Source: Candidatus Eiseniibacteriota bacterium (GTDB lineage: Bacteria > Eisenbacteria > RBG-16-71-46). From it: a stretch of DNA of 64,000 nt. The position numbers were made by a program, and so were the translations under genes. The DNA lies in contig CAVUWA010000002.1 of the NCBI GenBank assembly GCA_963744995.1, positions 763,302-827,301 of the forward strand, in the 5' to 3' direction. The notes under the pieces are model-generated. The model saw only the letters and a program-made list of their open reading frames with translations, did no database searches and had not been told where the DNA came from. Below are positions 1-64,000 of the stretch, one piece after another (positions within the stretch are counted from its first letter, which is position 1; each line of letters starts with the position of its first letter).

Positions 1-543
1 CGGGCGGTGACGATCGGCAATCCGGGCAACCTGCCGCTCGACGTGCTCGACGTCGCGCCCGCCGTGACGGCCACCACGGCCGAGTTCTGGGCGGGACGTA
101 CGAGCTTCACGATCCCCGCCGGATCGAGCGACACGCTGGGCATTTCCTACCGGCCCGCAGGGGTCGGCCGCGACACGGTGGCGTTCACGTTCGTGACCGG
201 CGATCCCGGCTCGCCGCACGAACTGCTGGTGGTGGGCGAGGGGTTGCCCGCTGCGTTCAGCGTGCAGCCGATCGCGCCGAATCCGGTGCGCGACGTCTCG
301 CTGATCCGTTACGCACTGCCGGTTGCGGCCCACGTGAGGCTCGAGGTCTACAACCTGCAGGGCCAGCGCGTGGCGACGCTGGTGAACGCGCGCCAGGCGC
401 CGGGTGAGTATGCCGCGCCGTTCGGGCCCGGCGTGGCGATCGGCGGCGGCGCCGGCCGTGCCGCCCTGCCCGCGGGCGTCTACTTCTACCGCTTCCGCGC
501 CGGGCCGCTCGACGTGAAGCGCAAGATCGTTTTGCTGCGCTGA
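1..543 (+). CDS. C-terminal fragment of a secreted protein ending in a FlgD-Ig/Por-type (T9SS-like) C-terminal sorting domain; 5' end is truncated by the window edge
   Basis: ORF 7..543 translates to ...PNPVRDVSLIRYALPVAAHVRLEVYNLQGQRVATLVNA...GVYFYRFRAG...KRKIVLLR. This is the typical ~80-aa beta-sandwich sorting tail. The ORF is open to position 1. Confidence 0.6.
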   Translation, partial: RAVTIGNPGNLPLDVLDVAPAVTATTAEFWAGRTSFTIPAGSSDTLGISYRPAGVGRDTVAFTFVTGDPGSPHELLVVGEGLPAAFSVQPIAPNPVRDVSLIRYALPVAAHVRLEVYNLQGQRVATLVNARQAPGEYAAPFGPGVAIGGGAGRAALPAGVYFYRFRAGPLDVKRKIVLLR

Positions 544-609
544 ACGCGGCGGCCGCCCCTCTTTGGCACGCGGCGTCCGGACGCGCCCGTCCCACCGGCC
601 GCGCCCGGC

Positions 610-638
610 TTGTGGGCCTGCGGGGGCGCGGCTAGACT
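610..638 (+). promoter_or_regulatory. sigma70-like promoter candidate upstream of pruA (TTGTGG, 17-nt spacer, TAGACT)
   Basis: Hexamers seen directly at about 610-615 and 633-638, roughly 70 nt upstream of the RBS-preceded ATG at 710. Confidence 0.3.
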
Positions 639-839
639 CGCGGCATTCACCCGATTTTCCGCATTCCCGCGGCGTGTGTGCTTCCGCCACGCCGCTCACG
701 GAGGTTCCGATGAATCCCACCACGGCCCGGGGAATCGCGCCCGTGGACGCGAAGTCGCTCCCCGAATACGCCCCCACGACCTACACCGACTTCTCGGTCG
801 CCGAGAACCGCAAGGCGTTCGAGGCCGCGCATCGCCGAC

Positions 840-2306
840 GTGCGCGCGGGTCTCGGCCGCGAGTATCCGCTGGTGATCGGCGGCGAGCGCCTGAAGGGCG
901 AGAAGCTGTTCGACTCGATCAATCCCGCGAAGCCGTCCGAGGTGCTGGGCCGCTTCAACGCGGCCTCGAAGGCACAGGCCGCGCAGGCGGTCGAGACCGC
1001 CCACCGCACCTTCGCCACCTGGAGCCGCGTGCCGGCGGCCGAGCGCGCCGCGTATCTGATCGAGGCGGCGAAGAAGATGCGCGAGCGGCGCCACACCTTC
1101 TCGGCGTGGATGGTGCTCGAGGTCGGCAAGAGCTGGATCGAAGCCGACGCCGATACCGCCGAGGCGATCGATTTCATGGAGTACTACGCGCGCGAGATGC
1201 TGCGCTACGACGGCCCGCAACCCGTCGTGCAGGTGAAGGGCGAGATGAACCAGCTCGTCTACCTGCCGCTCGGCGTGGGCGCGGTCATTCCGCCGTGGAA
1301 CTTCCCGCTCGCGATCCTCGTCGGCATGAGCACCGCGGCGATCGTCACCGGCAACACCGTATGCCTGAAGCCCTCCAGCGATTCGCCCGGGATCGCCTGG
1401 CAGTTCTACGCGCTCATGGAAGAGATCGGACTGCCGGCCGGCGTCCTCAACTTCGTCACCGGTGGCGGCGGCACGGTCGGCGACACCCTGGTGCGGCACC
1501 CGCGCACCCGCTTCGTGTCGTTCACCGGGTCGCGCGAAGTCGGCGTGGGGATCAACAGGCTCGCCGCGGAAGTCCAGCCCGGACAGATCTGGCTCAAGCG
1601 CGTGGTCGCCGAGATGGGCGGCAAGGACGCCATCATCGTGGACGAGGAGGCCGATCTCGACGCCGCGGTGCAGGGCGTGACCGCCGCCGCGTTCGGCTTC
1701 CAGGGACAGAAGTGCTCGGCATGCTCGCGCGCGATCGTGAGCGAGAAGGTCTATGCGCCGTTCCTCGAGAAGCTCAAGGCCTCGGTCGAGAAGCTCACCG
1801 TGGGCGACACGGAGACCTACGGCACGTTCATGGGCCCGGTCGTCAACCAGGCGGCGCGCGACAAGATTCTCGAGTACATCGAGCACGGGAAGAAGGAGGG
1901 ACGCCTGATCACCGGCGGCGCTCCGGTCGAGGGCCGCGACGGCTGGTTCATCCAGCCGACGGTGATCGCCGACATCCGGCCCGGCGCAAAGATCGCGCAG
2001 GAAGAGATCTTCGGTCCGGTGCTCGCGGTGATCCCGGTCAAGAGCTACGACGAGGCGCTCGAAGTCGCCAACGGCACCGACTACGGGCTCACCGGTGCGA
2101 TCTACTCGAAGAATTCCGAGAAGCTCGAGCGCGCGCGCCGCGAGTTCTTCGTCGGCAACCTGTACCTGAACCGCAAGTGCACCGGCGCGCTGGTCGGCGT
2201 GCAGCCATTCGGCGGCTTCAACATGAGCGGCACCGACTCCAAGGCCGGCGGCCGCGACTACCTGCTGCTGTTCCTGCAGTCGAAGAGCATCGCCGAGAGG
2301 ATCTGA
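840..2306 (+). CDS. pruA: L-glutamate gamma-semialdehyde (1-pyrroline-5-carboxylate) dehydrogenase, aldehyde dehydrogenase family. The authentic N-terminus appears to start at ATG 710 in another frame, which implies a frameshift near 828-831
   Basis: EYPLVIGGERL...SINPAKPSEVLG, ...VVAEMGGKDAII, EEIFGPVLAV are ALDH/P5CDH hallmarks. ATG 710 with a GGAGG RBS encodes MNPTT...YTDFSVAENRKAFEAA in frame +2 and then runs out of frame. Confidence 0.8.
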   Translation: MRAGLGREYPLVIGGERLKGEKLFDSINPAKPSEVLGRFNAASKAQAAQAVETAHRTFATWSRVPAAERAAYLIEAAKKMRERRHTFSAWMVLEVGKSWIEADADTAEAIDFMEYYAREMLRYDGPQPVVQVKGEMNQLVYLPLGVGAVIPPWNFPLAILVGMSTAAIVTGNTVCLKPSSDSPGIAWQFYALMEEIGLPAGVLNFVTGGGGTVGDTLVRHPRTRFVSFTGSREVGVGINRLAAEVQPGQIWLKRVVAEMGGKDAIIVDEEADLDAAVQGVTAAAFGFQGQKCSACSRAIVSEKVYAPFLEKLKASVEKLTVGDTETYGTFMGPVVNQAARDKILEYIEHGKKEGRLITGGAPVEGRDGWFIQPTVIADIRPGAKIAQEEIFGPVLAVIPVKSYDEALEVANGTDYGLTGAIYSKNSEKLERARREFFVGNLYLNRKCTGALVGVQPFGGFNMSGTDSKAGGRDYLLLFLQSKSIAERI

Positions 2307-2333
2307 TCCGGCCTGCGAGCCGGGCAGTGAACC

Positions 2334-2359
2334 GGGCCGGTCCCGCCGGGACCGGCCCG
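2334..2359. terminator. GC-rich perfect hairpin (11-bp stem gggccggtccc/gggaccggccc, 3-nt loop) between the convergent pruA and polX genes; possible bidirectional terminator
   Basis: Inverted repeat read directly from the sequence. There is no U-tract, which is common in high-GC genomes. Confidence 0.35.
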
Positions 2360-2410
2360 TCGTGCATCCGGAACCGCGCGTGCGGCGGCCCGCGGCAGGG
2401 GGCCGCGGTG

Positions 2411-4312
2411 CTACTTGCCGCGCTTCGGCTTCGAGACCGGGCGCTTCTGTGTCTTCTTCGCAGCGGCGCCGCGTGAGGCCGTGGCGGCCTTCTTCTTCGC
2501 AGCGGCGCCGCGCGAGGCCGCGGGGGCCTTCTTCTTCGCAGCGGGGCTGCGTGCCCCGGCGTCGGCTGCGGAAGCGGGCGCATCCGCCTCGGCGGATGGT
2601 CCGCGCGGGCGCAGCGCCTTTCGAAACACGGCCAGCGACTTCGTGTTCAGCACGTCGTCCTTCTCGAGCCCGGCGCGCCGCGCCACGAACACGCCGTAGC
2701 GCATGTGATCGAGCTGCCGCACGCTGTGGGCGTCGGTGCTGATGACGACCTTCACGCCCTTTTCCTTCGCGGCGCGCGCGTGCACGTCGGAGAGGTCCAT
2801 GCGGTTGGGCTGGGCGTTGATCTCCATCGCCACGCCCTCGCGTGCGGCGCTATCCAGCACCCGGTCCATGTCGAACGCCGCCGGCTGCCGCGAACCGATC
2901 TGCCGCGCGGTGGGATGCCCCATGACGTGCACGGCCGGGTGGGCGAGGGCTTTCAACACGCGGTTCGTCATCCCGGGCCCGGGCATGTCCACCTTCGAGT
3001 GCAGCGAGACGATCACCCAGTCGAGCAGCTCGAGCGCATCGTCATCGAGGTCGAGTGCGCCGTCGGCGAGAATGTCCACTTCGAGGCCGTGCAGCACCTC
3101 GATGTCGGGGACCTTGCGACGCACGGCTTCGATCTCCTTCACCGACTGCCGCACGCGCGCGCCGTCGAAGCCGCCGATCATCGCCAGCGCGGCGGAGTGG
3201 TCGGTGATGGCGCAGTAGGCGTAGCCGCGATCGCGGCAGGCCCGAACCATGGTCTCGAGCGTGTCGCGGCCGTCGGTGCGGTCGGTGTGCATGTGCAGAT
3301 CGGCCACGATGTCGCTCTCTTCGATGAGCTGCGGCAGGCGGCCCTCGCGGGCGAGCGCGATTTCACCGCGTGCCTCGCGCAGCTCGGGCGGAATCCACTC
3401 GAGATCGAGCGCGCGGTAGACGTCTTCTTCGGTGCGCCCGGCGACGATGCGCCCGCCTTCGGTGAGTCCGTACTCGTTGAGCGACCAACCCTTGTCGATG
3501 GCGATGCGGCGCAGCTCGATGTTGTGCTCCTTGCTGCCGGTGAAGTAGAGCAGCGCGGCGCCGAACGACTCGGCCGGAACGTGGCGCAGGTCGACCTGCA
3601 GATCGTTGCGCAGCCGCACGGAGGACTTGGTCGGCCCCTCGCCGAGCGTGTCCGCGACCTCCTGATGACCGAGGAAGGCCTTCATCACGGCTCCGGGATC
3701 GCCGCCGGTGACCAGCAGATCCAGGTCGCCGATGGTCTCCTTGCGGCGCCGGAACGAGCCGGCGATTTCCACGGTCGTGCCGCGCACCCGGCGCACGTGG
3801 GCGGCGAGGGCATGAGCGACGTCCCAGGCGCCCGCCAGCAGCGTACGGCCGCGGTCGCGCGACGCGACCTCGAGCGCCTTGAGCACGTTCTGCTCGACGG
3901 TCCTGCCGAAGCCGGGCAGTTCGCGCAGCTTCTCCTCGCGCGCGGCGCGGGCGAGGTCGTCGCGGGTGCGCACCCCGAGCACCTCGAACAGGGTCTTCAC
4001 GCGCTTGGGCCCGAGACCCTGCAGCTCGGTGAGCTCGACGACGCTCACCGGGATCTTCGCCTTCATGTCCTCGTACAGCGGAGTGGTCCCGGTCTGCACG
4101 ATCTCGCGGATCTTCTGCGCGAGGTCCTTGCCGATCCCGGGCAGGTCCTCGAGCCGGCCCTCTTCCGAGGCGAGCGAGACGACGGATTCCGACTGCTCCT
4201 CGACGATCCGGGCGCCCTCGCGATAGGCACGGATCCGGAACGGGTTCGCGCCCGAGATCTCGAGCATCGTCGCGAGGCGCGAGAACACACGGGCGACGTC
4301 GGTGTTGTTCAT
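2411..4312 (-). CDS. polX: Family X DNA polymerase (PolX) with a C-terminal PHP phosphoesterase domain and a Lys/Ala-rich histone-H1-like C-terminal tail
   Basis: MNNTDVARVF...GIGKDLAQKI (HhH), ...DLDLLV (pol-beta palm), ...HMHTDRTDG...ISTDAHS (PHP). The start ATG at 4310-4312 overlaps the ligA stop (ATGA). The ORF-track extension to 5092 is a shadow of ligA. Confidence 0.9.
   Translation of the reverse strand: MNNTDVARVFSRLATMLEISGANPFRIRAYREGARIVEEQSESVVSLASEEGRLEDLPGIGKDLAQKIREIVQTGTTPLYEDMKAKIPVSVVELTELQGLGPKRVKTLFEVLGVRTRDDLARAAREEKLRELPGFGRTVEQNVLKALEVASRDRGRTLLAGAWDVAHALAAHVRRVRGTTVEIAGSFRRRKETIGDLDLLVTGGDPGAVMKAFLGHQEVADTLGEGPTKSSVRLRNDLQVDLRHVPAESFGAALLYFTGSKEHNIELRRIAIDKGWSLNEYGLTEGGRIVAGRTEEDVYRALDLEWIPPELREARGEIALAREGRLPQLIEESDIVADLHMHTDRTDGRDTLETMVRACRDRGYAYCAITDHSAALAMIGGFDGARVRQSVKEIEAVRRKVPDIEVLHGLEVDILADGALDLDDDALELLDWVIVSLHSKVDMPGPGMTNRVLKALAHPAVHVMGHPTARQIGSRQPAAFDMDRVLDSAAREGVAMEINAQPNRMDLSDVHARAAKEKGVKVVISTDAHSVRQLDHMRYGVFVARRAGLEKDDVLNTKSLAVFRKALRPRGPSAEADAPASAADAGARSPAAKKKAPAASRGAAAKKKAATASRGAAAKKTQKRPVSKPKRGK
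2451..2552. repeat. ~39-bp tandem repeat (about 2.6 copies) inside the 3' end of polX, encoding reiterated AAKKKAxxASRGAA units
   Basis: cttcttcgcagcggcgccgcg(t/c)gaggccg(t/c)gg(c/g)ggc is repeated head-to-tail on the + strand. Confidence 0.6.
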
Positions 4313-6342
4313 GCGCCCTCCAGCCTGGCGAGGAAGGTGGGTTCGTCGATCACCGCGAGGCCGAGCTTCTTCGCCTGATCGAGCTTGGACCCGGCACCCG
4401 GACCGGCGACCACCAGCGTCACCTTGCGGGTGATGCCGCTGGCGATGCGTGCACCGGCGTCCTCGGCCTTGCGCTGCGCCTCGGGGCGCGACATCGCCTC
4501 GAGCGAGCCGGTAAAGACCATCACCTCGCCCGCGAACGGGCGCTGGCCCTGCGGATGCGTCTCGACGAACGGCCTGACGCCGGCCTTCTTCAGGCGCTCG
4601 AGCACCCGGCGGTTCCTCGCGCTGCCGAAGAACGCACTGACCGCGGCCGCGACCTCGGCGCCGATGCCGTGAATGCCGAGCAGGGTCTCTTCGTCGGCGG
4701 ACGTGAGTTTCTCGAGGCCGCCGAAGTGGTCGGCGAGCAGCTTCGCCAGCGTGCTGCCGACGTGCGGAATACCGAGTGCGTACACGAAGCGGTCGAGCCG
4801 CGGCTTCTTGCTCGCTTCGATCGCCTGCATGAGATTCTCGATCGACTTCTCGGCGAAGCCCTCGAGTCCGGCAAGATCGATCGGCGTGAGCTGGTAGATG
4901 TCGGCGAGGTTCTTCACCAGGCTCTTTTCGATCAGCTGCGCCACGGTCTTGCCGCCGAGTCCGACGATGTCCATCGCGCCGCGTGAGACGAAGTGCTCGA
5001 TGTGACCCTGCAGCTGCGCCGGGCAGGCGAGCCCGTTGGTGCACACGTGCGCCGCGCCGTCGCGCACGACCTCGCCGCCGCACACCGGGCATTTGGCCGG
5101 CAGCTCGAAGCGCTTCGCACTCTTCGGGCGCTTCTCCACGATCACCTCGACGACTTCCGGGATCACGTCGCCGGCGCGGCGCACGCGCACGGTGTCCCCG
5201 ATTCGCACGTCCTTGCGGTCGAGCTCGTCCTGGTTGTGCAGCGTCGCGCGGCTCACGGTGACGCCGGACACGTCCACGGGCCGGAGCGCCGCGACCGGCG
5301 TGAGCTTTCCGGTGCGACCGACCTGCACGACGATGTCCTCGATGACCGTGATCTCCTCGCGCGGCGGGAACTTGAACGCGACCGCCCAGCGCGGGCTGCG
5401 CGAGCGTACGCCCAGCACGTCCTGCCAGTCGCGGCGGTCCACCTTGATCACCACGCCGTCGATCTCGTACGGCAGTCCGTCGCGCTTCTCGAGCAGCTCA
5501 TCACGATAGGCGAGCGCCTCGTCGATGCCCTTGCAGTGCCGCACGCCGCGCTCGACGTGGAAGCCCCACCCGCGCATGTCGTCCTGCACGGCCGACAGCG
5601 TCGGCGGCAGCTTCTGCCCGGCGGCGAGGATCTCGTACGCGAAGAAGTCGAGCCTGCGCGACGCGGTGATGGAGGGGTCCAGCTGTCGCACGGTGCCGGC
5701 CGCTGCGTTGCGCGCGTTGGCGAACGGTTCCTCGTCGGCCGCGATCAGGCGCGCATTCATGGCCTGGAACTCCTCGACCGGCATGAGCGCTTCGCCACGC
5801 ACCGCAAGGCGTCCGCCGGGCGGCCGCTTTCCTTCCGGCGCGCGCAACCGGAGCGGGATCGCGCGGATCGTGCGCAGGTTCTCGGTGACGTCCTCGCCGA
5901 CCTCGCCGTCGCCGCGCGTCGAGCCGCGCACGAGCACGCCGTCCTCGTAGACGAGCTCGATCGACAGGCCGTCGAACTTGGGCTCGGCGAGGTAGTCGAC
6001 CGGCTCCTGGAACAGGCCGGCGTCGAGGCCCAGGCCCTTCCTGACCCGCGTGTCGAACTCGCGCACCGCGTCGGCGTCCATGAGCGAATCCAGCGACAGC
6101 ATCGAGCGCAGGTGCTCGACCTTCCTGAACGCGGTGCGCATCGCGCCGCCGACGCGCAGCGTGGGGGAGTCCGCGGGCCGCAGATCGGGGTGGGCCGCCT
6201 CGAGCTCGGTCAGCTCCTTGAACAGGCGGTCGTATTGCGCGTCCGAGATCGTCGGCCGGTCGAGCGCGTAATAGCGGTAGTCGTGCTCGCGGATCTCCTG
6301 CGCGAGCGCCTCGATCCGCTGCTTCGCCTCGGTGCGGTTCAC
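4309..6342 (-). CDS. ligA: NAD+-dependent DNA ligase
   Basis: ...KxDG adenylation motif region (EPKFDGLSIEL), Zn-finger CPVCGGEVVRDGAAHVCTNGLACPAQ, HhH and a C-terminal BRCT. GTG start at 6340-6342. Confidence 0.95.
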   Translation of the reverse strand: MNRTEAKQRIEALAQEIREHDYRYYALDRPTISDAQYDRLFKELTELEAAHPDLRPADSPTLRVGGAMRTAFRKVEHLRSMLSLDSLMDADAVREFDTRVRKGLGLDAGLFQEPVDYLAEPKFDGLSIELVYEDGVLVRGSTRGDGEVGEDVTENLRTIRAIPLRLRAPEGKRPPGGRLAVRGEALMPVEEFQAMNARLIAADEEPFANARNAAAGTVRQLDPSITASRRLDFFAYEILAAGQKLPPTLSAVQDDMRGWGFHVERGVRHCKGIDEALAYRDELLEKRDGLPYEIDGVVIKVDRRDWQDVLGVRSRSPRWAVAFKFPPREEITVIEDIVVQVGRTGKLTPVAALRPVDVSGVTVSRATLHNQDELDRKDVRIGDTVRVRRAGDVIPEVVEVIVEKRPKSAKRFELPAKCPVCGGEVVRDGAAHVCTNGLACPAQLQGHIEHFVSRGAMDIVGLGGKTVAQLIEKSLVKNLADIYQLTPIDLAGLEGFAEKSIENLMQAIEASKKPRLDRFVYALGIPHVGSTLAKLLADHFGGLEKLTSADEETLLGIHGIGAEVAAAVSAFFGSARNRRVLERLKKAGVRPFVETHPQGQRPFAGEVMVFTGSLEAMSRPEAQRKAEDAGARIASGITRKVTLVVAGPGAGSKLDQAKKLGLAVIDEPTFLARLEGA

Positions 6343-6361
6343 GCGGACCCCGGCCCCGCGC

Positions 6362-6769
6362 TCAGGCGCCGGCGAGCTTGAGGACGCGGGCGAGCTGGGC
6401 GGCGGTGAGCGGCACCACCGACAGGCGCGAGATGCGCACGAGGTCGCTCGTCTTCAGCACCGCGTCCTCGCGGAACACGGCGAGCGGCACGGGCTCGGGC
6501 AGGCGTTTCCAGGCCTGGATGTCCACCACCGCGCACTTCGGGTCGTCCGCTTGGGGATCCGCGTAGGCGGCGCCGACGGCCTTCGCCAGCCCGACCGCGC
6601 GCTTCTCCCTGCCGGTATGGTAGAGGATGAGCGTGTCGCCCTTCTTCACGCCGCGCAGGTGCTTGAGCGCCAGCGCATTGGTGATGCCGTCCCATACCGT
6701 GCGCTTGTCCCGGACGAGGTCGTCGTAGGAGTATGTGTCGGGTTCGGTCTTGAGCAGGTAGCAGGCCAT
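6362..6769 (-). CDS. EVE (PUA-like) domain protein
   Basis: MACYLLKTEPDTYSYDDLVRDKRTVWDGITNALALKHLRGVKKGDTLILYHTG is the canonical EVE/DUF55 N-terminus. It lies 20 bp upstream of ligA on the same strand. Confidence 0.8.
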   Translation of the reverse strand: MACYLLKTEPDTYSYDDLVRDKRTVWDGITNALALKHLRGVKKGDTLILYHTGREKRAVGLAKAVGAAYADPQADDPKCAVVDIQAWKRLPEPVPLAVFREDAVLKTSDLVRISRLSVVPLTAAQLARVLKLAGA

Positions 6770-6858
6770 GGCCGGAGATTAGCCGCGGCACGGAACGGCC
6801 GCAACGCAACGGGGAGCGCCCGATTCACATCCTTCAGCTCATCTGGGTCGGCCTCGTC

Positions 6859-7419
6859 ATGGTCGGCGCGGCGTTCTACGCCGACACCCCCGCGCGCACG
6901 TTCGGCGAAGCGTTCCGGCAGAACCGCTGGCAGGCGCGGCTCGCACTCGGTTCGGTCGAGATCCTCATGGTCGCGGTCTGGGCGACGGCGCACTTCGGCA
7001 CGGGCTGGGACCCGGCGCTCCTGCCGGCGGGCGCCGCCCCCGCGGGCGCCTCCGTCGGCCTGCTGCTCAGCGCCGCCGGGGTCGGTCTGGCGGTCTGGGC
7101 CAAGGTGCGGCTCGGGCGCTGGTTCTCGGCCACCTTCGCGGTCAAGGAAGGTCACGAACTCGTCACGGACGGACCGTACGCGATCACGCGGCATCCCATT
7201 TATACGGGGCTGCTGGCGGCGGTCACCGGCGGCGCACTGGTGTGGAACAGCGTGTTCACGCTCGTGCTCGCGGCGGCGCTCGCGATTCCGTTCTTCTTGC
7301 ATACGGTCTTCGAAGAGGCCATGTTCGAGAAGCATTTCGGCCAGCCGTACTTCGACTACCAGCGCCGGGTCCCCCGCCTGGTGCCTTTCACCCGGAGGAA
7401 CATCCGACGTGAATCGTGA
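6859..7419 (+). CDS. Isoprenylcysteine carboxyl methyltransferase (ICMT)/phospholipid methyltransferase family membrane protein
   Basis: ...GPYAITRHPIYTGLLAAVTG...EEAMFEKHFGQPYFDYQRRVPRLVPF matches the ICMT/PEMT C-terminal signature. Several TM segments. Confidence 0.7.
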   Translation: MVGAAFYADTPARTFGEAFRQNRWQARLALGSVEILMVAVWATAHFGTGWDPALLPAGAAPAGASVGLLLSAAGVGLAVWAKVRLGRWFSATFAVKEGHELVTDGPYAITRHPIYTGLLAAVTGGALVWNSVFTLVLAAALAIPFFLHTVFEEAMFEKHFGQPYFDYQRRVPRLVPFTRRNIRRES

Positions 7420-7855
7420 TCCCAGCACGCGATCGCCGTTCGCGCGCGTGGCGCGCGCGGCCCTCGAGCAGGGCGTGCAGGAGGCGCGCACGCAGGCGGC
7501 GGTGTGGGGGAGCAAGCCGAACTTCATCTGGGTGCGCTGGGCGCTGCCGGACGGCTGGTACGCATCGATCGGCCTGCGCCGCCACCTCGACTGGGTGACG
7601 GGCGAGCTCGGCATGAGCCGCACGACGGCGGATCTCGACACGCTGCCTCTCCTCACCCGGCCGCGCTTCGATACCGCCGAGGTGCTGGAGCAGGGCGGGC
7701 GCGTGCGGCTGGGTCTGCTGCTGCACGACGAAGACACCTGGTGGCCGGGCGGGGGCAGCGAGAGCGAGCTGGCGGAAACGCTGGGGCGGCTCGCGCTCCA
7801 GCTCCGGGTCAAGGCCGAGCGGCTGCTGCACGCCCACGTCGGACCGGGCGCTTGA
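7409..7855 (+). CDS. Hypothetical protein (GTG start; overlaps the end of the ICMT gene)
   Basis: In-frame segment of ORF 6332..7855 downstream of the ICMT stop. Codon bias is coding-like. No recognisable domain. Confidence 0.4.
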   Translation: MNRDPSTRSPFARVARAALEQGVQEARTQAAVWGSKPNFIWVRWALPDGWYASIGLRRHLDWVTGELGMSRTTADLDTLPLLTRPRFDTAEVLEQGGRVRLGLLLHDEDTWWPGGGSESELAETLGRLALQLRVKAERLLHAHVGPGA

Positions 7856-8958
7856 GGCGCGCGCTCGCGCGCGTGGCACTCGCCGTCTGCGCCGCGCTCC
7901 TGCTGGGCGCCTCCAACGCCTGCTCGGATCTGCGCATCACCCCGGTCGGCCGGTTCGACTTCGAAGGTGGTGCGAGCGCGAACCCTGCGCGCGTCGGTGA
8001 GGAGCTGAGCGGGCTGGTGCGCCTCGCCGGCGACACCTACGTCGCGGTGAGCGATGAACACGCCTGCGCGCACGTGCTGCGCATCGAGGTCGATCCCGAC
8101 TCGGGATCGATCCGCGCCGCGACCTTCCTGCGCGCGATCCCGCTCACCGACGCCGCCGGCGTGAGTCTCGAAGACGGTCACGGACCTTCGGATCGCGAAG
8201 GCGTCGCGATCGACACCACGGCGGGACTCCTGTGGATCGCGCACGAGTCGGCCGGGCCCGGCACGGCCGGTCCGGCGATCGCCGCATACGGACTGGACGA
8301 CGGGCGCCTGCGCCGCGAAATCGACCCGGCATCCGCGCCCGCTCTGGCGGTCTACGCGAACATCCGCGCCAACCGCGGTTTCGAGTCGCTCACCCGCCGC
8401 GCCGACGGCGGCGGGGCGTGGACCGCGAACGAAGAGGCGCTCACGGTCGACGGCCCGGCCCCGTCGGCGACCGCGGGCACGCTCGTGCGGCTCGAGCGCA
8501 TGGACGGCGCGTTCCGGCCGCTCGCCCAGTACGCGTATGAAGTGGATCCGCTGGACGGGCCGATCACGTTCCCGCCGCAGCTCGCCGGCCGCGAGGTCAG
8601 CGGCGTCAGCGACCTGCTCGCACTGCCCGACGGCTCGCTGCTGGTGCTCGAGCGCGAATTCGCCGCGGGCGCGAGCGGCATTCCGTCGAACCGCATCCGC
8701 ATCTATCTCGCCGACTGGAAGAACGCGACCGACGTGTCGAAGGGGAAATTCGCAGGCGGTCTCGCCGGGCGTGCGTTCAGGCCGGTGCGGAAGAAGCGCC
8801 TCGCCGAGCTGACCTTTCCGCTCAGCAACTCGAACTTCGAAGGAATCGCGCTCGGCCCGCGCCTTGCGAACGGCGACCACAGTCTGCTGCTGGTCGCCGA
8901 CAACCAGGCGGGCACCATGCAGGCGCTGTACGCACTGCGGCTCGCCGGGCTGAAGTAG
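7852..8958 (+). CDS. Secreted protein of the 'esterase-like activity of phytase' beta-propeller family
   Basis: Signal peptide LRRALARVALAVCAALLLGASNAC from a TTG start. ...SGLVRLAGDTYVAVSDE..., ...SNFEGIALGP... pattern. Start is uncertain (TTG 7852 or downstream GTG). Confidence 0.65.
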   Translation: MRRALARVALAVCAALLLGASNACSDLRITPVGRFDFEGGASANPARVGEELSGLVRLAGDTYVAVSDEHACAHVLRIEVDPDSGSIRAATFLRAIPLTDAAGVSLEDGHGPSDREGVAIDTTAGLLWIAHESAGPGTAGPAIAAYGLDDGRLRREIDPASAPALAVYANIRANRGFESLTRRADGGGAWTANEEALTVDGPAPSATAGTLVRLERMDGAFRPLAQYAYEVDPLDGPITFPPQLAGREVSGVSDLLALPDGSLLVLEREFAAGASGIPSNRIRIYLADWKNATDVSKGKFAGGLAGRAFRPVRKKRLAELTFPLSNSNFEGIALGPRLANGDHSLLLVADNQAGTMQALYALRLAGLK

Positions 8959-9024
8959 CGGACGGAGGCGGGACGCCCCGCCGGTCCGCCCGGAGATCGC
9001 CGGCGCGCGGGACGCGGCTTCGAC

Positions 9025-9306
9025 TCAACCGCCGCTGATCGCCGGGATGATCGAGATCTCGTCGCGGTCGGCGAGCGGCGTCCCGAGTCCGCCCGTGTAG
9101 CGGATGCTCTCGTCGCCGACGAACACGTTGACGTGCGGGCGCACCTCGCCGGTCTCGGTGACGACGCGATCGCGGACGCCGGGATGCACGGCCCACACCT
9201 GCTCGAGGGCGGCGCGAACCGTGGCCGGGACCGCGTCGAGCTGCACGCGGTCCCGGCCGCCGGTGAACTGGCGCAGGTAGCCCGGAATGTGGACGACGAC
9301 GCCCAC
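9025..9306 (-). CDS. MoaD/ThiS-family beta-grasp sulfur-carrier-like protein ending in Gly-Gly
   Basis: 93 aa with C-terminus ...IIPAISGG. GTG start overlaps the stop of the upstream BNR-repeat gene by 1 nt (TAGTG). Confidence 0.8.
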   Translation of the reverse strand: MGVVVHIPGYLRQFTGGRDRVQLDAVPATVRAALEQVWAVHPGVRDRVVTETGEVRPHVNVFVGDESIRYTGGLGTPLADRDEISIIPAISGG

Positions 9307-10625
9307 TACTTCTTCTTCGGGCGCCGCGCCGGCTTACGCTTCGCCGCCGCCTTCTTTTTCGCCGGCCGCCGGGCCGCGCGCGCGGGTTTGCGCGGCGCCG
9401 CCTTCTTCACGGACTTCTGCTTCGCGGCCTTCCTCGCCGGCTTCTTCTTCGCAGCGGACTTCTGCTTCGCCCCGCCCGCCTTCGGTACCCGGATCTTCGC
9501 CGGATCGCCCACCGCGTATGCCTTGACGCACACCACCGGGGGCAGGCCGCCGAGCACCTCGCCCCAGTGCGCGCCGCCGTCCGCCGAGCCGTAGACCGAC
9601 CCGCTGCGGGTGCCGAAGTAGATTCCGGCCGGGTTCAGCGGGTCGGTGCTCATCGCATCGCGCAGGATCGTCTCGAGCGCGTTCGCCTGCGGGAGACCCG
9701 CGGTGAGGGCTTCCCACTTGCCGCCGCCGTCGCGCGTCCGGTACACGCGCAGCCTGCCCTCGGGCGTGCAGCGGAACTGATCGGACTCGAGCGGCACGAT
9801 GTACGCCGTCTCGGGGTCGTGCGGGTGCACGACGATCGGAAAGCCGAAGTCGCTCGGCACGCCGTTCGCCACGTCCTGCCACGAACGGCCGAAGTCGTCG
9901 GAGCGGTAGAGGCCCCAGTGGTTCTGCAGGTACAGGCGGTCGGGTTTCGCCGGGTTCATGGCGATCTTGTGCACGCACTGTCCGAACTCCGGGTACTTGT
10001 CCGGCATGAACTCGGCGCGGATGCCTTTGTTGCTCACTTCCCAGGTGCGGCCGCCGTCCTCGGTGCGGTAGACGCCGGCCGCCGAGACCGCGATCAGCAT
10101 GCGCTCGGGGCGCGCCGGATCCTGCACGATCGTGTGCAGGCACAGACCGCCCGCGCCCGGCTGCCAGCGCGGGCGATGCTCGTGGTTCCAGAGCCCTTCG
10201 TTGAGCGCCCAGGTCGCGCCGCCGTCATGCGACGCGAACAGCGCCGCCGGCTGCACGCCGGCATACAGCGTGTCCGGCTCCTCCGCGCGGCCCGGCAGGA
10301 TCTGCCAGATGCGCGCGATCGAGGCGCCGGTCTCCTCCGGGAACTTGACCGCGTAGCGGTCGGGCTCGGTCCAGGAGCGGCCGAAGTCGTCGGTGTGGGC
10401 GAGGGCGGTGCCCCAGAATTCGCTGCCGGGCGAGGCCCACACGCGGCGGCGGCTCGCGCGCTGGTCGTACGCCATCGCGTAGACGGCCATGCCGGGGAAG
10501 TACGGCCCGCCGACATCCCACTTCCTGCGTGCCGCGTTCGAACGCAGCACGAACGCGCCTTTCATGGTGCCGACGAGCAACAGGACGTCGCCGTCCTTGA
10601 CCGAAGCGTGCCGAACGGTGGCCAT
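9306..10625 (-). CDS. BNR/Asp-box repeat protein (sialidase/glycosyl-hydrolase-like beta-propeller) with a ~60-aa Lys/Ala/Pro-rich C-terminal tail
   Basis: Multiple S-x-D-x-G-x-T-W motifs (SHDGGATW, TEDGGRTW, SDDFGRSW, TRDGGGKW, SADGGAHW). Tail is ...KQKSAAKKKPARKAAKQKSVKKAAPRKPARAARRPAKKKAAAKRKPARRPKKK. Confidence 0.8.
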   Translation of the reverse strand: MATVRHASVKDGDVLLLVGTMKGAFVLRSNAARRKWDVGGPYFPGMAVYAMAYDQRASRRRVWASPGSEFWGTALAHTDDFGRSWTEPDRYAVKFPEETGASIARIWQILPGRAEEPDTLYAGVQPAALFASHDGGATWALNEGLWNHEHRPRWQPGAGGLCLHTIVQDPARPERMLIAVSAAGVYRTEDGGRTWEVSNKGIRAEFMPDKYPEFGQCVHKIAMNPAKPDRLYLQNHWGLYRSDDFGRSWQDVANGVPSDFGFPIVVHPHDPETAYIVPLESDQFRCTPEGRLRVYRTRDGGGKWEALTAGLPQANALETILRDAMSTDPLNPAGIYFGTRSGSVYGSADGGAHWGEVLGGLPPVVCVKAYAVGDPAKIRVPKAGGAKQKSAAKKKPARKAAKQKSVKKAAPRKPARAARRPAKKKAAAKRKPARRPKKK

Positions 10626-10776
10626 GCATCCTCCCGATGGATCAGTTCAGCCGGCGCGGAGCCGGTGTGGCGATCAGGGCGTCTGAGCGGGGACGGGGCC
10701 AGACGCTAATGGCTTCCGCTCGCGGGTCGCAAGGCGAGAATGGCGAACGGGGGTCGGGGCCCGACGGACGGACCTG

Positions 10777-10808
10777 CGCCGGGACCGGGGCGGGCACCGG
10801 TCCCGGCG
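10777..10808 (-). terminator. GC-rich hairpin (12-bp stem cgccgggaccgg/ccggtcccggcg, 8-nt loop) immediately downstream of the Memo-like gene
   Basis: Inverted repeat seen directly. It shares the ccggtccc/gggaccgg core with the hairpin at 2334-2359. Confidence 0.35.
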
Positions 10809-10833
10809 CGTCTGCCGGTGCGGTGGGCGAGGC

Positions 10834-12234
10834 TCAGCGCCATTCCATCGCGGCCACGCTGACGAAGCTCGTGTCGGGCTCCGCCGAGCGCTCGTAGTGG
10901 AGCAGCCGGCCGCCGGGCGGCGCGGGCCCCAGCATCTCGAGCATCACGTACATGGGTGCGAAACCGCAGATCCGGGTCGAGTCCTGATGGGCCGCGATCG
11001 TCGTGAACCACTTCCCGGGGTCGCCACTGCGGGCCGCCGCGAGCGCGTCACGATCGATCTTCTCGACGTCGAGAGTGGTGCGCTCGTCGACCGACGGGTC
11101 GCCGAAGCGCGGGCCGACGTGGGAGAAGTCCACCGAGGCGAGCAGCACCGTGTCCCCGCCCTGCTCCGCGGCCGTCGCCTTGAGCGCGGCGAGCAGCGCC
11201 TGGAAGCCCGCGTCGTCGCCCGGCGTCCTGCCGTCCTCGACGAGGTGGTGGAATCCGCCGACGAGGATCGGAACGATCCTGATGCGATCGCCGAGCCGGT
11301 GCCGGAGGTAGAGCGCCGCGAACTCGATCGAGTGTTCCTCGCGGTGGCCGAGTTCGCCGTGCCAGGCATCCGCGCCGATGCGCGCCGCGAGCGCGTCCAC
11401 GAACGCGGTGTCGGTCTCGACGCGGCCGAGAGGGGTGTCGTAGTGCTTGCGCGTGAGCGCGAAGAGATCGTCGAACAGGGAGTGCCCGGTGCCGAGCACG
11501 ACGACCCGCAGCGGGCCGCCGCTCGCATCGCCGAGCGGCAGGATGCCCTGGGCGATCGTCGCTCCGGTGCGGCGCGGGTCGAGGTGGGGCACCATGACGG
11601 CGCGTGGCCGTGCGTTCCCGGTACCGGCCGGCTCCTCGGCCGGCACGCGCTCGGCTGCCGCGGCGAACTGCGCGTCGAGATACTGCTTCAGCTGCTCCGG
11701 CTCCGCGGGGTAGGAGCGGCCCGCGAAGACCGCGTGGCGGATCTCGAGCGGGTGGTACTCGTCGCGCAGCGCCTGGTAGGCCTGCTCGAAGCGCGGCGAT
11801 TCGAGCATCAGCATCTCGTCGAGCTGCGCCACGAACTCACGCACCATGTTGCCGACACGGATGTCCTTGTTCTCGCGCATGAGGGCCGCGGTGATGTCGG
11901 TGATCGAGGTGCGGCCGTCGAAGAGCTGCATGAGCCCCAGCGCCTCGATCGCCAGCACCGGCTGGCCGGGAATCACGCCGAGCGGGTCGTTTATCACCAG
12001 CAGCTCGCGTTCTCCATCCCGTACGGGCATCAGCATGAGGGGCCTCAGCCGCGGGAACTCGGGGATGTCTTCGGCCTCCTCGCGGGCGACGCCCGGGGGC
12101 AGAATGATGCGCGGGCCCTGCTCCGGCCCGGCCGGGTCCCCGGCCGCGCCGCCGGGCCCGCCCGTGGGGCCTGGCTCCTGTTCCTGTCCCGGAATGATGA
12201 TCCTGCCGGGGCGCTTCGGGTCGTTTTCGGACAT
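10834..12234 (-). CDS. AmmeMemoRadiSam system protein B (Memo1-like) with a ~190-aa N-terminal extension resembling a PqqD/RRE winged-helix domain
   Basis: The C-terminal 270 aa are Memo-like (AGRSYPAEPEQLKQYL..., HLDP..., GTGHS..., ...DFSHVG). N-terminal LVINDPLGVIPGQPVLAIEALGLMQLFDGRTSITDITAALMRE...FVAQLDEMLMLE is PqqD-like. Confidence 0.8.
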   Translation of the reverse strand: MSENDPKRPGRIIIPGQEQEPGPTGGPGGAAGDPAGPEQGPRIILPPGVAREEAEDIPEFPRLRPLMLMPVRDGERELLVINDPLGVIPGQPVLAIEALGLMQLFDGRTSITDITAALMRENKDIRVGNMVREFVAQLDEMLMLESPRFEQAYQALRDEYHPLEIRHAVFAGRSYPAEPEQLKQYLDAQFAAAAERVPAEEPAGTGNARPRAVMVPHLDPRRTGATIAQGILPLGDASGGPLRVVVLGTGHSLFDDLFALTRKHYDTPLGRVETDTAFVDALAARIGADAWHGELGHREEHSIEFAALYLRHRLGDRIRIVPILVGGFHHLVEDGRTPGDDAGFQALLAALKATAAEQGGDTVLLASVDFSHVGPRFGDPSVDERTTLDVEKIDRDALAAARSGDPGKWFTTIAAHQDSTRICGFAPMYVMLEMLGPAPPGGRLLHYERSAEPDTSFVSVAAMEWR

Positions 12235-12390
12235 CGTTTCTCCAGATCTGGAAGGGTCAGCGCGGGAGTGTAGCGGCTCTCGTCGCGCCGGGAAAACACT
12301 GGGCGTGGCCCCCGCGCGTGCCGAAAACAGGAAAATGCGTGCGGCAGCGGTGAATTTCGTTCATATTCTGCACTCGGGCCAAGAAGGCTC

Positions 12391-13347
12391 GTGTCGTGGT
12401 TCCACACTTCGACTGAAACCGCCTGGACGCGGTTCGGGGCCGGGCCGATTCGCGCCCCGCGCCGGGAGGAAGCACCGCCGGTGAATCCATCCGACGGAGC
12501 CGTACCCGCCACCGCCATCGAACTTCGCATCAACAAAGCGCTCACGCTGCCGGGCCGTGCCTGGTGCGCCGAAGCGCCGCGCGCGCTGGTCGCGATCGTG
12601 CACGGGCTGGGCGAGCACTGCGGCCGCTACGCCGCGCTCGGCTCCGATCTGGTCAAGAAGCGCTACACCGTGGTCGCGCTGGACCTGCCCGGCCACGGCG
12701 AAGCACCGGGACCGCGCGGCGACTTTCCCTCCTGGGACCAGGTGCGCGATCACATCGTGCCCGCCATGTTCACGGCGTCCCGCGGCCTGCCCGGCCAGCC
12801 GTTCGATCTGCCGGTGATCCTGATCGGCCACAGCATGGGAGGCGTGATCGCGCTCGACTATGCGCTCGCGCATCCGCGCACGCTGCTCGCCGTCGTCGCT
12901 TCCGGGCCGGCGCTGCGCTCGACCATGCCGCCGTGGTGGAAACTCGCGCTGGCCAACGTCGCCAAGGCGACCGCCCCGTCCATCGGATTCGCGCACGGGC
13001 TGGACGAGAGCGGCATCTCGCGCGATCCCGAGGTCATGAAGGCGCGCGCCGAGGATCCGCTGATGCACGACCGCATCAGCCCGCGTCTGTACTTCGCGCT
13101 GCGCGAGGCGCAGCAGCGCGTGCTGCGCGAAGCGCGCCAGCTGCAGGTTCCGACCCTGCTCCAGCAGGGCGCCGCCGACCGCGTGGTGGACCCGCGCGGC
13201 GCGCTGGAGTTCAACGGCGCGGCGCCGCACGGCATGGCGCGGCTGATCACCTACCAGGACGGCTATCACGAGGTCTACAACGACCTCAGCCGCGGAAAGG
13301 CGATCCAGGATCTGGTGGGATGGATGGAGGCGGTGGTGGTGGTGTAG
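12391..13347 (+). CDS. Alpha/beta hydrolase (lysophospholipase/monoacylglycerol-lipase-like)
   Basis: HGLGEHCGRY, nucleophile elbow GHSMGG, C-terminal ...DGYHEV. GTG start preceded by AAGAAGG. Confidence 0.8.
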   Translation: MSWFHTSTETAWTRFGAGPIRAPRREEAPPVNPSDGAVPATAIELRINKALTLPGRAWCAEAPRALVAIVHGLGEHCGRYAALGSDLVKKRYTVVALDLPGHGEAPGPRGDFPSWDQVRDHIVPAMFTASRGLPGQPFDLPVILIGHSMGGVIALDYALAHPRTLLAVVASGPALRSTMPPWWKLALANVAKATAPSIGFAHGLDESGISRDPEVMKARAEDPLMHDRISPRLYFALREAQQRVLREARQLQVPTLLQQGAADRVVDPRGALEFNGAAPHGMARLITYQDGYHEVYNDLSRGKAIQDLVGWMEAVVVV

Positions 13348-13370
13348 CGTCGCTGGTAGATTCCGGCCCC

Positions 13371-14033
13371 ATGCGTTCGAGCCCTCGAACTCCTCCATCC
13401 CTTTCGGCAGCGGCCTCGCTTGCGGTGCTGCTGCTGATCCCTGCGGTGCCCCGCGCGGCAGTCGCGGAGCCCGCGCGGGCCGAGCCCCGGCTGCGAATCG
13501 CCACCACGGGTGTCGTGCACGCCGGCGACGTGATCGAGATCGCTTTCGAGGGCGACGTCGAAGAGGTGCGTGAGTTCGAGATCCTGATGTCGCTCGACGG
13601 CGGGCATCACTACAAGATGCAGATCACGCCCGAGCTGAACGCGTACACGCCGCGCTTTTTCTGGCGCGTGCCCGACGTCGAATGCCCGGAGCTGCGCCTC
13701 AAGCTCCGCTACCACCGCGATGGGCGCGAGCGTGAGGCTTCGACCGATGCGGCGCTGCACGTGATCGCGCGCGGGGACGATCCGGCCACCTGGCGCACCG
13801 TGCCCCTGGCCGCCGATGCCGGCGAGACGCCGCGGCCCCTGCGTCGCGGCGAATCGAATCCCGGTGGTCCACAGGGCGCGGGCGCCGATCGCGAGAGGGC
13901 CGTCGCCGAGCCCACCCCGCGGTCGGACGGTGTCCCGGTCGCGCGCCCCGCGACGCCGGCGCTGCGGGCCGACGCCTTCCGCCGTCCCGCACGCGTCCGC
14001 GCGACGCCGCTCTACACGCCGCCGCGGAATTGA
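13371..14033 (+). CDS. Secreted hypothetical protein
   Basis: ATG 13371 begins MRSSPRTPPSLSAAASLAVLLLIPAVPRAAVAEP, a signal peptide. No known domain. Confidence 0.5.
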   Translation: MRSSPRTPPSLSAAASLAVLLLIPAVPRAAVAEPARAEPRLRIATTGVVHAGDVIEIAFEGDVEEVREFEILMSLDGGHHYKMQITPELNAYTPRFFWRVPDVECPELRLKLRYHRDGREREASTDAALHVIARGDDPATWRTVPLAADAGETPRPLRRGESNPGGPQGAGADRERAVAEPTPRSDGVPVARPATPALRADAFRRPARVRATPLYTPPRN

Positions 14034-14158
14034 TCCCCGCTTCCAGCGGAGTCGCCCCTTCCATCTGACTCGTCGTGCCCGCCGCGGCGGGGCGCGTGCA
14101 TGCGCCCGGCCGCCGCGAGCGCATGCATTCGACCGAAAGGAACGGAATCTTGAACGTC

Positions 14159-16303
14159 ATGATCCCGTCTCACCCGCTCGGGCGGGCGCTCGCATGCCTT
14201 GCCCTGACCTTCGCCCTCGCGGGCCCGCCGTCGCCGGCCCGGGCCGCCGATGCGCCGCCCGACACCATGGTCGTCCAGCATCCCGAGGTCGTCGTCTCGG
14301 CGACACGCACGCCGCGCAAGCAGGTGGACCTGCCGAACGCGACGGCAGTGGTCACCGGGGCGGAGCTCCGGCGGCGCGGCGTGCGCACGCTCGCCGAGGC
14401 GCTGCAGGGCGTCGCCGGCCTCGACACCGGCGAGGGCTCGGACAACGGCGGCCGTCTGCCCAACGTCGGCATGTGGGGCCTCAAGGAATTCGACGCGCTG
14501 CTGTTCACCCTCAACGGCGTGCCGGTCGGCGGTCCTTTCAACCCGTCGCTCGCGCAGATCCCGATCGAGGACATCGAGCGCATCGAGGTGCTCAAGGGAC
14601 CGCAGGGCACGATGTACGGGGTTTCGGCTTTCGCCGGAATGATCTCGGTTTACACACGGCAGCCGGCATCGGGCGGCGAGATCGCCGCGGGCGGCGGCTC
14701 GTTCGAACAGGGCGGCGGCCACTTCAACTGGGGCAGGTCGCTGCCCGACGGGCAGCGCGTGAGCGCGAACGGATCCTTCTACCGGACCGGCGGCTGGCAG
14801 GATCGCACCGAAGGCGAGTCGTTCCGCGGCGGCCTCACCTATGGGTTCGATCTCGGCGAGGGCCGCATGACGCTGGACCTCATGGGCGTGAATGACGAGC
14901 AGGACTGGGGCTCGCCGCTGCCGTACGAGGACGGTGTTCTGCTGAAGGGCTTCAGGATCGACCGCAACTACGCGGTCGGCGGCGCCGAGGTCAAGCATCG
15001 TGTGTTCGGCGCGACGTCGCGGCTCACCTGGCCGGTGGGCGCTGCGCATCGCTTCGAGAACACGCTCGGCTGGACGAGCGACAGGCAGGATTACCTGCGC
15101 AGCTTCCCGGGCGAGGTCATGGGCGGCGACACCCTGGAGTCCACGGCGCTCGAGTTGGAGCCCACCGAGAGCTCGCTCTACGAAGACGCGCGCTTCCTCG
15201 CAAACTTCGAGGCCGGCGGGCGCCACGAGCTGGTGACGGGGGCCTCGCTCACCTGGGGCGAGACGAAGGGCGACGGTCGCGAGTTCGAGTTCGACCAGCT
15301 GCTGTCGGCATATCCGATGATCCCGTCGGCTGCTCGAATCGCGGGCGGCGACGATCGCGAATTCGAGGACCGGCGCACGTTCTTCGGCCTCTATGCCCAT
15401 GATGCATGGACGCCGCACGAGCGGCTGACGCTCGAGGGAGGCCTGCGCTTCGACGCGGTGCGCGAAGAGCTCGAGACCGAAGCGGATCTGGCGGGCGGGC
15501 CCGTGCCGGTCCGCGACGAGCGCGAGGACTCGGACGTCTCGGGTGACGTGTCGGCGCTCGTGCGCCTGCTGCCGAAGGCAGGTGTGAAGGACGTGCAGAC
15601 GGTGAACCTGTACGGCTCGGTGCGACGCGCGTTCAAGCCGGCGGCGCCGAATCTCGCCGAGGCCGAGGCCGCGGAGATTCTCGAGCCCGAGCATACGACT
15701 TCGTGGGAAGTCGGCATGAAGACACGTGCGTTCCGACAGGTGGCGCTCGATCTGTCGTATTTCGACATGACGTTCGAGAACGTAGTCGTGTCGATCCTCG
15801 GCGCCGGCGGCGGGCCCGAGCTCACCAACGCGGGCAAGGAGCGTTTCAAGGGCTTCGAAGCTTCGCTGCACTGGGCGCCGGCGATGCTGTCCGGCAGCTC
15901 GATCGACGTCGGCTACGCCCACCACGACGCGCGCTTCGTGGACTTCACGTTCGTGACCCCCGACAGCGTGCTGCGCGACGTGGGCGGCAACCGGCTCGAG
16001 CTGGTGCCGCGCGAGATGGTGAACGTGCGGATCAACGGACGCTCGCCGCTGGGCCTCGGCGCGTGGGCGGCGTTGCGCTACCAGGGGGAGCGGCCGTTCA
16101 ACCGGCGCAACACGTTCTTCGCCGACGCGTTCACCGAGTGGGACGCGGGCGCATCGTACGAGCGCGGCGCGTGGCGGGTGGCGGTCACCGGTCGCAACCT
16201 CGGCGACGACCGTCACGTCGTCACCGAGAGCGAGATCGGCGATTCGCAGTTCTACGTCGCGCCGCCCAGGCGGGTGACGGGGGAGGTCGCGTGGCGATTC
16301 TAG
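14159..16303 (+). CDS. TonB-dependent outer-membrane receptor
   Basis: Signal peptide, plug domain (VVVSATRTPRK..., ...IERIEVLKGPQGTMYG), barrel with terminal ...GEVAWRF. Start uncertain (ATG 14159 vs 14123). Confidence 0.85.
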   Translation: MIPSHPLGRALACLALTFALAGPPSPARAADAPPDTMVVQHPEVVVSATRTPRKQVDLPNATAVVTGAELRRRGVRTLAEALQGVAGLDTGEGSDNGGRLPNVGMWGLKEFDALLFTLNGVPVGGPFNPSLAQIPIEDIERIEVLKGPQGTMYGVSAFAGMISVYTRQPASGGEIAAGGGSFEQGGGHFNWGRSLPDGQRVSANGSFYRTGGWQDRTEGESFRGGLTYGFDLGEGRMTLDLMGVNDEQDWGSPLPYEDGVLLKGFRIDRNYAVGGAEVKHRVFGATSRLTWPVGAAHRFENTLGWTSDRQDYLRSFPGEVMGGDTLESTALELEPTESSLYEDARFLANFEAGGRHELVTGASLTWGETKGDGREFEFDQLLSAYPMIPSAARIAGGDDREFEDRRTFFGLYAHDAWTPHERLTLEGGLRFDAVREELETEADLAGGPVPVRDEREDSDVSGDVSALVRLLPKAGVKDVQTVNLYGSVRRAFKPAAPNLAEAEAAEILEPEHTTSWEVGMKTRAFRQVALDLSYFDMTFENVVVSILGAGGGPELTNAGKERFKGFEASLHWAPAMLSGSSIDVGYAHHDARFVDFTFVTPDSVLRDVGGNRLELVPREMVNVRINGRSPLGLGAWAALRYQGERPFNRRNTFFADAFTEWDAGASYERGAWRVAVTGRNLGDDRHVVTESEIGDSQFYVAPPRRVTGEVAWRF

Positions 16304-16453
16304 GGTGAAGCGTCGCGGCGCGGAGTGAAGTCCGACCCCGCGCCGCCGGCAGCGTTCTGCGGGCGAGCACGGCCGCGTTTCGGCCGGCGCCAGCGCCACC
16401 GGCGGTCTGCGGGTCGCGTTTGCGCTGACCCGCAAATCCGCTACCTTCGCGCG

Positions 16454-19168
16454 ATGCCGCTCGATCCGGGAACACGGCTGGGCCCCTACGAGATCCTCGC
16501 GCCGCTCGGGCAGGGCGGTATGGGCGAGGTCTATCGCGCCCGTGATTCGCGCCTCGGCCGCGAAGTCGCCATCAAGGTGCTGCCGCACCACCTGTCGGCG
16601 AATCCCGAGATCCGCTCGCGCTTCGAGCGCGAGGCGAAGACCATCTCGAGCCTGAATCACCCGAACATCTGCGTGCTGTTCGACGTCGGCCGCGAGGGCG
16701 AGACCGACTATCTGGTGATGGAGCTGGTCGAGGGCGAGACGCTGGCGCAGCGCCTCGCGCACGGCCCGCTGTCGAGCCAGGACGTGCTGCGCATCGGCAC
16801 GCAGATCGCCGACGCGCTCGACCGCGCGCACCGCGCGGGTGTGATCCACCGCGACTTGAAGCCCGGCAACGTGATGCTCACCAAGAGTGGCGCGAAGCTC
16901 ATGGACTTCGGCCTCGCGCGCGTGACCGGCCTCGCGCCGGGCGGCGGCTCGGGCGCGTCGGGCGCCGCGCTGTCGCAGTCGCCCACGATCGCGCAGGCGC
17001 TCACCGCCGAGGGCTCGCTGCTCGGCACGTTCCAGTACATGTCGCCCGAGCAGCTCGAGGGCCGCGAGGCCGACGCGCGCAGCGACATCTGGGCGCTGGG
17101 CTGCGTGCTGTACGAGATGGTCACCGGCCGCCGCGCATTCGAGGGCAGGAGTCAGGCGAGTCTGATCGCCGCGATCCTCGAGCGCGAGCCCGCGCCGGTG
17201 GGCGAGGCGCCGTCGGGCTCGGTGAGCACGGCCGGCGCGCCGCCGCACGGCATCGAGCGCCTGATCCGCAACTGCCTCGCCAAGGACCCCGAGGAACGCG
17301 TGCAGACCGCGCACGACGTGAAGCTGCAGCTGCAGGGGATCGCCGAGGGCGCGGGCATGGCGCCGACGAGCACGGCTTCAGTGCCGGGGCCGGGCGCCGC
17401 TGGTATGCCGATGCACCGCCGCGGCGGCTCGAAGCTCGCGTGGAGCATCGCGGCGGTGGGGCTCCTCGCAGCGGCTGGCATGTTCGCGTGGCTGTATCCG
17501 AAAACCACGGGCAGCTCGCAGTCGGTCCGTTTCCGCGTGCAACCGCCACCCGGCACGTCCGACGCCTACTGGCCGCGCATCTCCCCCGATGGGAAGTTCT
17601 TCATGGTGATCGGCGTGGACAGCGCAGGGGCTCCGCGCGCCTACGTGCGTCCGATGAACCAGCTCGATTTCCACGCGATTCCCGGCACCGAGGGCGTGCG
17701 ACGGGCCTACTGGTCGCCGGACGGGCGGGAGATCGCGTTCGTCACGGGAGACAAGATCCAGCGCGTATCGATCGCCGGCGGATCGCCCGTCGTGGTCTGC
17801 GCTGCGCCGGGCGGGGCCGATCTGAGCTGGGGATCGAAGGGGCAGATTTTGATGGACGGCCAGGTCACGGACTCGCTGCGCGTCGTTCCCGCAGGCGGCG
17901 GCGAACTGCAGCCGGCTGCGCGCATCGATCGAGCGGCGGGCGATGTGGGCAATGCCTGGCCATGTTTCCTGCCCGACGGCGAGCACTTCCTGTTCACCGG
18001 TAACCGGCAGGGCTCGCTGTCAGGGTCCATTCGCCTCGGCAAGCTGGGATCGCTCGATTCGAAGCTCCTGGGCGAATCTGACGGCCGTGTCGAATACGCG
18101 CCGGGTGGCTGGGTGTTGTTCGTGCGGGGTACGACGCTGCTGGCGCAGAAGCTGGACCTGAAGGCCGGCAGACTCACCGGGCAGCCGATCACGATCAGTG
18201 ACGAGCTGCGGGTGGGCTCGTCCCAGGGTCACTTCTCGGTTTCGCAGACGGGTGTGCTGGCGTTCTCCCCCTCGGGCACCGGGCAGAACCACTCCATCCA
18301 CGAGGCCGATCGATCCGGAACGCTCGGTCCGCCCCTGGTGTCGGGATTCGTGGTCAGCCCGCAACTCTCGCCGGACGGCCGGCGGCTGCTGTACGCGCGT
18401 GTCCCCAATTCCGGCTCGGATGGCGGCGAGATCTACGTGTTCGATCTGGAGCGACACACCGACACGCGTCTGACGTTCACGGGGGACAGTGCCGTGTCCG
18501 CGGTGTGGTCGCCCGATGGCCGGCGTTTCGCCTACATCGTTCATGGCGGGGGAGGGCAGACGGTTCGCATCGCCTCGGCGGACGGGCTGGGCGGACAGGA
18601 TTCCATTTCGATCGCCGCACAGGCAAGCGCGTACCCGGCGCAGTGGGTGAAACAAGGATCGCGGCTCGTGTTCTTCGACCTCGCCGGGCACGTCTTTGCG
18701 GTGACCACCGAGCCCGGTTCGCGTGCGCTGCAGGCCGTCGGCGATACGACGCGGCCGATGTTCCTGCCGCGGATCTCGCCCGACGGGCGCTGGCTGGCCG
18801 GCGCCATCGGACGACCCCAGACCGTGCAGATCTACGTGCAGAGCCTCGAGGGGCCGCGCGGGCAGTGGCAGATCTCGACGTCGCCCGCGTTCTGGTCGCG
18901 CTGGACGCGGGGCGGCCACGAGTTGCTGTTCGAGTCCACGGACGATCATCTGATGGCGGCGGACATCGATACACAGAACGGATTCCACGCCGGCACACCT
19001 CGCGAGCTGTTCAAGCTGCCCATGAGCACGTTCGGACCGGGTCAGTGGAGCTGGTCCTGCGACGACAGCGGCGAACGGTTCTTCCTCGTGGCACGGCCGC
19101 CCACCGAGCCCGACGCAGGTGCGATCGAAGTGGTGACCGCCTTCGAGAACCTGGTGAGCCGGAAGTAG
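16454..19168 (+). CDS. Serine/threonine protein kinase with a C-terminal TolB-like PD40 beta-propeller region
   Basis: LGQGGMGEVYRA, VAIK, HRDLKPGNVM, DFGLAR, SPEQ...DIWALG are Hanks kinase motifs. There is a TM segment, then repeated WSPDGR/SPDGR blades. Confidence 0.85.
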   Translation: MPLDPGTRLGPYEILAPLGQGGMGEVYRARDSRLGREVAIKVLPHHLSANPEIRSRFEREAKTISSLNHPNICVLFDVGREGETDYLVMELVEGETLAQRLAHGPLSSQDVLRIGTQIADALDRAHRAGVIHRDLKPGNVMLTKSGAKLMDFGLARVTGLAPGGGSGASGAALSQSPTIAQALTAEGSLLGTFQYMSPEQLEGREADARSDIWALGCVLYEMVTGRRAFEGRSQASLIAAILEREPAPVGEAPSGSVSTAGAPPHGIERLIRNCLAKDPEERVQTAHDVKLQLQGIAEGAGMAPTSTASVPGPGAAGMPMHRRGGSKLAWSIAAVGLLAAAGMFAWLYPKTTGSSQSVRFRVQPPPGTSDAYWPRISPDGKFFMVIGVDSAGAPRAYVRPMNQLDFHAIPGTEGVRRAYWSPDGREIAFVTGDKIQRVSIAGGSPVVVCAAPGGADLSWGSKGQILMDGQVTDSLRVVPAGGGELQPAARIDRAAGDVGNAWPCFLPDGEHFLFTGNRQGSLSGSIRLGKLGSLDSKLLGESDGRVEYAPGGWVLFVRGTTLLAQKLDLKAGRLTGQPITISDELRVGSSQGHFSVSQTGVLAFSPSGTGQNHSIHEADRSGTLGPPLVSGFVVSPQLSPDGRRLLYARVPNSGSDGGEIYVFDLERHTDTRLTFTGDSAVSAVWSPDGRRFAYIVHGGGGQTVRIASADGLGGQDSISIAAQASAYPAQWVKQGSRLVFFDLAGHVFAVTTEPGSRALQAVGDTTRPMFLPRISPDGRWLAGAIGRPQTVQIYVQSLEGPRGQWQISTSPAFWSRWTRGGHELLFESTDDHLMAADIDTQNGFHAGTPRELFKLPMSTFGPGQWSWSCDDSGERFFLVARPPTEPDAGAIEVVTAFENLVSRK

Positions 19169-19171
19169 CGC

Positions 19172-21574
19172 GTGATGCGGCCGGTGCGGACGCTGATCGC
19201 CGTCTTCATCCTGGCCGCCATGGCTGGGCCGGCCGCCGCACGCGACGATCGCCCCAACATCGTCTTCATCTTCTCCGACGACCACGGCGCGCAGGCGATC
19301 TCGACGTACGGCTCGAAGCTCGTCCAGACGCCTGCCATCGACCGGCTCGCCGCCGAGGGCATGCGTTTCGACGACTGCTTCTGCGGCAACTCGATCTGTG
19401 CGCCGAGCCGGGCGACGATCCTGACGGGCCTCCACTCGCATCGCAGCGGCCACACCAGCAACGACCGTATCTTCGACAACCGCGCCGCCACGTTCCCGGA
19501 GCTACTGCACGACGCCGGCTACCAGACCGCCTTGATCGGCAAGTGGCACCTGGAAGCCGAGCCCGAAGGCTTCGACTTCTGGGACGTGCTGATCAAACAG
19601 GGCGTCTACTACAACCCGGACATGATCCGGAACGGCCAGTTCCACCGCACGCACGGCTACGCGACCGACCTCATTACCGACGAGTCGATCGAGTGGCTCG
19701 AGCACCGCGATCCGGACCGCCCGTTCCTGCTCCTGTCGCAGCACAAGGCGCCGCACCGCTCGTGGGAGCCGCCGCTCCGGAACCTCGACCTGTTCGCGGA
19801 TTCGACCATTCCCGAGCCGCCCACGCTGTTCGACGACTGGTCGCACCGTTCATCCGCACATACGTATGCGCACATGTCGATCGCGCGCGACCTGTGGCCG
19901 GGCGATCTGCACCTGGAAGAGATTCCGGACATGTTCACCCCGGGACAGCGCGCCGCGTGGGACTCGGCGTACACGCCGCGCAACCGGGCGTTCCGCGCGG
20001 CCCACCTCGAGGGCGATGCGCTCACGCGCTGGAAGTACCAGCGCTACGCGAAGGACTACCTGCGCTGCGTCGCGGCGCTCGACGAGGACATCGGCCGGCT
20101 GCTCGCCTACCTCGATGCCACCGGGCTCGCGCGCAACACGATCGTGATCTACAGCTCGGATCAGGGCTGGTTCCTCGGCGAGCACGGCATGTTCGACAAG
20201 CGCTGGATGTACGAGGAGTCGTTCCGGATGCCGTTGATCGTGCGCTGGCCGGGAGTCGTCCGCCCCGGTGCGGTGAACACCGACCTCGTACAGAACATCG
20301 ACTTCGCCCCGACGCTGCTCGAGGCGGCGGGCGTCCCCGTGCCGCCGGCGATGCAGGGGGTGAGCCTCGTGCCGCTGCTCGAAGGCCGGCACCCCGCCGA
20401 GTGGCGCACGTCGCTCTACTACCAGTTCTACGAGGACGGCGGCGCGCACCGCGTGCCGCGTCATTGCGGGGTGCGCACCCCGCGCTGGTCCTACCTGGAC
20501 TTCTACCGGATCCACGAGACCGAGCTGTTCGACGTGGACGCGGACCCGCACGAGCTGGTGAGCCTCGCGAACGACCCGGCGCACGCGGCGCTGCGCGATT
20601 CGCTGGCGGGGGTGATGCGCCGCCTGCAGCTGATCTACGGCGTCACCACCGCCGCCGACACGGAGTACGACGACTTCGATCGCTACCAGCACCGGCGCTG
20701 GGCCCTGATCGACTCGATCGGCCGCATGCCGCCCTTCGGCGAGTTCACCGCGGAGACACTGGCGACGCGCACGCACGCCGATCACGACGAACTCTCGCTT
20801 CGCTACCGGATCGGCGGGCAGACCGTGCCGGCCGTGCTGTTCGTGCCGAAGGGCGGAGCGGGCCTCACGCCGGGCGTCGTGCTGATCCACTCGGGCCGCG
20901 CGGCGGGGCCGTTCAGGCAGGGTCTCGAGAGGGTCGCCGGCGGCGCCCGCGCCGCCGCGCTCGCGCTCTGCCGGCGCGGCTTCGCGGTGATCGCGCCCGA
21001 CCGTTTCGGCTACGGCGGCCGGCGCTTCGCGAGCGACGCCGAGGCCGCCCGCGGATTCGCCGCAGCCGAGCGCACGTATCGCGCCGAGGGCTCGTCGCTG
21101 CTCGCGCACGAGCTCGCCGAGCTGTGGTTCGCGCAGGCCTACCTCGCTCGCCTGAGCGGCGTGGAGTTCCTGCGCGTCGGCGCGATCGGCTTCGGCGAGG
21201 GCGGCGACCTGGCGCTGCTGCTCGCGGCCCTGGATCCCGAGGTGGCGGCGGCGGCCAGCGTCGGCGGGGCGGACTCGTTTGCCGCCGCGGCGTTCCGGCC
21301 CGCATCCGCTCTGGCGCGTCTCGATGAACCGCCCGTGCGCGCGTGGGGCGCGATGGCGGGCGTGATTCCCCTGGTCCAGCCGCGGCCGCTGCTGTGCGTG
21401 GGGGAGGGCCCGCGTCGCCCGGCGATGTTCGAAGAAGGTGAAGGCTGGTACCGGCTGCACGACATGTCCGCACGCCTCGCGTACGAACGTGCCGGCGGAC
21501 CCGGTGCGCCGGAGGCTTCTGCTGGTGCGGCGCGCGCGGCGGCGTGGCTCGACAGGTGGCTGATCGGACCCTGA
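19172..21574 (+). CDS. Sulfatase (formylglycine-dependent; C-x-P-S-R motif) fused to a C-terminal dienelactone-hydrolase-like alpha/beta-hydrolase domain; signal peptide
   Basis: IVFIFSDDHG...CAPSRATILTGLHSHRSGHTSN is the sulfatase signature. The C-terminal ~300 aa (...GVVLIHSGRAAG...) are DLH-like. There is a 3-nt gap after the kinase gene. Confidence 0.85.
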   Translation: MMRPVRTLIAVFILAAMAGPAAARDDRPNIVFIFSDDHGAQAISTYGSKLVQTPAIDRLAAEGMRFDDCFCGNSICAPSRATILTGLHSHRSGHTSNDRIFDNRAATFPELLHDAGYQTALIGKWHLEAEPEGFDFWDVLIKQGVYYNPDMIRNGQFHRTHGYATDLITDESIEWLEHRDPDRPFLLLSQHKAPHRSWEPPLRNLDLFADSTIPEPPTLFDDWSHRSSAHTYAHMSIARDLWPGDLHLEEIPDMFTPGQRAAWDSAYTPRNRAFRAAHLEGDALTRWKYQRYAKDYLRCVAALDEDIGRLLAYLDATGLARNTIVIYSSDQGWFLGEHGMFDKRWMYEESFRMPLIVRWPGVVRPGAVNTDLVQNIDFAPTLLEAAGVPVPPAMQGVSLVPLLEGRHPAEWRTSLYYQFYEDGGAHRVPRHCGVRTPRWSYLDFYRIHETELFDVDADPHELVSLANDPAHAALRDSLAGVMRRLQLIYGVTTAADTEYDDFDRYQHRRWALIDSIGRMPPFGEFTAETLATRTHADHDELSLRYRIGGQTVPAVLFVPKGGAGLTPGVVLIHSGRAAGPFRQGLERVAGGARAAALALCRRGFAVIAPDRFGYGGRRFASDAEAARGFAAAERTYRAEGSSLLAHELAELWFAQAYLARLSGVEFLRVGAIGFGEGGDLALLLAALDPEVAAAASVGGADSFAAAAFRPASALARLDEPPVRAWGAMAGVIPLVQPRPLLCVGEGPRRPAMFEEGEGWYRLHDMSARLAYERAGGPGAPEASAGAARAAAWLDRWLIGP

Positions 21575-21659
21575 CCCGCGTCGGTGCCGGCGTGTCACAC
21601 GGCCGGGCGCAGGGCGTATCATGCCGCGTGTCGGGATCGACCCGTGTTCGGAGAACCTC

Positions 21660-22409
21660 ATGCGCGTGATCCGCAAGCACCATGCGCTGGTGCGCTGGAC
21701 GCACTGGGCGAACGTGCCGCTGCTCGCGGGGCTGATCGTGAGCGGCCTCGCGATCTACTGGGCGGCGCCGGTGTTCATGTGGCGCAGCGCTGCCGATCCG
21801 CGCCTGCACGACGTCTTCCAGGATGCGGGTCGCGCCATTTCCGGCGTGCTGCATGCGAGCGGCGATCCGCGCTTCTGGATCTACGACCATCTGAGCCTCG
21901 GCCGCTACCAGCTCGCCAACGCACTCCGACTGCACTGGTTGCTCGCCTACCTGTTCATGCTGAACGGGGCGCTGTACGTGCTGGGGCTCGCGGCCGGTGG
22001 CGGCTGGCGCGCGCTGTGGCCCCGGCGTGCGGACGTGAAGGGCGCGCTCGCGATGATGCGCTTCTACCTCGGCGTGATCCCGATGGCGATCCTGCGCAGG
22101 CCGTGGCCGCATCCGCCCGTCACGTCCAAGTACAACGCGCTTCAGCGCGGCGCCTACTTCGCCGTCCCGCTGGCCGGCGCGCTCGCCGTGCTGTCGGGGT
22201 GGGCCATGCACAAGCCGGTCCAGCTCGGCTGGCTCGAGCGCCTGTTCGTGAACTACGACGGCGCGCGCATCGTGCACTTCCTGTGCATGATCGTGCTCGG
22301 CGGCTTCGTGATCCCGCACGTGATCCTGGTGATCGCCGACGGCTGGGACACGTTCCGCTCGATGGTGACCGGCTGGTCGTTGCGCCTGAAAGAGGAACGC
22401 CATGAGTGA
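21660..22409 (+). CDS. Cytochrome b561/Ni-Fe-hydrogenase-type b cytochrome membrane subunit
   Basis: MRVIRKHHALVRWTHWANVPLLAGL...; 4 TM with conserved His residues; GGAGAA RBS before ATG 21660. The ORF track starts at 21621. Confidence 0.7.
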   Translation: MRVIRKHHALVRWTHWANVPLLAGLIVSGLAIYWAAPVFMWRSAADPRLHDVFQDAGRAISGVLHASGDPRFWIYDHLSLGRYQLANALRLHWLLAYLFMLNGALYVLGLAAGGGWRALWPRRADVKGALAMMRFYLGVIPMAILRRPWPHPPVTSKYNALQRGAYFAVPLAGALAVLSGWAMHKPVQLGWLERLFVNYDGARIVHFLCMIVLGGFVIPHVILVIADGWDTFRSMVTGWSLRLKEERHE

Positions 22410-22749
22410 GGACGAACGCCGCGATCGGCCCGAAGACGAAAGCGCGGACGCGGCGCCCCGCGAAGCGGAGGCCCCGGCCGGAACGCCGCATCCGGCCGAA
22501 GGCGGGAGCGCGGAAGGCGACGCTCGATCCGCGGACCCGGAAGACGATGCTCGATCCACCGGCCCGGCCGAGACTCCTCAGGCGCCGCCGTCCCCGCCGG
22601 GTGATTCTGAACCGCCATCAGGCGACGCCGGTTCCGCCACGGGGGGCCACGAAGCCGCCGCGGATGGCGACGAAGCGCCCGCAGACACCACGGCGCCGCC
22701 GCCCGCCCCGCCCGCGCGTCACGCCGCGTGGCACGAAGAGCCCGCGGAA

Positions 22750-23580
22750 GTGCCGCGGGAGGTCCCCGGGAGCCGCCTGCGCGCGCAGTCGCGCCGCGAC
22801 TTCCTGATCTTCGCCGCCGGGGTCGCCGCGAGCGCGGCGGGCGCGTGGTGGCTGCTGCCCTCGCGCACGAAGCGGAACCTGCTCCCCGGCGCGCACGACC
22901 GGCTCGACACGCTGGCGGCGCGCCTCGGGCTCACCAACGACCGCGCCGAGGGCGTGCTGGATCGCGCGCTCGACTTCGACGATGACGTCGCCGAAGCGCT
23001 CTATTCGAAGGATCGCCGGGTCCGGACCTACTCCAGATCCGACGCCCGGCCGCTGCGCAACAACTACAACGGCATGACGCCCGGACCCGAATATCTGAAC
23101 GGCTGGAAGCTGGAGGTGGCGGGCCTCGCCTCGGGGCGGATCGAGCGACTGGACGTCGACGCGCTGCTCTCCGCGCTCCAGTTCCGCGATCAGGTGACGC
23201 GGCTCGTGTGCGTCGAAGGCTGGAGCGGGGTGGCATGGTGGGGTGGGGTGCGCTTCGCCGACTTCCTCGACGCGTTCCCGCCCGCACCGGGCGCGCGCTG
23301 GGCTTCGCTCCGCTCGGCCGTCAACCTCGACGGCCGCGGCCGGCCCGATCCGTACTACGTCTCGATCGACCTGGCGACCGCGCGCCATCCGCAGACACTG
23401 CTCGCCACCCACCATGCCGGCCGGCCGCTCACCCTCGCGCACGGCGCGCCGCTGCGGCTGCTGGCGCCGATGAAGCTCGGACTGAAGAACATCAAGGCGA
23501 TCACCTCGATCACCTACTCGGCGTCCGAACCGCGCGACTACTGGAACGAGCGCGGCTACTCGAAATACGACGGCCTGTAG
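22750..23580 (+). CDS. Tat-exported molybdopterin-dependent oxidoreductase (sulfite-oxidase/YedY-like fold)
   Basis: Twin-arginine motif SRRDFLIFAAGVAASAAGAWW, then an oxidoreductase Mo-binding-like domain (...LVCVEGWSGVAWWGGVRF...). An in-frame ORF opens at 22402 (acidic low-complexity 116 aa, ATGAGTGA overlap with the cytochrome gene). GTG 22750 is chosen because Tat signals must be N-terminal. Confidence 0.65.
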   Translation: MPREVPGSRLRAQSRRDFLIFAAGVAASAAGAWWLLPSRTKRNLLPGAHDRLDTLAARLGLTNDRAEGVLDRALDFDDDVAEALYSKDRRVRTYSRSDARPLRNNYNGMTPGPEYLNGWKLEVAGLASGRIERLDVDALLSALQFRDQVTRLVCVEGWSGVAWWGGVRFADFLDAFPPAPGARWASLRSAVNLDGRGRPDPYYVSIDLATARHPQTLLATHHAGRPLTLAHGAPLRLLAPMKLGLKNIKAITSITYSASEPRDYWNERGYSKYDGL

Positions 23581-23659
23581 CCGGGCGACCTTCGCGCCCT
23601 TCGTGCCGCCGCGGGCGCGGCGGGCTCGGATGCACGAAGGCCCCGGCCGGGAGCCGCCG

Positions 23660-25168
23660 CTACCAGTCGGTCACCAGCGTCCGCACCGCATCCTGCCAGC
23701 GCGCGTACTCGGCGTCGCGCCATTTGCGCGTGCGCTTCGGCTTGAACACGCGCTCGATCGCCCGCGCCCGGTCGAGCTCGCGATGCGACGACCAGAACCC
23801 GGTGGCAAGGCCGGCGAGCAGTCCCGCGCCGAGCGCGGTGGTCTCGATCACCCGCGGCCGCTCGACGCGCATGCCGAGTACGTCGGCCTGGTACTGCATG
23901 AGGAAGTCATTCGCGGCCGCGCCGCCGTCCACGCGCAGCCGCTTCATGCGCGAGCGGATCCGCCGCGTGCCGACGTCGCGCTTCATCGCGGTCACCAGGT
24001 CGCGCGACTGGAACGCGAGGGATTCGAGCGTCGCGCGGACGATCTGCGCGCGCGTCGTCCCGCGCGTGAGCCCGAGCAGCGCGCCGCGCACGTCGGGGCG
24101 CCAGTAGGGCGCGCCGAGCCCGACGAACGCCGGCACCATCACGACGCCGCCGCTGTCGGGCACGGACTTCGCCAACGCCTCGCTCTCGGCGGCGCTGTTC
24201 AGCAGGCCCAGTCCATCGCGCAGCCACTGGATCGCGGCGCCCGCCATGAACACGCTGCCTTCGATCGCGTACGTCGCTTCGCCGCGCGGCCCGCAGGCGA
24301 CGGTGGTCACGAGTCCCGAGCGCGAGTCCACGCGCTCGGCGCCGGTCTGCAGCAGGAAAAAGCAACCGGTGCCGTAGGTGTTCTTCGAATCGCCCGGCGT
24401 CACGCAGCCCTGGCCGAACATCGCAGCCTGCTGGTCGCCCGCGATGCCGGCGATCGGAATCCCGTCCGGCAGGCCGGGCACGCGCCGCGTCCTGCCGAAG
24501 TCGCCGCTCGAGGGCCTCACCTCGGGCAGCATGTCGAACGTGACGCCGAAGCGGTCGAGCAGCACCGGGTCCCACTGCAGGCGGCCGATGTGATAGAGCA
24601 TCGTGCGCGACGCGTTGGTCGGATCGGTGACGTGCAGCGCGCCGCCGGTGAGCTTCCACACCAGCCAGCTGTCCACGGTGCCGAACGCGAGCCGCTTCCG
24701 GCGCCGCAGGCTCTTCGCGCCGGGCACGTGCCGCAGCATCCATTCGACCTTGGTCGCCGAGAAGTACGGGTCGATCACCAGTCCGGTGCGGGCGCGGATG
24801 CCCGAGGCCTGGCCGGCGCGGCGCAGCGCGCGGCAGCGCTCGGCGGTGCGCCGGTCCTGCCAGACGATCGCCGGCGCCACCGGCCGGCCCGTCGTTCGAT
24901 CCCAGAGCACAGTGGTCTCGCGCTGGTTGGTGATGCCGATCGCGGCGACCCGCGCCGCCGGCGCGCGCGCGCTCCGCAGCCCCCGCCGCACCGCGGCGAC
25001 CACACTCGCCCAGATCGCGGCCGCGTCGTGCTCGACCCATCCGGGCCTGGGGTAGCGCTGCGGCAGCTCGGCGTAGCCGCGCCCGCGCACGCGACCGCCG
25101 CGATCGATCAGCAATGCGGTCGACCCGGTCGTGCCCTGATCGATGGCCAGGACGAGAGTGGGCTTCAT
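23660..25168 (-). CDS. glpK: Glycerol kinase
   Basis: MKPTLVLAIDQGTTGS..., ...GTGCF..., FGGK sugar-kinase fold. GGGAGG RBS. Start overlaps the glpD stop (ATGA). Confidence 0.9.
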   Translation of the reverse strand: MKPTLVLAIDQGTTGSTALLIDRGGRVRGRGYAELPQRYPRPGWVEHDAAAIWASVVAAVRRGLRSARAPAARVAAIGITNQRETTVLWDRTTGRPVAPAIVWQDRRTAERCRALRRAGQASGIRARTGLVIDPYFSATKVEWMLRHVPGAKSLRRRKRLAFGTVDSWLVWKLTGGALHVTDPTNASRTMLYHIGRLQWDPVLLDRFGVTFDMLPEVRPSSGDFGRTRRVPGLPDGIPIAGIAGDQQAAMFGQGCVTPGDSKNTYGTGCFFLLQTGAERVDSRSGLVTTVACGPRGEATYAIEGSVFMAGAAIQWLRDGLGLLNSAAESEALAKSVPDSGGVVMVPAFVGLGAPYWRPDVRGALLGLTRGTTRAQIVRATLESLAFQSRDLVTAMKRDVGTRRIRSRMKRLRVDGGAAANDFLMQYQADVLGMRVERPRVIETTALGAGLLAGLATGFWSSHRELDRARAIERVFKPKRTRKWRDAEYARWQDAVRTLVTDW

Positions 25169-26613
25169 GACACCTCCCGCGAACGGTTGAGAACGCGCTC
25201 CTCTTCGTAGAGCAGCGCTTCGTACGCCTGCACCTCGCGCTTCACGCGCTCCGCGCTCCAGCCTAGCTGGCGCGCCATCACCTCGGCGGTCACCGATGCC
25301 GCGGCGCGGCCGCGGTCCGGATCCAGCCACCACGCCGTGCGGCGCCGCACCACGTCCTCGATGCGGCGGGCAAACGATACATCCATCGCGTGGCGGACGA
25401 TCGCCTCGCGATCACTGCCGGCGGCAGGCTCGGGCGGCAGCGGATCTTCGGTGTCGTTCGGTTTCGTGCCCGGACGGCCCAGCCGCAGGAACACCTGCGC
25501 GAGCGTGTCATGCGCCATCACGCGGAACGTCGTGTACTTGCCTCCCGCGATGGTGATCACGCCGTCCTCGTCGCGCACCACGTGCTCGCGCGAAGCGCGG
25601 CCGACCTGCTCGGACGAGGCGATCAGGGGCCGCACGCCGGAGAGCACCGCATGCGGCGCCGTGCCCGCGAGTCCCGGCAGGGCACGGGCGAGCGATTCGC
25701 GCAGGTAGCGGATTTCTTCGGCCGTCGGCAGCGCGGCGTCAGGGGAGATCGGCGAAGGGACTTCGATCTCGGTGGTACCGACCAGCGAGTGACCCTCGAA
25801 CGGCACGACGAAGAACACGCGGCCGTCGGCGGGCGAGGTGAGCAGCAGGCCGCGGCCGCGCGTGAGCTCCGGATAGACGAGGTGGACGCCCCGCGAAGGC
25901 CTGAGCATCGGTGCGGGGTCCGGCGCGCCGGGCTTCAGGGCGTTGGTGAGGCGCGTGCGCGTGGCGTCGGTCCACGGCCCGGTGGCGTTCACGACGACGG
26001 TCGCGGAGAAAGTCCGCTCGCCGCCGTCGAGCGCGTCGCGCGCGATGACCTCGAAGCCCCCGGCCGCGCCCGGGCGCGCGCCGATCACTTCGGTCCACGG
26101 GTGGATCGACGCGCCGTGCATCGCCGCGTCGCGGGCGACCGCGATGCCGATGCGGGCGTCGTCCATGACCGCGTCCGAGTAGAGACCGGCGCCGCGCAGT
26201 CCGTCCCGCGCCAGCTCGGGTTCGAGCGAAAGCGCGTCCCTGCGGGCCACGAAGGCGTGCGGTGCAAACCCGCTGCCGCCGGCGAGCCAGTCGTAGAGCT
26301 GCAGTCCGGCCCGCAGCCGCCAGCGGCCGAAGCGGCCGCCGCGGTAGATCGGCACCATGAAACGCCTGGGCTTCGCCAGGTGCGGCGCCATGTGCGAGAC
26401 CGCGGCGCGCTCTTCGAGCGCTTCGCGTACCAGAGCGAACCGCCCGTGCTCGAGATAGCGCAGCCCCCCGTGCAGCATGTGGCTCGACACGCTGCTCGCG
26501 CCGCTCATCAGGTCGGCGCGCTCGAGCAATGCGACCGTGAGGCCGTTGCGGGCGGCGAGACGCGCGATGCCGGCGCCGGTAATGCCGCCACCGATGACGA
26601 TCAGGTCGAGCAT
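25165..26613 (-). CDS. glpD: FAD-dependent glycerol-3-phosphate dehydrogenase
   Basis: DLIVIGGGITGAGIA Rossmann motif, ...SGASSVSSHMLHGGLRYLE. Confidence 0.9.
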   Translation of the reverse strand: MLDLIVIGGGITGAGIARLAARNGLTVALLERADLMSGASSVSSHMLHGGLRYLEHGRFALVREALEERAAVSHMAPHLAKPRRFMVPIYRGGRFGRWRLRAGLQLYDWLAGGSGFAPHAFVARRDALSLEPELARDGLRGAGLYSDAVMDDARIGIAVARDAAMHGASIHPWTEVIGARPGAAGGFEVIARDALDGGERTFSATVVVNATGPWTDATRTRLTNALKPGAPDPAPMLRPSRGVHLVYPELTRGRGLLLTSPADGRVFFVVPFEGHSLVGTTEIEVPSPISPDAALPTAEEIRYLRESLARALPGLAGTAPHAVLSGVRPLIASSEQVGRASREHVVRDEDGVITIAGGKYTTFRVMAHDTLAQVFLRLGRPGTKPNDTEDPLPPEPAAGSDREAIVRHAMDVSFARRIEDVVRRRTAWWLDPDRGRAAASVTAEVMARQLGWSAERVKREVQAYEALLYEEERVLNRSREVS

Positions 26614-26751
26614 GCGGCGGAAGATAGCATTGGAGCCGGTCTTGACCCGCCCGAAGGCCGCGACTAGCCTCCTTTCATCCTATCCGGGAGGCAGGCCCTC
26701 GGCTGGCGCCCGTCAGGAGGCCGTTCCCCCGGGATCCCAGGGGGCGCTCGC

Positions 26752-27195
26752 ATGACCGCAGACGAGCGCAACGAGGCGGATGCTGCAGTCCGAGCGTCGC
26801 CGGCCGGGTCACCACCGGCCGGGACGGTGACGCCCGAGGAGCAGGAACGCATCTACCAGGCGGGCTTCGATGCTGCGATGGTCTGGCAACTCGGCCTGTG
26901 GCTGCCCGCGGCGGTGGTGGTGACGTTCCTTCCACTCGTCGGGATCGTCGGTCTCGTGGGGTACTTCCTGCTGCTGGTCGCGGTGCCCGGGATGGCCCTG
27001 CGCTGGCGTCTCAAGTACGGCCGACTGAGCCCCCGGGATCCGGACATCCTGGATGCCAGGGACAAGGTGCTCCGCGCCACCGTGCTCTGGGCGATCTTCG
27101 GCGTCCTGACGGTGTTCTTCGTCATTGTCTACGTGGGTCTCCTGCTCCATTCGTACCCTCCGGGCGGCCCGGCTTCCGGACACGGGATGGACTAG
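26752..27195 (+). CDS. Hypothetical membrane protein (3 predicted TM helices)
   Basis: ORF 26752..27195 with hydrophobic stretches. No homolog recognised. Confidence 0.45.
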   Translation: MTADERNEADAAVRASPAGSPPAGTVTPEEQERIYQAGFDAAMVWQLGLWLPAAVVVTFLPLVGIVGLVGYFLLLVAVPGMALRWRLKYGRLSPRDPDILDARDKVLRATVLWAIFGVLTVFFVIVYVGLLLHSYPPGGPASGHGMD

Positions 27196-27248
27196 GCGTG
27201 AAGCTCGGGCCGGCGACGGGCCGGGCCGCGCGGCGATCCGATTCGATC

Positions 27249-27824
27249 ATGCGCGGCCACGGGCACGACGCCCGTGAAGGAGGGCTCGTGGTGACCGAAG
27301 ATGGCGTGATTCCGAACGGAATCATGCGGCGGATCCTCTCCGGGTACCGTCTTCCCGTGATGGGCATCCATGGCGTGCCGCACTGGGGACGGGTGCTGGA
27401 GAACGGGGCGCGGCTCGCGGCACGCACGGGCGCCGACGCGGCCGTGGTGAGCCTGTTTTCGGTCTTTCACGATGCCCGGCGCCGGAGCGAGGGGCACGAT
27501 CCCGAACACGGACGTCGCGGCGCCGCACTGGCGAGCCAGCTCGCGCCCCTGCTGGGCCTGACGGATCCGCAGCTCGAGCAGCTCGTGCACGCCTGTGCCC
27601 ACCACGCCGACGGCACCACGCAGGGCGACGCGACGGTGCAGACCTGCTGGGATGCAGATCGGCTGGACCTGTGGCGGGTCGGCATCACGCCCGGGGCCCG
27701 GTGGCTGTGCACCGACGCCGCGCGCGACGCGGCGATGCTCGAGTGGGCCCGGGTCCGGAGCATCGGCGATCACTTCCCCGGATGCGCGGCGGCGTGGCTG
27801 CAGGAGATCCACCCGGCCGAGTGA
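27249..27824 (+). CDS. HD-domain phosphohydrolase-like protein
   Basis: H...HD...D pattern (HGVPHWGRV..., VFHDARR, HDPEHG, CWDADRLD). Alternative GTG start at 27198. Confidence 0.55.
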   Translation: MRGHGHDAREGGLVVTEDGVIPNGIMRRILSGYRLPVMGIHGVPHWGRVLENGARLAARTGADAAVVSLFSVFHDARRRSEGHDPEHGRRGAALASQLAPLLGLTDPQLEQLVHACAHHADGTTQGDATVQTCWDADRLDLWRVGITPGARWLCTDAARDAAMLEWARVRSIGDHFPGCAAAWLQEIHPAE

Positions 27825-27876
27825 TCACGCTGCACGATCGGGGTCGGGGCGGTTCGTGGCGCCGGGCGCCTGGCGA

Positions 27877-29205
27877 TCAGTGCGTCGAGGGGGGCGGCGC
27901 GCCGGACGTCGCCGCGGCGCGCGTCGCGTCGTCGAGCACTGCGGGGAGGTCGATGCGCTGTGCGCCGTCGAGCCGGGCGAGGGCGTCGTCGAAGAACCCC
28001 TGCTTCATCAGATGTTCGTCTAGGAACGCCCGGATGGTGTCGCAGATGAGCCGGTGCGCATGCGCCTCCTCGGCGGACGCGCCGCCCGGATTCAGGAAGC
28101 AGGCGTCGGTGATGCTCCCGGGGCGCGTGCCGGCGAGCCGCACGATGCGCGGATCACGGAACGCGTCGAGGTGGCGGCGTGCGAACGCGGTGTGATCGCC
28201 GCGCGGGCTGCCCTCGGAGAGCAGCACGAGCAGCGGCTTGTCGCATGGCGCCGCCGGGCTGCCGACGGCAGACAGACCGGAACGCGTCCAGCCGTAACCG
28301 TCGAGCGAGATCGCGGCGCTGAAGAAACGGTAGGTGTACGCGCTGCGCACGGCGGCCATGCCGCCCATCGTGTGGCCGGCGACCGCGATGCGGGTGAGAT
28401 CCATCTCGCGGGCGAGACGCCGCACGTTGACGCGGCGGTCTCCGGCCATACGGGGCAGCATCCGCGCGACGAACGCCTGGTCGTCGGCCATCGTGGCGAT
28501 GCCCTCCTGCACGCGTTCGTCCATCCGGTCGGCGTCGAGCCCCATCATGCCCGGCATGCTCTCCGAGAAATCGACCGTGCCGCCGTCGTCGAACGCGACG
28601 CCCGGACCCCAGTGCGGGTGGTCGATCATGCCGACCACGTAGCCGTGGCTCGCCAGCTCTTCGGCGAGCGCGGTATAGAGGATGCGCGAGCTGTTCATGC
28701 CGTGCGAGAACAGCACGACCGGATGCGAGGAGTCGGCGGCCGCGGCGGCGACTTCGAGCGCCGCGTGGGTCGGCATCGTCGGGAACGGCCGCGACCAGTA
28801 GCGGTCGAGGCTCGAGCGCAACTGCGGATAACGCAGCACGTAGGGCGCCGGCACGCGCAGCGGCATCGCTTCGGCCGGGTACCAGAACTGCACGACCAGA
28901 CGGCGGCGGTCGTTCGGATCCTCCGTCCACGTTTCCTCGCGCTCGGAGTCGGTCCAGTCCATCACCAGCGTGCCGATCGTCCACGGGCCGTCGGGTGCGG
29001 GAAGGCTCGGCACCGAGGTGAGCCGGGTGGCGGCCGGAGCCGGAGTTGCATCCCGGGAAGTCGTCGCATGCGCCGGGTCCGCGGGAGCGAGGGTGGGGTG
29101 TGCACAGAGCAGCGCCAGCGCCAGCATCGCGGCCCGAAGGCACGGACACACGGCGCGCGGATCGAGGGGGCGGCCGTCCATCCGGAACTTTGGAGCGTTG
29201 CGCAT
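27877..29205 (-). CDS. Secreted alpha/beta hydrolase of the platelet-activating-factor acetylhydrolase-like family
   Basis: Signal peptide; ...HPVVLFSHGMNSS..., nucleophile-elbow variant AGHTMGG. Start is chosen among in-frame Met residues before the hydrophobic core. Confidence 0.7.
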   Translation of the reverse strand: MRNAPKFRMDGRPLDPRAVCPCLRAAMLALALLCAHPTLAPADPAHATTSRDATPAPAATRLTSVPSLPAPDGPWTIGTLVMDWTDSEREETWTEDPNDRRRLVVQFWYPAEAMPLRVPAPYVLRYPQLRSSLDRYWSRPFPTMPTHAALEVAAAAADSSHPVVLFSHGMNSSRILYTALAEELASHGYVVGMIDHPHWGPGVAFDDGGTVDFSESMPGMMGLDADRMDERVQEGIATMADDQAFVARMLPRMAGDRRVNVRRLAREMDLTRIAVAGHTMGGMAAVRSAYTYRFFSAAISLDGYGWTRSGLSAVGSPAAPCDKPLLVLLSEGSPRGDHTAFARRHLDAFRDPRIVRLAGTRPGSITDACFLNPGGASAEEAHAHRLICDTIRAFLDEHLMKQGFFDDALARLDGAQRIDLPAVLDDATRAAATSGAPPPSTH

Positions 29206-29293
29206 CGACGAAAAGGGTACCGGCAACCGGCGCGGTGGAGCAACGGCGCTCTCGTGGCGGTGGCGGTCCGGGCCCCGGACGGCGCGGCGCCGG

Positions 29294-29641
29294 TCAGAAC
29301 AGGTCGTCGAACGGGTCCTTTGCCCCACGCGGCTTCCAGCCGTAGCGGTCGAGCGCGATCCGGCCGCCCTGATCGAAGCGCACGCCCTCGGCTTCGAGCA
29401 GGCGCCGCTGGCGAATCTCGTCGTCGGGATCGGCGCGGCGGCTGATCGCCCCCTTCGCGTTCACGATCCGCTGCCAGGGAATGCGGAGGCCCTTCGGGGT
29501 CGAGTTGAGCGCGTAGCCGACCCTTCTGGCGGCGCCCGGAATCCCCGCGAGCGTCGCGATCTGCCCGTAGGTGGCGACGCGCCCCCGTGGCACGCGTTTC
29601 ACAACCGCGTAGATCCTGGCGTACGTTTCCGAAACCTGCAT
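29294..29641 (-). CDS. Alkyltransferase-like (ATL) protein of the MGMT/Ogt DNA-binding family, with Trp in place of the active-site Cys
   Basis: ...VPRGRVATYGQIATLAG... and IPWQRIVNAKG (P-W-Q-R-V instead of P-C-H-R-V). 115 aa from ATG 29639-29641. Confidence 0.75.
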   Translation of the reverse strand: MQVSETYARIYAVVKRVPRGRVATYGQIATLAGIPGAARRVGYALNSTPKGLRIPWQRIVNAKGAISRRADPDDEIRQRRLLEAEGVRFDQGGRIALDRYGWKPRGAKDPFDDLF

Positions 29642-29738
29642 GGCGTCACTCTGCCGCCGCGAATCCGGAATCGCAACCGGAGCGGCGCCGGAGTTGCGCC
29701 CGTTGGACGTTCCTTCAACGATCCGGAGTCCATCCATC

Positions 29739-30767
29739 ATGGAATATCGTCCGCTCGGCCGTTCCGGCCTGAAAGTCTCCGCAGTGTCCCTGGGCTCGTG
29801 GACCACCTTCGGTGGCTACGTCGACGAAGGCGACTCGGTCGCGATCGTGCGACGCGCATTCGAGCTCGGCGTCAACCTGTTCGATACCGCCGACGTCTAC
29901 GTGCGCGGCGGCGCGGAAGCGGTGCTCGGTCGTGCGCTGGAGGGCCTGCCGCGCGAGCAGATCGTGATCGCGACCAAGGTGATGGGCCGCGTGTGGGACG
30001 GGCCGCTGGGAGCGGGCCTGTCGCGCAAGCACATCTTCGACGCGATGGACCAGAGCCTCAGGCGCCTCAAGGTGGACTACGTGGACCTCTACCAGGCCCA
30101 CGCGCCCGACAAGGACACCCCGATCGAGGAGACGCTCGAGGCGTTCGAGGATCTGGTGCGGATGGGCAAGGCGCGCTACGTCGGGTTCTCGAACTTCGAT
30201 CACCAGCCGCCGCTCGCACGCCGTGCGGTCGCCTACCAGAAGCGCCGCGGCTGGTCGACGTTCATTTCGAGCCAGCCGCGGCTCAACATGCTCGACCGCC
30301 ACGTCGAGAAGGAGCACGTCGCGTTCTGTCGCACGAACGGCATCGGCATGATCGTCTACTCGCCGCTCGCGCAGGGCGTGCTCACGAACAAGTACGCCGG
30401 TGGCGAAATCCCCGAAGGCAGCCGCGCGACCACGCAGTTCAAGCACTTCGTGCTCGACAACGACAACGCGATCACGCCCGGCAACATCGCCGCCGCCGAA
30501 CGTCTCGACGTCTGGGCGAAGCAGAAAGGTCTCGCCGGCGCCGCCGAGGCCGCGCTTGCCTGGGTGCTGAGCCGCCCGCAGCTGTCGAGCGCGATCGTCG
30601 GCGCGACCCGCATGGAACAGCTCGAGGCGAACGTGAAGGCCGCCGAGGTGAAGCTGTCCGCGGCGGAATGGAAGGAGGCCGAACAGGCGGTGCGCGGTCC
30701 GGTCGCGGCGAAGCAGAAGTCGGCCTCGAAGAAGGCGGCCAAGAAGAAGGGAGGACGCGGGCGCTGA
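29739..30767 (+). CDS. Aldo/keto reductase (Kv-beta/YajO-like) with a Lys/Ala-rich C-terminal tail
   Basis: MEYRPLGRSGLKVSAVSLGSWTTFGG..., ...LFDTADVY..., ...VDLYQAHAPD... Tail is AAKQKSASKKAAKKKGGRGR. Confidence 0.85.
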   Translation: MEYRPLGRSGLKVSAVSLGSWTTFGGYVDEGDSVAIVRRAFELGVNLFDTADVYVRGGAEAVLGRALEGLPREQIVIATKVMGRVWDGPLGAGLSRKHIFDAMDQSLRRLKVDYVDLYQAHAPDKDTPIEETLEAFEDLVRMGKARYVGFSNFDHQPPLARRAVAYQKRRGWSTFISSQPRLNMLDRHVEKEHVAFCRTNGIGMIVYSPLAQGVLTNKYAGGEIPEGSRATTQFKHFVLDNDNAITPGNIAAAERLDVWAKQKGLAGAAEAALAWVLSRPQLSSAIVGATRMEQLEANVKAAEVKLSAAEWKEAEQAVRGPVAAKQKSASKKAAKKKGGRGR

Positions 30768-30833
30768 GGCGATCGCGCCGGCTCCCTCGCGCAAGAGGCC
30801 GGGGCCGCGCCCGCCCGCCGGGCCCGCCGGGAC

Positions 30834-31319
30834 ATGCATTCGACTCGAATCGTCCGCCGTATCCGCGCGCCACGCGAAGCCGTTTACCGCGCGATCCTGG
30901 ACCGGGACGCGGTGGCGAGGTGGAAGGTGCCCGACGGCATGACCTGTGACGTGCTTGCGTTCGATGCGAGGGCAGGCGGGGCGTTCCGGGTGTCGCTGCG
31001 CTACGATGCGCCGACCGCGGCCGGAAAGACCTCCGCCGGCACCGACACTTATCACGGCCGCTTCGTCGAGCTCGTTCCGAACGAGCGGGTCGTCGAGGTG
31101 GACGAGTTCGAGACGGACGATCCCGCCATGCAGGGCGCCATGACGATCACGATCACGCTGGCCGACGCGGAAGACGGCACCGAACTCGTGGCGATCCACG
31201 ACGGACTGCCGCGCGGCGTGCCGCCGCGCGACAACGAGGCCGGCTGGCGGATGGCGCTCGACCGACTCGCAGCGCTGGTCGAGACGCGGCCCGCCGGTCG
31301 CGGGGGAAACCAGCGATGA
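30834..31319 (+). CDS. SRPBCC-superfamily protein (AHSA1/activator-of-Hsp90-ATPase-homolog-like)
   Basis: IRAPREAVYRAILDRDAVARW..., ~160 aa START/Bet v1-like pattern. Confidence 0.7.
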   Translation: MHSTRIVRRIRAPREAVYRAILDRDAVARWKVPDGMTCDVLAFDARAGGAFRVSLRYDAPTAAGKTSAGTDTYHGRFVELVPNERVVEVDEFETDDPAMQGAMTITITLADAEDGTELVAIHDGLPRGVPPRDNEAGWRMALDRLAALVETRPAGRGGNQR

Positions 31320-31537
31320 GCCTGGTCAACGCCGCCTGGCACGCGAAACATCCCATGCCGCGGCCCGCGACGCTCGACCAGCGGGTGCGGTGGCACGTCG
31401 CGCACACGCGCGCCTGTGGATGCAGGGAGATGCCTGCATCGATCGTGCGGGAGCTGCGGGCGAGAGGGATGACGGTGCCCGCGCGGCGGCGGCCCCGCGA
31501 CCCGAGGCGCCGGCGGGGTCCCGGAGCACCTGGATGA
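31316..31537 (+). CDS. Small hypothetical protein (73 aa), translationally coupled (ATGA) to both neighbours
   Basis: Start overlaps the stop of the SRPBCC gene; its stop overlaps the start of the next gene. Confidence 0.45.
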   Translation: MSLVNAAWHAKHPMPRPATLDQRVRWHVAHTRACGCREMPASIVRELRARGMTVPARRRPRDPRRRRGPGAPG

Positions 31538-32220
31538 GGGACATCTCCCCTTCGGCCCGCTCGCTCGGCTTCTGGTCCGCGGTGCTCGCCACGGTCCTCA
31601 GCCTCACCTACGTGGTGGGACAGCTCGCGGAATGGATGGGCTGGCTGGGGTCCGCGGGCGGGCCCGAGAGCGCCAGCACGCCGCTCGGCATCGTGGTGCT
31701 GCTCACGCCTTCGCTGCTGCTCGGTTCGGCGTTCCTGGTGCTCATGGTCTGCGTTCACGAGCTCGCATCGCCCGCCCGCCGGGTCTGGAGCCGGGCCGCC
31801 GTGGGGTTCGCGATCGCCTATGCCGTGCTGGTCAGCATGAACTACTACGTGCAGCTCACGTTCGTCGCGCCGCACATGATCGCCGGCCGGACGCAGGGGA
31901 TCGAGCCGTTTCTGTTCACGCCGTTCGACTCGTTCATGTACTCCGCGGACATCCTCGGATACAGCTTCATGAGCGTGGCTACGCTCTTCGCCGCGCGCGT
32001 GTTCCCGGGTGACGGTCTGCAGCGCGTGGTGCGCCTGTTCCTGACGGCCAACGGCCTGCTGCTGCCGTTCCTCCTGTTGCAGATCAACTTCCACGGGTTG
32101 ATCTGGATCGCATCGCTGTGGGCGATCACGTTCCCGGGCGCGACATGGGCGCTGGCGATCCTGTTCCGGCGCGCGGGAACGGTCGTGGCCGGAACGAAGG
32201 CGTCCGATGGCGCCGCCTGA
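31534..32220 (+). CDS. Hypothetical polytopic membrane protein
   Basis: MRDISPSARSLGFWSAVLATVLSL..., about 6 TM. Confidence 0.55.
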   Translation: MRDISPSARSLGFWSAVLATVLSLTYVVGQLAEWMGWLGSAGGPESASTPLGIVVLLTPSLLLGSAFLVLMVCVHELASPARRVWSRAAVGFAIAYAVLVSMNYYVQLTFVAPHMIAGRTQGIEPFLFTPFDSFMYSADILGYSFMSVATLFAARVFPGDGLQRVVRLFLTANGLLLPFLLLQINFHGLIWIASLWAITFPGATWALAILFRRAGTVVAGTKASDGAA

Positions 32221-32650
32221 CCGTTTCGACCTCGACCGCTTCGTGAAGGCGCAGGAAGGGGTCTACGCCGAGGCGCTTCACGAGATCCGGCAGGGCCGCA
32301 AACGGTCGCACTGGATGTGGTTCGTGTTTCCGCAGATCGAAGGGCTCGGGATGAGCGCCACCTCCAGGCGCTACGCGATCCATGATCTGGAGGAGGCCAC
32401 CGAGTACCTCGCGCATCCGTTGCTCGGGCCGCGTCTCGGGGCGTGCGCCGAGGCGGCGCTGGCCGTGGAGGGGCGTTCGGCCCGCGAGATCTTCGGCATG
32501 CCGGACGACATGAAGCTGCGCTCGTGTGCGACCCTGTTCGCGCAGGTCACCGAGCCGGACTCCGTGTTCCATCGCCTGCTCGATCGGTTCTTCGCGGGTG
32601 AACCCGATCCCCGGACACTGGAGCTGCTCGGCATCGGGAGGAAACCATGA
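32207..32650 (+). CDS. DUF1810-family protein
   Basis: ...FVKAQEGVYAEALHEIRQGRKRSHWMWFVFPQIEGLG... is the family signature. Confidence 0.75.
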   Translation: MAPPDRFDLDRFVKAQEGVYAEALHEIRQGRKRSHWMWFVFPQIEGLGMSATSRRYAIHDLEEATEYLAHPLLGPRLGACAEAALAVEGRSAREIFGMPDDMKLRSCATLFAQVTEPDSVFHRLLDRFFAGEPDPRTLELLGIGRKP

Positions 32651-32711
32651 CGGACACGAATGCGGTGCAGGGGAGCGGGCGACTCCGGGCCCCGGGTCTC
32701 GGGCTGCGCCG

Positions 32712-33143
32712 ATGAAGACGCTCTCGCTCGTCGGGGCCATTCTGATGGTCGTGGGCCTCGTGACGCTGTGGATACGCCGCGAGCTGATCTCGGGGGCGCC
32801 CACCGTGATCGCGCTGCAGATCGCGGCGGCGGCGCTGATGCTCTGGGCGCGCGTCACGTTCGGGATGCGCAGTTTCCACGCGGCGGCGGATCCGACGGAA
32901 GGGGGGCTCGTCCGCTCCGGGCCGTACCGCTACGTCCGTCACCCGATCTATACGTCGGTGTGCCTGTTCACGTGGGCCGGCGTCGCAGCCCATGCATCAC
33001 CGGTTTCGATCGCGCTCGGCATGGTGACGACGGCCGGCGCGGTGATGCGCATGCTCGTCGAGGAGCGGCTGCTGATCGGGCGCTACCCGGAATACGTGGC
33101 GTACGCGCGGGACACGAAGCGCATGATCCCGTTCGTCTACTAG
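32712..33143 (+). CDS. ICMT/phospholipid-methyltransferase-family membrane protein (second paralog in the window)
   Basis: ...GLVRSGPYRYVRHPIYTSVCLF..., ...EERLLIGRYPEYVAYARDTKRMIPFVY. Confidence 0.7.
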   Translation: MKTLSLVGAILMVVGLVTLWIRRELISGAPTVIALQIAAAALMLWARVTFGMRSFHAAADPTEGGLVRSGPYRYVRHPIYTSVCLFTWAGVAAHASPVSIALGMVTTAGAVMRMLVEERLLIGRYPEYVAYARDTKRMIPFVY

Positions 33144-33311
33144 GCGGCACCGGGCGCATCCGTCCGTGGAACCGGTCGTCGCGTCGCGTGTGCGGCCGCG
33201 GCGCCGCGGGTCACAGGATCCGAAGGCGAGCGTAGAAGCGACGATGATGCCATTCTCACCGGGGCATGACCCGCCGGCGTCGCCCCGCCCCGACCGCCCG
33301 GAACCACGGAC

Positions 33312-34727
33312 ATGAGCCTGACCGCGCTGCTGTGGCCGATCCTCCTTTTGTACGGCGCCCTCATGCTGCGTATCGCTCCGCTCGCGCACACGGCGGAGAC
33401 GTTCTTCCGCGGGCGTTCGCGCGAGGGGCGCGAGGTCGGCACCGGCATGCTGATCGCCACGGTGGTGATCTCGTGGATCTTCGCGAAGTCGATCACCAAC
33501 GCCGCCGACCTCGGTGCCGCGCACGGTCTGGTCGGGGCCGTCGCCTACGCCGGCTGGTATCTGTCGATTCCCGTGGCCGGTGTCGTGATCTACCTGATCC
33601 GCACCCGTCTGGGCGCGGCGAGCCTTTCCGGATTCCTGATCTCGCGCTACGGCCGTGCGGCGGCCGGCGCGTTCCTGTTCGCGATCATGATCCGCCTGAT
33701 GAACGAGGTCTGGTCGAACACGGCGGTGGTCGGCTCCTACTTCGGCGCGACCGGTTCGGCTTCCTACTTCGCCGGGGCGCTGGCGTTCACGGCGATCACG
33801 CTCGCCTACGGCCTGCGCGGCGGGCTGCGTGGTTCGATCGTTACCGACCTGCTGCAGTTCGGGCTCGGCGTCTTCCTGCTGGTGTTCGTGCTCGCGCTGC
33901 TGGTACCGCGCGCCGGGGCCGCGCCGCTCCTCACCTCGGGCTCGTGGACACTCGCGGGTGGCGTGGATCTGCTGATCGTCGCGCTGTTGCAGTCGTTCAG
34001 CTATCCGTTCCACGATCCGGTGCTGACCGACCGCGCGTTCATCACCAGGCCCGGCCCGATGCTGCGCGGCTATCTCGCGGCCGGGGTCGTGGCCGCCGGG
34101 TTCATCGCGTTGTTCGGGCTCACCGGCGTCTACGCCCGGATCACCGGCATCGAGGCGGGGCAGGACGTCCCGCTGCGCGTGTCGCACGCGTTCGGCATCG
34201 CGATGACCACCGTGATGACCGTGCTGATGATGGTCTCCGCCGGCTCGACGCTCGACTCCACCTTCAGCTCGGTCGCGCGCGCGTGGGTGTACGACGTCGG
34301 GCGCGGACGCGGCACGGCGGCGCCGGCGGACGCGGGCGCGCCGATCCGCGCCGGCCGCCGGGCGATGGTCGCGGCCGCCCTGATCGGTTCCGTGCCGCTG
34401 TTCATGGGGGCCAGGATCATCCAGGCCACCACCGTGAGCGGCACGATGGTGCTCGGTCTCGCGCCGCCGTTCCTGCTGTTCGGCTGGCGCCGCGCGCGCT
34501 CACTCGCGTTTCACCTGGGCTTCTGGCCGGGGGTGGCCGTGGGGCTCCTGCACGTGCTCGGCCGCCTGCCGGCATCGTGGGCGATCGGCGACGGGCGCTA
34601 CGCCATGCTGCTCGGCGCCAACGTCGCGGGCACCGCGCTCTGTTTCAGCGGCTTCGCGCTCGGCGCGTTCCTGCAGCGGAGCGCGCGCACCGGTGACGGA
34701 GGATCCGGAAGGGGCGGATTTCGGTAG
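33312..34727 (+). CDS. Polytopic membrane transporter (sodium:solute-symporter-like; about 12 TM)
   Basis: 471 aa, highly hydrophobic, Gly-rich helices. Family assignment is tentative. Confidence 0.6.
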   Translation: MSLTALLWPILLLYGALMLRIAPLAHTAETFFRGRSREGREVGTGMLIATVVISWIFAKSITNAADLGAAHGLVGAVAYAGWYLSIPVAGVVIYLIRTRLGAASLSGFLISRYGRAAAGAFLFAIMIRLMNEVWSNTAVVGSYFGATGSASYFAGALAFTAITLAYGLRGGLRGSIVTDLLQFGLGVFLLVFVLALLVPRAGAAPLLTSGSWTLAGGVDLLIVALLQSFSYPFHDPVLTDRAFITRPGPMLRGYLAAGVVAAGFIALFGLTGVYARITGIEAGQDVPLRVSHAFGIAMTTVMTVLMMVSAGSTLDSTFSSVARAWVYDVGRGRGTAAPADAGAPIRAGRRAMVAAALIGSVPLFMGARIIQATTVSGTMVLGLAPPFLLFGWRRARSLAFHLGFWPGVAVGLLHVLGRLPASWAIGDGRYAMLLGANVAGTALCFSGFALGAFLQRSARTGDGGSGRGGFR

Positions 34728-35013
34728 ACTGTGCCCGGACCATGGAGGACATCGCGATGCCCGTCGTGCGAATCGAGCATGCCGTCCCGCAGGCCTGCAC
34801 GTGCACGCTGTCCGCGGAGCGCGGCGCGGTCACCGCCGTACGGGTGATGGAGGCCGCACCCGGCGCCGGGCGCCGCCGGGCGATCGAGGCGTGGCGCGCC
34901 GCGATCCGGGCCGCGTTCCATCGGCATCGCCCGGCCGTCGCGGTCCTGCCGGCCGGGGCGGGAATCGAGTGACGCCTGCGTTCCATCCCGCCGGCGCCCC
35001 GGTTCCGGTCGGG

Positions 35014-35592
35014 ATGCGAACGGAGCGCCTCCGGCTGCGGCCGCTGCGGGCCGCGGACGCCGAACGGGACTACGCGGCCGTCATGGCCAGTGCAGAGCAG
35101 CTGCGCCGCTGGAGTCAGAGTGAATGGCCCGCCGCCGGTTTCTCGCTCGAGGAGAATCGCAGCGATCTCGAGCGACACGAGCGGGAGCACGCCGCGCGGA
35201 CGGCGTTCACGTTCACGGTTCTCGATCCGGCCGGCACGACATGTCTCGGTTGCGTGTACATCGAAGCGGCGGGGCCGGAACTCGCTCCGCTGTTCGAGGA
35301 CGCCGCCCACGCGGCGGTGGTGGGATTCTGGGTCCGCACCTCCGAGATCCGGGGGGATCTCGATCGAGATCTGCTTGCGGCCCTGCGTCCATGGCTGTCC
35401 AGGGAGTGGAGGTTCGACCGCGTGGCCTGGGTGATCGTCCGTGCCGAGACGCGCCAGGCCGCCCTGCTCAAGGAGGCGGGGATGACCGAGCGCGCCGCGT
35501 TCAGGCGCGCGGAGGGCCGCGAGTGCCGGGTGTTCATGGAAGGCGGTGCGAAGCCGCGGCGTGACGTTTCCGGGAGGGGTTCCCCATCATGA
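35014..35592 (+). CDS. GNAT-family N-acetyltransferase (RimJ/RimL-like)
   Basis: MRTERLRLRPLRAADAE... is the typical N-terminus. Alternative GTG start at 34969. Confidence 0.7.
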   Translation: MRTERLRLRPLRAADAERDYAAVMASAEQLRRWSQSEWPAAGFSLEENRSDLERHEREHAARTAFTFTVLDPAGTTCLGCVYIEAAGPELAPLFEDAAHAAVVGFWVRTSEIRGDLDRDLLAALRPWLSREWRFDRVAWVIVRAETRQAALLKEAGMTERAAFRRAEGRECRVFMEGGAKPRRDVSGRGSPS

Positions 35593-35897
35593 GCGAGATG
35601 GCGGCGATCGTCATCCACAGGGAGCGGCAGCTGGTCGCGCAGTTCCGGCGGGCGAACGCCACTTCCATGAGCCGCGCAACGACGCTCGACGCGCTCGGGA
35701 TCGCCGACCGCCTGGCGTTCCGGCGACTGCGCCGCCACGCGGTCATCCGCGAAGCCTCGCCCGGCACCTTCTACCTGGATGAGCCGAGCTGGGACGCGCT
35801 CGTCCAGGGGCGCCGCCGTCTGCTGCTGATCCTGCTGGTGGCGGGTCTGGCGCTCGGCGGCGCACTGGTGGCCGGCCGCATGGCGTGGCCCTCGTAG
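35589..35897 (+). CDS. Hypothetical protein with a C-terminal TM helix (ATGA-coupled to the GNAT gene)
   Basis: ORF 35589..35897; 4-nt stop/start overlap. Confidence 0.4.
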   Translation: MSEMAAIVIHRERQLVAQFRRANATSMSRATTLDALGIADRLAFRRLRRHAVIREASPGTFYLDEPSWDALVQGRRRLLLILLVAGLALGGALVAGRMAWPS

Positions 35898-35957
35898 CGG
35901 GGCGGCGGGTTCGCGCCCGCGCCTGCGGCGCTACCGGTCCGCACGGCGGGCTCGGAT

Positions 35958-37313
35958 TCAGCCCTGCGGCGCCCTGCGTTCGGCGCTTCCCACCGGCGCG
36001 GCGCGCCGCTCCGCCTGGCGCGCACGCACCGCGCCGCGCTCGAGGTCCACGCGCCCGAGCAGCCACGCACCGCCGATGAAGAACGGCAGCAGCGTGAGCA
36101 CCGCAAAGCGGCCGGCGCCCGAGAGCTGGGCGACCAGCCCGAACAGTAACGGACCGAGGACGCCGGCGAGTTTCTCGCTCACCGAATAGAACCCGAACAG
36201 TTCGCCCAGCTGGCCGCGCGGGACGAGCGCGGCGAACATCGAGCGCGACAGCGACTGCGTACCGCCCTGCACCAGCGCGACGAGCGTCGCAATGGCCCAG
36301 AACTGCCAGGCACTGCGCATGAAGAAGCCGAGGATCGTCACCACCACGTAGCCCGCGAGGCCGAGCGCGACGGCGCGCTGCGGCCCGAGCGGGCCGGCCA
36401 GGCGGCCGAACGCGAGGCTCGCGGGCGCCGCGACGATCTGCACGAGCAGCAGCGCCCCGATCAGGTGGCTGCGGCCGATGCCGATCTCGCTGCCGTAGAC
36501 CGTCGCCATCTTGATGACGGTGCCGATGCCGTCGCTGTAGAGCCAGAACGCGATCAGGAACGTGATCAGCTCGGGCTGGGTGCGGATCCGGCGCAGCGTC
36601 CGCAGGATGCGCGCGAATGCGGCGCCGGCCGCTTCGCCGACGCCGAGCCCGGCTCTCTGCGGGCGCGGCTCGGGCACGGTGCGGAACAACGGAATCGAGA
36701 ACCCGGCCCACCAGGCGGCGACGCTGGCGAACGACAGGCGGATCGCGTCGCCGGCCGAGTGCAGGCCGAAGCGCTGCGGCATGAGGATCCACGCCAGGTT
36801 GAGCGCGAGCAGAAGGCCGCCCCCCGCGTAGCCCCAGGCGAAGCCCTTCGCCGACACGGCGTGCAGCTCCTCCTTCTTCGCCACGCCCGGCAGCAGCGAG
36901 TCGTAGAGCGCGTTGCCGGTCGCGAACGCCACGAACGCGAGGCCGAACACGAGCAGCAGCGGCAGCCAGCCCGCGCCCGGCATGAGGGCGAGCAGCAGCG
37001 TGCCGCCCGCGCCGATCGCGACGCAGATCCCGAGCATGCCCTTTCTGCGGCCGAGCTGATCGCCGATCGCGCCGGCGACCGGCCCGGCCAGCGCGGCGAG
37101 CAGCAGGGCGAGGGCGCTGCCGTACGCCCATGCCGCGGTCGCCATGTTCGGCGGCATGCTGCGCGTGGCGATCTCGGCGAAGAACGGCGGCAGGATCGCG
37201 GCGACGACGCTGGTGGCGAAGGCGGAATTTGCAACGTCGTAAAGGCACCAGGCGCGAATCGCGCGCCGGCGCCGGGCCGGATCCTCGTAGGGAAGGGACG
37301 CTTGGCCGCTCAT
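35958..37313 (-). CDS. MFS transporter
   Basis: 12 TM. ...GAIGDQLGRRKGM... MFS motif A. ATG at 37311-37313. The ORF-track extension to 38603 is a shadow of the opposite-strand oxidoreductase gene. Confidence 0.8.
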   Translation of the reverse strand: MSGQASLPYEDPARRRRAIRAWCLYDVANSAFATSVVAAILPPFFAEIATRSMPPNMATAAWAYGSALALLLAALAGPVAGAIGDQLGRRKGMLGICVAIGAGGTLLLALMPGAGWLPLLLVFGLAFVAFATGNALYDSLLPGVAKKEELHAVSAKGFAWGYAGGGLLLALNLAWILMPQRFGLHSAGDAIRLSFASVAAWWAGFSIPLFRTVPEPRPQRAGLGVGEAAGAAFARILRTLRRIRTQPELITFLIAFWLYSDGIGTVIKMATVYGSEIGIGRSHLIGALLLVQIVAAPASLAFGRLAGPLGPQRAVALGLAGYVVVTILGFFMRSAWQFWAIATLVALVQGGTQSLSRSMFAALVPRGQLGELFGFYSVSEKLAGVLGPLLFGLVAQLSGAGRFAVLTLLPFFIGGAWLLGRVDLERGAVRARQAERRAAPVGSAERRAPQG

Positions 37314-37358
37314 GGGCGGGAAGTTGTACCAGACCGCCGGTGCTATATTCGAACCGGC

Positions 37359-38408
37359 ATGGAATCCGACCCTCAGGTCATCGTCATCGGCGCCGGGATC
37401 GCCGGTCTCACCTGCGCGCGTGAGCTCACCCGCCGCCATATCCGCACGGTGGTGCTCGAGCGCTCGCGCGGGGTCGGCGGACGCTGCGCCACCCGGCGGA
37501 TCGTCGATGAACAGCCGGTGGACCATGGCGCGCCGTTCCTGCATGGAATGAGCGCCGTCTTCTTCGCCGCCCTCGCCGCCCTGGAGGCACCGGACCGCAT
37601 CGAGAACTGGCCGGTACGGGTGCGCGGCCCGCGCCTCGCGTGTCAGCCGGACGCATTCCAGCAGGGCCGTTATCGCGTTGCGCACCGGGAGGGCGTCAAC
37701 GCGTTCCCGAAGATCCTCGCGCGCGGTCTCGACGTCCGTCGCGAGCACGACGTCGAACGGATCGCCGACGAGGGAGACCATCTGCGCGTTGTCGTGAAGG
37801 GCCACGATGCGCTGCGCGCGCCGGTGGTGGTGGTAGCGACCCACGCGCCGGCCGCGTGGTCGCTGGTCTCTTCCTGCGCCGACCGCTGGCCCGGCGCGCC
37901 GGCGGCCCTCGATGCCATGGCGAAGGTGGACGTGATCCCGGCGCTGTGCGTGATCGCCGCCTACCCCCGCACCCTCGAGGCTCCGGCGTTCGACATCTGG
38001 TATCCGGCCGAGTCGCCGCTGCTGCACACGATCTCGCACGACTCGGCCAAGCGTCCGGACGCGAAGCACCACGTGCTGGTGCTGCATGCGCGCCCGGGCT
38101 TCTCGGCGGAGTGGCTCGACGCACCGACCGAACCGTGGACGGAGGAGCTGCTGCGGGAGACCGCGGACCTGCTCGGCACGTGGGCGGCGCAGCCGGTCTG
38201 GCACGCGGCGCATCGCTGGCGCGCGGCGCGGGTGCGCCGTTCCGACACGCAGGGCCGGGCGCCATGGTTCGAGTCGCCGCGCGGCGCGAAGATCGGCGTG
38301 ATCGGTGATGCATGGTCGCATCGCGGCGGGCTCGAGGGAGCCTTCGAGTCCGGCGATGCGATGGCCGAGCACCTCGCCGGATTGCCGGACCTCGTGCGTG
38401 GGCGCTGA
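37359..38408 (+). CDS. NAD(P)/FAD-dependent oxidoreductase (renalase/amine-oxidase-like)
   Basis: MESDPQVIVIGAGIAGLTCARELTRRHIRTVVLERSRGVGGR is a GxGxxG dinucleotide-binding N-terminus. Confidence 0.8.
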   Translation: MESDPQVIVIGAGIAGLTCARELTRRHIRTVVLERSRGVGGRCATRRIVDEQPVDHGAPFLHGMSAVFFAALAALEAPDRIENWPVRVRGPRLACQPDAFQQGRYRVAHREGVNAFPKILARGLDVRREHDVERIADEGDHLRVVVKGHDALRAPVVVVATHAPAAWSLVSSCADRWPGAPAALDAMAKVDVIPALCVIAAYPRTLEAPAFDIWYPAESPLLHTISHDSAKRPDAKHHVLVLHARPGFSAEWLDAPTEPWTEELLRETADLLGTWAAQPVWHAAHRWRAARVRRSDTQGRAPWFESPRGAKIGVIGDAWSHRGGLEGAFESGDAMAEHLAGLPDLVRGR

Positions 38409-38484
38409 GCGCGTGCGCATGCCGGTCCCGGCGCCGCGCGGCGGGCGACCGCTTGTGGCGCCCCCGGCCCTCCGCCGGAGCGCC

Positions 38485-39375
38485 ATGGCGCGCCGGGCGC
38501 TGCTCGCCCTGTGCCTCGCCGCCATGCTCCCGGCGCGCGCGGCCTCGGCCGAACGGCTCACCGTCTTCGCCGCATCGTCCATGCAGGAGACCATGCGCGA
38601 CATCGGCCGCGCCTTTCGGGCGCGGCATCCGGGCGTCGAGTTCGACTACAGCTTCGCCGGCACCTCGACGTTGCGCACGCAGATCGAGCACGGCGCCCCG
38701 GCCGACGTGTTCGTTTCCGCCGACACGCTGCACGCGGCGGCGCTCCATCGCGCCGGCCTGAGCGGAGCGCCGCAGCGCTTCGCGACCAACCGGCTCGTGC
38801 TGATCACGCGCAGGGGCTGGATCGTTCCGCCGGCGTCGCTCGATCAGGCCGCGAGCCTCAGGAGCGGATTCGGTGGGGCGCCCGGAGGCGGTGGCGATGC
38901 TCCCGCCGGCGCCGCCGGTACCGTGGCGGATCCCTCGGCGCTCGGCCGGGTCCGCCATGTGCTGAAGAGTCTCACCCGTCCGGGCGCGCGCATCGTCGTC
39001 GCCGATTCCACCGTTCCGGCAGGGCGCTACACGGCGCGCGCGCTCGGGCGCATGGCACAGGATCCGCTGCTCGGCGAGGCGTTCCGCCACGCCGTGAACG
39101 CGCACGTCGCGAGCCGCGAGACCAGCGTGCGCGCCGTGCTGGCGAAGGTGATGCTCGGCGAGGCCGACGGCGGCTTCGTCTACGCGACGGACGCGCTCGC
39201 CGCGTCGTCGCCGATCGGGGTGACGCCGCTGCCGCCCGCGTACGCCGTGGAAGCCGAATACGCGGCCGCCGTGGTCAGGGGATCGAAGCAGGCGGAGCGG
39301 GCGGCCGCGTTCGTCGCGTTTCTCCAGGGCGACTTCGCGCGCAGCATCCTCAGGCGTCACGGATTCGGCTGGTGA
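38485..39375 (+). CDS. modA: Molybdate ABC transporter substrate-binding protein
   Basis: Signal peptide MARRALLALCLAAMLPARAASA, then ...LTVFAASSMQETMRDIGRAF... Confidence 0.85.
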   Translation: MARRALLALCLAAMLPARAASAERLTVFAASSMQETMRDIGRAFRARHPGVEFDYSFAGTSTLRTQIEHGAPADVFVSADTLHAAALHRAGLSGAPQRFATNRLVLITRRGWIVPPASLDQAASLRSGFGGAPGGGGDAPAGAAGTVADPSALGRVRHVLKSLTRPGARIVVADSTVPAGRYTARALGRMAQDPLLGEAFRHAVNAHVASRETSVRAVLAKVMLGEADGGFVYATDALAASSPIGVTPLPPAYAVEAEYAAAVVRGSKQAERAAAFVAFLQGDFARSILRRHGFGW

Positions 39376-39493
39376 GCGCGCGGCCCGCCACCGCAGCGGC
39401 GATCTTCCGCCGCCGCCGCCGTGCCGCGGGCGGCCGCCGCGCCGTGCCTGCGCGCCGCATGGCCTGCGCCGTCCCCGCCCGGCGCCCCGGCGC

Positions 39494-40315
39494 ATGAGCA
39501 CCGCGGTCCGCCGCGGCCCGGGGCCGCCGCCGCGCACGGACGGCGCGCTGGTCTTCGCGATCGGCGCACTGCTGCTGGTGCTGTTCCTCGGCGTGCCGAT
39601 GCTGGCGCTGCTGTTCGACGTGCGTCCGGCCGCCTGGCTGCACGCGCTGGGCTCGACGCAGGCGCGGCACGCGCTGGGCCTGACGCTCCTCACCACCGCA
39701 ATCGCCACGACCGTGGTGGTCGCGCTCGGCTTGCCGCTCGCCTACCTGCTGGCCCGGTTCGAGTTCCGCGGCAAGGCGGCGGTGGACGCGCTGGTGGACC
39801 TGCCGGTGACGATTCCGCCCGTCGTCGTGGGCCTCGCGCTGCTGCTCGCCTTCGGCCGCCAGGGCCTCATCGGCCGTTCGCTGGGCGCGTTCGGCATCCA
39901 GATCGCCTTCAGCACGACGGCGGTCGTGATGGCGCAGGTGGCGATGGCGGCGCCGTTCTTCGTGCGCGCCGCGCGCGCCGGTTTCGAGGCGGTGGACGAG
40001 CGGCTCGAGCACGCCGCCTGGAGCCTCGGGGCCTCGCGGCTGCACGCGTTCTGGACGGTGATGGTCCCGCTCGCGCGGCCTGCGCTGCTCGCGGGCGCGG
40101 TGATGGCGTGGGCGCGGGCGCTGTCGGAGTTCGGCGCGACGATGATGTTCGCCGGCAACATGCCGGGCCGCACCCAGACCCTCTCGCTCGCGGTGATGAG
40201 CGCGATGGAGACCGACCTCGACACCGCGGTGGCGGTGGCGGCGCTGTCGCTCGCGCTCGGCGTCGTCGCTCTGGTCGCGATGCGCATGCTCGCGCGACGC
40301 GTGGCGGCCGCATGA
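39494..40315 (+). CDS. modB: Molybdate ABC transporter permease
   Basis: EAA-loop region ...ARALSEFGATMMFAGN...; 5-6 TM. Confidence 0.85.
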   Translation: MSTAVRRGPGPPPRTDGALVFAIGALLLVLFLGVPMLALLFDVRPAAWLHALGSTQARHALGLTLLTTAIATTVVVALGLPLAYLLARFEFRGKAAVDALVDLPVTIPPVVVGLALLLAFGRQGLIGRSLGAFGIQIAFSTTAVVMAQVAMAAPFFVRAARAGFEAVDERLEHAAWSLGASRLHAFWTVMVPLARPALLAGAVMAWARALSEFGATMMFAGNMPGRTQTLSLAVMSAMETDLDTAVAVAALSLALGVVALVAMRMLARRVAAA

Positions 40316-41472
40316 GCGGGCGCACGGCGGCGAACCCTGCGATGCGCGCTGGCGCAGACGCTGCGGCCGCGCGTGCGGGCCGCGCCGCCGCGGTCCCTGG
40401 CAGAGCGCACGAGGGTCTTTCCTTCGAGGCCGCGCTCGATCTCGGCACGTTCCGCCTGGATGCGGCATTCGACGTCGCCCACGGCGAGCGCCTCGCCCTC
40501 GTCGGCCCGAGCGGCGCCGGCAAGAGCACGTGCCTCGGCGTGATCGCGGGCTTCGTGCGTGCCGACCGCGCGCGGGTGACGCTCGACCGCGAGGTGCTGG
40601 CCGACACGGCGGCCGGCGTGGATCGCAATCCGGCCGACCGCCGGGTGGGCGTGCTGTTCCAGGACGATGCGCTGTTCCCGCACCTCGCGGTGCGCGACAA
40701 CATCGCCTACGGTCCGGCGGCGCGCGGCGCGGGGCGGGCGGAAGCGAGGGCCGAGGCCGGAGCATGGCTCGAACGGCTCGGGCTCGCGGACCTGGCCGCA
40801 CGGCGGCCGGCCGGGCTCTCGGGCGGGCAGCGCCAGCGCGTCGCGCTGGCCCGGGCACTCGCAGCCGGCGCGCGCGCGCTGCTGCTCGACGAGCCGTTCG
40901 CCGCACTGGACCTGATGACCCGTGCGGGAGTGCGCGCGGAGCTGCGGCGTTTCCTCGAAGCGGTCACGCTGCCGACCGTGTTCGTCACGCACGACCCGCT
41001 CGACGCGCGCGTGTTCGGCGACCGCATTGCGGTCATGGACGCCGGGCGCGTCGTGCAGACCGGCACCTGGGAGGACATCGCCCACGCGCCGCGCAGCGCG
41101 CTGGCGGCCGAACTGGCGGGCCTCAACCTCTATCGCGCCGCGCTCGAACCGGGCACGGGGCTGCGTACCGCGCGCGCCGGCGGGCGCGAGTTCCACGTGC
41201 TCGATGAGGGCGCGGCAGGCGAGGCCTGGCTGGCGTTCGCGCCGGGGGAGGTGACGTTGTCGGCGGCGCGGCCTTCGGGGTCCGCGCAGAACGTGTTCCA
41301 GGGCCGCGTGGCCGAGATCGTGCCGGCCGGTGACCGCCTGCGCGTGCGGATCGACGCCGGGGTGCCGATCATGGCGGAGATCACCGAAGCCGCGCGCGCG
41401 GCGCTCGCGATCGCGCCCGGGCGCGAGGTCTGGGCGGCGGTGAAGGCGACGGGGGTGCGGGTCTACCGCTGA
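40312..41472 (+). CDS. modC: Molybdate ABC transporter ATP-binding protein with a C-terminal TOBE domain
   Basis: Walker A GPSGAGKST, signature LSGGQRQRVALARAL, Walker B LLLDEPFAALD. ATGA overlap with modB. Confidence 0.85.
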   Translation: MSGRTAANPAMRAGADAAAARAGRAAAVPGRAHEGLSFEAALDLGTFRLDAAFDVAHGERLALVGPSGAGKSTCLGVIAGFVRADRARVTLDREVLADTAAGVDRNPADRRVGVLFQDDALFPHLAVRDNIAYGPAARGAGRAEARAEAGAWLERLGLADLAARRPAGLSGGQRQRVALARALAAGARALLLDEPFAALDLMTRAGVRAELRRFLEAVTLPTVFVTHDPLDARVFGDRIAVMDAGRVVQTGTWEDIAHAPRSALAAELAGLNLYRAALEPGTGLRTARAGGREFHVLDEGAAGEAWLAFAPGEVTLSAARPSGSAQNVFQGRVAEIVPAGDRLRVRIDAGVPIMAEITEAARAALAIAPGREVWAAVKATGVRVYR

Positions 41473-41487
41473 GCCCCGCGGCGTGGC

Positions 41488-42096
41488 TCAGCCGCAGCCG
41501 TCCATGCCGTCGATCGGCACGCCGAAATACCAGCCGTGGATCAGCCGGTTGCGCAGCCGCAACCAGCCGCGCGCGCCGTCGCCACGCGTGACGCGCACCC
41601 ACCAGACCACCCGCGGATACGCGATCATCTCGCCCGCGACCGCGCTCGTGTCCGTGGCGGCGGACGGCGCCGCCCATGATTCCTCGGGCTCGACCACCGG
41701 CCAGAAGGGCTCGACGTCGTGCGGTCCACCGCTCCACCACAGGCGGTAGTCGCCCTCGCCGCTGCCGTGCAGGGCGAGGACGGTGTCCCCCGGCGAGAGA
41801 CCATGAATCGCGCGCCGGATCACGACGCGCCCGACGGGATCGACGGCCAGCAGCCCGGAATCGGCGGCAACGGTGTCCCCCGCGGCGATCCGGAAGGCGA
41901 TGCGCGAGGTGTCGAGCGGCGCGGCGAACGCGCGCAGCGGCGCGTGGACGATCCAGCGGCCGAGCTGACAGCACTCGAAGGGGCAGGCGTTCGGCTCCAC
42001 GCGGGGAACGGGGAGCGCCGCCGCCGCCGCCGGCGCGGATGCGGCCGGGCGGGCGCAGGCGAGCAGCCCGATCAGCAGCGGCAGGGTTCGAACCAT
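41488..42096 (-). CDS. Secreted hypothetical protein (signal peptide; SH3b-like C-terminus)
   Basis: MVRTLPLLIGLLACARPAASAP..., ...GWLRLRNRLIHGWYFG... Confidence 0.5.
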   Translation of the reverse strand: MVRTLPLLIGLLACARPAASAPAAAAALPVPRVEPNACPFECCQLGRWIVHAPLRAFAAPLDTSRIAFRIAAGDTVAADSGLLAVDPVGRVVIRRAIHGLSPGDTVLALHGSGEGDYRLWWSGGPHDVEPFWPVVEPEESWAAPSAATDTSAVAGEMIAYPRVVWWVRVTRGDGARGWLRLRNRLIHGWYFGVPIDGMDGCG

Positions 42097-42100
42097 GGCA

Positions 42101-42991
42101 TCATCCTCCTTCGGCTCGGCGCACCGTCTCCGCCGCGGAAGCGGCCTCCGTGCCGGCGTCGGGCGGTGCGCCCTGTACGTAGCACACCGGGACGACGTCG
42201 GCGTGCCGTTCCCCGGGCATCGGCGGGCGCAGCGGGCATTCGGCCGTGGGCCAGCGGCTGCGATCCTCGTAGACGTAGGGCTGGAAGCGCTCGGGCAGCG
42301 CCTCCGAGGTGTGCCGCTCGACCCGCGCGAACCAGCGCTCGTAGCGGTCGAAGTAGTCGGGGCCCGGCGCGCGCACGTGGAATGTCTCGTTCGGGTTCGG
42401 CTCCGGGTACTCGATCGTGGCCGGCGCCACGATCGGAACCGGCAGGACCGCGATGCCGCCGGGTCTCAGGATGCGCCGAACCTCGCCGATCGCGGCCAGA
42501 TCCTCGCGGATGTGCTCGAGCACGTGCGAGGCGTAGACGAAGTCGAAGGTCGCGTCCGCGAACGGCAATCGCCGCAGGTCGACGCGATGATCGACGCCGG
42601 GCATCTCGAGATCGGCGGTTTCGTAGACGCCGAAGCGCTGCCGGAAGAACGCTTCCAGGAACGGTTCGGGTGCGACGTGCAGCATCGTCATCTGCGAGGG
42701 GTCACGGCGTTTCAGCAACGCCTGCGTGACGACGTACTGGAGCCGGTGCCGCTCGAGCGCGCCGCAGGATGGGCACCGGGCGTGCCGGCGCATGCCGGTC
42801 CTGGGTCGGAGATCCTCGAACGGGCCGCGGTAGCCGCAGACCGGGCATTCGAAGACGGCTTTGTGTGCGTTCAGCAGGCGGAACAGGCCGAGACGCGGGC
42901 CCGACCGGATGCGCCCGACGGCGTCCGCGGGGCCGGCGCCCGGGCGGCCGCGGCGGCGCCGCTCATTTGCCCGGAGATTCACGGCTGCCAC
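42101..42991 (-). CDS. Class I SAM-dependent methyltransferase with an N-terminal CxxC...CxxC zinc ribbon
   Basis: CPVCG...CPSCG, then ...VLEHIREDLAAIGEVRRILRPGGIAVL. True start is probably an internal Met. Confidence 0.65.
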   Translation of the reverse strand: MAAVNLRANERRRRGRPGAGPADAVGRIRSGPRLGLFRLLNAHKAVFECPVCGYRGPFEDLRPRTGMRRHARCPSCGALERHRLQYVVTQALLKRRDPSQMTMLHVAPEPFLEAFFRQRFGVYETADLEMPGVDHRVDLRRLPFADATFDFVYASHVLEHIREDLAAIGEVRRILRPGGIAVLPVPIVAPATIEYPEPNPNETFHVRAPGPDYFDRYERWFARVERHTSEALPERFQPYVYEDRSRWPTAECPLRPPMPGERHADVVPVCYVQGAPPDAGTEAASAAETVRRAEGG

Positions 42992-43170
42992 CGGTCGTGC
43001 ATGGACGGGTCGGCGAACTGGATGAGAATTCTCACGCGACGCCTCGAGAGGGCCTGGGGGCCGGCGCCGGCCGCCCGCCTTCGAGGCGGCCGCGCCCGGC
43101 CGATCTTCTCACCGCCTTCCCGGCGCCGGCAATCGCACACGGCGCGCGGCGGTCGCACGCAGCAAAGCGA

Positions 43171-43198
43171 GCGGCGCCGGACCTGCGTCCGGCGCCGC
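43171..43198 (-). terminator. Hairpin (11-bp stem cggcgccggac/gtccggcgccg, 5-nt loop) downstream of the 43253..44329 gene
   Basis: Inverted repeat seen directly. Confidence 0.3.
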
Positions 43199-43252
43199 GT
43201 TCCTCTGCGGTGACCCATCACGAGCAGAGGTGCCCGTTCTCACTTCGTTCCG

Positions 43253-44329
43253 CTACCACCTGGGCGGCTGCGCGAAGCCCAGCTCGCCGTTGTCGCGCTG
43301 CCAGATCCGGCTGCGTCTGGGCGGGAAGATCCCCAGCGCGCGGAGACCGGACGCGTACTCGTAGCGGAACACCAGCCGGTCGGTCGCGTTGCGCGACGGC
43401 GTGAAGTCGGTGCGCCGCACGGGGTCGTAGTCCTTCTGACCCCAGCCGGTTCCCGGGAAACTCCGGCCGCCGCTGAACGACTGCGCCTTGCGGTCTGCAC
43501 CTTCAGGCGTCGCCGACTGCGGCACCGGCGCCCGTTCCGCCTCGGGCGCTGCGCGGTTTTCCCTCGTGCGGTCCGAATCGCGGGCGTCACCGCTGCGCGG
43601 CTTCTGCTGTCCGTCGTAGCGCAGCTCCGGCGTGATCTCGTTCCACGGGCGCTGTTCCTCGAAAGACAGCACGCGAATCCAGCCCATGTCGCCGTTCGCC
43701 TGTCCGGTGCGCGTGGCGTAGGAAATCGCCTCGTCCACGAACACGAACTTGCGGATCTGCCGGAGCGACGTGCGCCAGCCGGCGATCTCGGCGCTGCCCC
43801 ATGGATTCAGCACGTACATCGGCTCGTCGGAGCGCAGGCGCGACTTCTCGCCATTCACGACGTTCAGGCCGTCCACGGTGAGCAGCACGCCGATCCGGCG
43901 CCCGGTGTTGTTGCGCAGGACGATCGAATAGTTCTGCCCCTCGAACGCCTGGAAGTACCAGCGATTGAAATCGCCTGCCTTCACGAACAGCGGCGCGCTG
44001 TGACCTTCGACGCGGATCCCGACGTCGACCGCGCGGCCGTCGGCGCCGAAATCGCCCCGCGGACCGTACGCGGCATGGGCCGGCGCGGCGGCCGTCAGCG
44101 CGGTGAGCGCGGCGAGCGCCGCCAGGAAGTGACGCGCGCCCCCGATGCCACCGCGCGGCTTGCGCACCGGCAACGGCACCTTGACCGGCACCGGCACCGG
44201 TGCCGGCAGGCGGCACGGGCCGAACGGCGAGAGGCGCATCAGCGCGAATCCGTCGGCGGGGTTGTCGACCGCGCCGCGCACCTGGACTTCCGCGGGGCGG
44301 ATCTCCTGAAGCCGGGTCTGGGTGTTCAT
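43253..44329 (-). CDS. Hypothetical exported protein with an N-terminal Pro/Val dipeptide-repeat region and an internal hydrophobic anchor
   Basis: AAGGAG RBS before the ATG at 44327-44329. MNTQTRLQ...PAPVPVPVKVPLPV...HFLAALAALTALTAAAPAHAAYGP... No family recognised. Confidence 0.6.
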   Translation of the reverse strand: MNTQTRLQEIRPAEVQVRGAVDNPADGFALMRLSPFGPCRLPAPVPVPVKVPLPVRKPRGGIGGARHFLAALAALTALTAAAPAHAAYGPRGDFGADGRAVDVGIRVEGHSAPLFVKAGDFNRWYFQAFEGQNYSIVLRNNTGRRIGVLLTVDGLNVVNGEKSRLRSDEPMYVLNPWGSAEIAGWRTSLRQIRKFVFVDEAISYATRTGQANGDMGWIRVLSFEEQRPWNEITPELRYDGQQKPRSGDARDSDRTRENRAAPEAERAPVPQSATPEGADRKAQSFSGGRSFPGTGWGQKDYDPVRRTDFTPSRNATDRLVFRYEYASGLRALGIFPPRRSRIWQRDNGELGFAQPPRW

Positions 44330-44846
44330 GGTCGTTCTCCTTCTCGATTCGCGGTCAGGTCGATCCGCGTGAACGCATGAACTACGCCACCGCCGGAACG
44401 CTATTCCCGGAGCCCGGACTCCGTTGCGGGACAAGCGGTTGCGCGTCCGGACCTGGACCCCGGGCCGCGGCGCCGATCGTGGCGGCCGCGCCGCACGGTG
44501 TCGCGGCAGCGGCGCGCGCGACGGCGCACCTCACCCGCTGACGAAGGACCGCTTGCCGTTCCCGGGGCCATCCGGCCGCGCGTGTTCCCGGGCGGGGTCC
44601 TCGACGCCACGCTCCCGGAGCGCCATGAGATCACGCTGTTCGTGGGCGAGCGCCGTGGCGGGCGTGCCTGCGCCGCGGGAACGTGCTATGACGTACAGCC
44701 GTTCAGGGGCGCGGAAGTGAGGCGCACGCGCCGGTTCCAGCGCGGGGCCGGCGGCGCGAGGGCAGCCCGCAACGAACGCGGAGGAGTCGCTCGCCGCGGT
44801 CGCGCCCGAGGACGCCGCGCGGCGGCGGAGCGACGGGGGCGACCTC

Positions 44847-45206
44847 ATGCGGACATCGAAGCCGGAGCCGGGCCATGGCCCATGCCTCTGGCCACCGCTC
44901 GTGCTGCTCGCGGTCGGCGGTGGCGCGGGCGCGGCGGCCTCGCGGCCCGTCACCTGGGCCGAGATCGCCGCGCAGCCCGCGCCGCCGCCCGGGGAGCGCA
45001 TCGCGTACGGGGCCGATCCGCTCGAATTCGGTGAGCTGCGCCTGCCCGCGGGCGGCGATGTGCGCCTCAGGCCGGTGCCCGCGGCGGGGCACTTCGATCT
45101 GATCGCGCCGTTGGCCCCGGCGTGGCAGGCCGTGCGGGCGCAAGTCCATGCTCTGGCGGGACCGACCCGGCCGGGGGCCGGCGAGCGGCTGAAAGGAGGC
45201 GGGTGA
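44847..45206 (+). CDS. Hypothetical protein (low confidence); its stop overlaps the start of the DinB-like gene by 1 nt
   Basis: ORF with a signal-peptide-like N-terminus. Could be a gene remnant. Confidence 0.3.
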   Translation: MRTSKPEPGHGPCLWPPLVLLAVGGGAGAAASRPVTWAEIAAQPAPPPGERIAYGADPLEFGELRLPAGGDVRLRPVPAAGHFDLIAPLAPAWQAVRAQVHALAGPTRPGAGERLKGGG

Positions 45207-45754
45207 TGTCCGCTGCACGCCCTGCGGGCGAGCTTGCACAGGATGCCCTGCGCGAGGCCCTCGCGCGTCAATTCCATGCGGGGCTCGTCATGCTGCGGCG
45301 GGCGATGGTGGCGTGCCCGGACGATCTATGGGTGGACGATGCGGTGGCGAATCCGTTCTGGCGGGTCGCCTACCACGCCCTGTTCTACACCCACTTCTAC
45401 CTGCACGTGCGCGCCGACGACTTCCAGCCGTGGGCGCGCCATCGCCCGAACGTCCACCGCTTCGGCGAGTCCGAGACGGAGGACGCCGGGCCGGCCCCGG
45501 CGCCGTATTCGAAGCGCGACCTCCTCGACTACTGGACCGTGTGCGTCGCGTTCATCGAGCCCGCGCTGGGGAAACTCGATCTGGCATCGCCTGACAGCGG
45601 GTTCGACTGGTATCCGATCCCCAAGCTCGAATTCGTGCTGGTGGACCTGCGGCACCTCGGCCACCACACGGGCCAGCTGTGCGACCGGATCCGTGCGGCG
45701 ACGGGAGCGGGGGTGGACTGGAGCGGAAGTCCGGGGCGGGGTGACGACGGCTGA
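45206..45754 (+). CDS. DinB/YfiT-like (DinB_2 superfamily) metal-dependent four-helix-bundle protein
   Basis: GAAAGGAGG RBS; ...LRHLGHHTGQL... motif. Confidence 0.7.
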   Translation: MSAARPAGELAQDALREALARQFHAGLVMLRRAMVACPDDLWVDDAVANPFWRVAYHALFYTHFYLHVRADDFQPWARHRPNVHRFGESETEDAGPAPAPYSKRDLLDYWTVCVAFIEPALGKLDLASPDSGFDWYPIPKLEFVLVDLRHLGHHTGQLCDRIRAATGAGVDWSGSPGRGDDG

Positions 45755-45823
45755 CCGGCGCCATGGCGGGTGCGTCGCCACGCCGGTGCGCGACCCGCTC
45801 GCGCAGTCGCAGGCGAGCGCGCC

Positions 45824-46546
45824 TCATGCCCGCCGCCACCACATGCCCGTCCACTCCGGCACGCGCGCCCAGCCGTTGGCGCGAATCAGCCGTGCGTACG
45901 GCTCGCCGAAGAAGAAGCCGCAGGCCCGGGCCGCGGCCTCGACGCTCTCGAACTCGAAGTCGGTGGAGACGACCCGGTGCTCGAAGCCCATCTCCGCCTC
46001 GAGCCACGCATAGTACGCGGCGAGCCCCGCCGCGGGCGCGGCGGGCCGGGTGACGGCGGTGCCCATCGTCTCGAAGATCACCACCGCGCCGCCGGGGCGC
46101 GCGACGCGGCCCATCTCGCCGATCGCGCGCGTCGCGTTCTCCATCCAGCGGTCGCGCGTCCAGAACGTGAAATGGCCGAACACCCAGCCCGCCGTGACGA
46201 CGTCGAACGCATGATTCGCAAGCGGCAGCGCGCGCGCGTCCGCCACCACGTACGCCGCGCGCGTCGCGCCCAGGGTCTCGAGGCGTCGCTTCGCGACCGC
46301 GAGCATGTGGGGTTCGCGCTCGGCGGCGACGAGCCGGGCGCAGCCGGGCGCGGCGAGGCGCGCGAGCCGTCCGGTGCCGGAGCCCACGTCGAGCACCGCG
46401 CGGCCCGCCAGGGGCGCCACCGCCTCGAGCGCGGGCAGCAGCCGGCCTTCGCAGTCTTCCGCCGAGACCAGGCGATCGTACGCCTCGGCGGCGCCACGGT
46501 AGACCTCGCGGCAGCGATCGAGGGATTCCGATTCGGGAATCAGCAC
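45824..46546 (-). CDS. Class I SAM-dependent methyltransferase
   Basis: VLDVGSGTGRLARLAA (motif I), ...FDVVTAGWVFGHF... Confidence 0.75.
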   Translation of the reverse strand: MLIPESESLDRCREVYRGAAEAYDRLVSAEDCEGRLLPALEAVAPLAGRAVLDVGSGTGRLARLAAPGCARLVAAEREPHMLAVAKRRLETLGATRAAYVVADARALPLANHAFDVVTAGWVFGHFTFWTRDRWMENATRAIGEMGRVARPGGAVVIFETMGTAVTRPAAPAAGLAAYYAWLEAEMGFEHRVVSTDFEFESVEAAARACGFFFGEPYARLIRANGWARVPEWTGMWWRRA

Positions 46547-46609
46547 GGCCGGACTGCCACGGGGCGGGGGCCCAGGCGCCGGGGCGCGCGCGCCGGCGGG
46601 ACGCCTCCG

Positions 46610-47386
46610 TCAGGCGCCGACGATGTTGTAGCCGCCGTCCACATACATGATCTCGCCGGTGATGCCGCTGCTCATCGGCGAGAGCAGGAACAACCCGGCC
46701 GAACCCACCTCTTCCTGGGTCACGTTGCGCTTGAGCGGAGCCTTCTCGGCATGGCTGTTGAGCATGCCGACGAACCCGTGGATGCCGCGCGCGGCCAGGG
46801 TGCTCACCGGGCCCGCGGAGATGGCGTTCACGCGGATCTTCCTGGGGCCGAGTTCCAGCGCCAGCTGCCGCACGCTCTGCTCGAGCGCCGCCTTCGCGGT
46901 GCCCATGATGTTGTAGGACGGCACCGCACGCTCGGCCGCGAGGTAGGTCAGCGTGACGACCGCGGCCTCGCCCTTTTCGAGCAGCGGCAGCGCGCGGTTC
47001 GTCACGTTGAGCAGCGAGTACGCGCTCACGTCGAGCGTCAGCTGGTAGCCGGCGCGCGAGGTGGACACGAACGCCCCCTCGAGATCCTCCTTGGACGCGA
47101 ATGCGACGCCGTGCACCATCATCTCGATCGAGCCCCACTCCGCGCCGAGCCGCTCCACCATCGCGTCGATGGTCTCGTCGCGGGTCACGTCGCATTCGAG
47201 CAGCAGCGCGTCCGGCAGATCGGCGGCGGTCTTCTCGAGCAGCCCTTTCATCCGGTCGTTGGGGTAGGTGAGGCACAGTCGAGCCCCCGCCTGATGCAGC
47301 TGCAGCGCGATCGCCCACGACAGGCTGCGATGGTTGGCCACGCCCATCACCAGCGCGTGCTTTCCAGCGAGATCGATGCCGTACAT
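46610..47386 (-). CDS. fabI: Enoyl-[acyl-carrier-protein] reductase (NADH)
   Basis: LVMGVANHRSLSWAIA..., ...Y..MG.AKAALE... (Tyr-x6-Lys), SDR fold. Confidence 0.9.
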   Translation of the reverse strand: MYGIDLAGKHALVMGVANHRSLSWAIALQLHQAGARLCLTYPNDRMKGLLEKTAADLPDALLLECDVTRDETIDAMVERLGAEWGSIEMMVHGVAFASKEDLEGAFVSTSRAGYQLTLDVSAYSLLNVTNRALPLLEKGEAAVVTLTYLAAERAVPSYNIMGTAKAALEQSVRQLALELGPRKIRVNAISAGPVSTLAARGIHGFVGMLNSHAEKAPLKRNVTQEEVGSAGLFLLSPMSSGITGEIMYVDGGYNIVGA

Positions 47387-47400
47387 GGGAATCCTTTCGC

Positions 47401-49380
47401 TCAGCCGAGACCGCGCTGCTGCCAGACGCGGATGGGAAAGATGATCACCTGGATGCCGGCGAACTGGAGCCGGCGCTGGATCGAGAAGGACGTCTCGTGA
47501 TGGAGCGTGCGGGTGAACAGCGTCTCGCGCTCGAAGACCAGCTGCCCGGCGCAGACGACGCAGCGCCTGAATTCACGGGTGAGCCCCAGGCACATGTCTT
47601 CGAGCTCCTCGATCAGATCGGTGCCGACACGGTAGCGGAAGTCGGCGTAATAGCCCATCCGGTTCGCGAGGTCGACGAACCGCTCGAGATCGCCCCGCAC
47701 CTTGCCCTCGAGCGCTTCGATGTGCTCGACGCCCTTGAACTGGCCCGAATCCACGAGCCCCACGGTGGCGAACACGATGTTCCTGAAATGCCCCGGCAGC
47801 ATGCGCTGGATCGACAGCAGCGTGTGGATGCCGAGCCCGTCGTATTTCTCGACCAGCACGATCGCCGTCGGGCCGTTCGGCGCCATCACCGGCGTCGCCT
47901 TGAGCTCCGGCAGCGGCAGATCCATGACGATCTCGTCGAGCGAGCGCAGCATCCGCCGCGCGCTGCGATAGTGCGCGCGGACGCCGAAGCTCACCACGAT
48001 GAACAGCCCGGTCACCAGCAGCGACACCCACACGCCCTGGGTGAACTTGAGGATCGCGGTGAGCAGCAGGATGAAGCCGGTGACGGTGGTGCCGATCGCG
48101 GCGATGGCGAGCCGGTGCTTCCAGTTGCGCACGGTGTCGCGTACCTGGATCCAGTGCCGCACCATGCCGGCCTGGGTGAGCGTGAACGCGATGAAGACGT
48201 TGATGGAGTACATCACCACCAGGATGCTCACCGCGCCCTGCGTGTAGGTGACCAGCGCCACCGCGGCGAGGCCCATCGTGATGACGCCGTTCTGGGTGAC
48301 GAGCCGCTCGGACAGGTGTGCGAAGCGCTTCGGCACCCAGCCGTCGAGCGCCATCGCGGCGAGCGTGCTCGGGCCGGCGACGAACCCGGTCTGCGCGGCG
48401 ACGAACAGCAGCGCGCCCTCCGAGATCAGCGTGAACCAGACCACGCCTTCGCCGATGTCGATGTCGCCGAGATGCCAGCCGTGGGTGAGCAGCGAGAACA
48501 GCGACGCGTTGAGCGTGCGGCCGGCCTGCTGCTGCACGTCCCACAGCAGGTAGCACAGCAGGATGCCGCCGGCGGTGAAGGCGAGCGAGATCGCCATGTA
48601 CAGCATCGTGCGCTTGCCGGTCGCGATCTTCGGCTCGCGCAGGATGTTGGTGCTGTTGCTCACCGCCTCGATGCCGGTGTAGGTGCCGCCGCCGAGCGAG
48701 TACGCCTTGAAGAAGATCATGAACACGGCCAGTGCGCCGAGTGCGCCGACCGATTCCCGCGTCTTGTGCACGGTCTCCACCGCGATCGGGCCGAGCTGGG
48801 TGGCGTGGGTGAGAATTCCGTACGAGATCAGGACGACGTGGCTGATCATGAAGCTCAGGAAGATCGGGATCAGCACGGTGATCGACTCACGCACGCCGCG
48901 CATGTTGAGGCCGGTGAGGAACAGGATCGCGATCACGGCGGTCGGAACCTTCCACACGTCCCAATCGGTCGGCAGGAACGAGTAGATCGCGTCGCAGCCG
49001 GAGGCCACCGAAATCGAGATCGTCAGCACGTAGTCGACGACCAGCGAGCCGCCGGCGATCACGCCGGGGACCGGGCCGAGCAGCTGCGTCGCCACCAGGT
49101 AGCCGCCGCCGCCGGTCGGGAACAGCTCGACGATCTGCCGGTAGGAGGCCGAGATCAGGAACACGGTGGCCACCATCGCGCCGGCGAGATAGAGCGCGAG
49201 GTAGCGGTGGTTGCCGAGCTGCAGGAAGGTCTCTTCCGGACCATAGGCGGACGACGAGAGGCCGTCCGAACCGAGCCCCACCCAGGCGAAGAACGCGATC
49301 AGGGCCAGGCTGTGGAAGATCCTCGGATCGAACAGATTCTTCGGCCCACCGAGCAGAATGCTGCGAATGCGTTTGAACAC
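47401..49380 (-). CDS. KimA-type K+/H+ symporter (APC superfamily) with a C-terminal cytoplasmic domain
   Basis: VFKRIRSILLGGP..., ...FPTGGGGYLVATQLLGPVPGVIAGGSLVVDYVLTISISVASG... parallels B. subtilis KimA (MFHQIKRLLIGKP..., GGGAYIV...GGSLLVDYILTV). GTG 49378-49380 is preferred over the upstream ATG 49422. Confidence 0.8.
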   Translation of the reverse strand: MFKRIRSILLGGPKNLFDPRIFHSLALIAFFAWVGLGSDGLSSSAYGPEETFLQLGNHRYLALYLAGAMVATVFLISASYRQIVELFPTGGGGYLVATQLLGPVPGVIAGGSLVVDYVLTISISVASGCDAIYSFLPTDWDVWKVPTAVIAILFLTGLNMRGVRESITVLIPIFLSFMISHVVLISYGILTHATQLGPIAVETVHKTRESVGALGALAVFMIFFKAYSLGGGTYTGIEAVSNSTNILREPKIATGKRTMLYMAISLAFTAGGILLCYLLWDVQQQAGRTLNASLFSLLTHGWHLGDIDIGEGVVWFTLISEGALLFVAAQTGFVAGPSTLAAMALDGWVPKRFAHLSERLVTQNGVITMGLAAVALVTYTQGAVSILVVMYSINVFIAFTLTQAGMVRHWIQVRDTVRNWKHRLAIAAIGTTVTGFILLLTAILKFTQGVWVSLLVTGLFIVVSFGVRAHYRSARRMLRSLDEIVMDLPLPELKATPVMAPNGPTAIVLVEKYDGLGIHTLLSIQRMLPGHFRNIVFATVGLVDSGQFKGVEHIEALEGKVRGDLERFVDLANRMGYYADFRYRVGTDLIEELEDMCLGLTREFRRCVVCAGQLVFERETLFTRTLHHETSFSIQRRLQFAGIQVIIFPIRVWQQRGLG

Positions 49381-49387
49381 GCGTGGG

Positions 49388-49421
49388 AATCTAGGGGCCG
49401 GGGCAGCACATATCAAGGTCA
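49388..49421 (-). promoter_or_regulatory. sigma70-like promoter (TTGATA, 17-nt spacer, TAGATT) about 7 nt upstream of the kimA-like GTG, implying a leaderless or very short-leader mRNA
   Basis: Hexamers read on the minus strand in the one AT-rich patch of the region. Confidence 0.35.
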
Positions 49422-49518
49422 TGACATGTAGAATGGGGCCCCGTCACGGAGGTGAGGTGCGCGCGAGGTGCACCGCAGGCTCCCGGCGATGCACCCATGC
49501 CCGGATGGGCCGGAAGGA

Positions 49519-51105
49519 ATGCCCCGTATCCGTCTCACGATGATGCTTGCCGCGGCCGCGGTTCTGCTCACGACCACCGGCGATCGGCTCGCGCCGGGGC
49601 ACGGGCCCGACGGCGTGCACGCCGTGCGCTCGGGCGCTCCGGCGGGGCTGCCCGTGTTCGCGCTGTTCGGCTGGGTGAGCCCGCCGGCCGACTTCGCCGA
49701 CAGCGCGCGCTACGCGGAGATGGCCGCCGCGGGGCTCAACCTCGCACTGCCCGCGTTCGACGACTCCGGTGGACTCGCCCCGCCCGGCGCGCAGCTGGAC
49801 CTCGCGGAAGCGAACGGACTGCGCGTCATACTCTGGGACCCGCGCTTCGAGAAGCTGGCCGACCCGGGCTACGATCCGGACTCGCTGCTCGATCGCATCG
49901 TCGCCGACTACCGGGATCATCCGGGGCTCGCGGGCTACTACCTGGGTGACGAGCCGCAGCCGTCCCTGCTGCCGTTGCTGGCCCGGGTGCACGCGGGCCT
50001 GCGCGCGCGCGACCCCGCGCACCCCGGCTGGAACAACCTGTTCGGCCGGCAGGCCTACGGCAGCGCGGATGCGCTCGAAGCGGCGCTGCGCGCCTACGCC
50101 GACAGCGTCGCGCCCGCGGTGCTGAGCGACGACCACTACGACTTCACGGAGAGCGGCGATCGGGGCCATTTCATCGAGAACGTGACGCGGCTCGCCGCGG
50201 TCGCACGCGCGCACGGCATTCCGTTCTGGTGCGTGGTGCAGCTCACCCAGCACGCGATATTCCGCGCGCTCACGCCGGGCGAGCTGCGCTGGCAGGTGTC
50301 GCATCTGCTCGCGTACGGCGCGCGCGGTGTCGGCTACTTCACCTACTGGACCCCGGCCGCGGACCCGTACTGGAACTGGCAGCCGGCGGTGATCGACACC
50401 GACGGCACGCGCACGTCGTGGTTCGACGTCCTCGCGGCCTTCAATCCGTACGTGCGTGCGGCCGGCGAGCGGCTCGCGGCCCTCGCCTGGATCACCACGC
50501 AGCATGCGGGCAGCGTGCCGGCAGGCGGGCAGGCGTTCGCGCCGGACGACTGGGTGTCGGCGGTCGAGGGGCGTGCGGCGATCGGCGAATTCGCCGATGC
50601 GCAGGGCGGTCGCCGCGTCGTCGTCGCGAACAGCGACTCGGCGTCGGCGCAGCAGATCGCCCTGACGTTCCCGGGCGCCGACTCGGTGGCGTGGCTCCTG
50701 CCGCCGGGGACGTCGTGGAGCGCCGCACCGGCCGGCGTCGTCCCGGGCGGCCTGCGCGTCACCATGACGATCGAGGCCGGTTCGTTCCGGTTGCTGCGGA
50801 TCTTCGGTGCGGACGGGGGCAGCGGCGCGAGCGGCACGCGTCCGGGCCTCGATCTCTCGCCCAACCCCGCGCGCGGCGCGTGCCGCATGGCCGTAGCCGC
50901 CGCGGTGGGTGGCGCGACGCTCGAGATCATCGACGCCGGCGGCCGGCGCATATGGGCGCGCGCGCTCGCACCCGGACGCTCGGTGGTCGAATGGCACGGC
51001 GAGACCGACGGCGGCGGCCGCGCCCCCGGCGGGCTCTACTTCGCCCGCATCCGCGACGAGCGCGGCACCGCCGTGCGGCGGCTGGCCTGGCTCGGGGCGA
51101 ACTGA
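49519..51105 (+). CDS. Secreted TIM-barrel glycoside-hydrolase-like protein with a C-terminal FlgD-Ig/Por-type sorting domain
   Basis: GGAAGG RBS; signal peptide MPRIRLTMMLAAAAVLLTT. ...YYLGDEP... C-terminal tail ...GLDLSPNPARGACRMAV...GLYFARIRDERGTAVRRLAWL. Confidence 0.65.
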   Translation: MPRIRLTMMLAAAAVLLTTTGDRLAPGHGPDGVHAVRSGAPAGLPVFALFGWVSPPADFADSARYAEMAAAGLNLALPAFDDSGGLAPPGAQLDLAEANGLRVILWDPRFEKLADPGYDPDSLLDRIVADYRDHPGLAGYYLGDEPQPSLLPLLARVHAGLRARDPAHPGWNNLFGRQAYGSADALEAALRAYADSVAPAVLSDDHYDFTESGDRGHFIENVTRLAAVARAHGIPFWCVVQLTQHAIFRALTPGELRWQVSHLLAYGARGVGYFTYWTPAADPYWNWQPAVIDTDGTRTSWFDVLAAFNPYVRAAGERLAALAWITTQHAGSVPAGGQAFAPDDWVSAVEGRAAIGEFADAQGGRRVVVANSDSASAQQIALTFPGADSVAWLLPPGTSWSAAPAGVVPGGLRVTMTIEAGSFRLLRIFGADGGSGASGTRPGLDLSPNPARGACRMAVAAAVGGATLEIIDAGGRRIWARALAPGRSVVEWHGETDGGGRAPGGLYFARIRDERGTAVRRLAWLGAN

Positions 51106-51794
51106 TGGCGAAGGCGCCCTCGACCGCGGCCATCGCAAAACGCATCGTCGCCTGCGAGAAGTGCGAGCGGCTGCGCGAGTGGTGCACACGCGTGGCGCGC
51201 GAGAAACGCCCCATGTACGCGCACGAAACCTACTGGGGGCGGCCGGTGCCGGGCTTCGGCGATCCGCGCGCACGGCTGCTGATCGTGGGGCTCGCCCCGG
51301 CGGCGCACGGCGCGAACCGCACCGGGCGCATGTTCACCGGCGATTCGAGCGGCGACTGGCTGTACGAAGCGCTGCACCGCTACGGCTTCGCCAGCCGGCC
51401 GGACTCCGTGTCGCGCCACGACGGCATGCGACTCACCGACTGCTACGTCACCGCGGCGGTGCGCTGCGCACCGCCCGGCAACAAGCCCGTGCGCGAGGAG
51501 TTCGACGCCTGCCGCCCGTACCTCGAGGCCGAGATCCGCGCGCTCACCCGCGTGCGCGTGGTGCTGGCGCTCGGGCGGATCGCGCACGAATCGTGGCTCC
51601 GCGCTTCGGGCTGGTGGCTCAGGACCACGCCGCGCGAGCGGCCGGCGTTCGCGCACGGGCGCGTGGCCCGGCTCTCCGACGGCGTGACGCTGGTGAGTTC
51701 CTACCACCCGAGCCGCCAGAACACCAACACCGGCACACTGACGCACAAGATGTGGTACGCCGCGTTCGAGAAGGCGCGCGGCGCGATGCGCTAA
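51105..51794 (+). CDS. Uracil-DNA glycosylase superfamily protein with a 4Fe-4S cluster; motif A is GLAPAAHG (family 5/UDGb-like rather than family 4 GEAPG)
   Basis: CEKCERL...C cysteines, ...LIVGLAPAAHGANRTGRMFTGDSSG..., motif B ...SSYHPSRQN. Confidence 0.85.
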   Translation: MAKAPSTAAIAKRIVACEKCERLREWCTRVAREKRPMYAHETYWGRPVPGFGDPRARLLIVGLAPAAHGANRTGRMFTGDSSGDWLYEALHRYGFASRPDSVSRHDGMRLTDCYVTAAVRCAPPGNKPVREEFDACRPYLEAEIRALTRVRVVLALGRIAHESWLRASGWWLRTTPRERPAFAHGRVARLSDGVTLVSSYHPSRQNTNTGTLTHKMWYAAFEKARGAMR

Positions 51795-51834
51795 TCCCGC
51801 CAGCCCGGCGGCGCGATCGGCGCGTGCCGCGCGC

Positions 51835-54015
51835 TCACGGGGCCGCGGATTTCGGCAGCCCCCAGATCTGCTGAAGCACGAAGTCCACCACCTTCGTGCA
51901 CTGTGCCTTCTGCAGGTTCCAGAGGTCGAAGCCGCTGGTGACCACCCGCGTCCCGTCGGCGCCGTGGTAATAGGTCATCGTGACGTTCTCGGGATTGGTG
52001 GAGGGCAGGCCCGGGCCCACCGCCCGATAGAGCGTATCGAGCGTGCTCGCGGTGTCGGGCATGCCCGGCACCATGCTGACGTCCTCGAGCACCTCGTTCG
52101 GTTGGCTCAGGAATTCGAAGTCGAGCGAGTGGTAGTAGAGAAAGAAGGCCTGCCCGGTGCGCGTGGGTGGCAGCGGATCGGTGGCGAGGGTCTTGAGCGA
52201 CAGCGTCGGCGGCAGCAGCGCGTAGTCGGGGGCCATCGGCCAGCCGCCCACGGCGCGCGCCGAACGGATCATCGTCGCCTGCGCGCGGGTCGCGTCGTAA
52301 TCCGAGCGCCAGCCGGTGGCCTCGTAATAGAAGCCGCCCGGGTGGAGCCCCTGCGGCGTCGCCGCCTGCGCCGTGCCGCCCCCCAGCAGCCACAGCCGGC
52401 CCCCCTGGCCGACGTACGCCGCCAGCGCGTTGATCACGCCGCCCGAGTTCATCACCCGCAGCGACGTCCGGTCGTGGCGCCCGTTGTTGAGCGCGCTCAG
52501 TGCATCGACGATCCAGATCACGTGACGGTAGGTGCTGAGCGTCGTGAAGCTGAACACGTCGTCGGTCGTGCCGAGCGTGTCGTACGCGTAGCCGGCGAAC
52601 AGGCCGGGTGGCGTGAGCGTACCGGCGGGCAGGCAACGCCAGGGCACGTTGCCGCGCGCATAGAGGAATGTGTCCAGCTCCGCCGCAGTCGGCCAGTAGC
52701 CGGAGGCCGGCAGCGGGCAGCCGCCCGGGCCAGCCTGGTCCGGGAGCAACCGGGTATCGTCGACGATCAGCAGATCGCGCGACATGGCCGCGCCGAGCAC
52801 GCGGGTCCTCACGATCCCGAGGCTGCGCAGGCCGAGGTCGTCGCTCGCCTCCACGTAGAAGCGGTGCTCCTCGCCGGCCGGGAACGGACCGACTTCGGCG
52901 GTGAGCGTGAGCGCGCTCGGCGTGCTCCAGTGGCCCACGTCGGTTTCCTCGTCGCTGCGGGGCGTCTCGTCGCTGACGTCGCCGTCCAGGCGCCAGCGAT
53001 AGGCGACCACGGCGCTGCCGGCATTGGGCACCGCGAACCAGCTGATCCGAACCGTGTGGTCGGGCAGCACGTCGAGAGGGATTTCGGCGCGCGGGTCGAG
53101 CGTGTAGCCGCCGCTCGGGTAGGTGTAGCGGAAGTAGTCGTTGTAGAGCGTGAACGTCGGGCCGATCGTCGCCGCGAGGCTCACTTTGAAGCGCAGCACG
53201 TTGGTGTTGAGCGAAAAGACCGGCGAATACGCGCCCGCCTCGTCGATCGCCACGACGACGAACACGTAGGTGGCGCCCGGGGTCAGGTTCGTGAAGTGCA
53301 CGAGCGGACGGTCGCCCGGCGTCGAATCCCATCCGGCGAACGCCGGCGCGAAGTAGCGCCTGAGCGAATCGGGATCGCTGATCGCGACCGACTGCGGGAA
53401 CGACGAGGACGACGTGAGCAGCAGGTACTTGTAGGCGACCGGCGCCTTCGAGTTCACGCCGTCCGGATCGGTGCCGGTCCAGTGCAGCTCGATCGACGAG
53501 GACAGGTTGGCCGGGAGCAGGGCGTTCGGGATCGGGGTCGTGATGATCACCGACGGCGCGACCGTGCGTGTGAAGAACGCCCGCGTCTCGGGCACCGAGG
53601 CCAGCCCCTGGCGGTCGAAGGCCTTGATCAGGAACACGTGGAAGGCGACCGCCTGGCCCGCGGCGCCGCTCGGGTCCGGCTCGTCGGAGCGGAAGACGAG
53701 GCGCGTCTCGTGATCTTCCGTGCGGACCCAGGCGGTATCGTCCGGCGCCGGATCCACCGCGTATTCGAAGTGGTCGATCGCGCCGTCCGGGTCGTACGCG
53801 AACCACTCCAGCGTGTACGCGTACGTGTAGGGTACGGTGGAGCTGGCAGGCGCGTGCTCGAGCTCGATCACCGGGCGCTGGTTGGGAACCAGCATTCCGG
53901 CGGGGCGCTTCACGCAGGCACCCGCCGCCCAGGCGAGCGCCCCTGCGGCGAGCACGGCGGGCAGGGCGTGCCGCAGGCGCAACGGCGCGGGCCGGGCACG
54001 CTCTCGCGCGCTCAT
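51835..54015 (-). CDS. Large predicted lipoprotein with FN3/Ig-like beta-sandwich repeats (third gene of a coupled three-gene operon)
   Basis: Signal peptide plus ...LAWAAGAC. Repeated ...W.G.D.DG... beta-sandwich segments. ATG overlaps the upstream stop (ATGA). Confidence 0.7.
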   Translation of the reverse strand: MSARERARPAPLRLRHALPAVLAAGALAWAAGACVKRPAGMLVPNQRPVIELEHAPASSTVPYTYAYTLEWFAYDPDGAIDHFEYAVDPAPDDTAWVRTEDHETRLVFRSDEPDPSGAAGQAVAFHVFLIKAFDRQGLASVPETRAFFTRTVAPSVIITTPIPNALLPANLSSSIELHWTGTDPDGVNSKAPVAYKYLLLTSSSSFPQSVAISDPDSLRRYFAPAFAGWDSTPGDRPLVHFTNLTPGATYVFVVVAIDEAGAYSPVFSLNTNVLRFKVSLAATIGPTFTLYNDYFRYTYPSGGYTLDPRAEIPLDVLPDHTVRISWFAVPNAGSAVVAYRWRLDGDVSDETPRSDEETDVGHWSTPSALTLTAEVGPFPAGEEHRFYVEASDDLGLRSLGIVRTRVLGAAMSRDLLIVDDTRLLPDQAGPGGCPLPASGYWPTAAELDTFLYARGNVPWRCLPAGTLTPPGLFAGYAYDTLGTTDDVFSFTTLSTYRHVIWIVDALSALNNGRHDRTSLRVMNSGGVINALAAYVGQGGRLWLLGGGTAQAATPQGLHPGGFYYEATGWRSDYDATRAQATMIRSARAVGGWPMAPDYALLPPTLSLKTLATDPLPPTRTGQAFFLYYHSLDFEFLSQPNEVLEDVSMVPGMPDTASTLDTLYRAVGPGLPSTNPENVTMTYYHGADGTRVVTSGFDLWNLQKAQCTKVVDFVLQQIWGLPKSAAP

Positions 54016-55289
54016 GGACGGCGCCCCGCGATCAGGTCGAACGCGTTGCGGCGATAGATGTAGACGACCAGCCTGGGCTGTCGCGATGGGTCGGAGGTCG
54101 TGGGGGAGGCCCAGCCGAAGTTGGAGTCGGCATCGAGGCGGTAGCCGAAGCGCGCCCTCCCGCGCATGCGCGACTCGAGGTGCGAGGCGAGGCGCGGCGA
54201 ATGGAACCGCACCCGATTGCCCGCCATCACTTCACCGATCGCGAGCGGCGAGGCAGTGGGGTCGTCGTAGGGCGGCCCCGGGTAACCGATGCCGCATGCC
54301 ATCCATGCACCCTCGGTGCCGCTGATCGTGAGCCTGCGCCCGTTCGGGTTGGAGCCCGCCGACGAAGGCGTGAGGACGAGGACCGCGTCCGCGAGCCGCA
54401 GGTCGTCGCCGTACCCGCTCAGCTCCCAGTCCATCGCACCGTTGTAGGAGGGCCCGCAACCCACGGTCGCGCTGAAGCAGCTCCGGACATCGCCGAAGTT
54501 CGACACGTGTCGCACCGAGGCCCACTGCGAGCACACCAGTGTCAGCGAGTCGACCGGCAGTCCCGTCGAGAGCGTCCCGAAGCGCCAGACCGGACCCTCG
54601 GCCACTTCGCCCGTGGACAGATTCGTCGCTCTCACCGACCAGTAGTGCGTCTCACCCAGCGTCCAGGCCGGGTCGGGAGCATAGGTGGCGAAGCCCGTCG
54701 CGGCGACCGCGGGCGCCGTGCGGGCCGCGACCGACGCCGAGTCGGAGCTTTCGAAGATCTCGTAGCGGATCGTACCGGCGGTGGGCTCGGTGGAGTCCCA
54801 CGCGAGCGGCACGAACGCCGACTCGTCCACCGTGCCGGCTGCGGGCGAGGGATGCGCCGGACGCCGCACGCCGTTGGTCCTGAACTGCCAGAAGAACGGC
54901 TCGAGCGCGGCGCCGTCCGCGGCGCGCACCCCGTCGCCGAAGCTCACCGTGTGAGTGCGCAGCAGCTCGAGCAGGGCCTGCGGCTCGATGTGCACGCGCC
55001 GCCGCGCAGGCTCCCAGGTGATCGCGATCGGGATCCGCCGCGTATCGCGCTTGAGGAAGATGCGATCGGGGCCGAGCGTCGCAGGGTCCAGGTCGCGATC
55101 GAAGTCGGCCCAGATGTCGGTCTCGGCGAGCACGCCGGTCGAGCGGCTCGCCGGCATGAGGCCCGTCACCAGCGCCGGCGGCGCTTCTTCCGGGCCGGCG
55201 AGATCCGCGGCGTGGTGCCGGGCGCAGCCGCCGAGCGCGACGGCGAGCGCGAATGCAAGCGCCGAAGTCCGGATCGAAGGCGCGCTCAT
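54012..55289 (-). CDS. Predicted lipoprotein with Ig-like domains (middle gene)
   Basis: MSAPSIRTSALAFALAVALGGC lipobox. ATGA overlaps on both sides. The ORF-track N-terminal extension is rejected. Confidence 0.7.
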   Translation of the reverse strand: MSAPSIRTSALAFALAVALGGCARHHAADLAGPEEAPPALVTGLMPASRSTGVLAETDIWADFDRDLDPATLGPDRIFLKRDTRRIPIAITWEPARRRVHIEPQALLELLRTHTVSFGDGVRAADGAALEPFFWQFRTNGVRRPAHPSPAAGTVDESAFVPLAWDSTEPTAGTIRYEIFESSDSASVAARTAPAVAATGFATYAPDPAWTLGETHYWSVRATNLSTGEVAEGPVWRFGTLSTGLPVDSLTLVCSQWASVRHVSNFGDVRSCFSATVGCGPSYNGAMDWELSGYGDDLRLADAVLVLTPSSAGSNPNGRRLTISGTEGAWMACGIGYPGPPYDDPTASPLAIGEVMAGNRVRFHSPRLASHLESRMRGRARFGYRLDADSNFGWASPTTSDPSRQPRLVVYIYRRNAFDLIAGRRP

Positions 55290-57667
55290 CGGATCACCAC
55301 GAACTTGCCGCGCTGGGTGCCGAACGGGGAGTCCACCGTGAACAGGTAGATCCCCGATTCCACCTCCTGGCCGTTGCGCGAGACCAGGTCCCACGCGGCT
55401 TCGCCGGCGCCCGCGCGGCCGTCGTGGTGGATCACCTGCACCAGATCGCCGGCGACGGTCCAGATCTTGAGCGTGGCCTCGGCCTTCGGCATGCCCATGA
55501 AGTCGATGTGGCGGGTGCGGATGTCGCCGCTCACCGGCGGGCGCTCCCAGGCGGCCGAGGCGCGGAACGGGTTCGGCACCACCCACACCCCGCGACCCGA
55601 CGCGATCGCCTCCACGCGCGGGGTCACGCGCTCGTCGAACGAGGCGAGCAGCGCGCTCTCGAGCGGCGTGTGCAGGAAGCTGCCGTTCGGCTGGCGGCTC
55701 ACGTAGTCGTACATCGAGGTGACGACGTAGACGTAGTCGAAGCCGTTGAGCGGCGTGTCGTCGACGAACCGGTAGTGGCCCGGGGGATAGAGCTTCTTCT
55801 CGAACAGGATGCGCTCGTAGTCGACCGTGGAGTCGATCGTGGCAGTGAGTGCGGCGGCGCCGTCGAGCGGATCGTCGCTGAACACGCGGCGGATGGACCA
55901 CTGGCGGCGCTCCGGGAGCAGGGCGCCGCGACCGCTCCAGTCGTCGATCCGGTAGAGCCGGTATCCGAGGAAGCGCGACTCACGCGAGCCGTACTGACCG
56001 CCGGCAAGGAGCACCTCGGGCCGGTTGTCCCACTCGATCGTCACCCTGTGGTCGCCGGGGGTGACCCGCCAGCCGGGCGGCGGTGGGACTGCGCCGGGAT
56101 CGGTCCAGTGCAGGTGCGTCTCGCGTCCGCCGAAACCGGTGCACGGATCGCAGTCGGCGTCGGTCCAGATGCAGCTGTCTGCGGTGTAGGTGACCGCAGG
56201 GCCCGTGAACTCGCAACCGGGGAACTTGGTGGTGTTGTAGCAGTGTGGATCCCATTCGAACGTCACGCCCGGCGGCGCCGAGATACAGGACTCGTGACCA
56301 TTCAGACCCGACTCGCCCGAGTACCAGACCGTCGAGTCGGCCGTCTCGATGTCCGGGAGTAGATCAGCGAGCACCCCATCGTGATGCCGCAGCGCATCGG
56401 TCCCCACGGCGTCCACGCTGTCGGCGGCCGGGGCGACGATCAGCGCCGCCGAGAACGTGATCGACTGACCCGGTTCGAGCCTTGCGAACGGGCCGCACGA
56501 GACCAGCGCCACGTAGTCCGCGCCGTCGTCTTCGTCCGGCGCCTGCGTGAGCTGCCCGGCGAGCGCCGCATAGCGAGCCAGATCGGTCGTCGGCACACCA
56601 CCCTGCCCGGGTGGACGGTCCCTCGCGAAAATCAGGTTGCGGAACGACACACGGCTCGGCGCGCGCGCGTAACGGGCGGCGGGCGGGATCAGGCCGAGCG
56701 GATCGGTGGTGTGATCGAGTCCGATGACCGCGATTCGCGCCGGCGCGGATGATGAGGCGTCGCCGACCACCAGCGCGCGGCCGGTCACGGTCCGGATGCA
56801 CGGTTCGGGCGGCGGGACGCCAGGACCGGGGACGCACTTGATCACGTCCCGCCGCGGGCCTTCCCACGTGATGGTGTTGATCCCGAGTCCGTCGTTCACC
56901 GAGAATCCCCACGTCGCGCGCCCGATCCGGTCGTTGATGTGGCCGGACGGATCCTCGCGGCGCCGCGAGTCGAGGTCGGCATAGAGACCCACGTAGACGT
57001 CGGTCAGCGTCTCGCTGGAGTGGTTGGTGATGGTGTACTTCAACGCCGCCCAGCGATCGTACCCGGGGCGTCCCCAGCCGAGGACCTCCTGGTGCACCGA
57101 CAACCCGAGCGGGACGTGATTCTCGACGCCGGTGCTGAAACGCACCGCCTCCGGCTGGTCGTCGGTGTAATCGGCGGCGAGCAGCTGATCGGCGGCCAGA
57201 CCGATGTCCTCGTCCACCTCGCCGTCGTGGTCGTCGTCTCGACCGTTCAGGGTCTCTTCGTCGATCGCGCCGTCGCCGTCGTCGTCCACCAGCCACAGGC
57301 TGCCGAGCCGCCCGCGCCTCGCCTCGACCACCCGGTCGCTCGGGTCCAGCGTCGGCCGCCATTCGAGGAGCGGGTCGCCGGAGACGCGGATCACCCCGTC
57401 GGCGTTGCGCGCGCCCACCCACAGCGAAGCGTAGTTCAGCATCTCGTAGCCGGAGTAGGCGGGGTATTCGAGCGACGGGTCGAACGAACGACCTTCGGAG
57501 AAGAACGCGTTGCCGACGATGCCGGCGTTGGTCACGCGCATGCGGAAGGCGCCGACGTCCAGCACGGGACCCTTGTCCCCGATGTCTAGCACTGCGAATG
57601 CGCGGGCGGGAAACAGGGTGAAAAGGATGCACAGCGCGAAGGTGAATCGGCGCGTCGGCAGCTTCAA
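55286..57667 (-). CDS. Large secreted protein with Asp-rich Ca2+-binding loops, a Cys-rich module and a C-terminal FlgD-Ig/Por-type sorting domain (first gene)
   Basis: DDDGDGAIDEETLNGRDDDHDGEVDED; ...CISAPPGVTFEWDPHCYNTTKFPGCEFTG...CDPCTGFGG. Tail VWVVPNPFRASAAW...GIYLFTVDS...KFVVIR. Probable TTG start (LKLPTRRFTFALCILFTLFPARAFA) after AGGAG. Uncertain by about 80 nt. Confidence 0.7.
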   Translation of the reverse strand: MKLPTRRFTFALCILFTLFPARAFAVLDIGDKGPVLDVGAFRMRVTNAGIVGNAFFSEGRSFDPSLEYPAYSGYEMLNYASLWVGARNADGVIRVSGDPLLEWRPTLDPSDRVVEARRGRLGSLWLVDDDGDGAIDEETLNGRDDDHDGEVDEDIGLAADQLLAADYTDDQPEAVRFSTGVENHVPLGLSVHQEVLGWGRPGYDRWAALKYTITNHSSETLTDVYVGLYADLDSRRREDPSGHINDRIGRATWGFSVNDGLGINTITWEGPRRDVIKCVPGPGVPPPEPCIRTVTGRALVVGDASSSAPARIAVIGLDHTTDPLGLIPPAARYARAPSRVSFRNLIFARDRPPGQGGVPTTDLARYAALAGQLTQAPDEDDGADYVALVSCGPFARLEPGQSITFSAALIVAPAADSVDAVGTDALRHHDGVLADLLPDIETADSTVWYSGESGLNGHESCISAPPGVTFEWDPHCYNTTKFPGCEFTGPAVTYTADSCIWTDADCDPCTGFGGRETHLHWTDPGAVPPPPGWRVTPGDHRVTIEWDNRPEVLLAGGQYGSRESRFLGYRLYRIDDWSGRGALLPERRQWSIRRVFSDDPLDGAAALTATIDSTVDYERILFEKKLYPPGHYRFVDDTPLNGFDYVYVVTSMYDYVSRQPNGSFLHTPLESALLASFDERVTPRVEAIASGRGVWVVPNPFRASAAWERPPVSGDIRTRHIDFMGMPKAEATLKIWTVAGDLVQVIHHDGRAGAGEAAWDLVSRNGQEVESGIYLFTVDSPFGTQRGKFVVIR

Positions 57668-57844
57668 AGAGGACTCACTCCTGGGGGAGTCTGTGGGAGG
57701 GAAAACGTGCGAACGAGAATACCACCAACCGCGCCGCCGCCGTGGCACATCTGCGCGGCCCGCGGCTCACGGCGTGCCGCCGTAACGAGTTCGGACTTTG
57801 CGCTTGACGCCGGGCGCGACTGCGCACAAGGTAGGCGCAGACAT

Positions 57845-58095
57845 CTTCCGCGGTGCCCGCAAACAGCGGGGTAATAGGGAAGGGGGTGCGATTCCCCCAC
57901 GGTCCCGCCACTGTGATGGGTTCCCGGAGTCTCATGCGCCACTGATCCCCTGGATCGGGAAGGCGAGGCTCCGACGGCCCTCAGTCAGGAAACCTGCCCG
58001 GAAGCCATCGCTCGCAGCGCTTCGTGAGAAGGCGTTGAGGCGTTCGGCGCTCCCAGGGCTCCGTCGCTTCGCCCCCGCGAAGACGGAGCTTTTCG
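57845..58095 (+). ncRNA. Cobalamin (B12) riboswitch with an intrinsic-terminator expression platform
   Basis: ggtgcccgcaaacagcggggtaatagggaagggggtgcgattcccc...gccactgtgatgg...gggaaggc...gccctcagtcaggaaacctgcccgg contains the conserved B12-box. It is followed by the hairpin ccgtcgcttcgc-cccc-gcgaagacgg plus agcuuuucg, which overlaps the btuB RBS. Confidence 0.85.
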
Positions 58096-58096
58096 A

Positions 58097-60199
58097 TTGG
58101 GCGCGGGCAACGCCGTGATCGTCGCACTCGTTCTCCTCATGTCTCTGGCGCTCGCGCACGACGCGGACGCGGCGCGCACGGCGCCGTTCGCCGAGGTCCG
58201 CCGCGATGCGCGGGGAGCCGCGGTGGCCGACTCCGCCGCCCCGCCGGCGCCGAACTCCGCCGCGCTCGAGACAAGGCTCGACTCGGTAGTGGTGCTGCCC
58301 GAGGTGGTGGTCGAGCGCGAACGGGCGCTCGACGCCGCGCGGCGCCGGCGCCCGACGGGTTTCGTCACCGAGCTGTCCCCGGACGCCGTGCCGCGCACGT
58401 ACGAGACGGCGGCCGACCTCTTGCGTCAGGCGGCCGGCGTGCACGTCGTCCAGTACGGCGGGCTCGGCGCGTTCAGCACCGTGTCGCTGCGCGGCGCGCC
58501 GGCGGGGCAGGTCGCCGTGTACGTGGATGGCGTGCCCATGCAGTCGGCGGCGCGGACCGTGGTGAATCTCGCCGAGCTGCCGATGGGTTCGATCGAGACG
58601 ATCGAGGTCTATCGCGGTGGCGCCCCGCTGTCGCTCGGGCCCGGGCGTCCGGGCGGCGCGATCCAGCTCACCACGGCGATCGGCGCCGGCGCGAGCGCGC
58701 GGGTGACGCGCGGCTCGTTCGACACGTGGGACGTGGCCGCGCGTGCCGGGGCGACGCGCGGCGCGTTCGCCGCCGCCGTACACGGGGGCTATCAGGGTTC
58801 GGACGGCGACTACCGCTATCTGAACGACAACGGCACGCCGTTCAACCCCGGTGACGACGTCGAGGCCGTGCGCGTGAACAACCGCTTCGACATGGCGCAC
58901 GGTGGCGCGCGGCTCGAATGGCGGCCGGACGACCGCTGGCGCGTGCGGGCGGCGGGGAAAATCGAGCGGCAGGGGCAGGGGTTCCCCGGGCTCGGCTCGA
59001 TCCCGGCGCTCGACGCGCGCGCGCGGCTGCTCTCGGGCGACGTGCAGTCGTCGATCGAGCGATGGTTTTCCGGCGGCGGGCGCGTCGAGTGGTCGGGACT
59101 CTGGCAGGCGGACCGGCGTCGCTTCGGGGATCCGATGGGCCGGCTCGGGCTCGGGCGGCACCTGACCGACGATCGCTTTCGCGCGATCCAGACCGCGCTG
59201 CACCTGGAGACGCCGGAGCGTTTCGACGTGCGCCTCGAAGGCGGCGTGTCGCTCCGGGGCGAGCGCGCCACGCTGCGCGATGCGCTGGACGGGCGGCCGG
59301 ATCCGCCGCCGAGCACGCGGCGCACGCAGAGCGCCCGGGCGGGGGTGCGCTGGAGGCCGGGCGCGGGGCCGGTGCTGCTGGTCGCGGACCAGCGCTGGGA
59401 CCGGTCGAGCGATCGCCTGCATGCGGCGACGCCCGGACCCGCAGGGGGGCTCGAGACCGTGCGCGAGACGCGCTCGCCGGAACTCGGTGCGCGGCTCATG
59501 CTCGGGGGCGGCGTCGAGCTGCGCGCGAACTGGGCGCAGGCCGAACGCGTACCCGACTTCCTCGAACTGTTCGGCGATCAGGGCGGCGTGAGCGGGAACC
59601 CGTCGCTGCGGCCCGAGCGCGTCGTGAGCCGTGACGCCGGCCTCGCCTGGTCGGGCCGCATGCCGCTCGTCCCGCGTGCTTCGCTCGCGTGGGCGCACTT
59701 CGAATCGAACGGCGAGGACTTCATCGTCTTCGTCAGACAGTCGCAGACCGCGGTCAAGGCGCAGAACGTCGCGCGCGCACGGATCCGCGGCGAAGAACTC
59801 TCGCTGGCGGGAGAGTTGCCGCTGGGCTTCGAGCTGGCCGCCGCGCTGACGTGGCAATCCGCGATCGACCAGGGCGACGTGCCGTTCTGGCGCGGCCACC
59901 GCCTGCCGCAGCGCCCCGGCCGGGAGTCGTACGCACGACTCGGCTGGAAGGGCGGCGTGCTGCGCGCCTCGCTCGAAGGCCGCTTCGTCGGCGACAGCTA
60001 CCGCGACCGCGCCAACCAGCAGCGCGTGCCGAGCCGCACGCTGGTCGACGCGTCATTTTCGTGGACGCCCGGCGACGGTCCGTTCCGCTTCACGCTCGAA
60101 GGCCGCAACCTCGGCGACCGCCGCGTGGCCGACGTCGCCGGCTACCCGCTGCCCGGGCGCAGCCTGCTCGCTTCCATCGACTGGCACGCGGGCCGCTGA
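58097..60199 (+). CDS. btuB: TonB-dependent receptor, probable cobalamin transporter
   Basis: TTG start after a GGAG RBS. Signal peptide; plug ...VVVLPEVVVE..., ...IETIEVYRGGAPLSLG... Lies directly downstream of the B12 riboswitch. Confidence 0.85.
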   Translation: MGAGNAVIVALVLLMSLALAHDADAARTAPFAEVRRDARGAAVADSAAPPAPNSAALETRLDSVVVLPEVVVERERALDAARRRRPTGFVTELSPDAVPRTYETAADLLRQAAGVHVVQYGGLGAFSTVSLRGAPAGQVAVYVDGVPMQSAARTVVNLAELPMGSIETIEVYRGGAPLSLGPGRPGGAIQLTTAIGAGASARVTRGSFDTWDVAARAGATRGAFAAAVHGGYQGSDGDYRYLNDNGTPFNPGDDVEAVRVNNRFDMAHGGARLEWRPDDRWRVRAAGKIERQGQGFPGLGSIPALDARARLLSGDVQSSIERWFSGGGRVEWSGLWQADRRRFGDPMGRLGLGRHLTDDRFRAIQTALHLETPERFDVRLEGGVSLRGERATLRDALDGRPDPPPSTRRTQSARAGVRWRPGAGPVLLVADQRWDRSSDRLHAATPGPAGGLETVRETRSPELGARLMLGGGVELRANWAQAERVPDFLELFGDQGGVSGNPSLRPERVVSRDAGLAWSGRMPLVPRASLAWAHFESNGEDFIVFVRQSQTAVKAQNVARARIRGEELSLAGELPLGFELAAALTWQSAIDQGDVPFWRGHRLPQRPGRESYARLGWKGGVLRASLEGRFVGDSYRDRANQQRVPSRTLVDASFSWTPGDGPFRFTLEGRNLGDRRVADVAGYPLPGRSLLASIDWHAGR

Positions 60200-60222
60200 C
60201 GGCACGCGCTTCCGGAGGTTCC

Positions 60223-61623
60223 ATGCATCCCGCAGGACTGCTCAGGCCGGTTCTCTTCGCCCTGCTGATCGCCGCCACCCCCGTCGCCGCCGCGGAGACC
60301 ACGGCGTACGTGGTCACCACCGACTTCGCGACCGGCAACATGGCGTCGATCTCGCTCGACACGCACGCGGTCGCCGCGAACGTGGCCAGCGTCCATTCCG
60401 ACGCGCGCGCGCGCTGGCACGACGGGCTGCTGTACGTGGTCAACCGCTACGGCCAGGACAACGTCCAGGTGGTGGACCCCGCACAGGGCTTCGCCACGAT
60501 CCGTCAGTTCTCGACCGGGCCGGGCTCGAACCCGCACGACATCGCCTTCATCAGTCCGACGAAGGCCTATGTGACGCGCTTCGAACTCGGCGACCTGCTG
60601 ATCGTGAACCCGCAGAACGGGGCCACGCTCGGGGTGATCCCGCTCGGTGCGTTCGCCGACGCCGACGGCATCCCCGAAATGGACCAGATGGTCCGCGTCG
60701 GCACGCGCGTGTTCGTGAGCCTCGAGCGGCTCGACCGCAACAACGGTTTCGTGCCCGCCGACTCGAGCCTGGTGGCGGTGATCGACACGCAGGCCGACAC
60801 CGTGATCGACGCGAACCCGCTGCAGGCCGGAATCCAGGCGATCCGCCTGCAGGGCACGCAGCCGTTCACCGAGTTCGCGTTCGACAAACCCACGTCGCGG
60901 CTGCTGATCGGCTGTGTCGGGAATTTCGGCGTGATGGACGGCGGCATCGAGCGCATCGATCCGGTGAATCTCGTGAGCGGCGGGTTCGCAATCAGCGAGG
61001 CGCAGCTCGGCGGCGACGTCAACGACCTCGTGTGGGACGGCCCCGCGCGCTCGTTCGCGATCGTCAGCGACGCCTCCTACAACACGCTGCTGGTCGCCTT
61101 CGACGCGAACGCCGGCGCGGTCACCGACACCGTGTTCGCGCCGGGCGGCTACAGCCTGGCCGACGCCGCGCTCGACGACCGCGGCGAGCTGTACGTCGCG
61201 AAGAACGATTTCAGCGCCCCCGGCGTGTTCGTGTTCGATGCCGCGACGGGTGCCGCGCTCGCCGGTCCCCTGAATACCGGGCTGCCGCCGTTCCAGATCG
61301 TGTTCGACGAGGAGAACGGGCAGGTGGCTTCGGTGCCGCGCGCCGGCGGCATCGCGCTCGCGCCGCCGTGGCCGAACCCGGCATCGCGGGAGGTGCAGTT
61401 CTCGGTCGCGCTGGAGCAGGCCGGCGAGCTCGACGTCGGTGTCTACGACGCCGCCGGTCGGCGCGTCCGCACCCTGTTCGCAGGTTCCGCCGCGGCGGGG
61501 ATCCGCGCACTGCGCTGGGATCTCACGAGCGCCGGCGGCCGCCGTGCCCCCGCGGGGCTCTACTGGCTGAGCGTCGCGGGCGCGGGCGCGCGGCGGACGC
61601 GGCGGGTCGTCGTGCTGCCGTAG
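60223..61623 (+). CDS. Secreted beta-propeller-like protein with a C-terminal FlgD-Ig/Por-type sorting domain; candidate surface B12-binding (BtuG-like) accessory protein
   Basis: GGAGGTT RBS; signal peptide MHPAGLLRPVLFALLIAATPVAAA. Repeated ...Y(V/A)...D...V blades. Tail ...PPWPNPASREVQFSV...GLYWLSV...RRVVVLP. Starts 24 nt after btuB. Confidence 0.75.
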   Translation: MHPAGLLRPVLFALLIAATPVAAAETTAYVVTTDFATGNMASISLDTHAVAANVASVHSDARARWHDGLLYVVNRYGQDNVQVVDPAQGFATIRQFSTGPGSNPHDIAFISPTKAYVTRFELGDLLIVNPQNGATLGVIPLGAFADADGIPEMDQMVRVGTRVFVSLERLDRNNGFVPADSSLVAVIDTQADTVIDANPLQAGIQAIRLQGTQPFTEFAFDKPTSRLLIGCVGNFGVMDGGIERIDPVNLVSGGFAISEAQLGGDVNDLVWDGPARSFAIVSDASYNTLLVAFDANAGAVTDTVFAPGGYSLADAALDDRGELYVAKNDFSAPGVFVFDAATGAALAGPLNTGLPPFQIVFDEENGQVASVPRAGGIALAPPWPNPASREVQFSVALEQAGELDVGVYDAAGRRVRTLFAGSAAAGIRALRWDLTSAGGRRAPAGLYWLSVAGAGARRTRRVVVLP

Positions 61624-61710
61624 CCCCGCCGGGCCGCGTCGCCGGCCCCACCGCGGCCGCGTGGACGCGCGGGCCCCGCCGCGGCGGGGCCCCGCATCCT
61701 CCGCTCACGG

Positions 61711-63705
61711 CTACCGCAACTCGGCGCTCGCCCCCGCCACCTTCTTCCACGGCTCCTTGCGACCGCCCAGGTATTTCGCCAGGAACTCCTCGGTGCGTCC
61801 GTTGAAGTCCTCGCCGTTGGCCGGCCGGCCGAAGCCGTGGCCTTCGTCGGGATAGACCACGTACGTCACGTCGCGCCCGTGACGGCGCATGGCCTCGACG
61901 ATCTGGTTCGATGACGCGATCGTCACCCGCGGGTCGTTGGCGCCGTGCCCGATCAGCAGCGGCGCGCGGATCGTGTCCACGTGGTACAGCGGCGAGATCG
62001 CCCGGTTCAGCGAATCGTCGTGCATGACGTCGCCGACGCGCGAAATCCAGCGCTTGAGACGCGGCTTCCAGTAGGGTGGGAAGGAGGCGATCAGAACGCG
62101 CAGGTCCGAAGGGCCGACGACGTCCACGCCGCAGGCGTAGAGCTCCGGCGTGAACGCGAGCCCGGCGAGCGTCGCGTAGCCGCCGTAGGAGCCGCCCATG
62201 ATCCCGATCCGCTTCGGGTCGGCGATGCCCTGTGCGATTGCCCAGCGCACGCCGTCGCTGACGTCCTGCTGCATGTGACCGGTGCCCATCTGGCCCGTGC
62301 TGGCCGCCACGAACGCGTTGCCGAACCCGGTCGAGCCGCGGAATTCAGGCTGCAGAACCGCGTAGCCCCGGTTGGCGAGCCACTGCACCTCCAGATTGAA
62401 GCCCCACTCGTCGCGCGCCCACGGGCCGCCATGCGGCATCACCACCATCGGCAGATGCTTTGCCGGCACGCCGACCGGCAGCGTCAGAAACGCCGAGATC
62501 TCGAGGCCGTCGCCGGCCTCGTAGGTCACCGGCTTCATCGGCGCGAACGTGTACTTGTCCAGCCCCGGCCGGTGCTCGAACAGCAGCTCGAGGTCGCCGC
62601 TCCGCCGATCGTAGACGTAGTACGCACCGGGATGAACGTCCGAATAGAACGCCACGATCCAGCGCCGGTCGTCGCGATCGCGGCTCACGACGTCGAACGC
62701 CCCTTTGCCTGCCTCGCGCAGGCGCGCGAAGTCCTTTTCGAGCGCAGGATCGACGACCCGCCACTCGGGAATCATCCGGTGCACCCTGTAGGCCTGAATC
62801 GCATCGTTCACGGGCGAGGTCATCACGGCCACCGGGAAGAATTCCTGTGACACGCTGAGCGCGTTGTAGAGGTCGTTCTTCGGGTCGGCCGGGATCAGGT
62901 CGTGCTGCGCGCCGCTCGCGAGGTCGACCTCGACGATGCGCGTGGTATTGGAGCCGACACAGGACTGCACGCGCAGCGCACGGCCGTCGGGCGAAAAGCC
63001 GAGCACGCGCTGGAAGCGATCGAACCCCGCCTCCTCGAACGACCACTTCAGCAGGTCGCGCCACGGTCCGCCCGCTTCGTCGCGCACCCGGATGATCGCG
63101 CTGCCCTGGTCGTCGATGGCCGCGCACGCGCGGATGTGGAAGTCGGCGTCGGCCACCCATTCGACCACGCCGCCCGGGTTTTCGGCCTCGAGCGTGACGT
63201 CGCCCGTCTCGAGGTTCACCCGGTACATGTCGATGACGGCCGGATCGCGCCGGTTGAGGCCCACCAGAACCACGTCGCGGTGGCGCGGGTCGGTGAGCAG
63301 GTTCGCGGCGCGCACGCCGGGGAACGGCGTCAGGTCGCGCGCGGCGCCCCCCGCGAGGTCGGTGGACCACAGGTGCCAGTTCTCGTCGCCGTCGCGGTCC
63401 TGGATGTAGAGCAGCCGGTCGCCGGCGGGGGCCCACGCGTAGGCGTAGACCCCGCGCTTCGTCGCGCGGGTGAGCTGGCGATCTTCGCGGGTGCCGACCT
63501 TCCGCACGAACAGATTGCGGATCCCCCCCTCTCCGGCGCCGGCGAAGGCGAGGTGGACGCCGTCCGGCGAGATCTGCGGATCGCCGTGGTCGGCCGGGGC
63601 GAACAGTTCGGCGCGCGGCACGAGCGGCGGCAGGGCCGCCGTCGCGGGCATCGTGGCGCCCAGCAGCAGCAGCACGGCGAGCATCGAAGCGAAATGGAAA
63701 GCCAT
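61711..63705 (-). CDS. S9-family serine peptidase (prolyl-oligopeptidase/acylaminoacyl-peptidase-like): N-terminal beta-propeller plus C-terminal alpha/beta hydrolase
   Basis: Signal peptide MAFHFASMLAVLLLLGATMPATAA. ...SPDG... blades. Nucleophile GGSYGG, ...DDSLNRA..., ...GHG. AGGAGA RBS. Confidence 0.85.
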   Translation of the reverse strand: MAFHFASMLAVLLLLGATMPATAALPPLVPRAELFAPADHGDPQISPDGVHLAFAGAGEGGIRNLFVRKVGTREDRQLTRATKRGVYAYAWAPAGDRLLYIQDRDGDENWHLWSTDLAGGAARDLTPFPGVRAANLLTDPRHRDVVLVGLNRRDPAVIDMYRVNLETGDVTLEAENPGGVVEWVADADFHIRACAAIDDQGSAIIRVRDEAGGPWRDLLKWSFEEAGFDRFQRVLGFSPDGRALRVQSCVGSNTTRIVEVDLASGAQHDLIPADPKNDLYNALSVSQEFFPVAVMTSPVNDAIQAYRVHRMIPEWRVVDPALEKDFARLREAGKGAFDVVSRDRDDRRWIVAFYSDVHPGAYYVYDRRSGDLELLFEHRPGLDKYTFAPMKPVTYEAGDGLEISAFLTLPVGVPAKHLPMVVMPHGGPWARDEWGFNLEVQWLANRGYAVLQPEFRGSTGFGNAFVAASTGQMGTGHMQQDVSDGVRWAIAQGIADPKRIGIMGGSYGGYATLAGLAFTPELYACGVDVVGPSDLRVLIASFPPYWKPRLKRWISRVGDVMHDDSLNRAISPLYHVDTIRAPLLIGHGANDPRVTIASSNQIVEAMRRHGRDVTYVVYPDEGHGFGRPANGEDFNGRTEEFLAKYLGGRKEPWKKVAGASAELR

Positions 63706-63895
63706 GGCGTCTCCTGACAGGGTGTCTCGGGTCGACCGACTGGTGTGGTGAGAACGCTTTGCATCCGGACGGCCGTGAGCCATCATCGCACGCTACGCGC
63801 CCGGCGGCGCGAATGTTTCGGGCGCGGCCCGGCGCCGCCGGACGGATCGGAATCGCGGACCTGCGCCGCAGGGCACATCGAACGGGAGGGAGAGG

Positions 63896-64000
63896 ATGGT
63901 CGAGAAGCCGAAGTTCGCCGGAACGCTGCGCCGCGCGACCGCGGTCCCCCACGCGCCGGGACATCGCGGCATGCATCGCGTTCACCTCGCCGGACTGGCC
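63896..64000 (+). CDS. 5' fragment of an unidentified gene running off the window
   Basis: GGGAGGGAGAGG RBS, then ATG and an open frame to the window end (MVEKPKFAGTLRRATAV...). Confidence 0.3.
   Translation, partial: MVEKPKFAGTLRRATAVPHAPGHRGMHRVHLAGLA

Follow-up and report, generated by a model that had tools for sequence, protein, structure and literature searches.

How does a cobalamin-sensing leader in a high-GC bacterium pass ligand binding on to the gene behind it, and where does that gene begin? Both questions are raised by a locus of an Eisenbacteria metagenome-assembled genome, analysed here as a stretch of 64,000 nucleotides (the window; positions are counted from its first letter). 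The original prediction, made from the sequence alone, saw a cobalamin riboswitch in front of a TTG-initiated btuB gene. Its expression platform was described as a stem-loop plus U-tract with the GGAG ribosome binding site (RBS) of that gene in the 3' arm, which would shut off transcription and translation together. In our comparison with related leaders the riboswitch is upheld, the start of the gene moves downstream and an alternative pairing emerges in front of the stem-loop. The explanation that we hold somewhat more probable than its opposite is a platform of hairpin P13, an antiterminator and the GC-rich hairpin H2, through which cobalamin would switch the operon off by termination, by a clamped start or by both.

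The check that had been proposed for the riboswitch was a search with the RF00174 covariance model. The Rfam scan gave a significant match of 104.7 bits (gathering score 31.5, E 3.9e-25) that covers positions 1-189 of the 189 in the model, i.e. a full-length aptamer including the peripheral P6 extension. It is the sole Rfam match in the whole window, and a permissive search by E-value of 57700-58250 gave no credible second RNA motif. The conserved blocks of B12 riboswitches named in the prediction could all be located: GCCACTG occurs twice (57907-13 and 57938-44), GGGAAGGC stands at 57957-64 and the B12 box, AGTCAGGAAACCTGCC, at 57983-98. The P1 stem covaries among related leaders, with four pair types at 57847:58002 (U-A in 51, C-G in 11, G-C in 8 and U-G in 7 of 78 leaders), and the aptamer pairs 57945:57955, 57883:57897 and 57859:57867 head the mutual-information list, which was drawn from related leaders. 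Loop L5, GGUCCCGCC, is kept in 95 of 102 leaders; UCCCG is the published L5 consensus (PMC10327014). On these comparisons we regard the element as a genuine, ordinary cobalamin riboswitch, a class-I-type member of RF00174. It shares with RF00174 systems such as the E. coli btuB leader the full-length aptamer, the B12 box, the UCCCG of L5 and a covarying P1, and with the btuB leader in particular the location of the aptamer in a 5' leader that precedes a gene for an outer-membrane B12 receptor. It differs from them in its high-GC Eisenbacteria host, in having a terminator-like hairpin together with a separate start-codon hairpin, and in that no L13 loop complementary to L5 was found. The riboswitch by itself adds little, as any Rfam scan annotates RF00174.

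For the comparison 160 loci were fetched, 80 from genomes and 80 from metagenomes. The receptor homologues carry the name Candidatus Eisenbacteria, and RF00174 lies upstream of the receptor gene in 19 of the first 20 loci, the twentieth having no upstream DNA. A motif search found the B12 box together with the conserved start motif in 112 of the 160 loci, which yielded 102 unique leaders. About 100 related leaders share a common layout of promoter, aptamer, hairpin P13, GC-rich hairpin H2 and start-codon hairpin H3 (Table 1). Nucleotide conservation runs well beyond the aptamer and ends with ...UUUCGAUUG(R)GGCGCG(NNN)GACGCC-GUG-AUCG. The closest relative of the window, L082, has 64% identity at the protein level and is about 95% identical in the aptamer, P13 and the start segment.

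Of 90 unique leaders, 89 have a promoter-like arrangement, TTGAC-N17/18-CAnnnT, whose distance from P1 is constant. Its spacer is 17 nt long in 79 leaders and 18 nt in 9, followed by NANNNT, and a conserved cGACAUC is found 7 nt downstream of the -10-like hexamer. A TATAAT-based promoter scan did not detect the TTGACG/CAAGGT pair. Judging from its conservation, the pair appears to be the riboswitch operon's own promoter, and transcription is likely to start at about 57840 (GACAUC).

Table 1. Features of the riboswitch locus (window positions)
Feature	Position	Strand	Basis or remark
-35-like hexamer TTGACG	57804..57809	+	conserved at fixed distance from P1
-10-like hexamer CAAGGT	57827..57832	+	CAnnnT, 17 nt past TTGAC
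Cobalamin riboswitch aptamer (RF00174)	57833..58015	+	covariance-model match
P1 5' strand (partner 57996-58004)	57845..57854	+	Rfam alignment and covariation
L5 loop UCCCG	57903..57907	+	near-invariant in leaders; equals published L5 consensus
B12 box AGUCAGGAAACCUGCC	57983..57998	+	sequence, Rfam alignment
P1 3' strand	57996..58004	+	Rfam alignment and covariation
P13-like hairpin	58009..58042	+	nascent-RNA MFE, covariation
Antiterminator (anti-H2) alternative	58036..58071	+	nascent-RNA MFE, family complementarity
S3, 5' strand of a helix extending H2 (partner 58098-58113)	58040..58055	+	fold
H2, GC-rich hairpin, the 'terminator' of the original prediction	58056..58091	+	fold energy, conservation
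UUUU after H2, also the beginning of the conserved UUUCGAUUG motif	58090..58093	+	sequence
H3, start-codon hairpin	58094..58121	+	RNAalifold, pairing conservation
TTG, start codon of the original prediction; here in the H3 5' strand	58097..58099	+	in frame in 7 of 43
TonB-dependent receptor CDS, 694 aa from GTG	58115..60199	+	Plug and barrel (Pfam), start alignment
BtuG-like beta-propeller with T9SS C-terminal sorting domain, gene 2	60223..61623	+	profile, structure model

P13 is named by its position, 4 nt past P1. It consists of a lower stem (58009-14 : 58036-42), an upper stem (58015-23 : 58028-37) and the loop GUGA (58024-27). Among 41 leaders, five of the nine upper-stem pairs are changed on both sides. 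The lower stem covaries too, being GCUCG:UGAGGC in the window and ACGCG:CGCGG in L045 and L048. Over the whole structure the covariation is 0.146 as compared to 0.111 in shuffles, a value reached by none of 500 shuffles, and pairing holds in 82.7% of cells as compared to 37–53% when the register is slid.

The 3' side of P13 has a second possible partner in the 5' arm of H2. Specifically, UGAGGCG (58036-42) can pair with CGCUUCG (58065-71), with CGG 58045-47 : CCG 58061-63 and GCUC:GGGC as inner pairs. In minimum free energy (MFE) folds of the nascent RNA, P13 is present when the chain reaches 58042 (-14.8 kcal/mol), the antiterminator when it reaches 58072 (-28.7 kcal/mol) and P13 together with H2 when it reaches 58093 (-43.6 vs -35.7 with the antiterminator forced). 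Of 36 leaders, 26 have an antiterminator of at least five pairs in the nascent MFE and 27 have H2 formed at full length. When the P13 3' side of every leader was paired with its own H2 5' arm, the energies summed to -616, compared with -553 on average over permutations; none of 5000 permutations was as low, the relatedness among leaders being uncorrected in this test. For the window itself, the antiterminator energy does not stand out from that obtained with other leaders' arms (z -0.3 and +0.7). It was only the own-versus-other-arm test that brought out the antiterminator. The original prediction had named the impossibility of any alternative antiterminator pairing as grounds for its refutation; the pairing found here covaries in the family, and this comparative evidence supports a mutually exclusive antiterminator.

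Thermodynamic models of the nested type gave no P1-dependent shift in H2 formation or in accessibility of the start; in full-length folds the latter was 0.31 with P1 enforced and 0.29 with its 5' strand blocked. Several other pairings were tried and rejected. The 3' strand of P1 (CGGA(A)GCC, 57999-58006) could act as antiterminator by pairing with GGCUCCG (58057-63), and in L009 it forms a perfect 8 bp with the H2 5' arm. This complementarity is not conserved (mean z -0.2), and blocking the strand made no difference in the folds. Shift-register hairpins were likewise discarded on comparison with dinucleotide shuffles, both that of the P1 3' strand with the P13 5' side (z +0.58) and that of the entire 3' half of P13 with the 5' arm of H2 (z -0.51). 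The 3' strand of the P13 upper stem can also pair with the start region (GGCGUUG/CAACGCC, 7 bp in the window). This pairing was rejected on account of leaders that have AUGC/GCAU as upper stem and an unchanged GACGCC in the start region, in which it is disrupted.

Regarding H2, its outer stem is formed by GCUCCGUC (58058-65) with GACGGAGC (58082-89) and its inner stem by UUCGC (58068-72) with GCGAA (58077-81) around a CCCC loop. The fold of -22.3 kcal/mol (z -3.2) was equalled in stability by none of 200 shuffles. H2 is found in 36 of the 41 leaders with a median of -25 kcal/mol, its base pairs covary, and in the comparison with L082 the sequence has fully diverged while the hairpin is retained. 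The stem-loop of the original prediction is conserved as a structure in related leaders, but the U-tract that was to complete it is conserved only in part, and a strict terminator scan returned no site at H2. A loose hairpin-plus-tail scan gave about 60 matches in the window, mostly within genes, among which the U-tail of H2 is not exceptional; taken alone, the tail is therefore weak evidence. Across leaders the 9-nt tail holds 2–6 U's, with UUU in about half of them. The tract is short in the window (4 U), it is not conserved in about a third of the leaders, and in the clade L026/28/38 there are no U's in the tail at all. In many leaders the U's after H2 double as the lower stem of H3 (UUUCGAU with AUCGAGA). 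In the window, a GC hairpin that lies between convergent genes at 61660-95 has no U's either, so that terminators in this genome may have no need of U-tracts, or H2 may not terminate.

The start of the receptor gene can be judged by comparison. At the position of 58115 all 81 leaders compared have a start codon (GTG in 63, ATG in 18), and the 'MI...' N-terminus read from it is conserved among the relatives. An equivalent of TTG 58097, where the public gene call for the receptor begins, exists in 43 leaders; it shares the reading frame of the gene in 7 and is shifted to frame +1 in 30 and to frame +2 in 6, and other leaders have ATCC, ATCG or TTC in its place. In L042, L043, L046, L047 and L035 the start has moved a few bases downstream and GAUCG is kept nonetheless, which argues for a constraint on the RNA and not on the coding. 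The alignment points to GTG 58115 as the conserved start, not TTG 58097, a correction of the public gene start. It is important to note that this also changes the role of GGAG 58085-88 in the 3' arm of H2. It lies 8 nt before the TTG, which is in frame with the reading frame, and 26 nt before the GTG, so with GTG as the true start a role as RBS of the receptor gene is unlikely. The end of H2 is 22–25 nt away from the GTG.

The start codon itself lies in a hairpin. RNAalifold on 41 leaders predicted H3 with CGAU paired to AUCG and GGCG to CGCC. In the window CGAUUG (58094-99) pairs with UGAUCG (58116-21) and GGCG (58100-03) with CGCC (58111-14), leaving G58115 bulged and 58104-10 as the loop. 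The pairs C58094-G58121, G95-C120, A96-U119, U97-A118, U98·G117 and G99·U116 place the TTG opposite A58118 and the U and G of the GTG start. This pairing holds in 92.6% of cells, and among 67 sequences the register is 80% paired as compared to 24–56% when slid. Compensatory changes are CGUU/AACG in L016 and L102 and UGAU/AUCA in five leaders. Overall covariation of H3 is not above shuffles, variation being scarce, and neither is its folding energy (-11.1 kcal/mol). Sequence conservation of the 35-nt start segment, UUCGAUUG..GCGCG...GACGCC-GUG-AUCG, goes far beyond what base pairing needs, and a comparison of the segment with Rfam families gave no match.

A further helix may reach the start region. 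The segment 58040-58124 folds with -39.3 kcal/mol, S3 being the 5' strand of a long helix that extends H2. In the family the S3:S5 duplex has a mean z of -1.6, with 18 of 36 leaders below -1.5, and in many leaders it comprises 8–11 bp spanning the start codon; in L019 the AUG start is matched by AUGGCG in S3. In about half of the leaders, the window included (z -0.3), the duplex is weak. In 19 of 25 leaders, forcing H2 leaves the start region less accessible than forcing the antiterminator does (means 0.31 and 0.36; 0.27 and 0.42 in the window). A translational component is plausible, but its route would be S3:S5 or H3, an RBS within the arm of the hairpin having no part in it.

How ligand binding would act on P13 is less straightforward. 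The kissing loop that stabilises P13 in metE and in the btuB leader of E. coli joins L13 to L5 (UCCCG). At the P13 apex of 41 leaders the L13 partner CGGG(A) occurs in none and CGGA in 12, and the best duplexes of L5 with the apex reach -3 to -8 kcal/mol with mismatches. Other candidate partners were dismissed as well: the GGUGNGAWUCC loop varies without covariation with UCGAU or GAUCG, the G-rich segment after the P13 upper stem covaries with its own 5' partner instead, the H2 loop is C-rich, and the H3 loop has CGGGCAA only in close relatives of the window. A mutual-information scan for long-range pairs between aptamer and platform returned only the known helices and clade signal. As the 41 leaders contain no canonical L5-L13, a ligand-dependent kissing loop that stabilises P13 in the manner of metE is not seen here.

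The nearest worked-out example is the metE leader of Priestia megaterium, in which the P13/antiterminator/terminator logic has been validated by compensatory mutants (PMC10327014). As in metE, P13 follows right after P1, its 3' side is complementary to the 5' side of the next GC-rich hairpin, and the logic expected is OFF. The two differ in that metE stabilises P13 by a 5-bp L5-L13 kissing loop (PMC10327014), whereas the P13 loop here is a GNRA-like GUGA or a longer G...GA without CGGGA. The U-tract here is weak, and there is an extra conserved start-codon hairpin. The leaders offer about 100 natural variants of the P13/antiterminator/hairpin platform from a high-GC uncultured phylum, with no evident partner for the usual kissing loop and, in some clades, no need of the U-tract. 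Such variants are relevant to the coupling of ligand binding and output in corrinoid riboswitches, and to the form that terminators take in genomes of this kind.

Based on these comparisons, the following course of events can be proposed for the P13/antiterminator/H2 platform. The riboswitch would be transcribed from its own promoter, and abundant cobalamin would turn off a two-gene operon for B12 capture. Without ligand, the 3' side of P13 (58036-42) would pair with the H2 5' arm (58065-71), burying S3. With H2 blocked in this way, transcription would read through and the start region would be more open. With ligand, P13 would probably be held closed and H2 would form. H2 might then end transcription as an intrinsic terminator, clamp the RNA such that S3 can close over the start region, or do both. 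Counting against the platform are the missing L13, the nested models with no P1-dependent shift, the short and partly conserved U-tract with the negative strict scan and, in the window, the unremarkable antiterminator energy and the weak S3:S5 helix. The combined control of transcription and translation foreseen by the original prediction keeps its antiterminator and its hairpin in this scheme, but not the route through an RBS in the arm, since the start lies beyond the hairpin at the distance given above. A more specific version, which we consider doubtful, is that control is two-tiered: the terminator-like H2, free of any RBS, would release S3 to close over a separate, sequence-invariant start-codon module, and P13 would be coupled to the aptamer without L5-L13, for example through P1-P13 stacking or a GNRA-type contact. 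If true, corrinoid riboswitch signalling would have a variant specific to this lineage.

Could a single hairpin block both processes after all, with H2 as terminator and the GGAG in its 3' arm as the RBS of a TTG-started gene? We find this improbable. The GGAG is suitably spaced from an in-frame TTG that the public call also uses, the organism does employ Shine-Dalgarno sequences (GGAGG at 60214-18, with the ATG of the second gene following after 4 nt), and the divergent gene upstream is probably TTG-started. It is possible that TTG serves as initiator at this one locus. Dual platforms, whose terminator carries the RBS in its 3' side, are, moreover, a known category (Barrick & Breaker 2007, PMC2258182). 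The present leader resembles them in that a terminator-like hairpin near the reading frame makes control of both transcription and translation conceivable. They are defined by a start no more than 10 nt from the hairpin (Barrick & Breaker 2007, PMC2258182), and here solely the non-conserved TTG 58097 falls within that distance, GTG 58115 lying outside it. The RBS would also be outside the 3' arm, and any translational effect would use S3:S5 or H3. Against TTG initiation stand the mere 7 in-frame cases among the 43 leaders that have the codon and the GTG or ATG 18 nt downstream in 81 of 81, the conserved 'MI...' N-terminus, the GAUCG kept where the start has moved and the pairing of TTG with the start codon in H3. 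A GGAG in the arm is not conserved, and an RBS there is no better supported than the TTG start.

A purely translational switch is also conceivable, if unlikely: H2 would be a clamp, the helix 58040-55:58098-113 or H3 would hide the start, and any effect on transcription would be secondary (e.g. through Rho). The unconserved U-tract is in line with this, above all in the clade L026/28/38, where U's are lacking and yet own-arm complementarity is strong (zc about -2.7) and S3:S5 forms a 10-bp helix that covers a Shine-Dalgarno-like AAGGA. So are the average strength of S3:S5, the matched AUG of L019, the less accessible start codon in the H2 state, the U-less GC hairpin at 61660-95 and the fact that control of translation is the commonest mechanism outside Firmicutes. 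However, about half of the leaders, and the window with them, have a weak S3:S5, the difference in accessibility is small (0.36 vs 0.31), in the window UUUU directly follows a hairpin of -22 kcal/mol, and the GC-rich stem base that is conserved beside the U's is typical of terminators. In yet another explanation, which we hold to be very improbable, H2 and H3 are constitutive elements (for mRNA stability, or as a site for a protein or sRNA) and the riboswitch acts through an unrecognised tertiary contact. This would suit the conservation of the start segment beyond base-pairing needs, the failure to find an L13 and the thermodynamic models that see no switch. But the co-variation of P13 with its own H2 arm is hard to explain without an alternative pairing, and the start segment has no Rfam family match. 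Of the P13/antiterminator/H2 platform, the hairpins, the alternative pairing and the start position are what we observe, and its OFF logic, the stabilisation of P13 by ligand and the type of output (termination, occlusion or both) are inferred.

Regarding the genes under control, the original prediction called the first of them btuB. Its product is indeed a TonB-dependent receptor, but it falls far below the cut-offs for BtuB equivalogs in NCBIfam (TIGR01779, 94.2 bits vs 599.7; NF007926, 49.8 vs 836). Among solved structures, Bacteroides BtuB1 (8BLW) is the best full-length relative, and from its context the receptor probably takes part in B12 uptake. The second gene encodes a protein with a signal peptide and a T9SS C-terminal sorting domain (TIGR04183, 27.7 bits vs a cut-off of 23). 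Its AlphaFold model (pLDDT 88.9) has BtuG2 and BtuG3 as best Foldseek matches (E about 1e-15), with a target-normalised TM of 0.76–0.80 and an rmsd of 3.5–4.2 Å, ahead of XusB and YncE, and a profile of its orthologues matches BtuG structures with E 6e-9. These models suggest a BtuG-like seven-bladed propeller, a putative B12 binder.

The locus thereby resembles the B12 loci of Bacteroides (PMC6143338, PMC10404256), in which a riboswitch, a TonB-dependent receptor and an adjacent seven-bladed propeller of BtuG type also occur together. It belongs to another phylum, its receptor is no BtuB equivalog, and compared with Bacteroides BtuG its propeller has the T9SS C-terminal sorting domain instead of a lipobox and about 18% identity. 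BtuG has been reported as exclusive to Bacteroidetes (PMC6143338, PMC10404256), the only phylum from which it has been reported so far, and a literature search linking BtuG to the phyla found here gave no paper. Since the riboswitch marks the genes downstream as B12-regulated, it points to a capture pair of BtuB/BtuG type outside Bacteroidota. By tblastn the propeller gene is present in 149 of the 160 fetched loci, which include MAGs labelled Krumholzibacteria, Binatia, Thermodesulfobacteriota and Myxococcales. It nearly always follows the receptor gene and precedes it in two loci, L073 and L076.

The public gene call (Logan/NCBI) begins the CDS of the TonB-dependent receptor at TTG 58097 (58097-60199, + strand) and gives a product of 700 aa. 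Comparison with related leaders indicates that the receptor would start at GTG 58115, giving a product of 694 aa. The 30 nt at window positions 58092-58121 (+ strand), UUCGAUUG..GCGCG...GACGCC-GUG-AUCG, are near-invariant in sequence among related leaders, while the proteins encoded behind the leaders sharing this segment are only ~45-50% identical. Such constancy is greater than the hairpin holding the GTG (H3, 58094-58121) should need by itself. A binding site and a tertiary contact are possible causes of the additional constancy.

The leader is preceded by promoter-like elements (see the table). TTGAC-N17/18-(C)AnnnT is found at a constant distance from the aptamer helix P1 in 89 of the 90 unique related leaders, and the −10 element resembles CAnnnT rather than TATAAT.

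Features of the riboswitch operon and its surroundings (window coordinates)
Feature	Position	Strand	Remarks
Divergent gene	55286-57667	-	upstream of riboswitch
Promoter-like elements and likely 5' end	57804-57840	+	TTGACG, 17-nt spacer, CAAGGT, then GACAUC
BtuG-like gene	60223-61623	+	second in riboswitch operon; seven-bladed beta-propeller
Perfect GC hairpin GGGCCCCGCCGCGGCGGGGCCC	61660-61695		between convergent BtuG-like and S9 peptidase genes
S9 peptidase gene (prolyl oligopeptidase family)	61711-63786	-	converges on operon end

BtuG has been described as exclusive to Bacteroidetes (PMC6143338, PMC10404256). Of the 160 loci that were fetched, 149, spread over several phyla, contain the BtuG-like gene by tblastn. 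It adjoins the receptor gene and lies 3' of it except in two loci (L073 and L076). The BtuG-like protein has a T9SS C-terminal sorting domain rather than a lipobox.

Six genome contigs carrying the Eisenbacteria-type leader, receptor and propeller (L010, L020, L033, L040, L041 and L045) come from bins named Udaeobacter, Saccharimonadaceae, Methylomirabilota, Verrucomicrobiia, Limnocylindria and Acidiferrales. All six contigs are probably mis-binned. A TonB-dependent receptor is implausible in a Saccharimonadaceae bin.

Regarding the flanking genes, the divergent gene probably initiates at TTG 57667, with AGGAG located 9 nt upstream of this codon. The N-terminus of its product is signal-peptide-like (MKLPTRRFTFALCILF...), and a Pfam search with this gene gave no match. 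Neither flank of the intergenic hairpin carries a U or A tract, and the hairpin possibly acts as a U-less bidirectional terminator.

Follow-up and report, generated by a model that had tools for sequence, protein, structure and literature searches.

A cobalamin riboswitch operon encoding a BtuB-like receptor and a BtuG-like β-propeller with a predicted type IX sorting domain in an Eisenbacteria genome

A cobalamin riboswitch, a BtuB-like TonB-dependent receptor and a protein predicted to fold as a BtuG-like seven-bladed β-propeller follow one another in a 64-kb stretch of DNA (the window) from Candidatus Eiseniibacteriota. The locus is probably a B12-repressed two-gene corrinoid uptake operon, in which a surface-tethered propeller exported by a type IX secretion system (T9SS) would form a BtuG-type lid on a BtuB-type transporter. 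All three elements lie at or near the positions given in a first-pass annotation of the window, and its interpretation of the propeller as a BtuG-like B12-capture protein encoded beside btuB is largely supported by the computation presented here. BtuG has been reported as a surface lipoprotein exclusive to Bacteroidetes (Wexler et al. 2018, PMC6143338) and reviews to September 2026 keep BtuBG as a feature of gut Bacteroidota (PMC13616437).

The riboswitch aptamer (57833..58015, forward strand) matches the full length of the RF00174 model (positions 1-189) with 104.7 bits (cmscan, E 3.9e-25) against a gathering score of 31.5, and is the sole Rfam match in the whole 64 kb. The earlier locus start at 57845 falls 12 nt inside the aptamer. 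A candidate expression platform (58056..58096, forward strand) follows, in which the centroid of the RNA fold gives a hairpin of 10+5 bp at 58056-58091 that holds the Shine–Dalgarno sequence GGAG (58085-58088) within its 3′ arm; UUUU (58090-58093) comes after the Shine–Dalgarno sequence and just ahead of the receptor TTG start at 58097. The hairpin, with a z-score of −1.5 that is not significant by itself, may work by sequestration of the Shine–Dalgarno sequence or by termination, and a promoter and terminator scan gave nothing informative. Between the stop codon of the receptor (60197-60199) and the ATG of the propeller gene (60223) there are 23 nt, where the first-pass annotation had counted 24, and a ribosome binding site GGAGG for the propeller gene can be read within this gap (60214..60218, forward strand). 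The spacing and the conserved gene order suggest that riboswitch, receptor and propeller gene form a single transcription unit. Neither btuFCD nor genes for B12-dependent enzymes were recognized within the 64-kb window.

The receptor (58097..60199, forward strand; 700 aa) has a signal peptide, a plug and a 22-strand-barrel domain, and Pfam scores it at 64 bits for Plug and at 118 bits for TonB_dep_Rec_b-barrel. A profile built from 28 orthologues places BtuB1 of B. thetaiotaomicron (8blw_A) first in the PDB, over its full length (6.4e-43), followed by 9gbc_A (8.5e-43; an unnamed TonB-linked receptor), E. coli BtuB (~1e-40), BtuB2 (7e-35) and BtuB3 (1e-33). The BtuBs stand ahead of all named siderophore, haem or other receptors, with siderophore receptors at 5e-20 or weaker. 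By its domains and by its nearest characterized relative the protein belongs with BtuB, while scoring under the BtuB equivalog cutoffs of NCBIfam (94.2 bits vs 599.7 for TIGR01779; 49.7 vs 836 for NF007926).

The propeller gene (ATG at 60223, stop codon at 61621-61623, forward strand) encodes 466 aa. Its translation opens with a Sec/signal-peptidase-I signal peptide (aa 1-24; 60223..60294, forward strand), reading MHPAGLLRPVLFALLIAATPVAAA/ETT with a putative cleavage between PVAAA and E; it has no cysteine, and an N-terminal cysteine is absent from the consensus of 40 homologues. The earlier description of propeller-blade-like segments agrees with the AlphaFold2 model (pLDDT 88.6), which is all-β over residues 27-361 and predicts seven blades (aa 25-362; 60295..61308, forward strand) superposable on BtuG structures. 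Comparison of a predicted structure with BtuG had been proposed as a check, and in a Foldseek search with the model BtuG2 and BtuG3 occupy ranks 2-14. A linker that appears flexible (aa 363-382; 61309..61368, forward strand), with pLDDT <50 at residues 369-375, joins the propeller to the C-terminal domain (CTD). A lactonase-like enzyme was considered and dropped, since BtuG outranks those folds and the riboswitch linkage points to B12.

Profile comparisons also lead to BtuG. In the propeller part of the protein the family profile matches only BtuG chains in the PDB (E 3e-5), the codes being those of BtuG according to PMC10404256, and alignment with BtuG2 by hhalign spans the whole propeller over 281-292 columns with a probability of 94.7% (E 6e-8). 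For this alignment full-length BtuG2 was recovered from gut metagenome contigs, and its profile is narrow because the homologue search gave only relatives that are >=76% identical. Identity between the propeller and BtuG is 16-21%. The Pfam family PF16819 (DUF5074) finds no match in the propeller protein at E<=0.1, a second scan at E<=10 again yields none, and three of 40 close relatives give sub-threshold matches (best E 7e-4). Like BtuG2, with a net charge of −18, the propeller is strongly acidic (−24 over aa 24-372).

The residues that contact B12 in BtuG2 appear to be only partly conserved. The contacts considered, as described previously (bioRxiv 10.1101/2024.02.16.580637; PMC13616437), were E55, G56, Q93, N107, S131, R133, W149, S195 and Q219, together with W194, W272, Y316 and Y335, and they were mapped through the hhalign alignment of the family with BtuG2. 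On this mapping the corrin-amide contacts N107 and Q219 correspond to N74 and Q205, both invariant (40/40), while S131 and S195 correspond to N103 and R169, which are invariant in the family but changed in identity; E180 and E275 align with E152 and E259. The pocket tryptophans of BtuG2 are replaced, W149 by E, W194 by Q or E and W272 by Ala, the last as in BtuG3, and R133 gives way to Q or H. Q93 aligns with A at the edge of a gap and the E55/G56/F58 loop is shorter in the propeller and unaligned.

The CTD (aa 383-466 and stop codon; 61369..61623, forward strand) reaches 27.7 bits with the NCBIfam 'T9SS type A sorting domain' (TIGR04183, cutoff 23) and 39.1 bits with FlgD_ig (PF13860, cutoff 27), its best Pfam match. 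The C-terminal sorting domain of the first-pass annotation is present; Por_Secre_tail (PF18962) scores 16.8 bits, below its cutoff of 27. The family profile matches the CTDs of PorU (6za2, 6e-5) and PorZ (5m11, 7e-3), the model predicts a seven-stranded Ig-like sandwich, and the motifs PNP...D.xGR.V...G.Y...R..V lie at the extreme C-terminus. Searched with a hidden Markov model of this tail, the window has four ORFs that carry it at their very C-terminal end (1-543, 49456-51105, 55286-57766 on the reverse strand and 60223-61623); besides the propeller gene, three unrelated ORFs thus end in it, which is how a sorting tag behaves. With a signal peptidase I signal and a type-A CTD but neither the lipobox cysteine nor the Bacteroidetes lipoprotein export signal, the protein differs from BtuG in that any tether would be C-terminal, consistent with the earlier proposal of a CTD in place of a lipid anchor. 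Core T9SS components (SprA/Sov, PorV, PorU, PorK/L/M/N) were not recognized by Pfam among the 33 ORFs of the window. The T9SS has been placed in FCB phyla generally (PMC11285876) and is undocumented for Eisenbacteria in the literature searched, where nothing relevant was found on BtuG together with type IX secretion.

Examination of relatives, a check proposed with the first annotation, found the linkage to riboswitch and btuB to be essentially universal. The receptor lies directly upstream of the propeller gene in all 75 relatives having upstream DNA, and of the 62 relatives that could be tested 59 have a riboswitch ahead of the corresponding operon (54/57 and 5/5, with locus L167 counted); a few loci of the broader family (L158, L160, L163 and L166) are without one. 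The genetic association known from BtuG, with btuB and a B12 riboswitch, is found both in the window and in its relatives. The riboswitch-bearing relatives are metagenome-assembled genomes of Eisenbacteria, Krumholzibacteriota and Latescibacterota, and the single lineage named in the first-pass annotation is too narrow a scope, the family taking in at least three FCB-related candidate phyla. The closest relatives among GTDB representatives are 65-66% identical to the propeller protein, and the family numbers ~3,000 clusters at 50% identity. At the level of sequence these comparisons show a large environmental family, apparently sister to BtuG, with the riboswitch-btuB-propeller operon kept in soil and sediment candidate phyla. 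Five relatives (L101, L102, L105, L108 and L157) and many representatives carry a lipobox and no CTD. Such lipoproteins are nested at >=3 places in the CTD-bearing tree within the same riboswitch operon, the tree labels 'LIPO+CTD' being regular-expression false positives that were disregarded. CTD and lipobox have thus replaced one another at least three times.

The fate and the ligand of the propeller can be read in other ways. A corrinoid-binding propeller freed into the medium after T9SS export could return to the receptor in the manner of a hemophore, as a released 'cobalophore'. The evidence from fold, operon and CTD is compatible with release too, and a sequence does not tell anchored CTD cargoes from released ones; both fates occur among T9SS cargoes, and in Flavobacterium many of the cargoes with a type-A CTD are soluble. 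This seems unlikely, however: within this operon some proteins of the family have a lipobox in place of the CTD, which argues that membrane tethering near the receptor is what has been selected, and in Bacteroides a stable complex joins BtuG to BtuB (PMC10404256). Less probable again is a periplasmic location, in which the FlgD-Ig-like domain would be no secretion signal and the protein a BtuF-like carrier downstream of the receptor. The below-threshold score of Por_Secre_tail beside the better FlgD_ig match would fit such a carrier, no btuF is seen beside the operon, and the lipoprotein variants could face the periplasm. Yet the type-A domain scores above its cutoff, the profile extends to the CTDs of PorU and PorZ, the motifs sit at the very C-terminus, unrelated ORFs of the window end in the same tail, and BtuG homologues work outside the cell; taken with this evidence, a periplasmic binder is the least probable of the alternatives.

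The protein might also be a surface or secreted YncE-like propeller that is expressed together with the receptor but binds no corrinoid, its role being that of a structural cap, of an adhesin, of an enzyme whose substrate may or may not be related to B12, or of a binder of some other ligand. In keeping with this, roughly half of the residues that contact the ligand in BtuG2 are replaced, the protein scores below the DUF5074 threshold and some loci of the broader family are without the riboswitch. Against it stand riboswitch control across three candidate phyla, the clear margin by which BtuG structures lead the structural matches, the invariant polar residues aligned with N107 and Q219, and the BtuB-like nature of the adjoining receptor. 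In addition, BtuG1 binds B12 although it has only ~24% identity to BtuG2 and ~60% of its contacts in common (bioRxiv 10.1101/2024.02.16.580637). A propeller without corrinoid binding accordingly has a low probability, intermediate between those of a released and of a periplasmic binder, and a surface-tethered, corrinoid-binding lid is the reading that we prefer.

The protein is thus remotely homologous to BtuG1/BT1490, BtuG2/BT1954 and BtuG3/BT2095 of B. thetaiotaomicron, with which it shares its acidity and a gene that adjoins btuB under a cobalamin riboswitch, although here the propeller gene lies downstream of btuB, whereas it is upstream in the BtuG system, and the host is Eisenbacteria-like rather than a member of the Bacteroidota. 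Because the receptor and propeller comparisons each land there, the closest solved relatives of the two adjacent products are the two chains, A and B, of the BtuB1-BtuG1 complex (PDB 8BLW); a corresponding complex is putative here. The C-terminal BtuH-like B12-binding domain of BtuG1 is absent here. In the 'pedal-bin' model of the Bacteroides system the hinge is the N-terminal lipidated linker of BtuG (Abellon-Ruiz et al. 2023, PMC10404256). T9SS type-A cargoes such as RgpB and HBP35 of P. gingivalis likewise present an ~85-aa, seven-strand Ig-like C-terminal domain and the order Sec signal, functional domain, CTD, but differ in that the best Pfam match here is FlgD_ig. A further parallel is IhtA/IhtB of Porphyromonas gingivalis, where a TonB-linked receptor is co-encoded with a surface protein of the CTD family that handles the ligand before uptake; that pair differs in its haem or iron ligand, in the unrelated CbiK-like chelatase fold and in having no riboswitch. 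XusB, a propeller lipoprotein lid of Bacteroides TonB-dependent transporters, binds xenosiderophores and is structurally farther from the present propeller than BtuG.

In the mechanism that we propose, scarcity of cobalamin would lead the riboswitch to permit expression of both genes, giving a BtuB-type TonB-dependent transporter and a BtuG-type seven-bladed propeller. Sec would take the propeller through the inner membrane, and its type-A CTD would direct it across the outer membrane by way of the T9SS; after removal of the CTD the propeller would become tethered to the cell surface, this C-terminal tether filling the place that the lipid at the N-terminus has in Bacteroides BtuG. By analogy with Bacteroides BtuBG, its acidic face may then capture environmental corrinoids and hand them to the transporter beneath. 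There is perhaps an even chance that the lidded BtuB-BtuG transporter is older and more widespread, in FCB-related and other environmental bacteria, with a lid that is T9SS-delivered and C-terminally tethered in Eisenbacteria, Krumholzibacteriota and Latescibacterota and whose mode of attachment is interchangeable.

If true, the lidded B12 transporter would not be a Bacteroidetes invention, the propeller would be the first T9SS cargo to act as a dedicated lid of a TonB-dependent transporter, and evolution would have swapped CTD and lipid anchors repeatedly. Lipoprotein-assisted B12 capture would be extended to uncultured soil bacteria, with relevance to the economics of B12 in soil. The family would provide a natural experiment on how a transporter lid can be held in place, through a lipid at the N-terminus or through a T9SS-dependent tether at the C-terminus, and would supply a cargo of predictable function for studies of T9SS-like sorting outside the Bacteroidota.

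The propeller gene of this locus is the last element of a predicted cobalamin-responsive arrangement. A full-length cobalamin riboswitch aptamer (57833-58015 (+); Rfam, 104.7 bits, E 3.9e-25), the sole Rfam match of the whole 64-kb window, is followed after about 80 nt by a TonB-dependent receptor ORF of 700 aa with Plug and barrel domains (58097-60199 (+)). The receptor stop codon (60197-60199) lies 23 nt from the ATG at 60223 of the 466-aa propeller gene, which ends at 61623 (+), and the gap contains GGAGG (60214-60218). The Rfam match, the receptor domains and the ORF thus confirm the riboswitch, receptor and downstream gene described in the first-pass annotation, with two corrections: the close spacing stands but the gap is not 24 nt, and the start proposed for the element, 57845, falls 12 nt within the aptamer. 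Between aptamer and receptor start, a hairpin (58056-58091 (+)) whose 3' arm carries a Shine-Dalgarno GGAG and which is followed by UUUU looks like a candidate expression platform, a role that we only infer because the hairpin does not stand out in folding energy (z -1.5). The window holds a second TonB-dependent receptor with Plug and barrel (14069-16303 (+)), which has no riboswitch and precedes a Ser/Thr kinase with PD40 repeats (16304-19168) and a sulfatase (19169-21574).

A profile built from 28 orthologous receptors was compared with solved TonB-dependent transporters. It matched Bacteroides thetaiotaomicron BtuB1 (8blw_A) over its full length at E 6.4e-43, followed by an unnamed TonB-linked receptor (9gbc_A; E 8.5e-43), Escherichia coli BtuB (E ~1e-40), BtuB2 (E 7e-35), BtuB3 (E 1e-33), CirA (E 3e-31) and siderophore receptors (E 5e-20 or weaker). 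The window receptor did not attain the NCBIfam cutoffs for the BtuB equivalog.

The propeller protein begins with a signal peptidase I (SPI)-type signal without a cysteine (MHPAGLLRPVLFALLIAATPVAAA/ETT), bearing out the signal peptide claimed earlier. Its C-terminal sorting domain (CTD), also proposed from the sequence, is recognized in the last ~85 residues by FlgD_ig (39.1 bits, cutoff 27) and by the T9SS type-A model TIGR04183 of NCBIfam (27.7 bits, cutoff 23), with a Pfam Por_Secre_tail match under cutoff. The ~340 residues between matched no Pfam family. An AlphaFold2 model, computed from 40 aligned homologues (51-76% identity), is confident (pLDDT 88.6, pTM 0.73) and presents an all-beta domain (27-361), a low-confidence linker (369-375) and a seven-strand sandwich (377-464). 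Structural comparison placed the model close to BtuG1 in the BtuB1G1 complex (8blw_B; 31.7, 2.6 Å, 306 residues, 21%), to BtuG1 as assigned in the preprint (8ptf_A; 31.5) and to BtuG2 (8bn0_A; 31.4). The receptor and the propeller protein therefore find their nearest solved relatives in a single entry, 8BLW, as its chains A and B. In Foldseek, BtuG2 and BtuG3 chains occupy ranks 2-14 (E 1e-14 to 1e-12, TM 0.75-0.80), rank 1 being an archaeal YVTN propeller plus PKD protein matched in two domains at once; Abellon-Ruiz et al. (PMC10404256) identify the PDB codes as BtuG2, BtuG3 and BtuBG complexes in their data-availability statement. Against the PDB, the propeller part of the family profile found BtuG chains only (E 3e-5). 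Full-length BtuG2 (366 aa, Cys32 lipobox) was taken from gut metagenome contigs and aligned with 14 close relatives, all of Pfam DUF5074; in hhalign this profile matched that of the window family with a probability of 94.7% (E 6e-8) across the entire propeller (281-292 columns). The expected BtuG-like fold is thus upheld. As the DUF5074 model does not match the window protein and matches only 3 of its 40 relatives (best E 7e-4), the family is, by sequence comparison, a remote sister of DUF5074 rather than a threshold member.

The corrin contacts of BtuG2 (bioRxiv 10.1101/2024.02.16.580637, PMC13616437) were mapped through the profile alignment. N107 and Q219 correspond to N74 and Q205, both invariant in 40/40 homologues, S131 and S195 to the invariant N103 and R169, and E180 and E275 to E152 and E259. 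W272 aligns with an alanine, as in BtuG3; W149, W194 and R133 are not conserved, and the loop with E55, G56 and F58 is shorter and falls outside the alignment, with an invariant D34 close by. BtuG1 and BtuG2 themselves are ~24% identical, have ~60% of contacts in common and both bind B12 tightly (bioRxiv 10.1101/2024.02.16.580637). Both the window propeller (net -24; -13 to -25 across the family) and BtuG2 (net -18) are strongly acidic, and BtuG2 has been described as attracting cobalamin electrostatically. Together, the contact mapping and the acidity lend partial support to a predicted corrinoid site.

The synteny with riboswitch and btuB-like receptor, put forward earlier as a check, holds in relatives. 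All five contigs with homologues at 53-59% identity keep the order riboswitch, receptor, propeller. A scan of species-representative genomes gave 223 relatives, and the best 80 of these were analysed: in 75/75 loci with upstream DNA the propeller gene is immediately preceded, on its own strand, by a receptor homologue (28-52% identity), and the riboswitch is present in 54 of the 57 having the full 3 kb upstream, being undetected in L158, L160 and L163. These best 80 are mostly Candidatus Eisenbacteria MAGs, the rest including Krumholzibacteriota and Latescibacterota and none being Bacteroidota; a small number of bins are labelled otherwise, which probably reflects binning or label noise. One distant lipoprotein member (L166), in a MAG labelled Spirochaetota, has a Plug-domain receptor on one side, a TonB_C gene on the other and no riboswitch, and on that label the receptor-propeller pairing therefore reaches beyond FCB-type bins. 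An exhaustive profile search returned 3,069 clusters at 50% identity, 742 of them at E<=1e-30, and those family members that are named carry just 'hypothetical' or 'YncE' labels. At the position of Q205 (BtuG2 Q219), the four broader-family loci with undetected riboswitch (L158, L160, L163, L166) present D, S or a gap; the riboswitch-linked members inspected all have Q except P0376, which has a gap. This glutamine may be a specificity marker, the numbers being very small. Downstream of the propeller, three relatives (L001, 9706-10386; L003, 9697-10368; also L002) encode a 223-226 aa protein with a weak FN3-like domain and the same CTD as the propeller, then an M48 peptidase; another (L005) has the M48 peptidase alone, and in the window this place is taken by an S9 peptidase gene in convergent orientation (61711-63786 (-)).

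Most family members are built like the window protein, from an SPI signal, the propeller and the CTD. A minority start with a lipobox (NAGC/SSS in L102, LGGC/STT in L105, LAGC/SVR in L108, LPAC/EQE in L157) and end directly after the propeller ('...GLPPxQIAFR'). In a neighbour-joining tree such forms occur at at least three separate places inside CTD-bearing clades; among 149 cluster representatives ~49 have the CTD and at least 42 a lipobox without it. In L167, a distant lipoprotein member, the order riboswitch, receptor, propeller is retained. CTD and lipobox would thus be alternatives for one job, and their interchange argues for membrane tethering adjoining the receptor; against it, the possibility that the propeller binds a corrinoid yet is released rather than anchored appears unlikely. 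Some lipoprotein members (L158, 722 aa; L160, 605 aa; P0263, P0282, P0289) vary in layout, either inserting poly-Gly linkers behind the lipobox and adding a C-terminal domain that ends '...CTLHVRSE', or carrying the propeller behind an N-terminal extension of 150-450 aa.

The CTD also terminates three other window ORFs (1-543 (+), HMM E 1e-11; 49456-51105 (+), E 6e-13; 55286-57766 (-), E 8.5e-8), none with a recognizable Pfam domain in its main body, making four FlgD-Ig/T9SS-type proteins in 64 kb. This is what a sorting tag would predict, and it makes it very improbable that the protein is a periplasmic binder with a C-terminal domain that plays no part in sorting. A propeller with a different ligand or role is likewise improbable, the near-universal riboswitch linkage arguing against it. 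No T9SS machinery genes were seen within the 64-kb window. An ORF listed at 54012-55901 (-), with a Big_5 Ig-like domain, shares ~600 nt with the 3' end of the CTD-protein gene beside it (55286-57748), and for that reason its true start is probably an internal Met at MSAPSIRTSALAFALAVALGGC..., which bears a lipobox.

The T9SS is placed in FCB phyla and is absent from Bacteroides spp. (PMC11285876), an absence that fits the lipid solution of Bacteroides BtuG. Wexler et al. (PMC6143338), who surveyed 313 gut genomes with BlastP, described BtuG as exclusive to Bacteroidetes, and reviews to 2026 mention neither BtuG elsewhere nor a T9SS link. We rate the window protein as a partner of BtuB that resembles BtuG and occurs in Eisenbacteria-type bacteria, with a putative T9SS-type C-terminal anchor.
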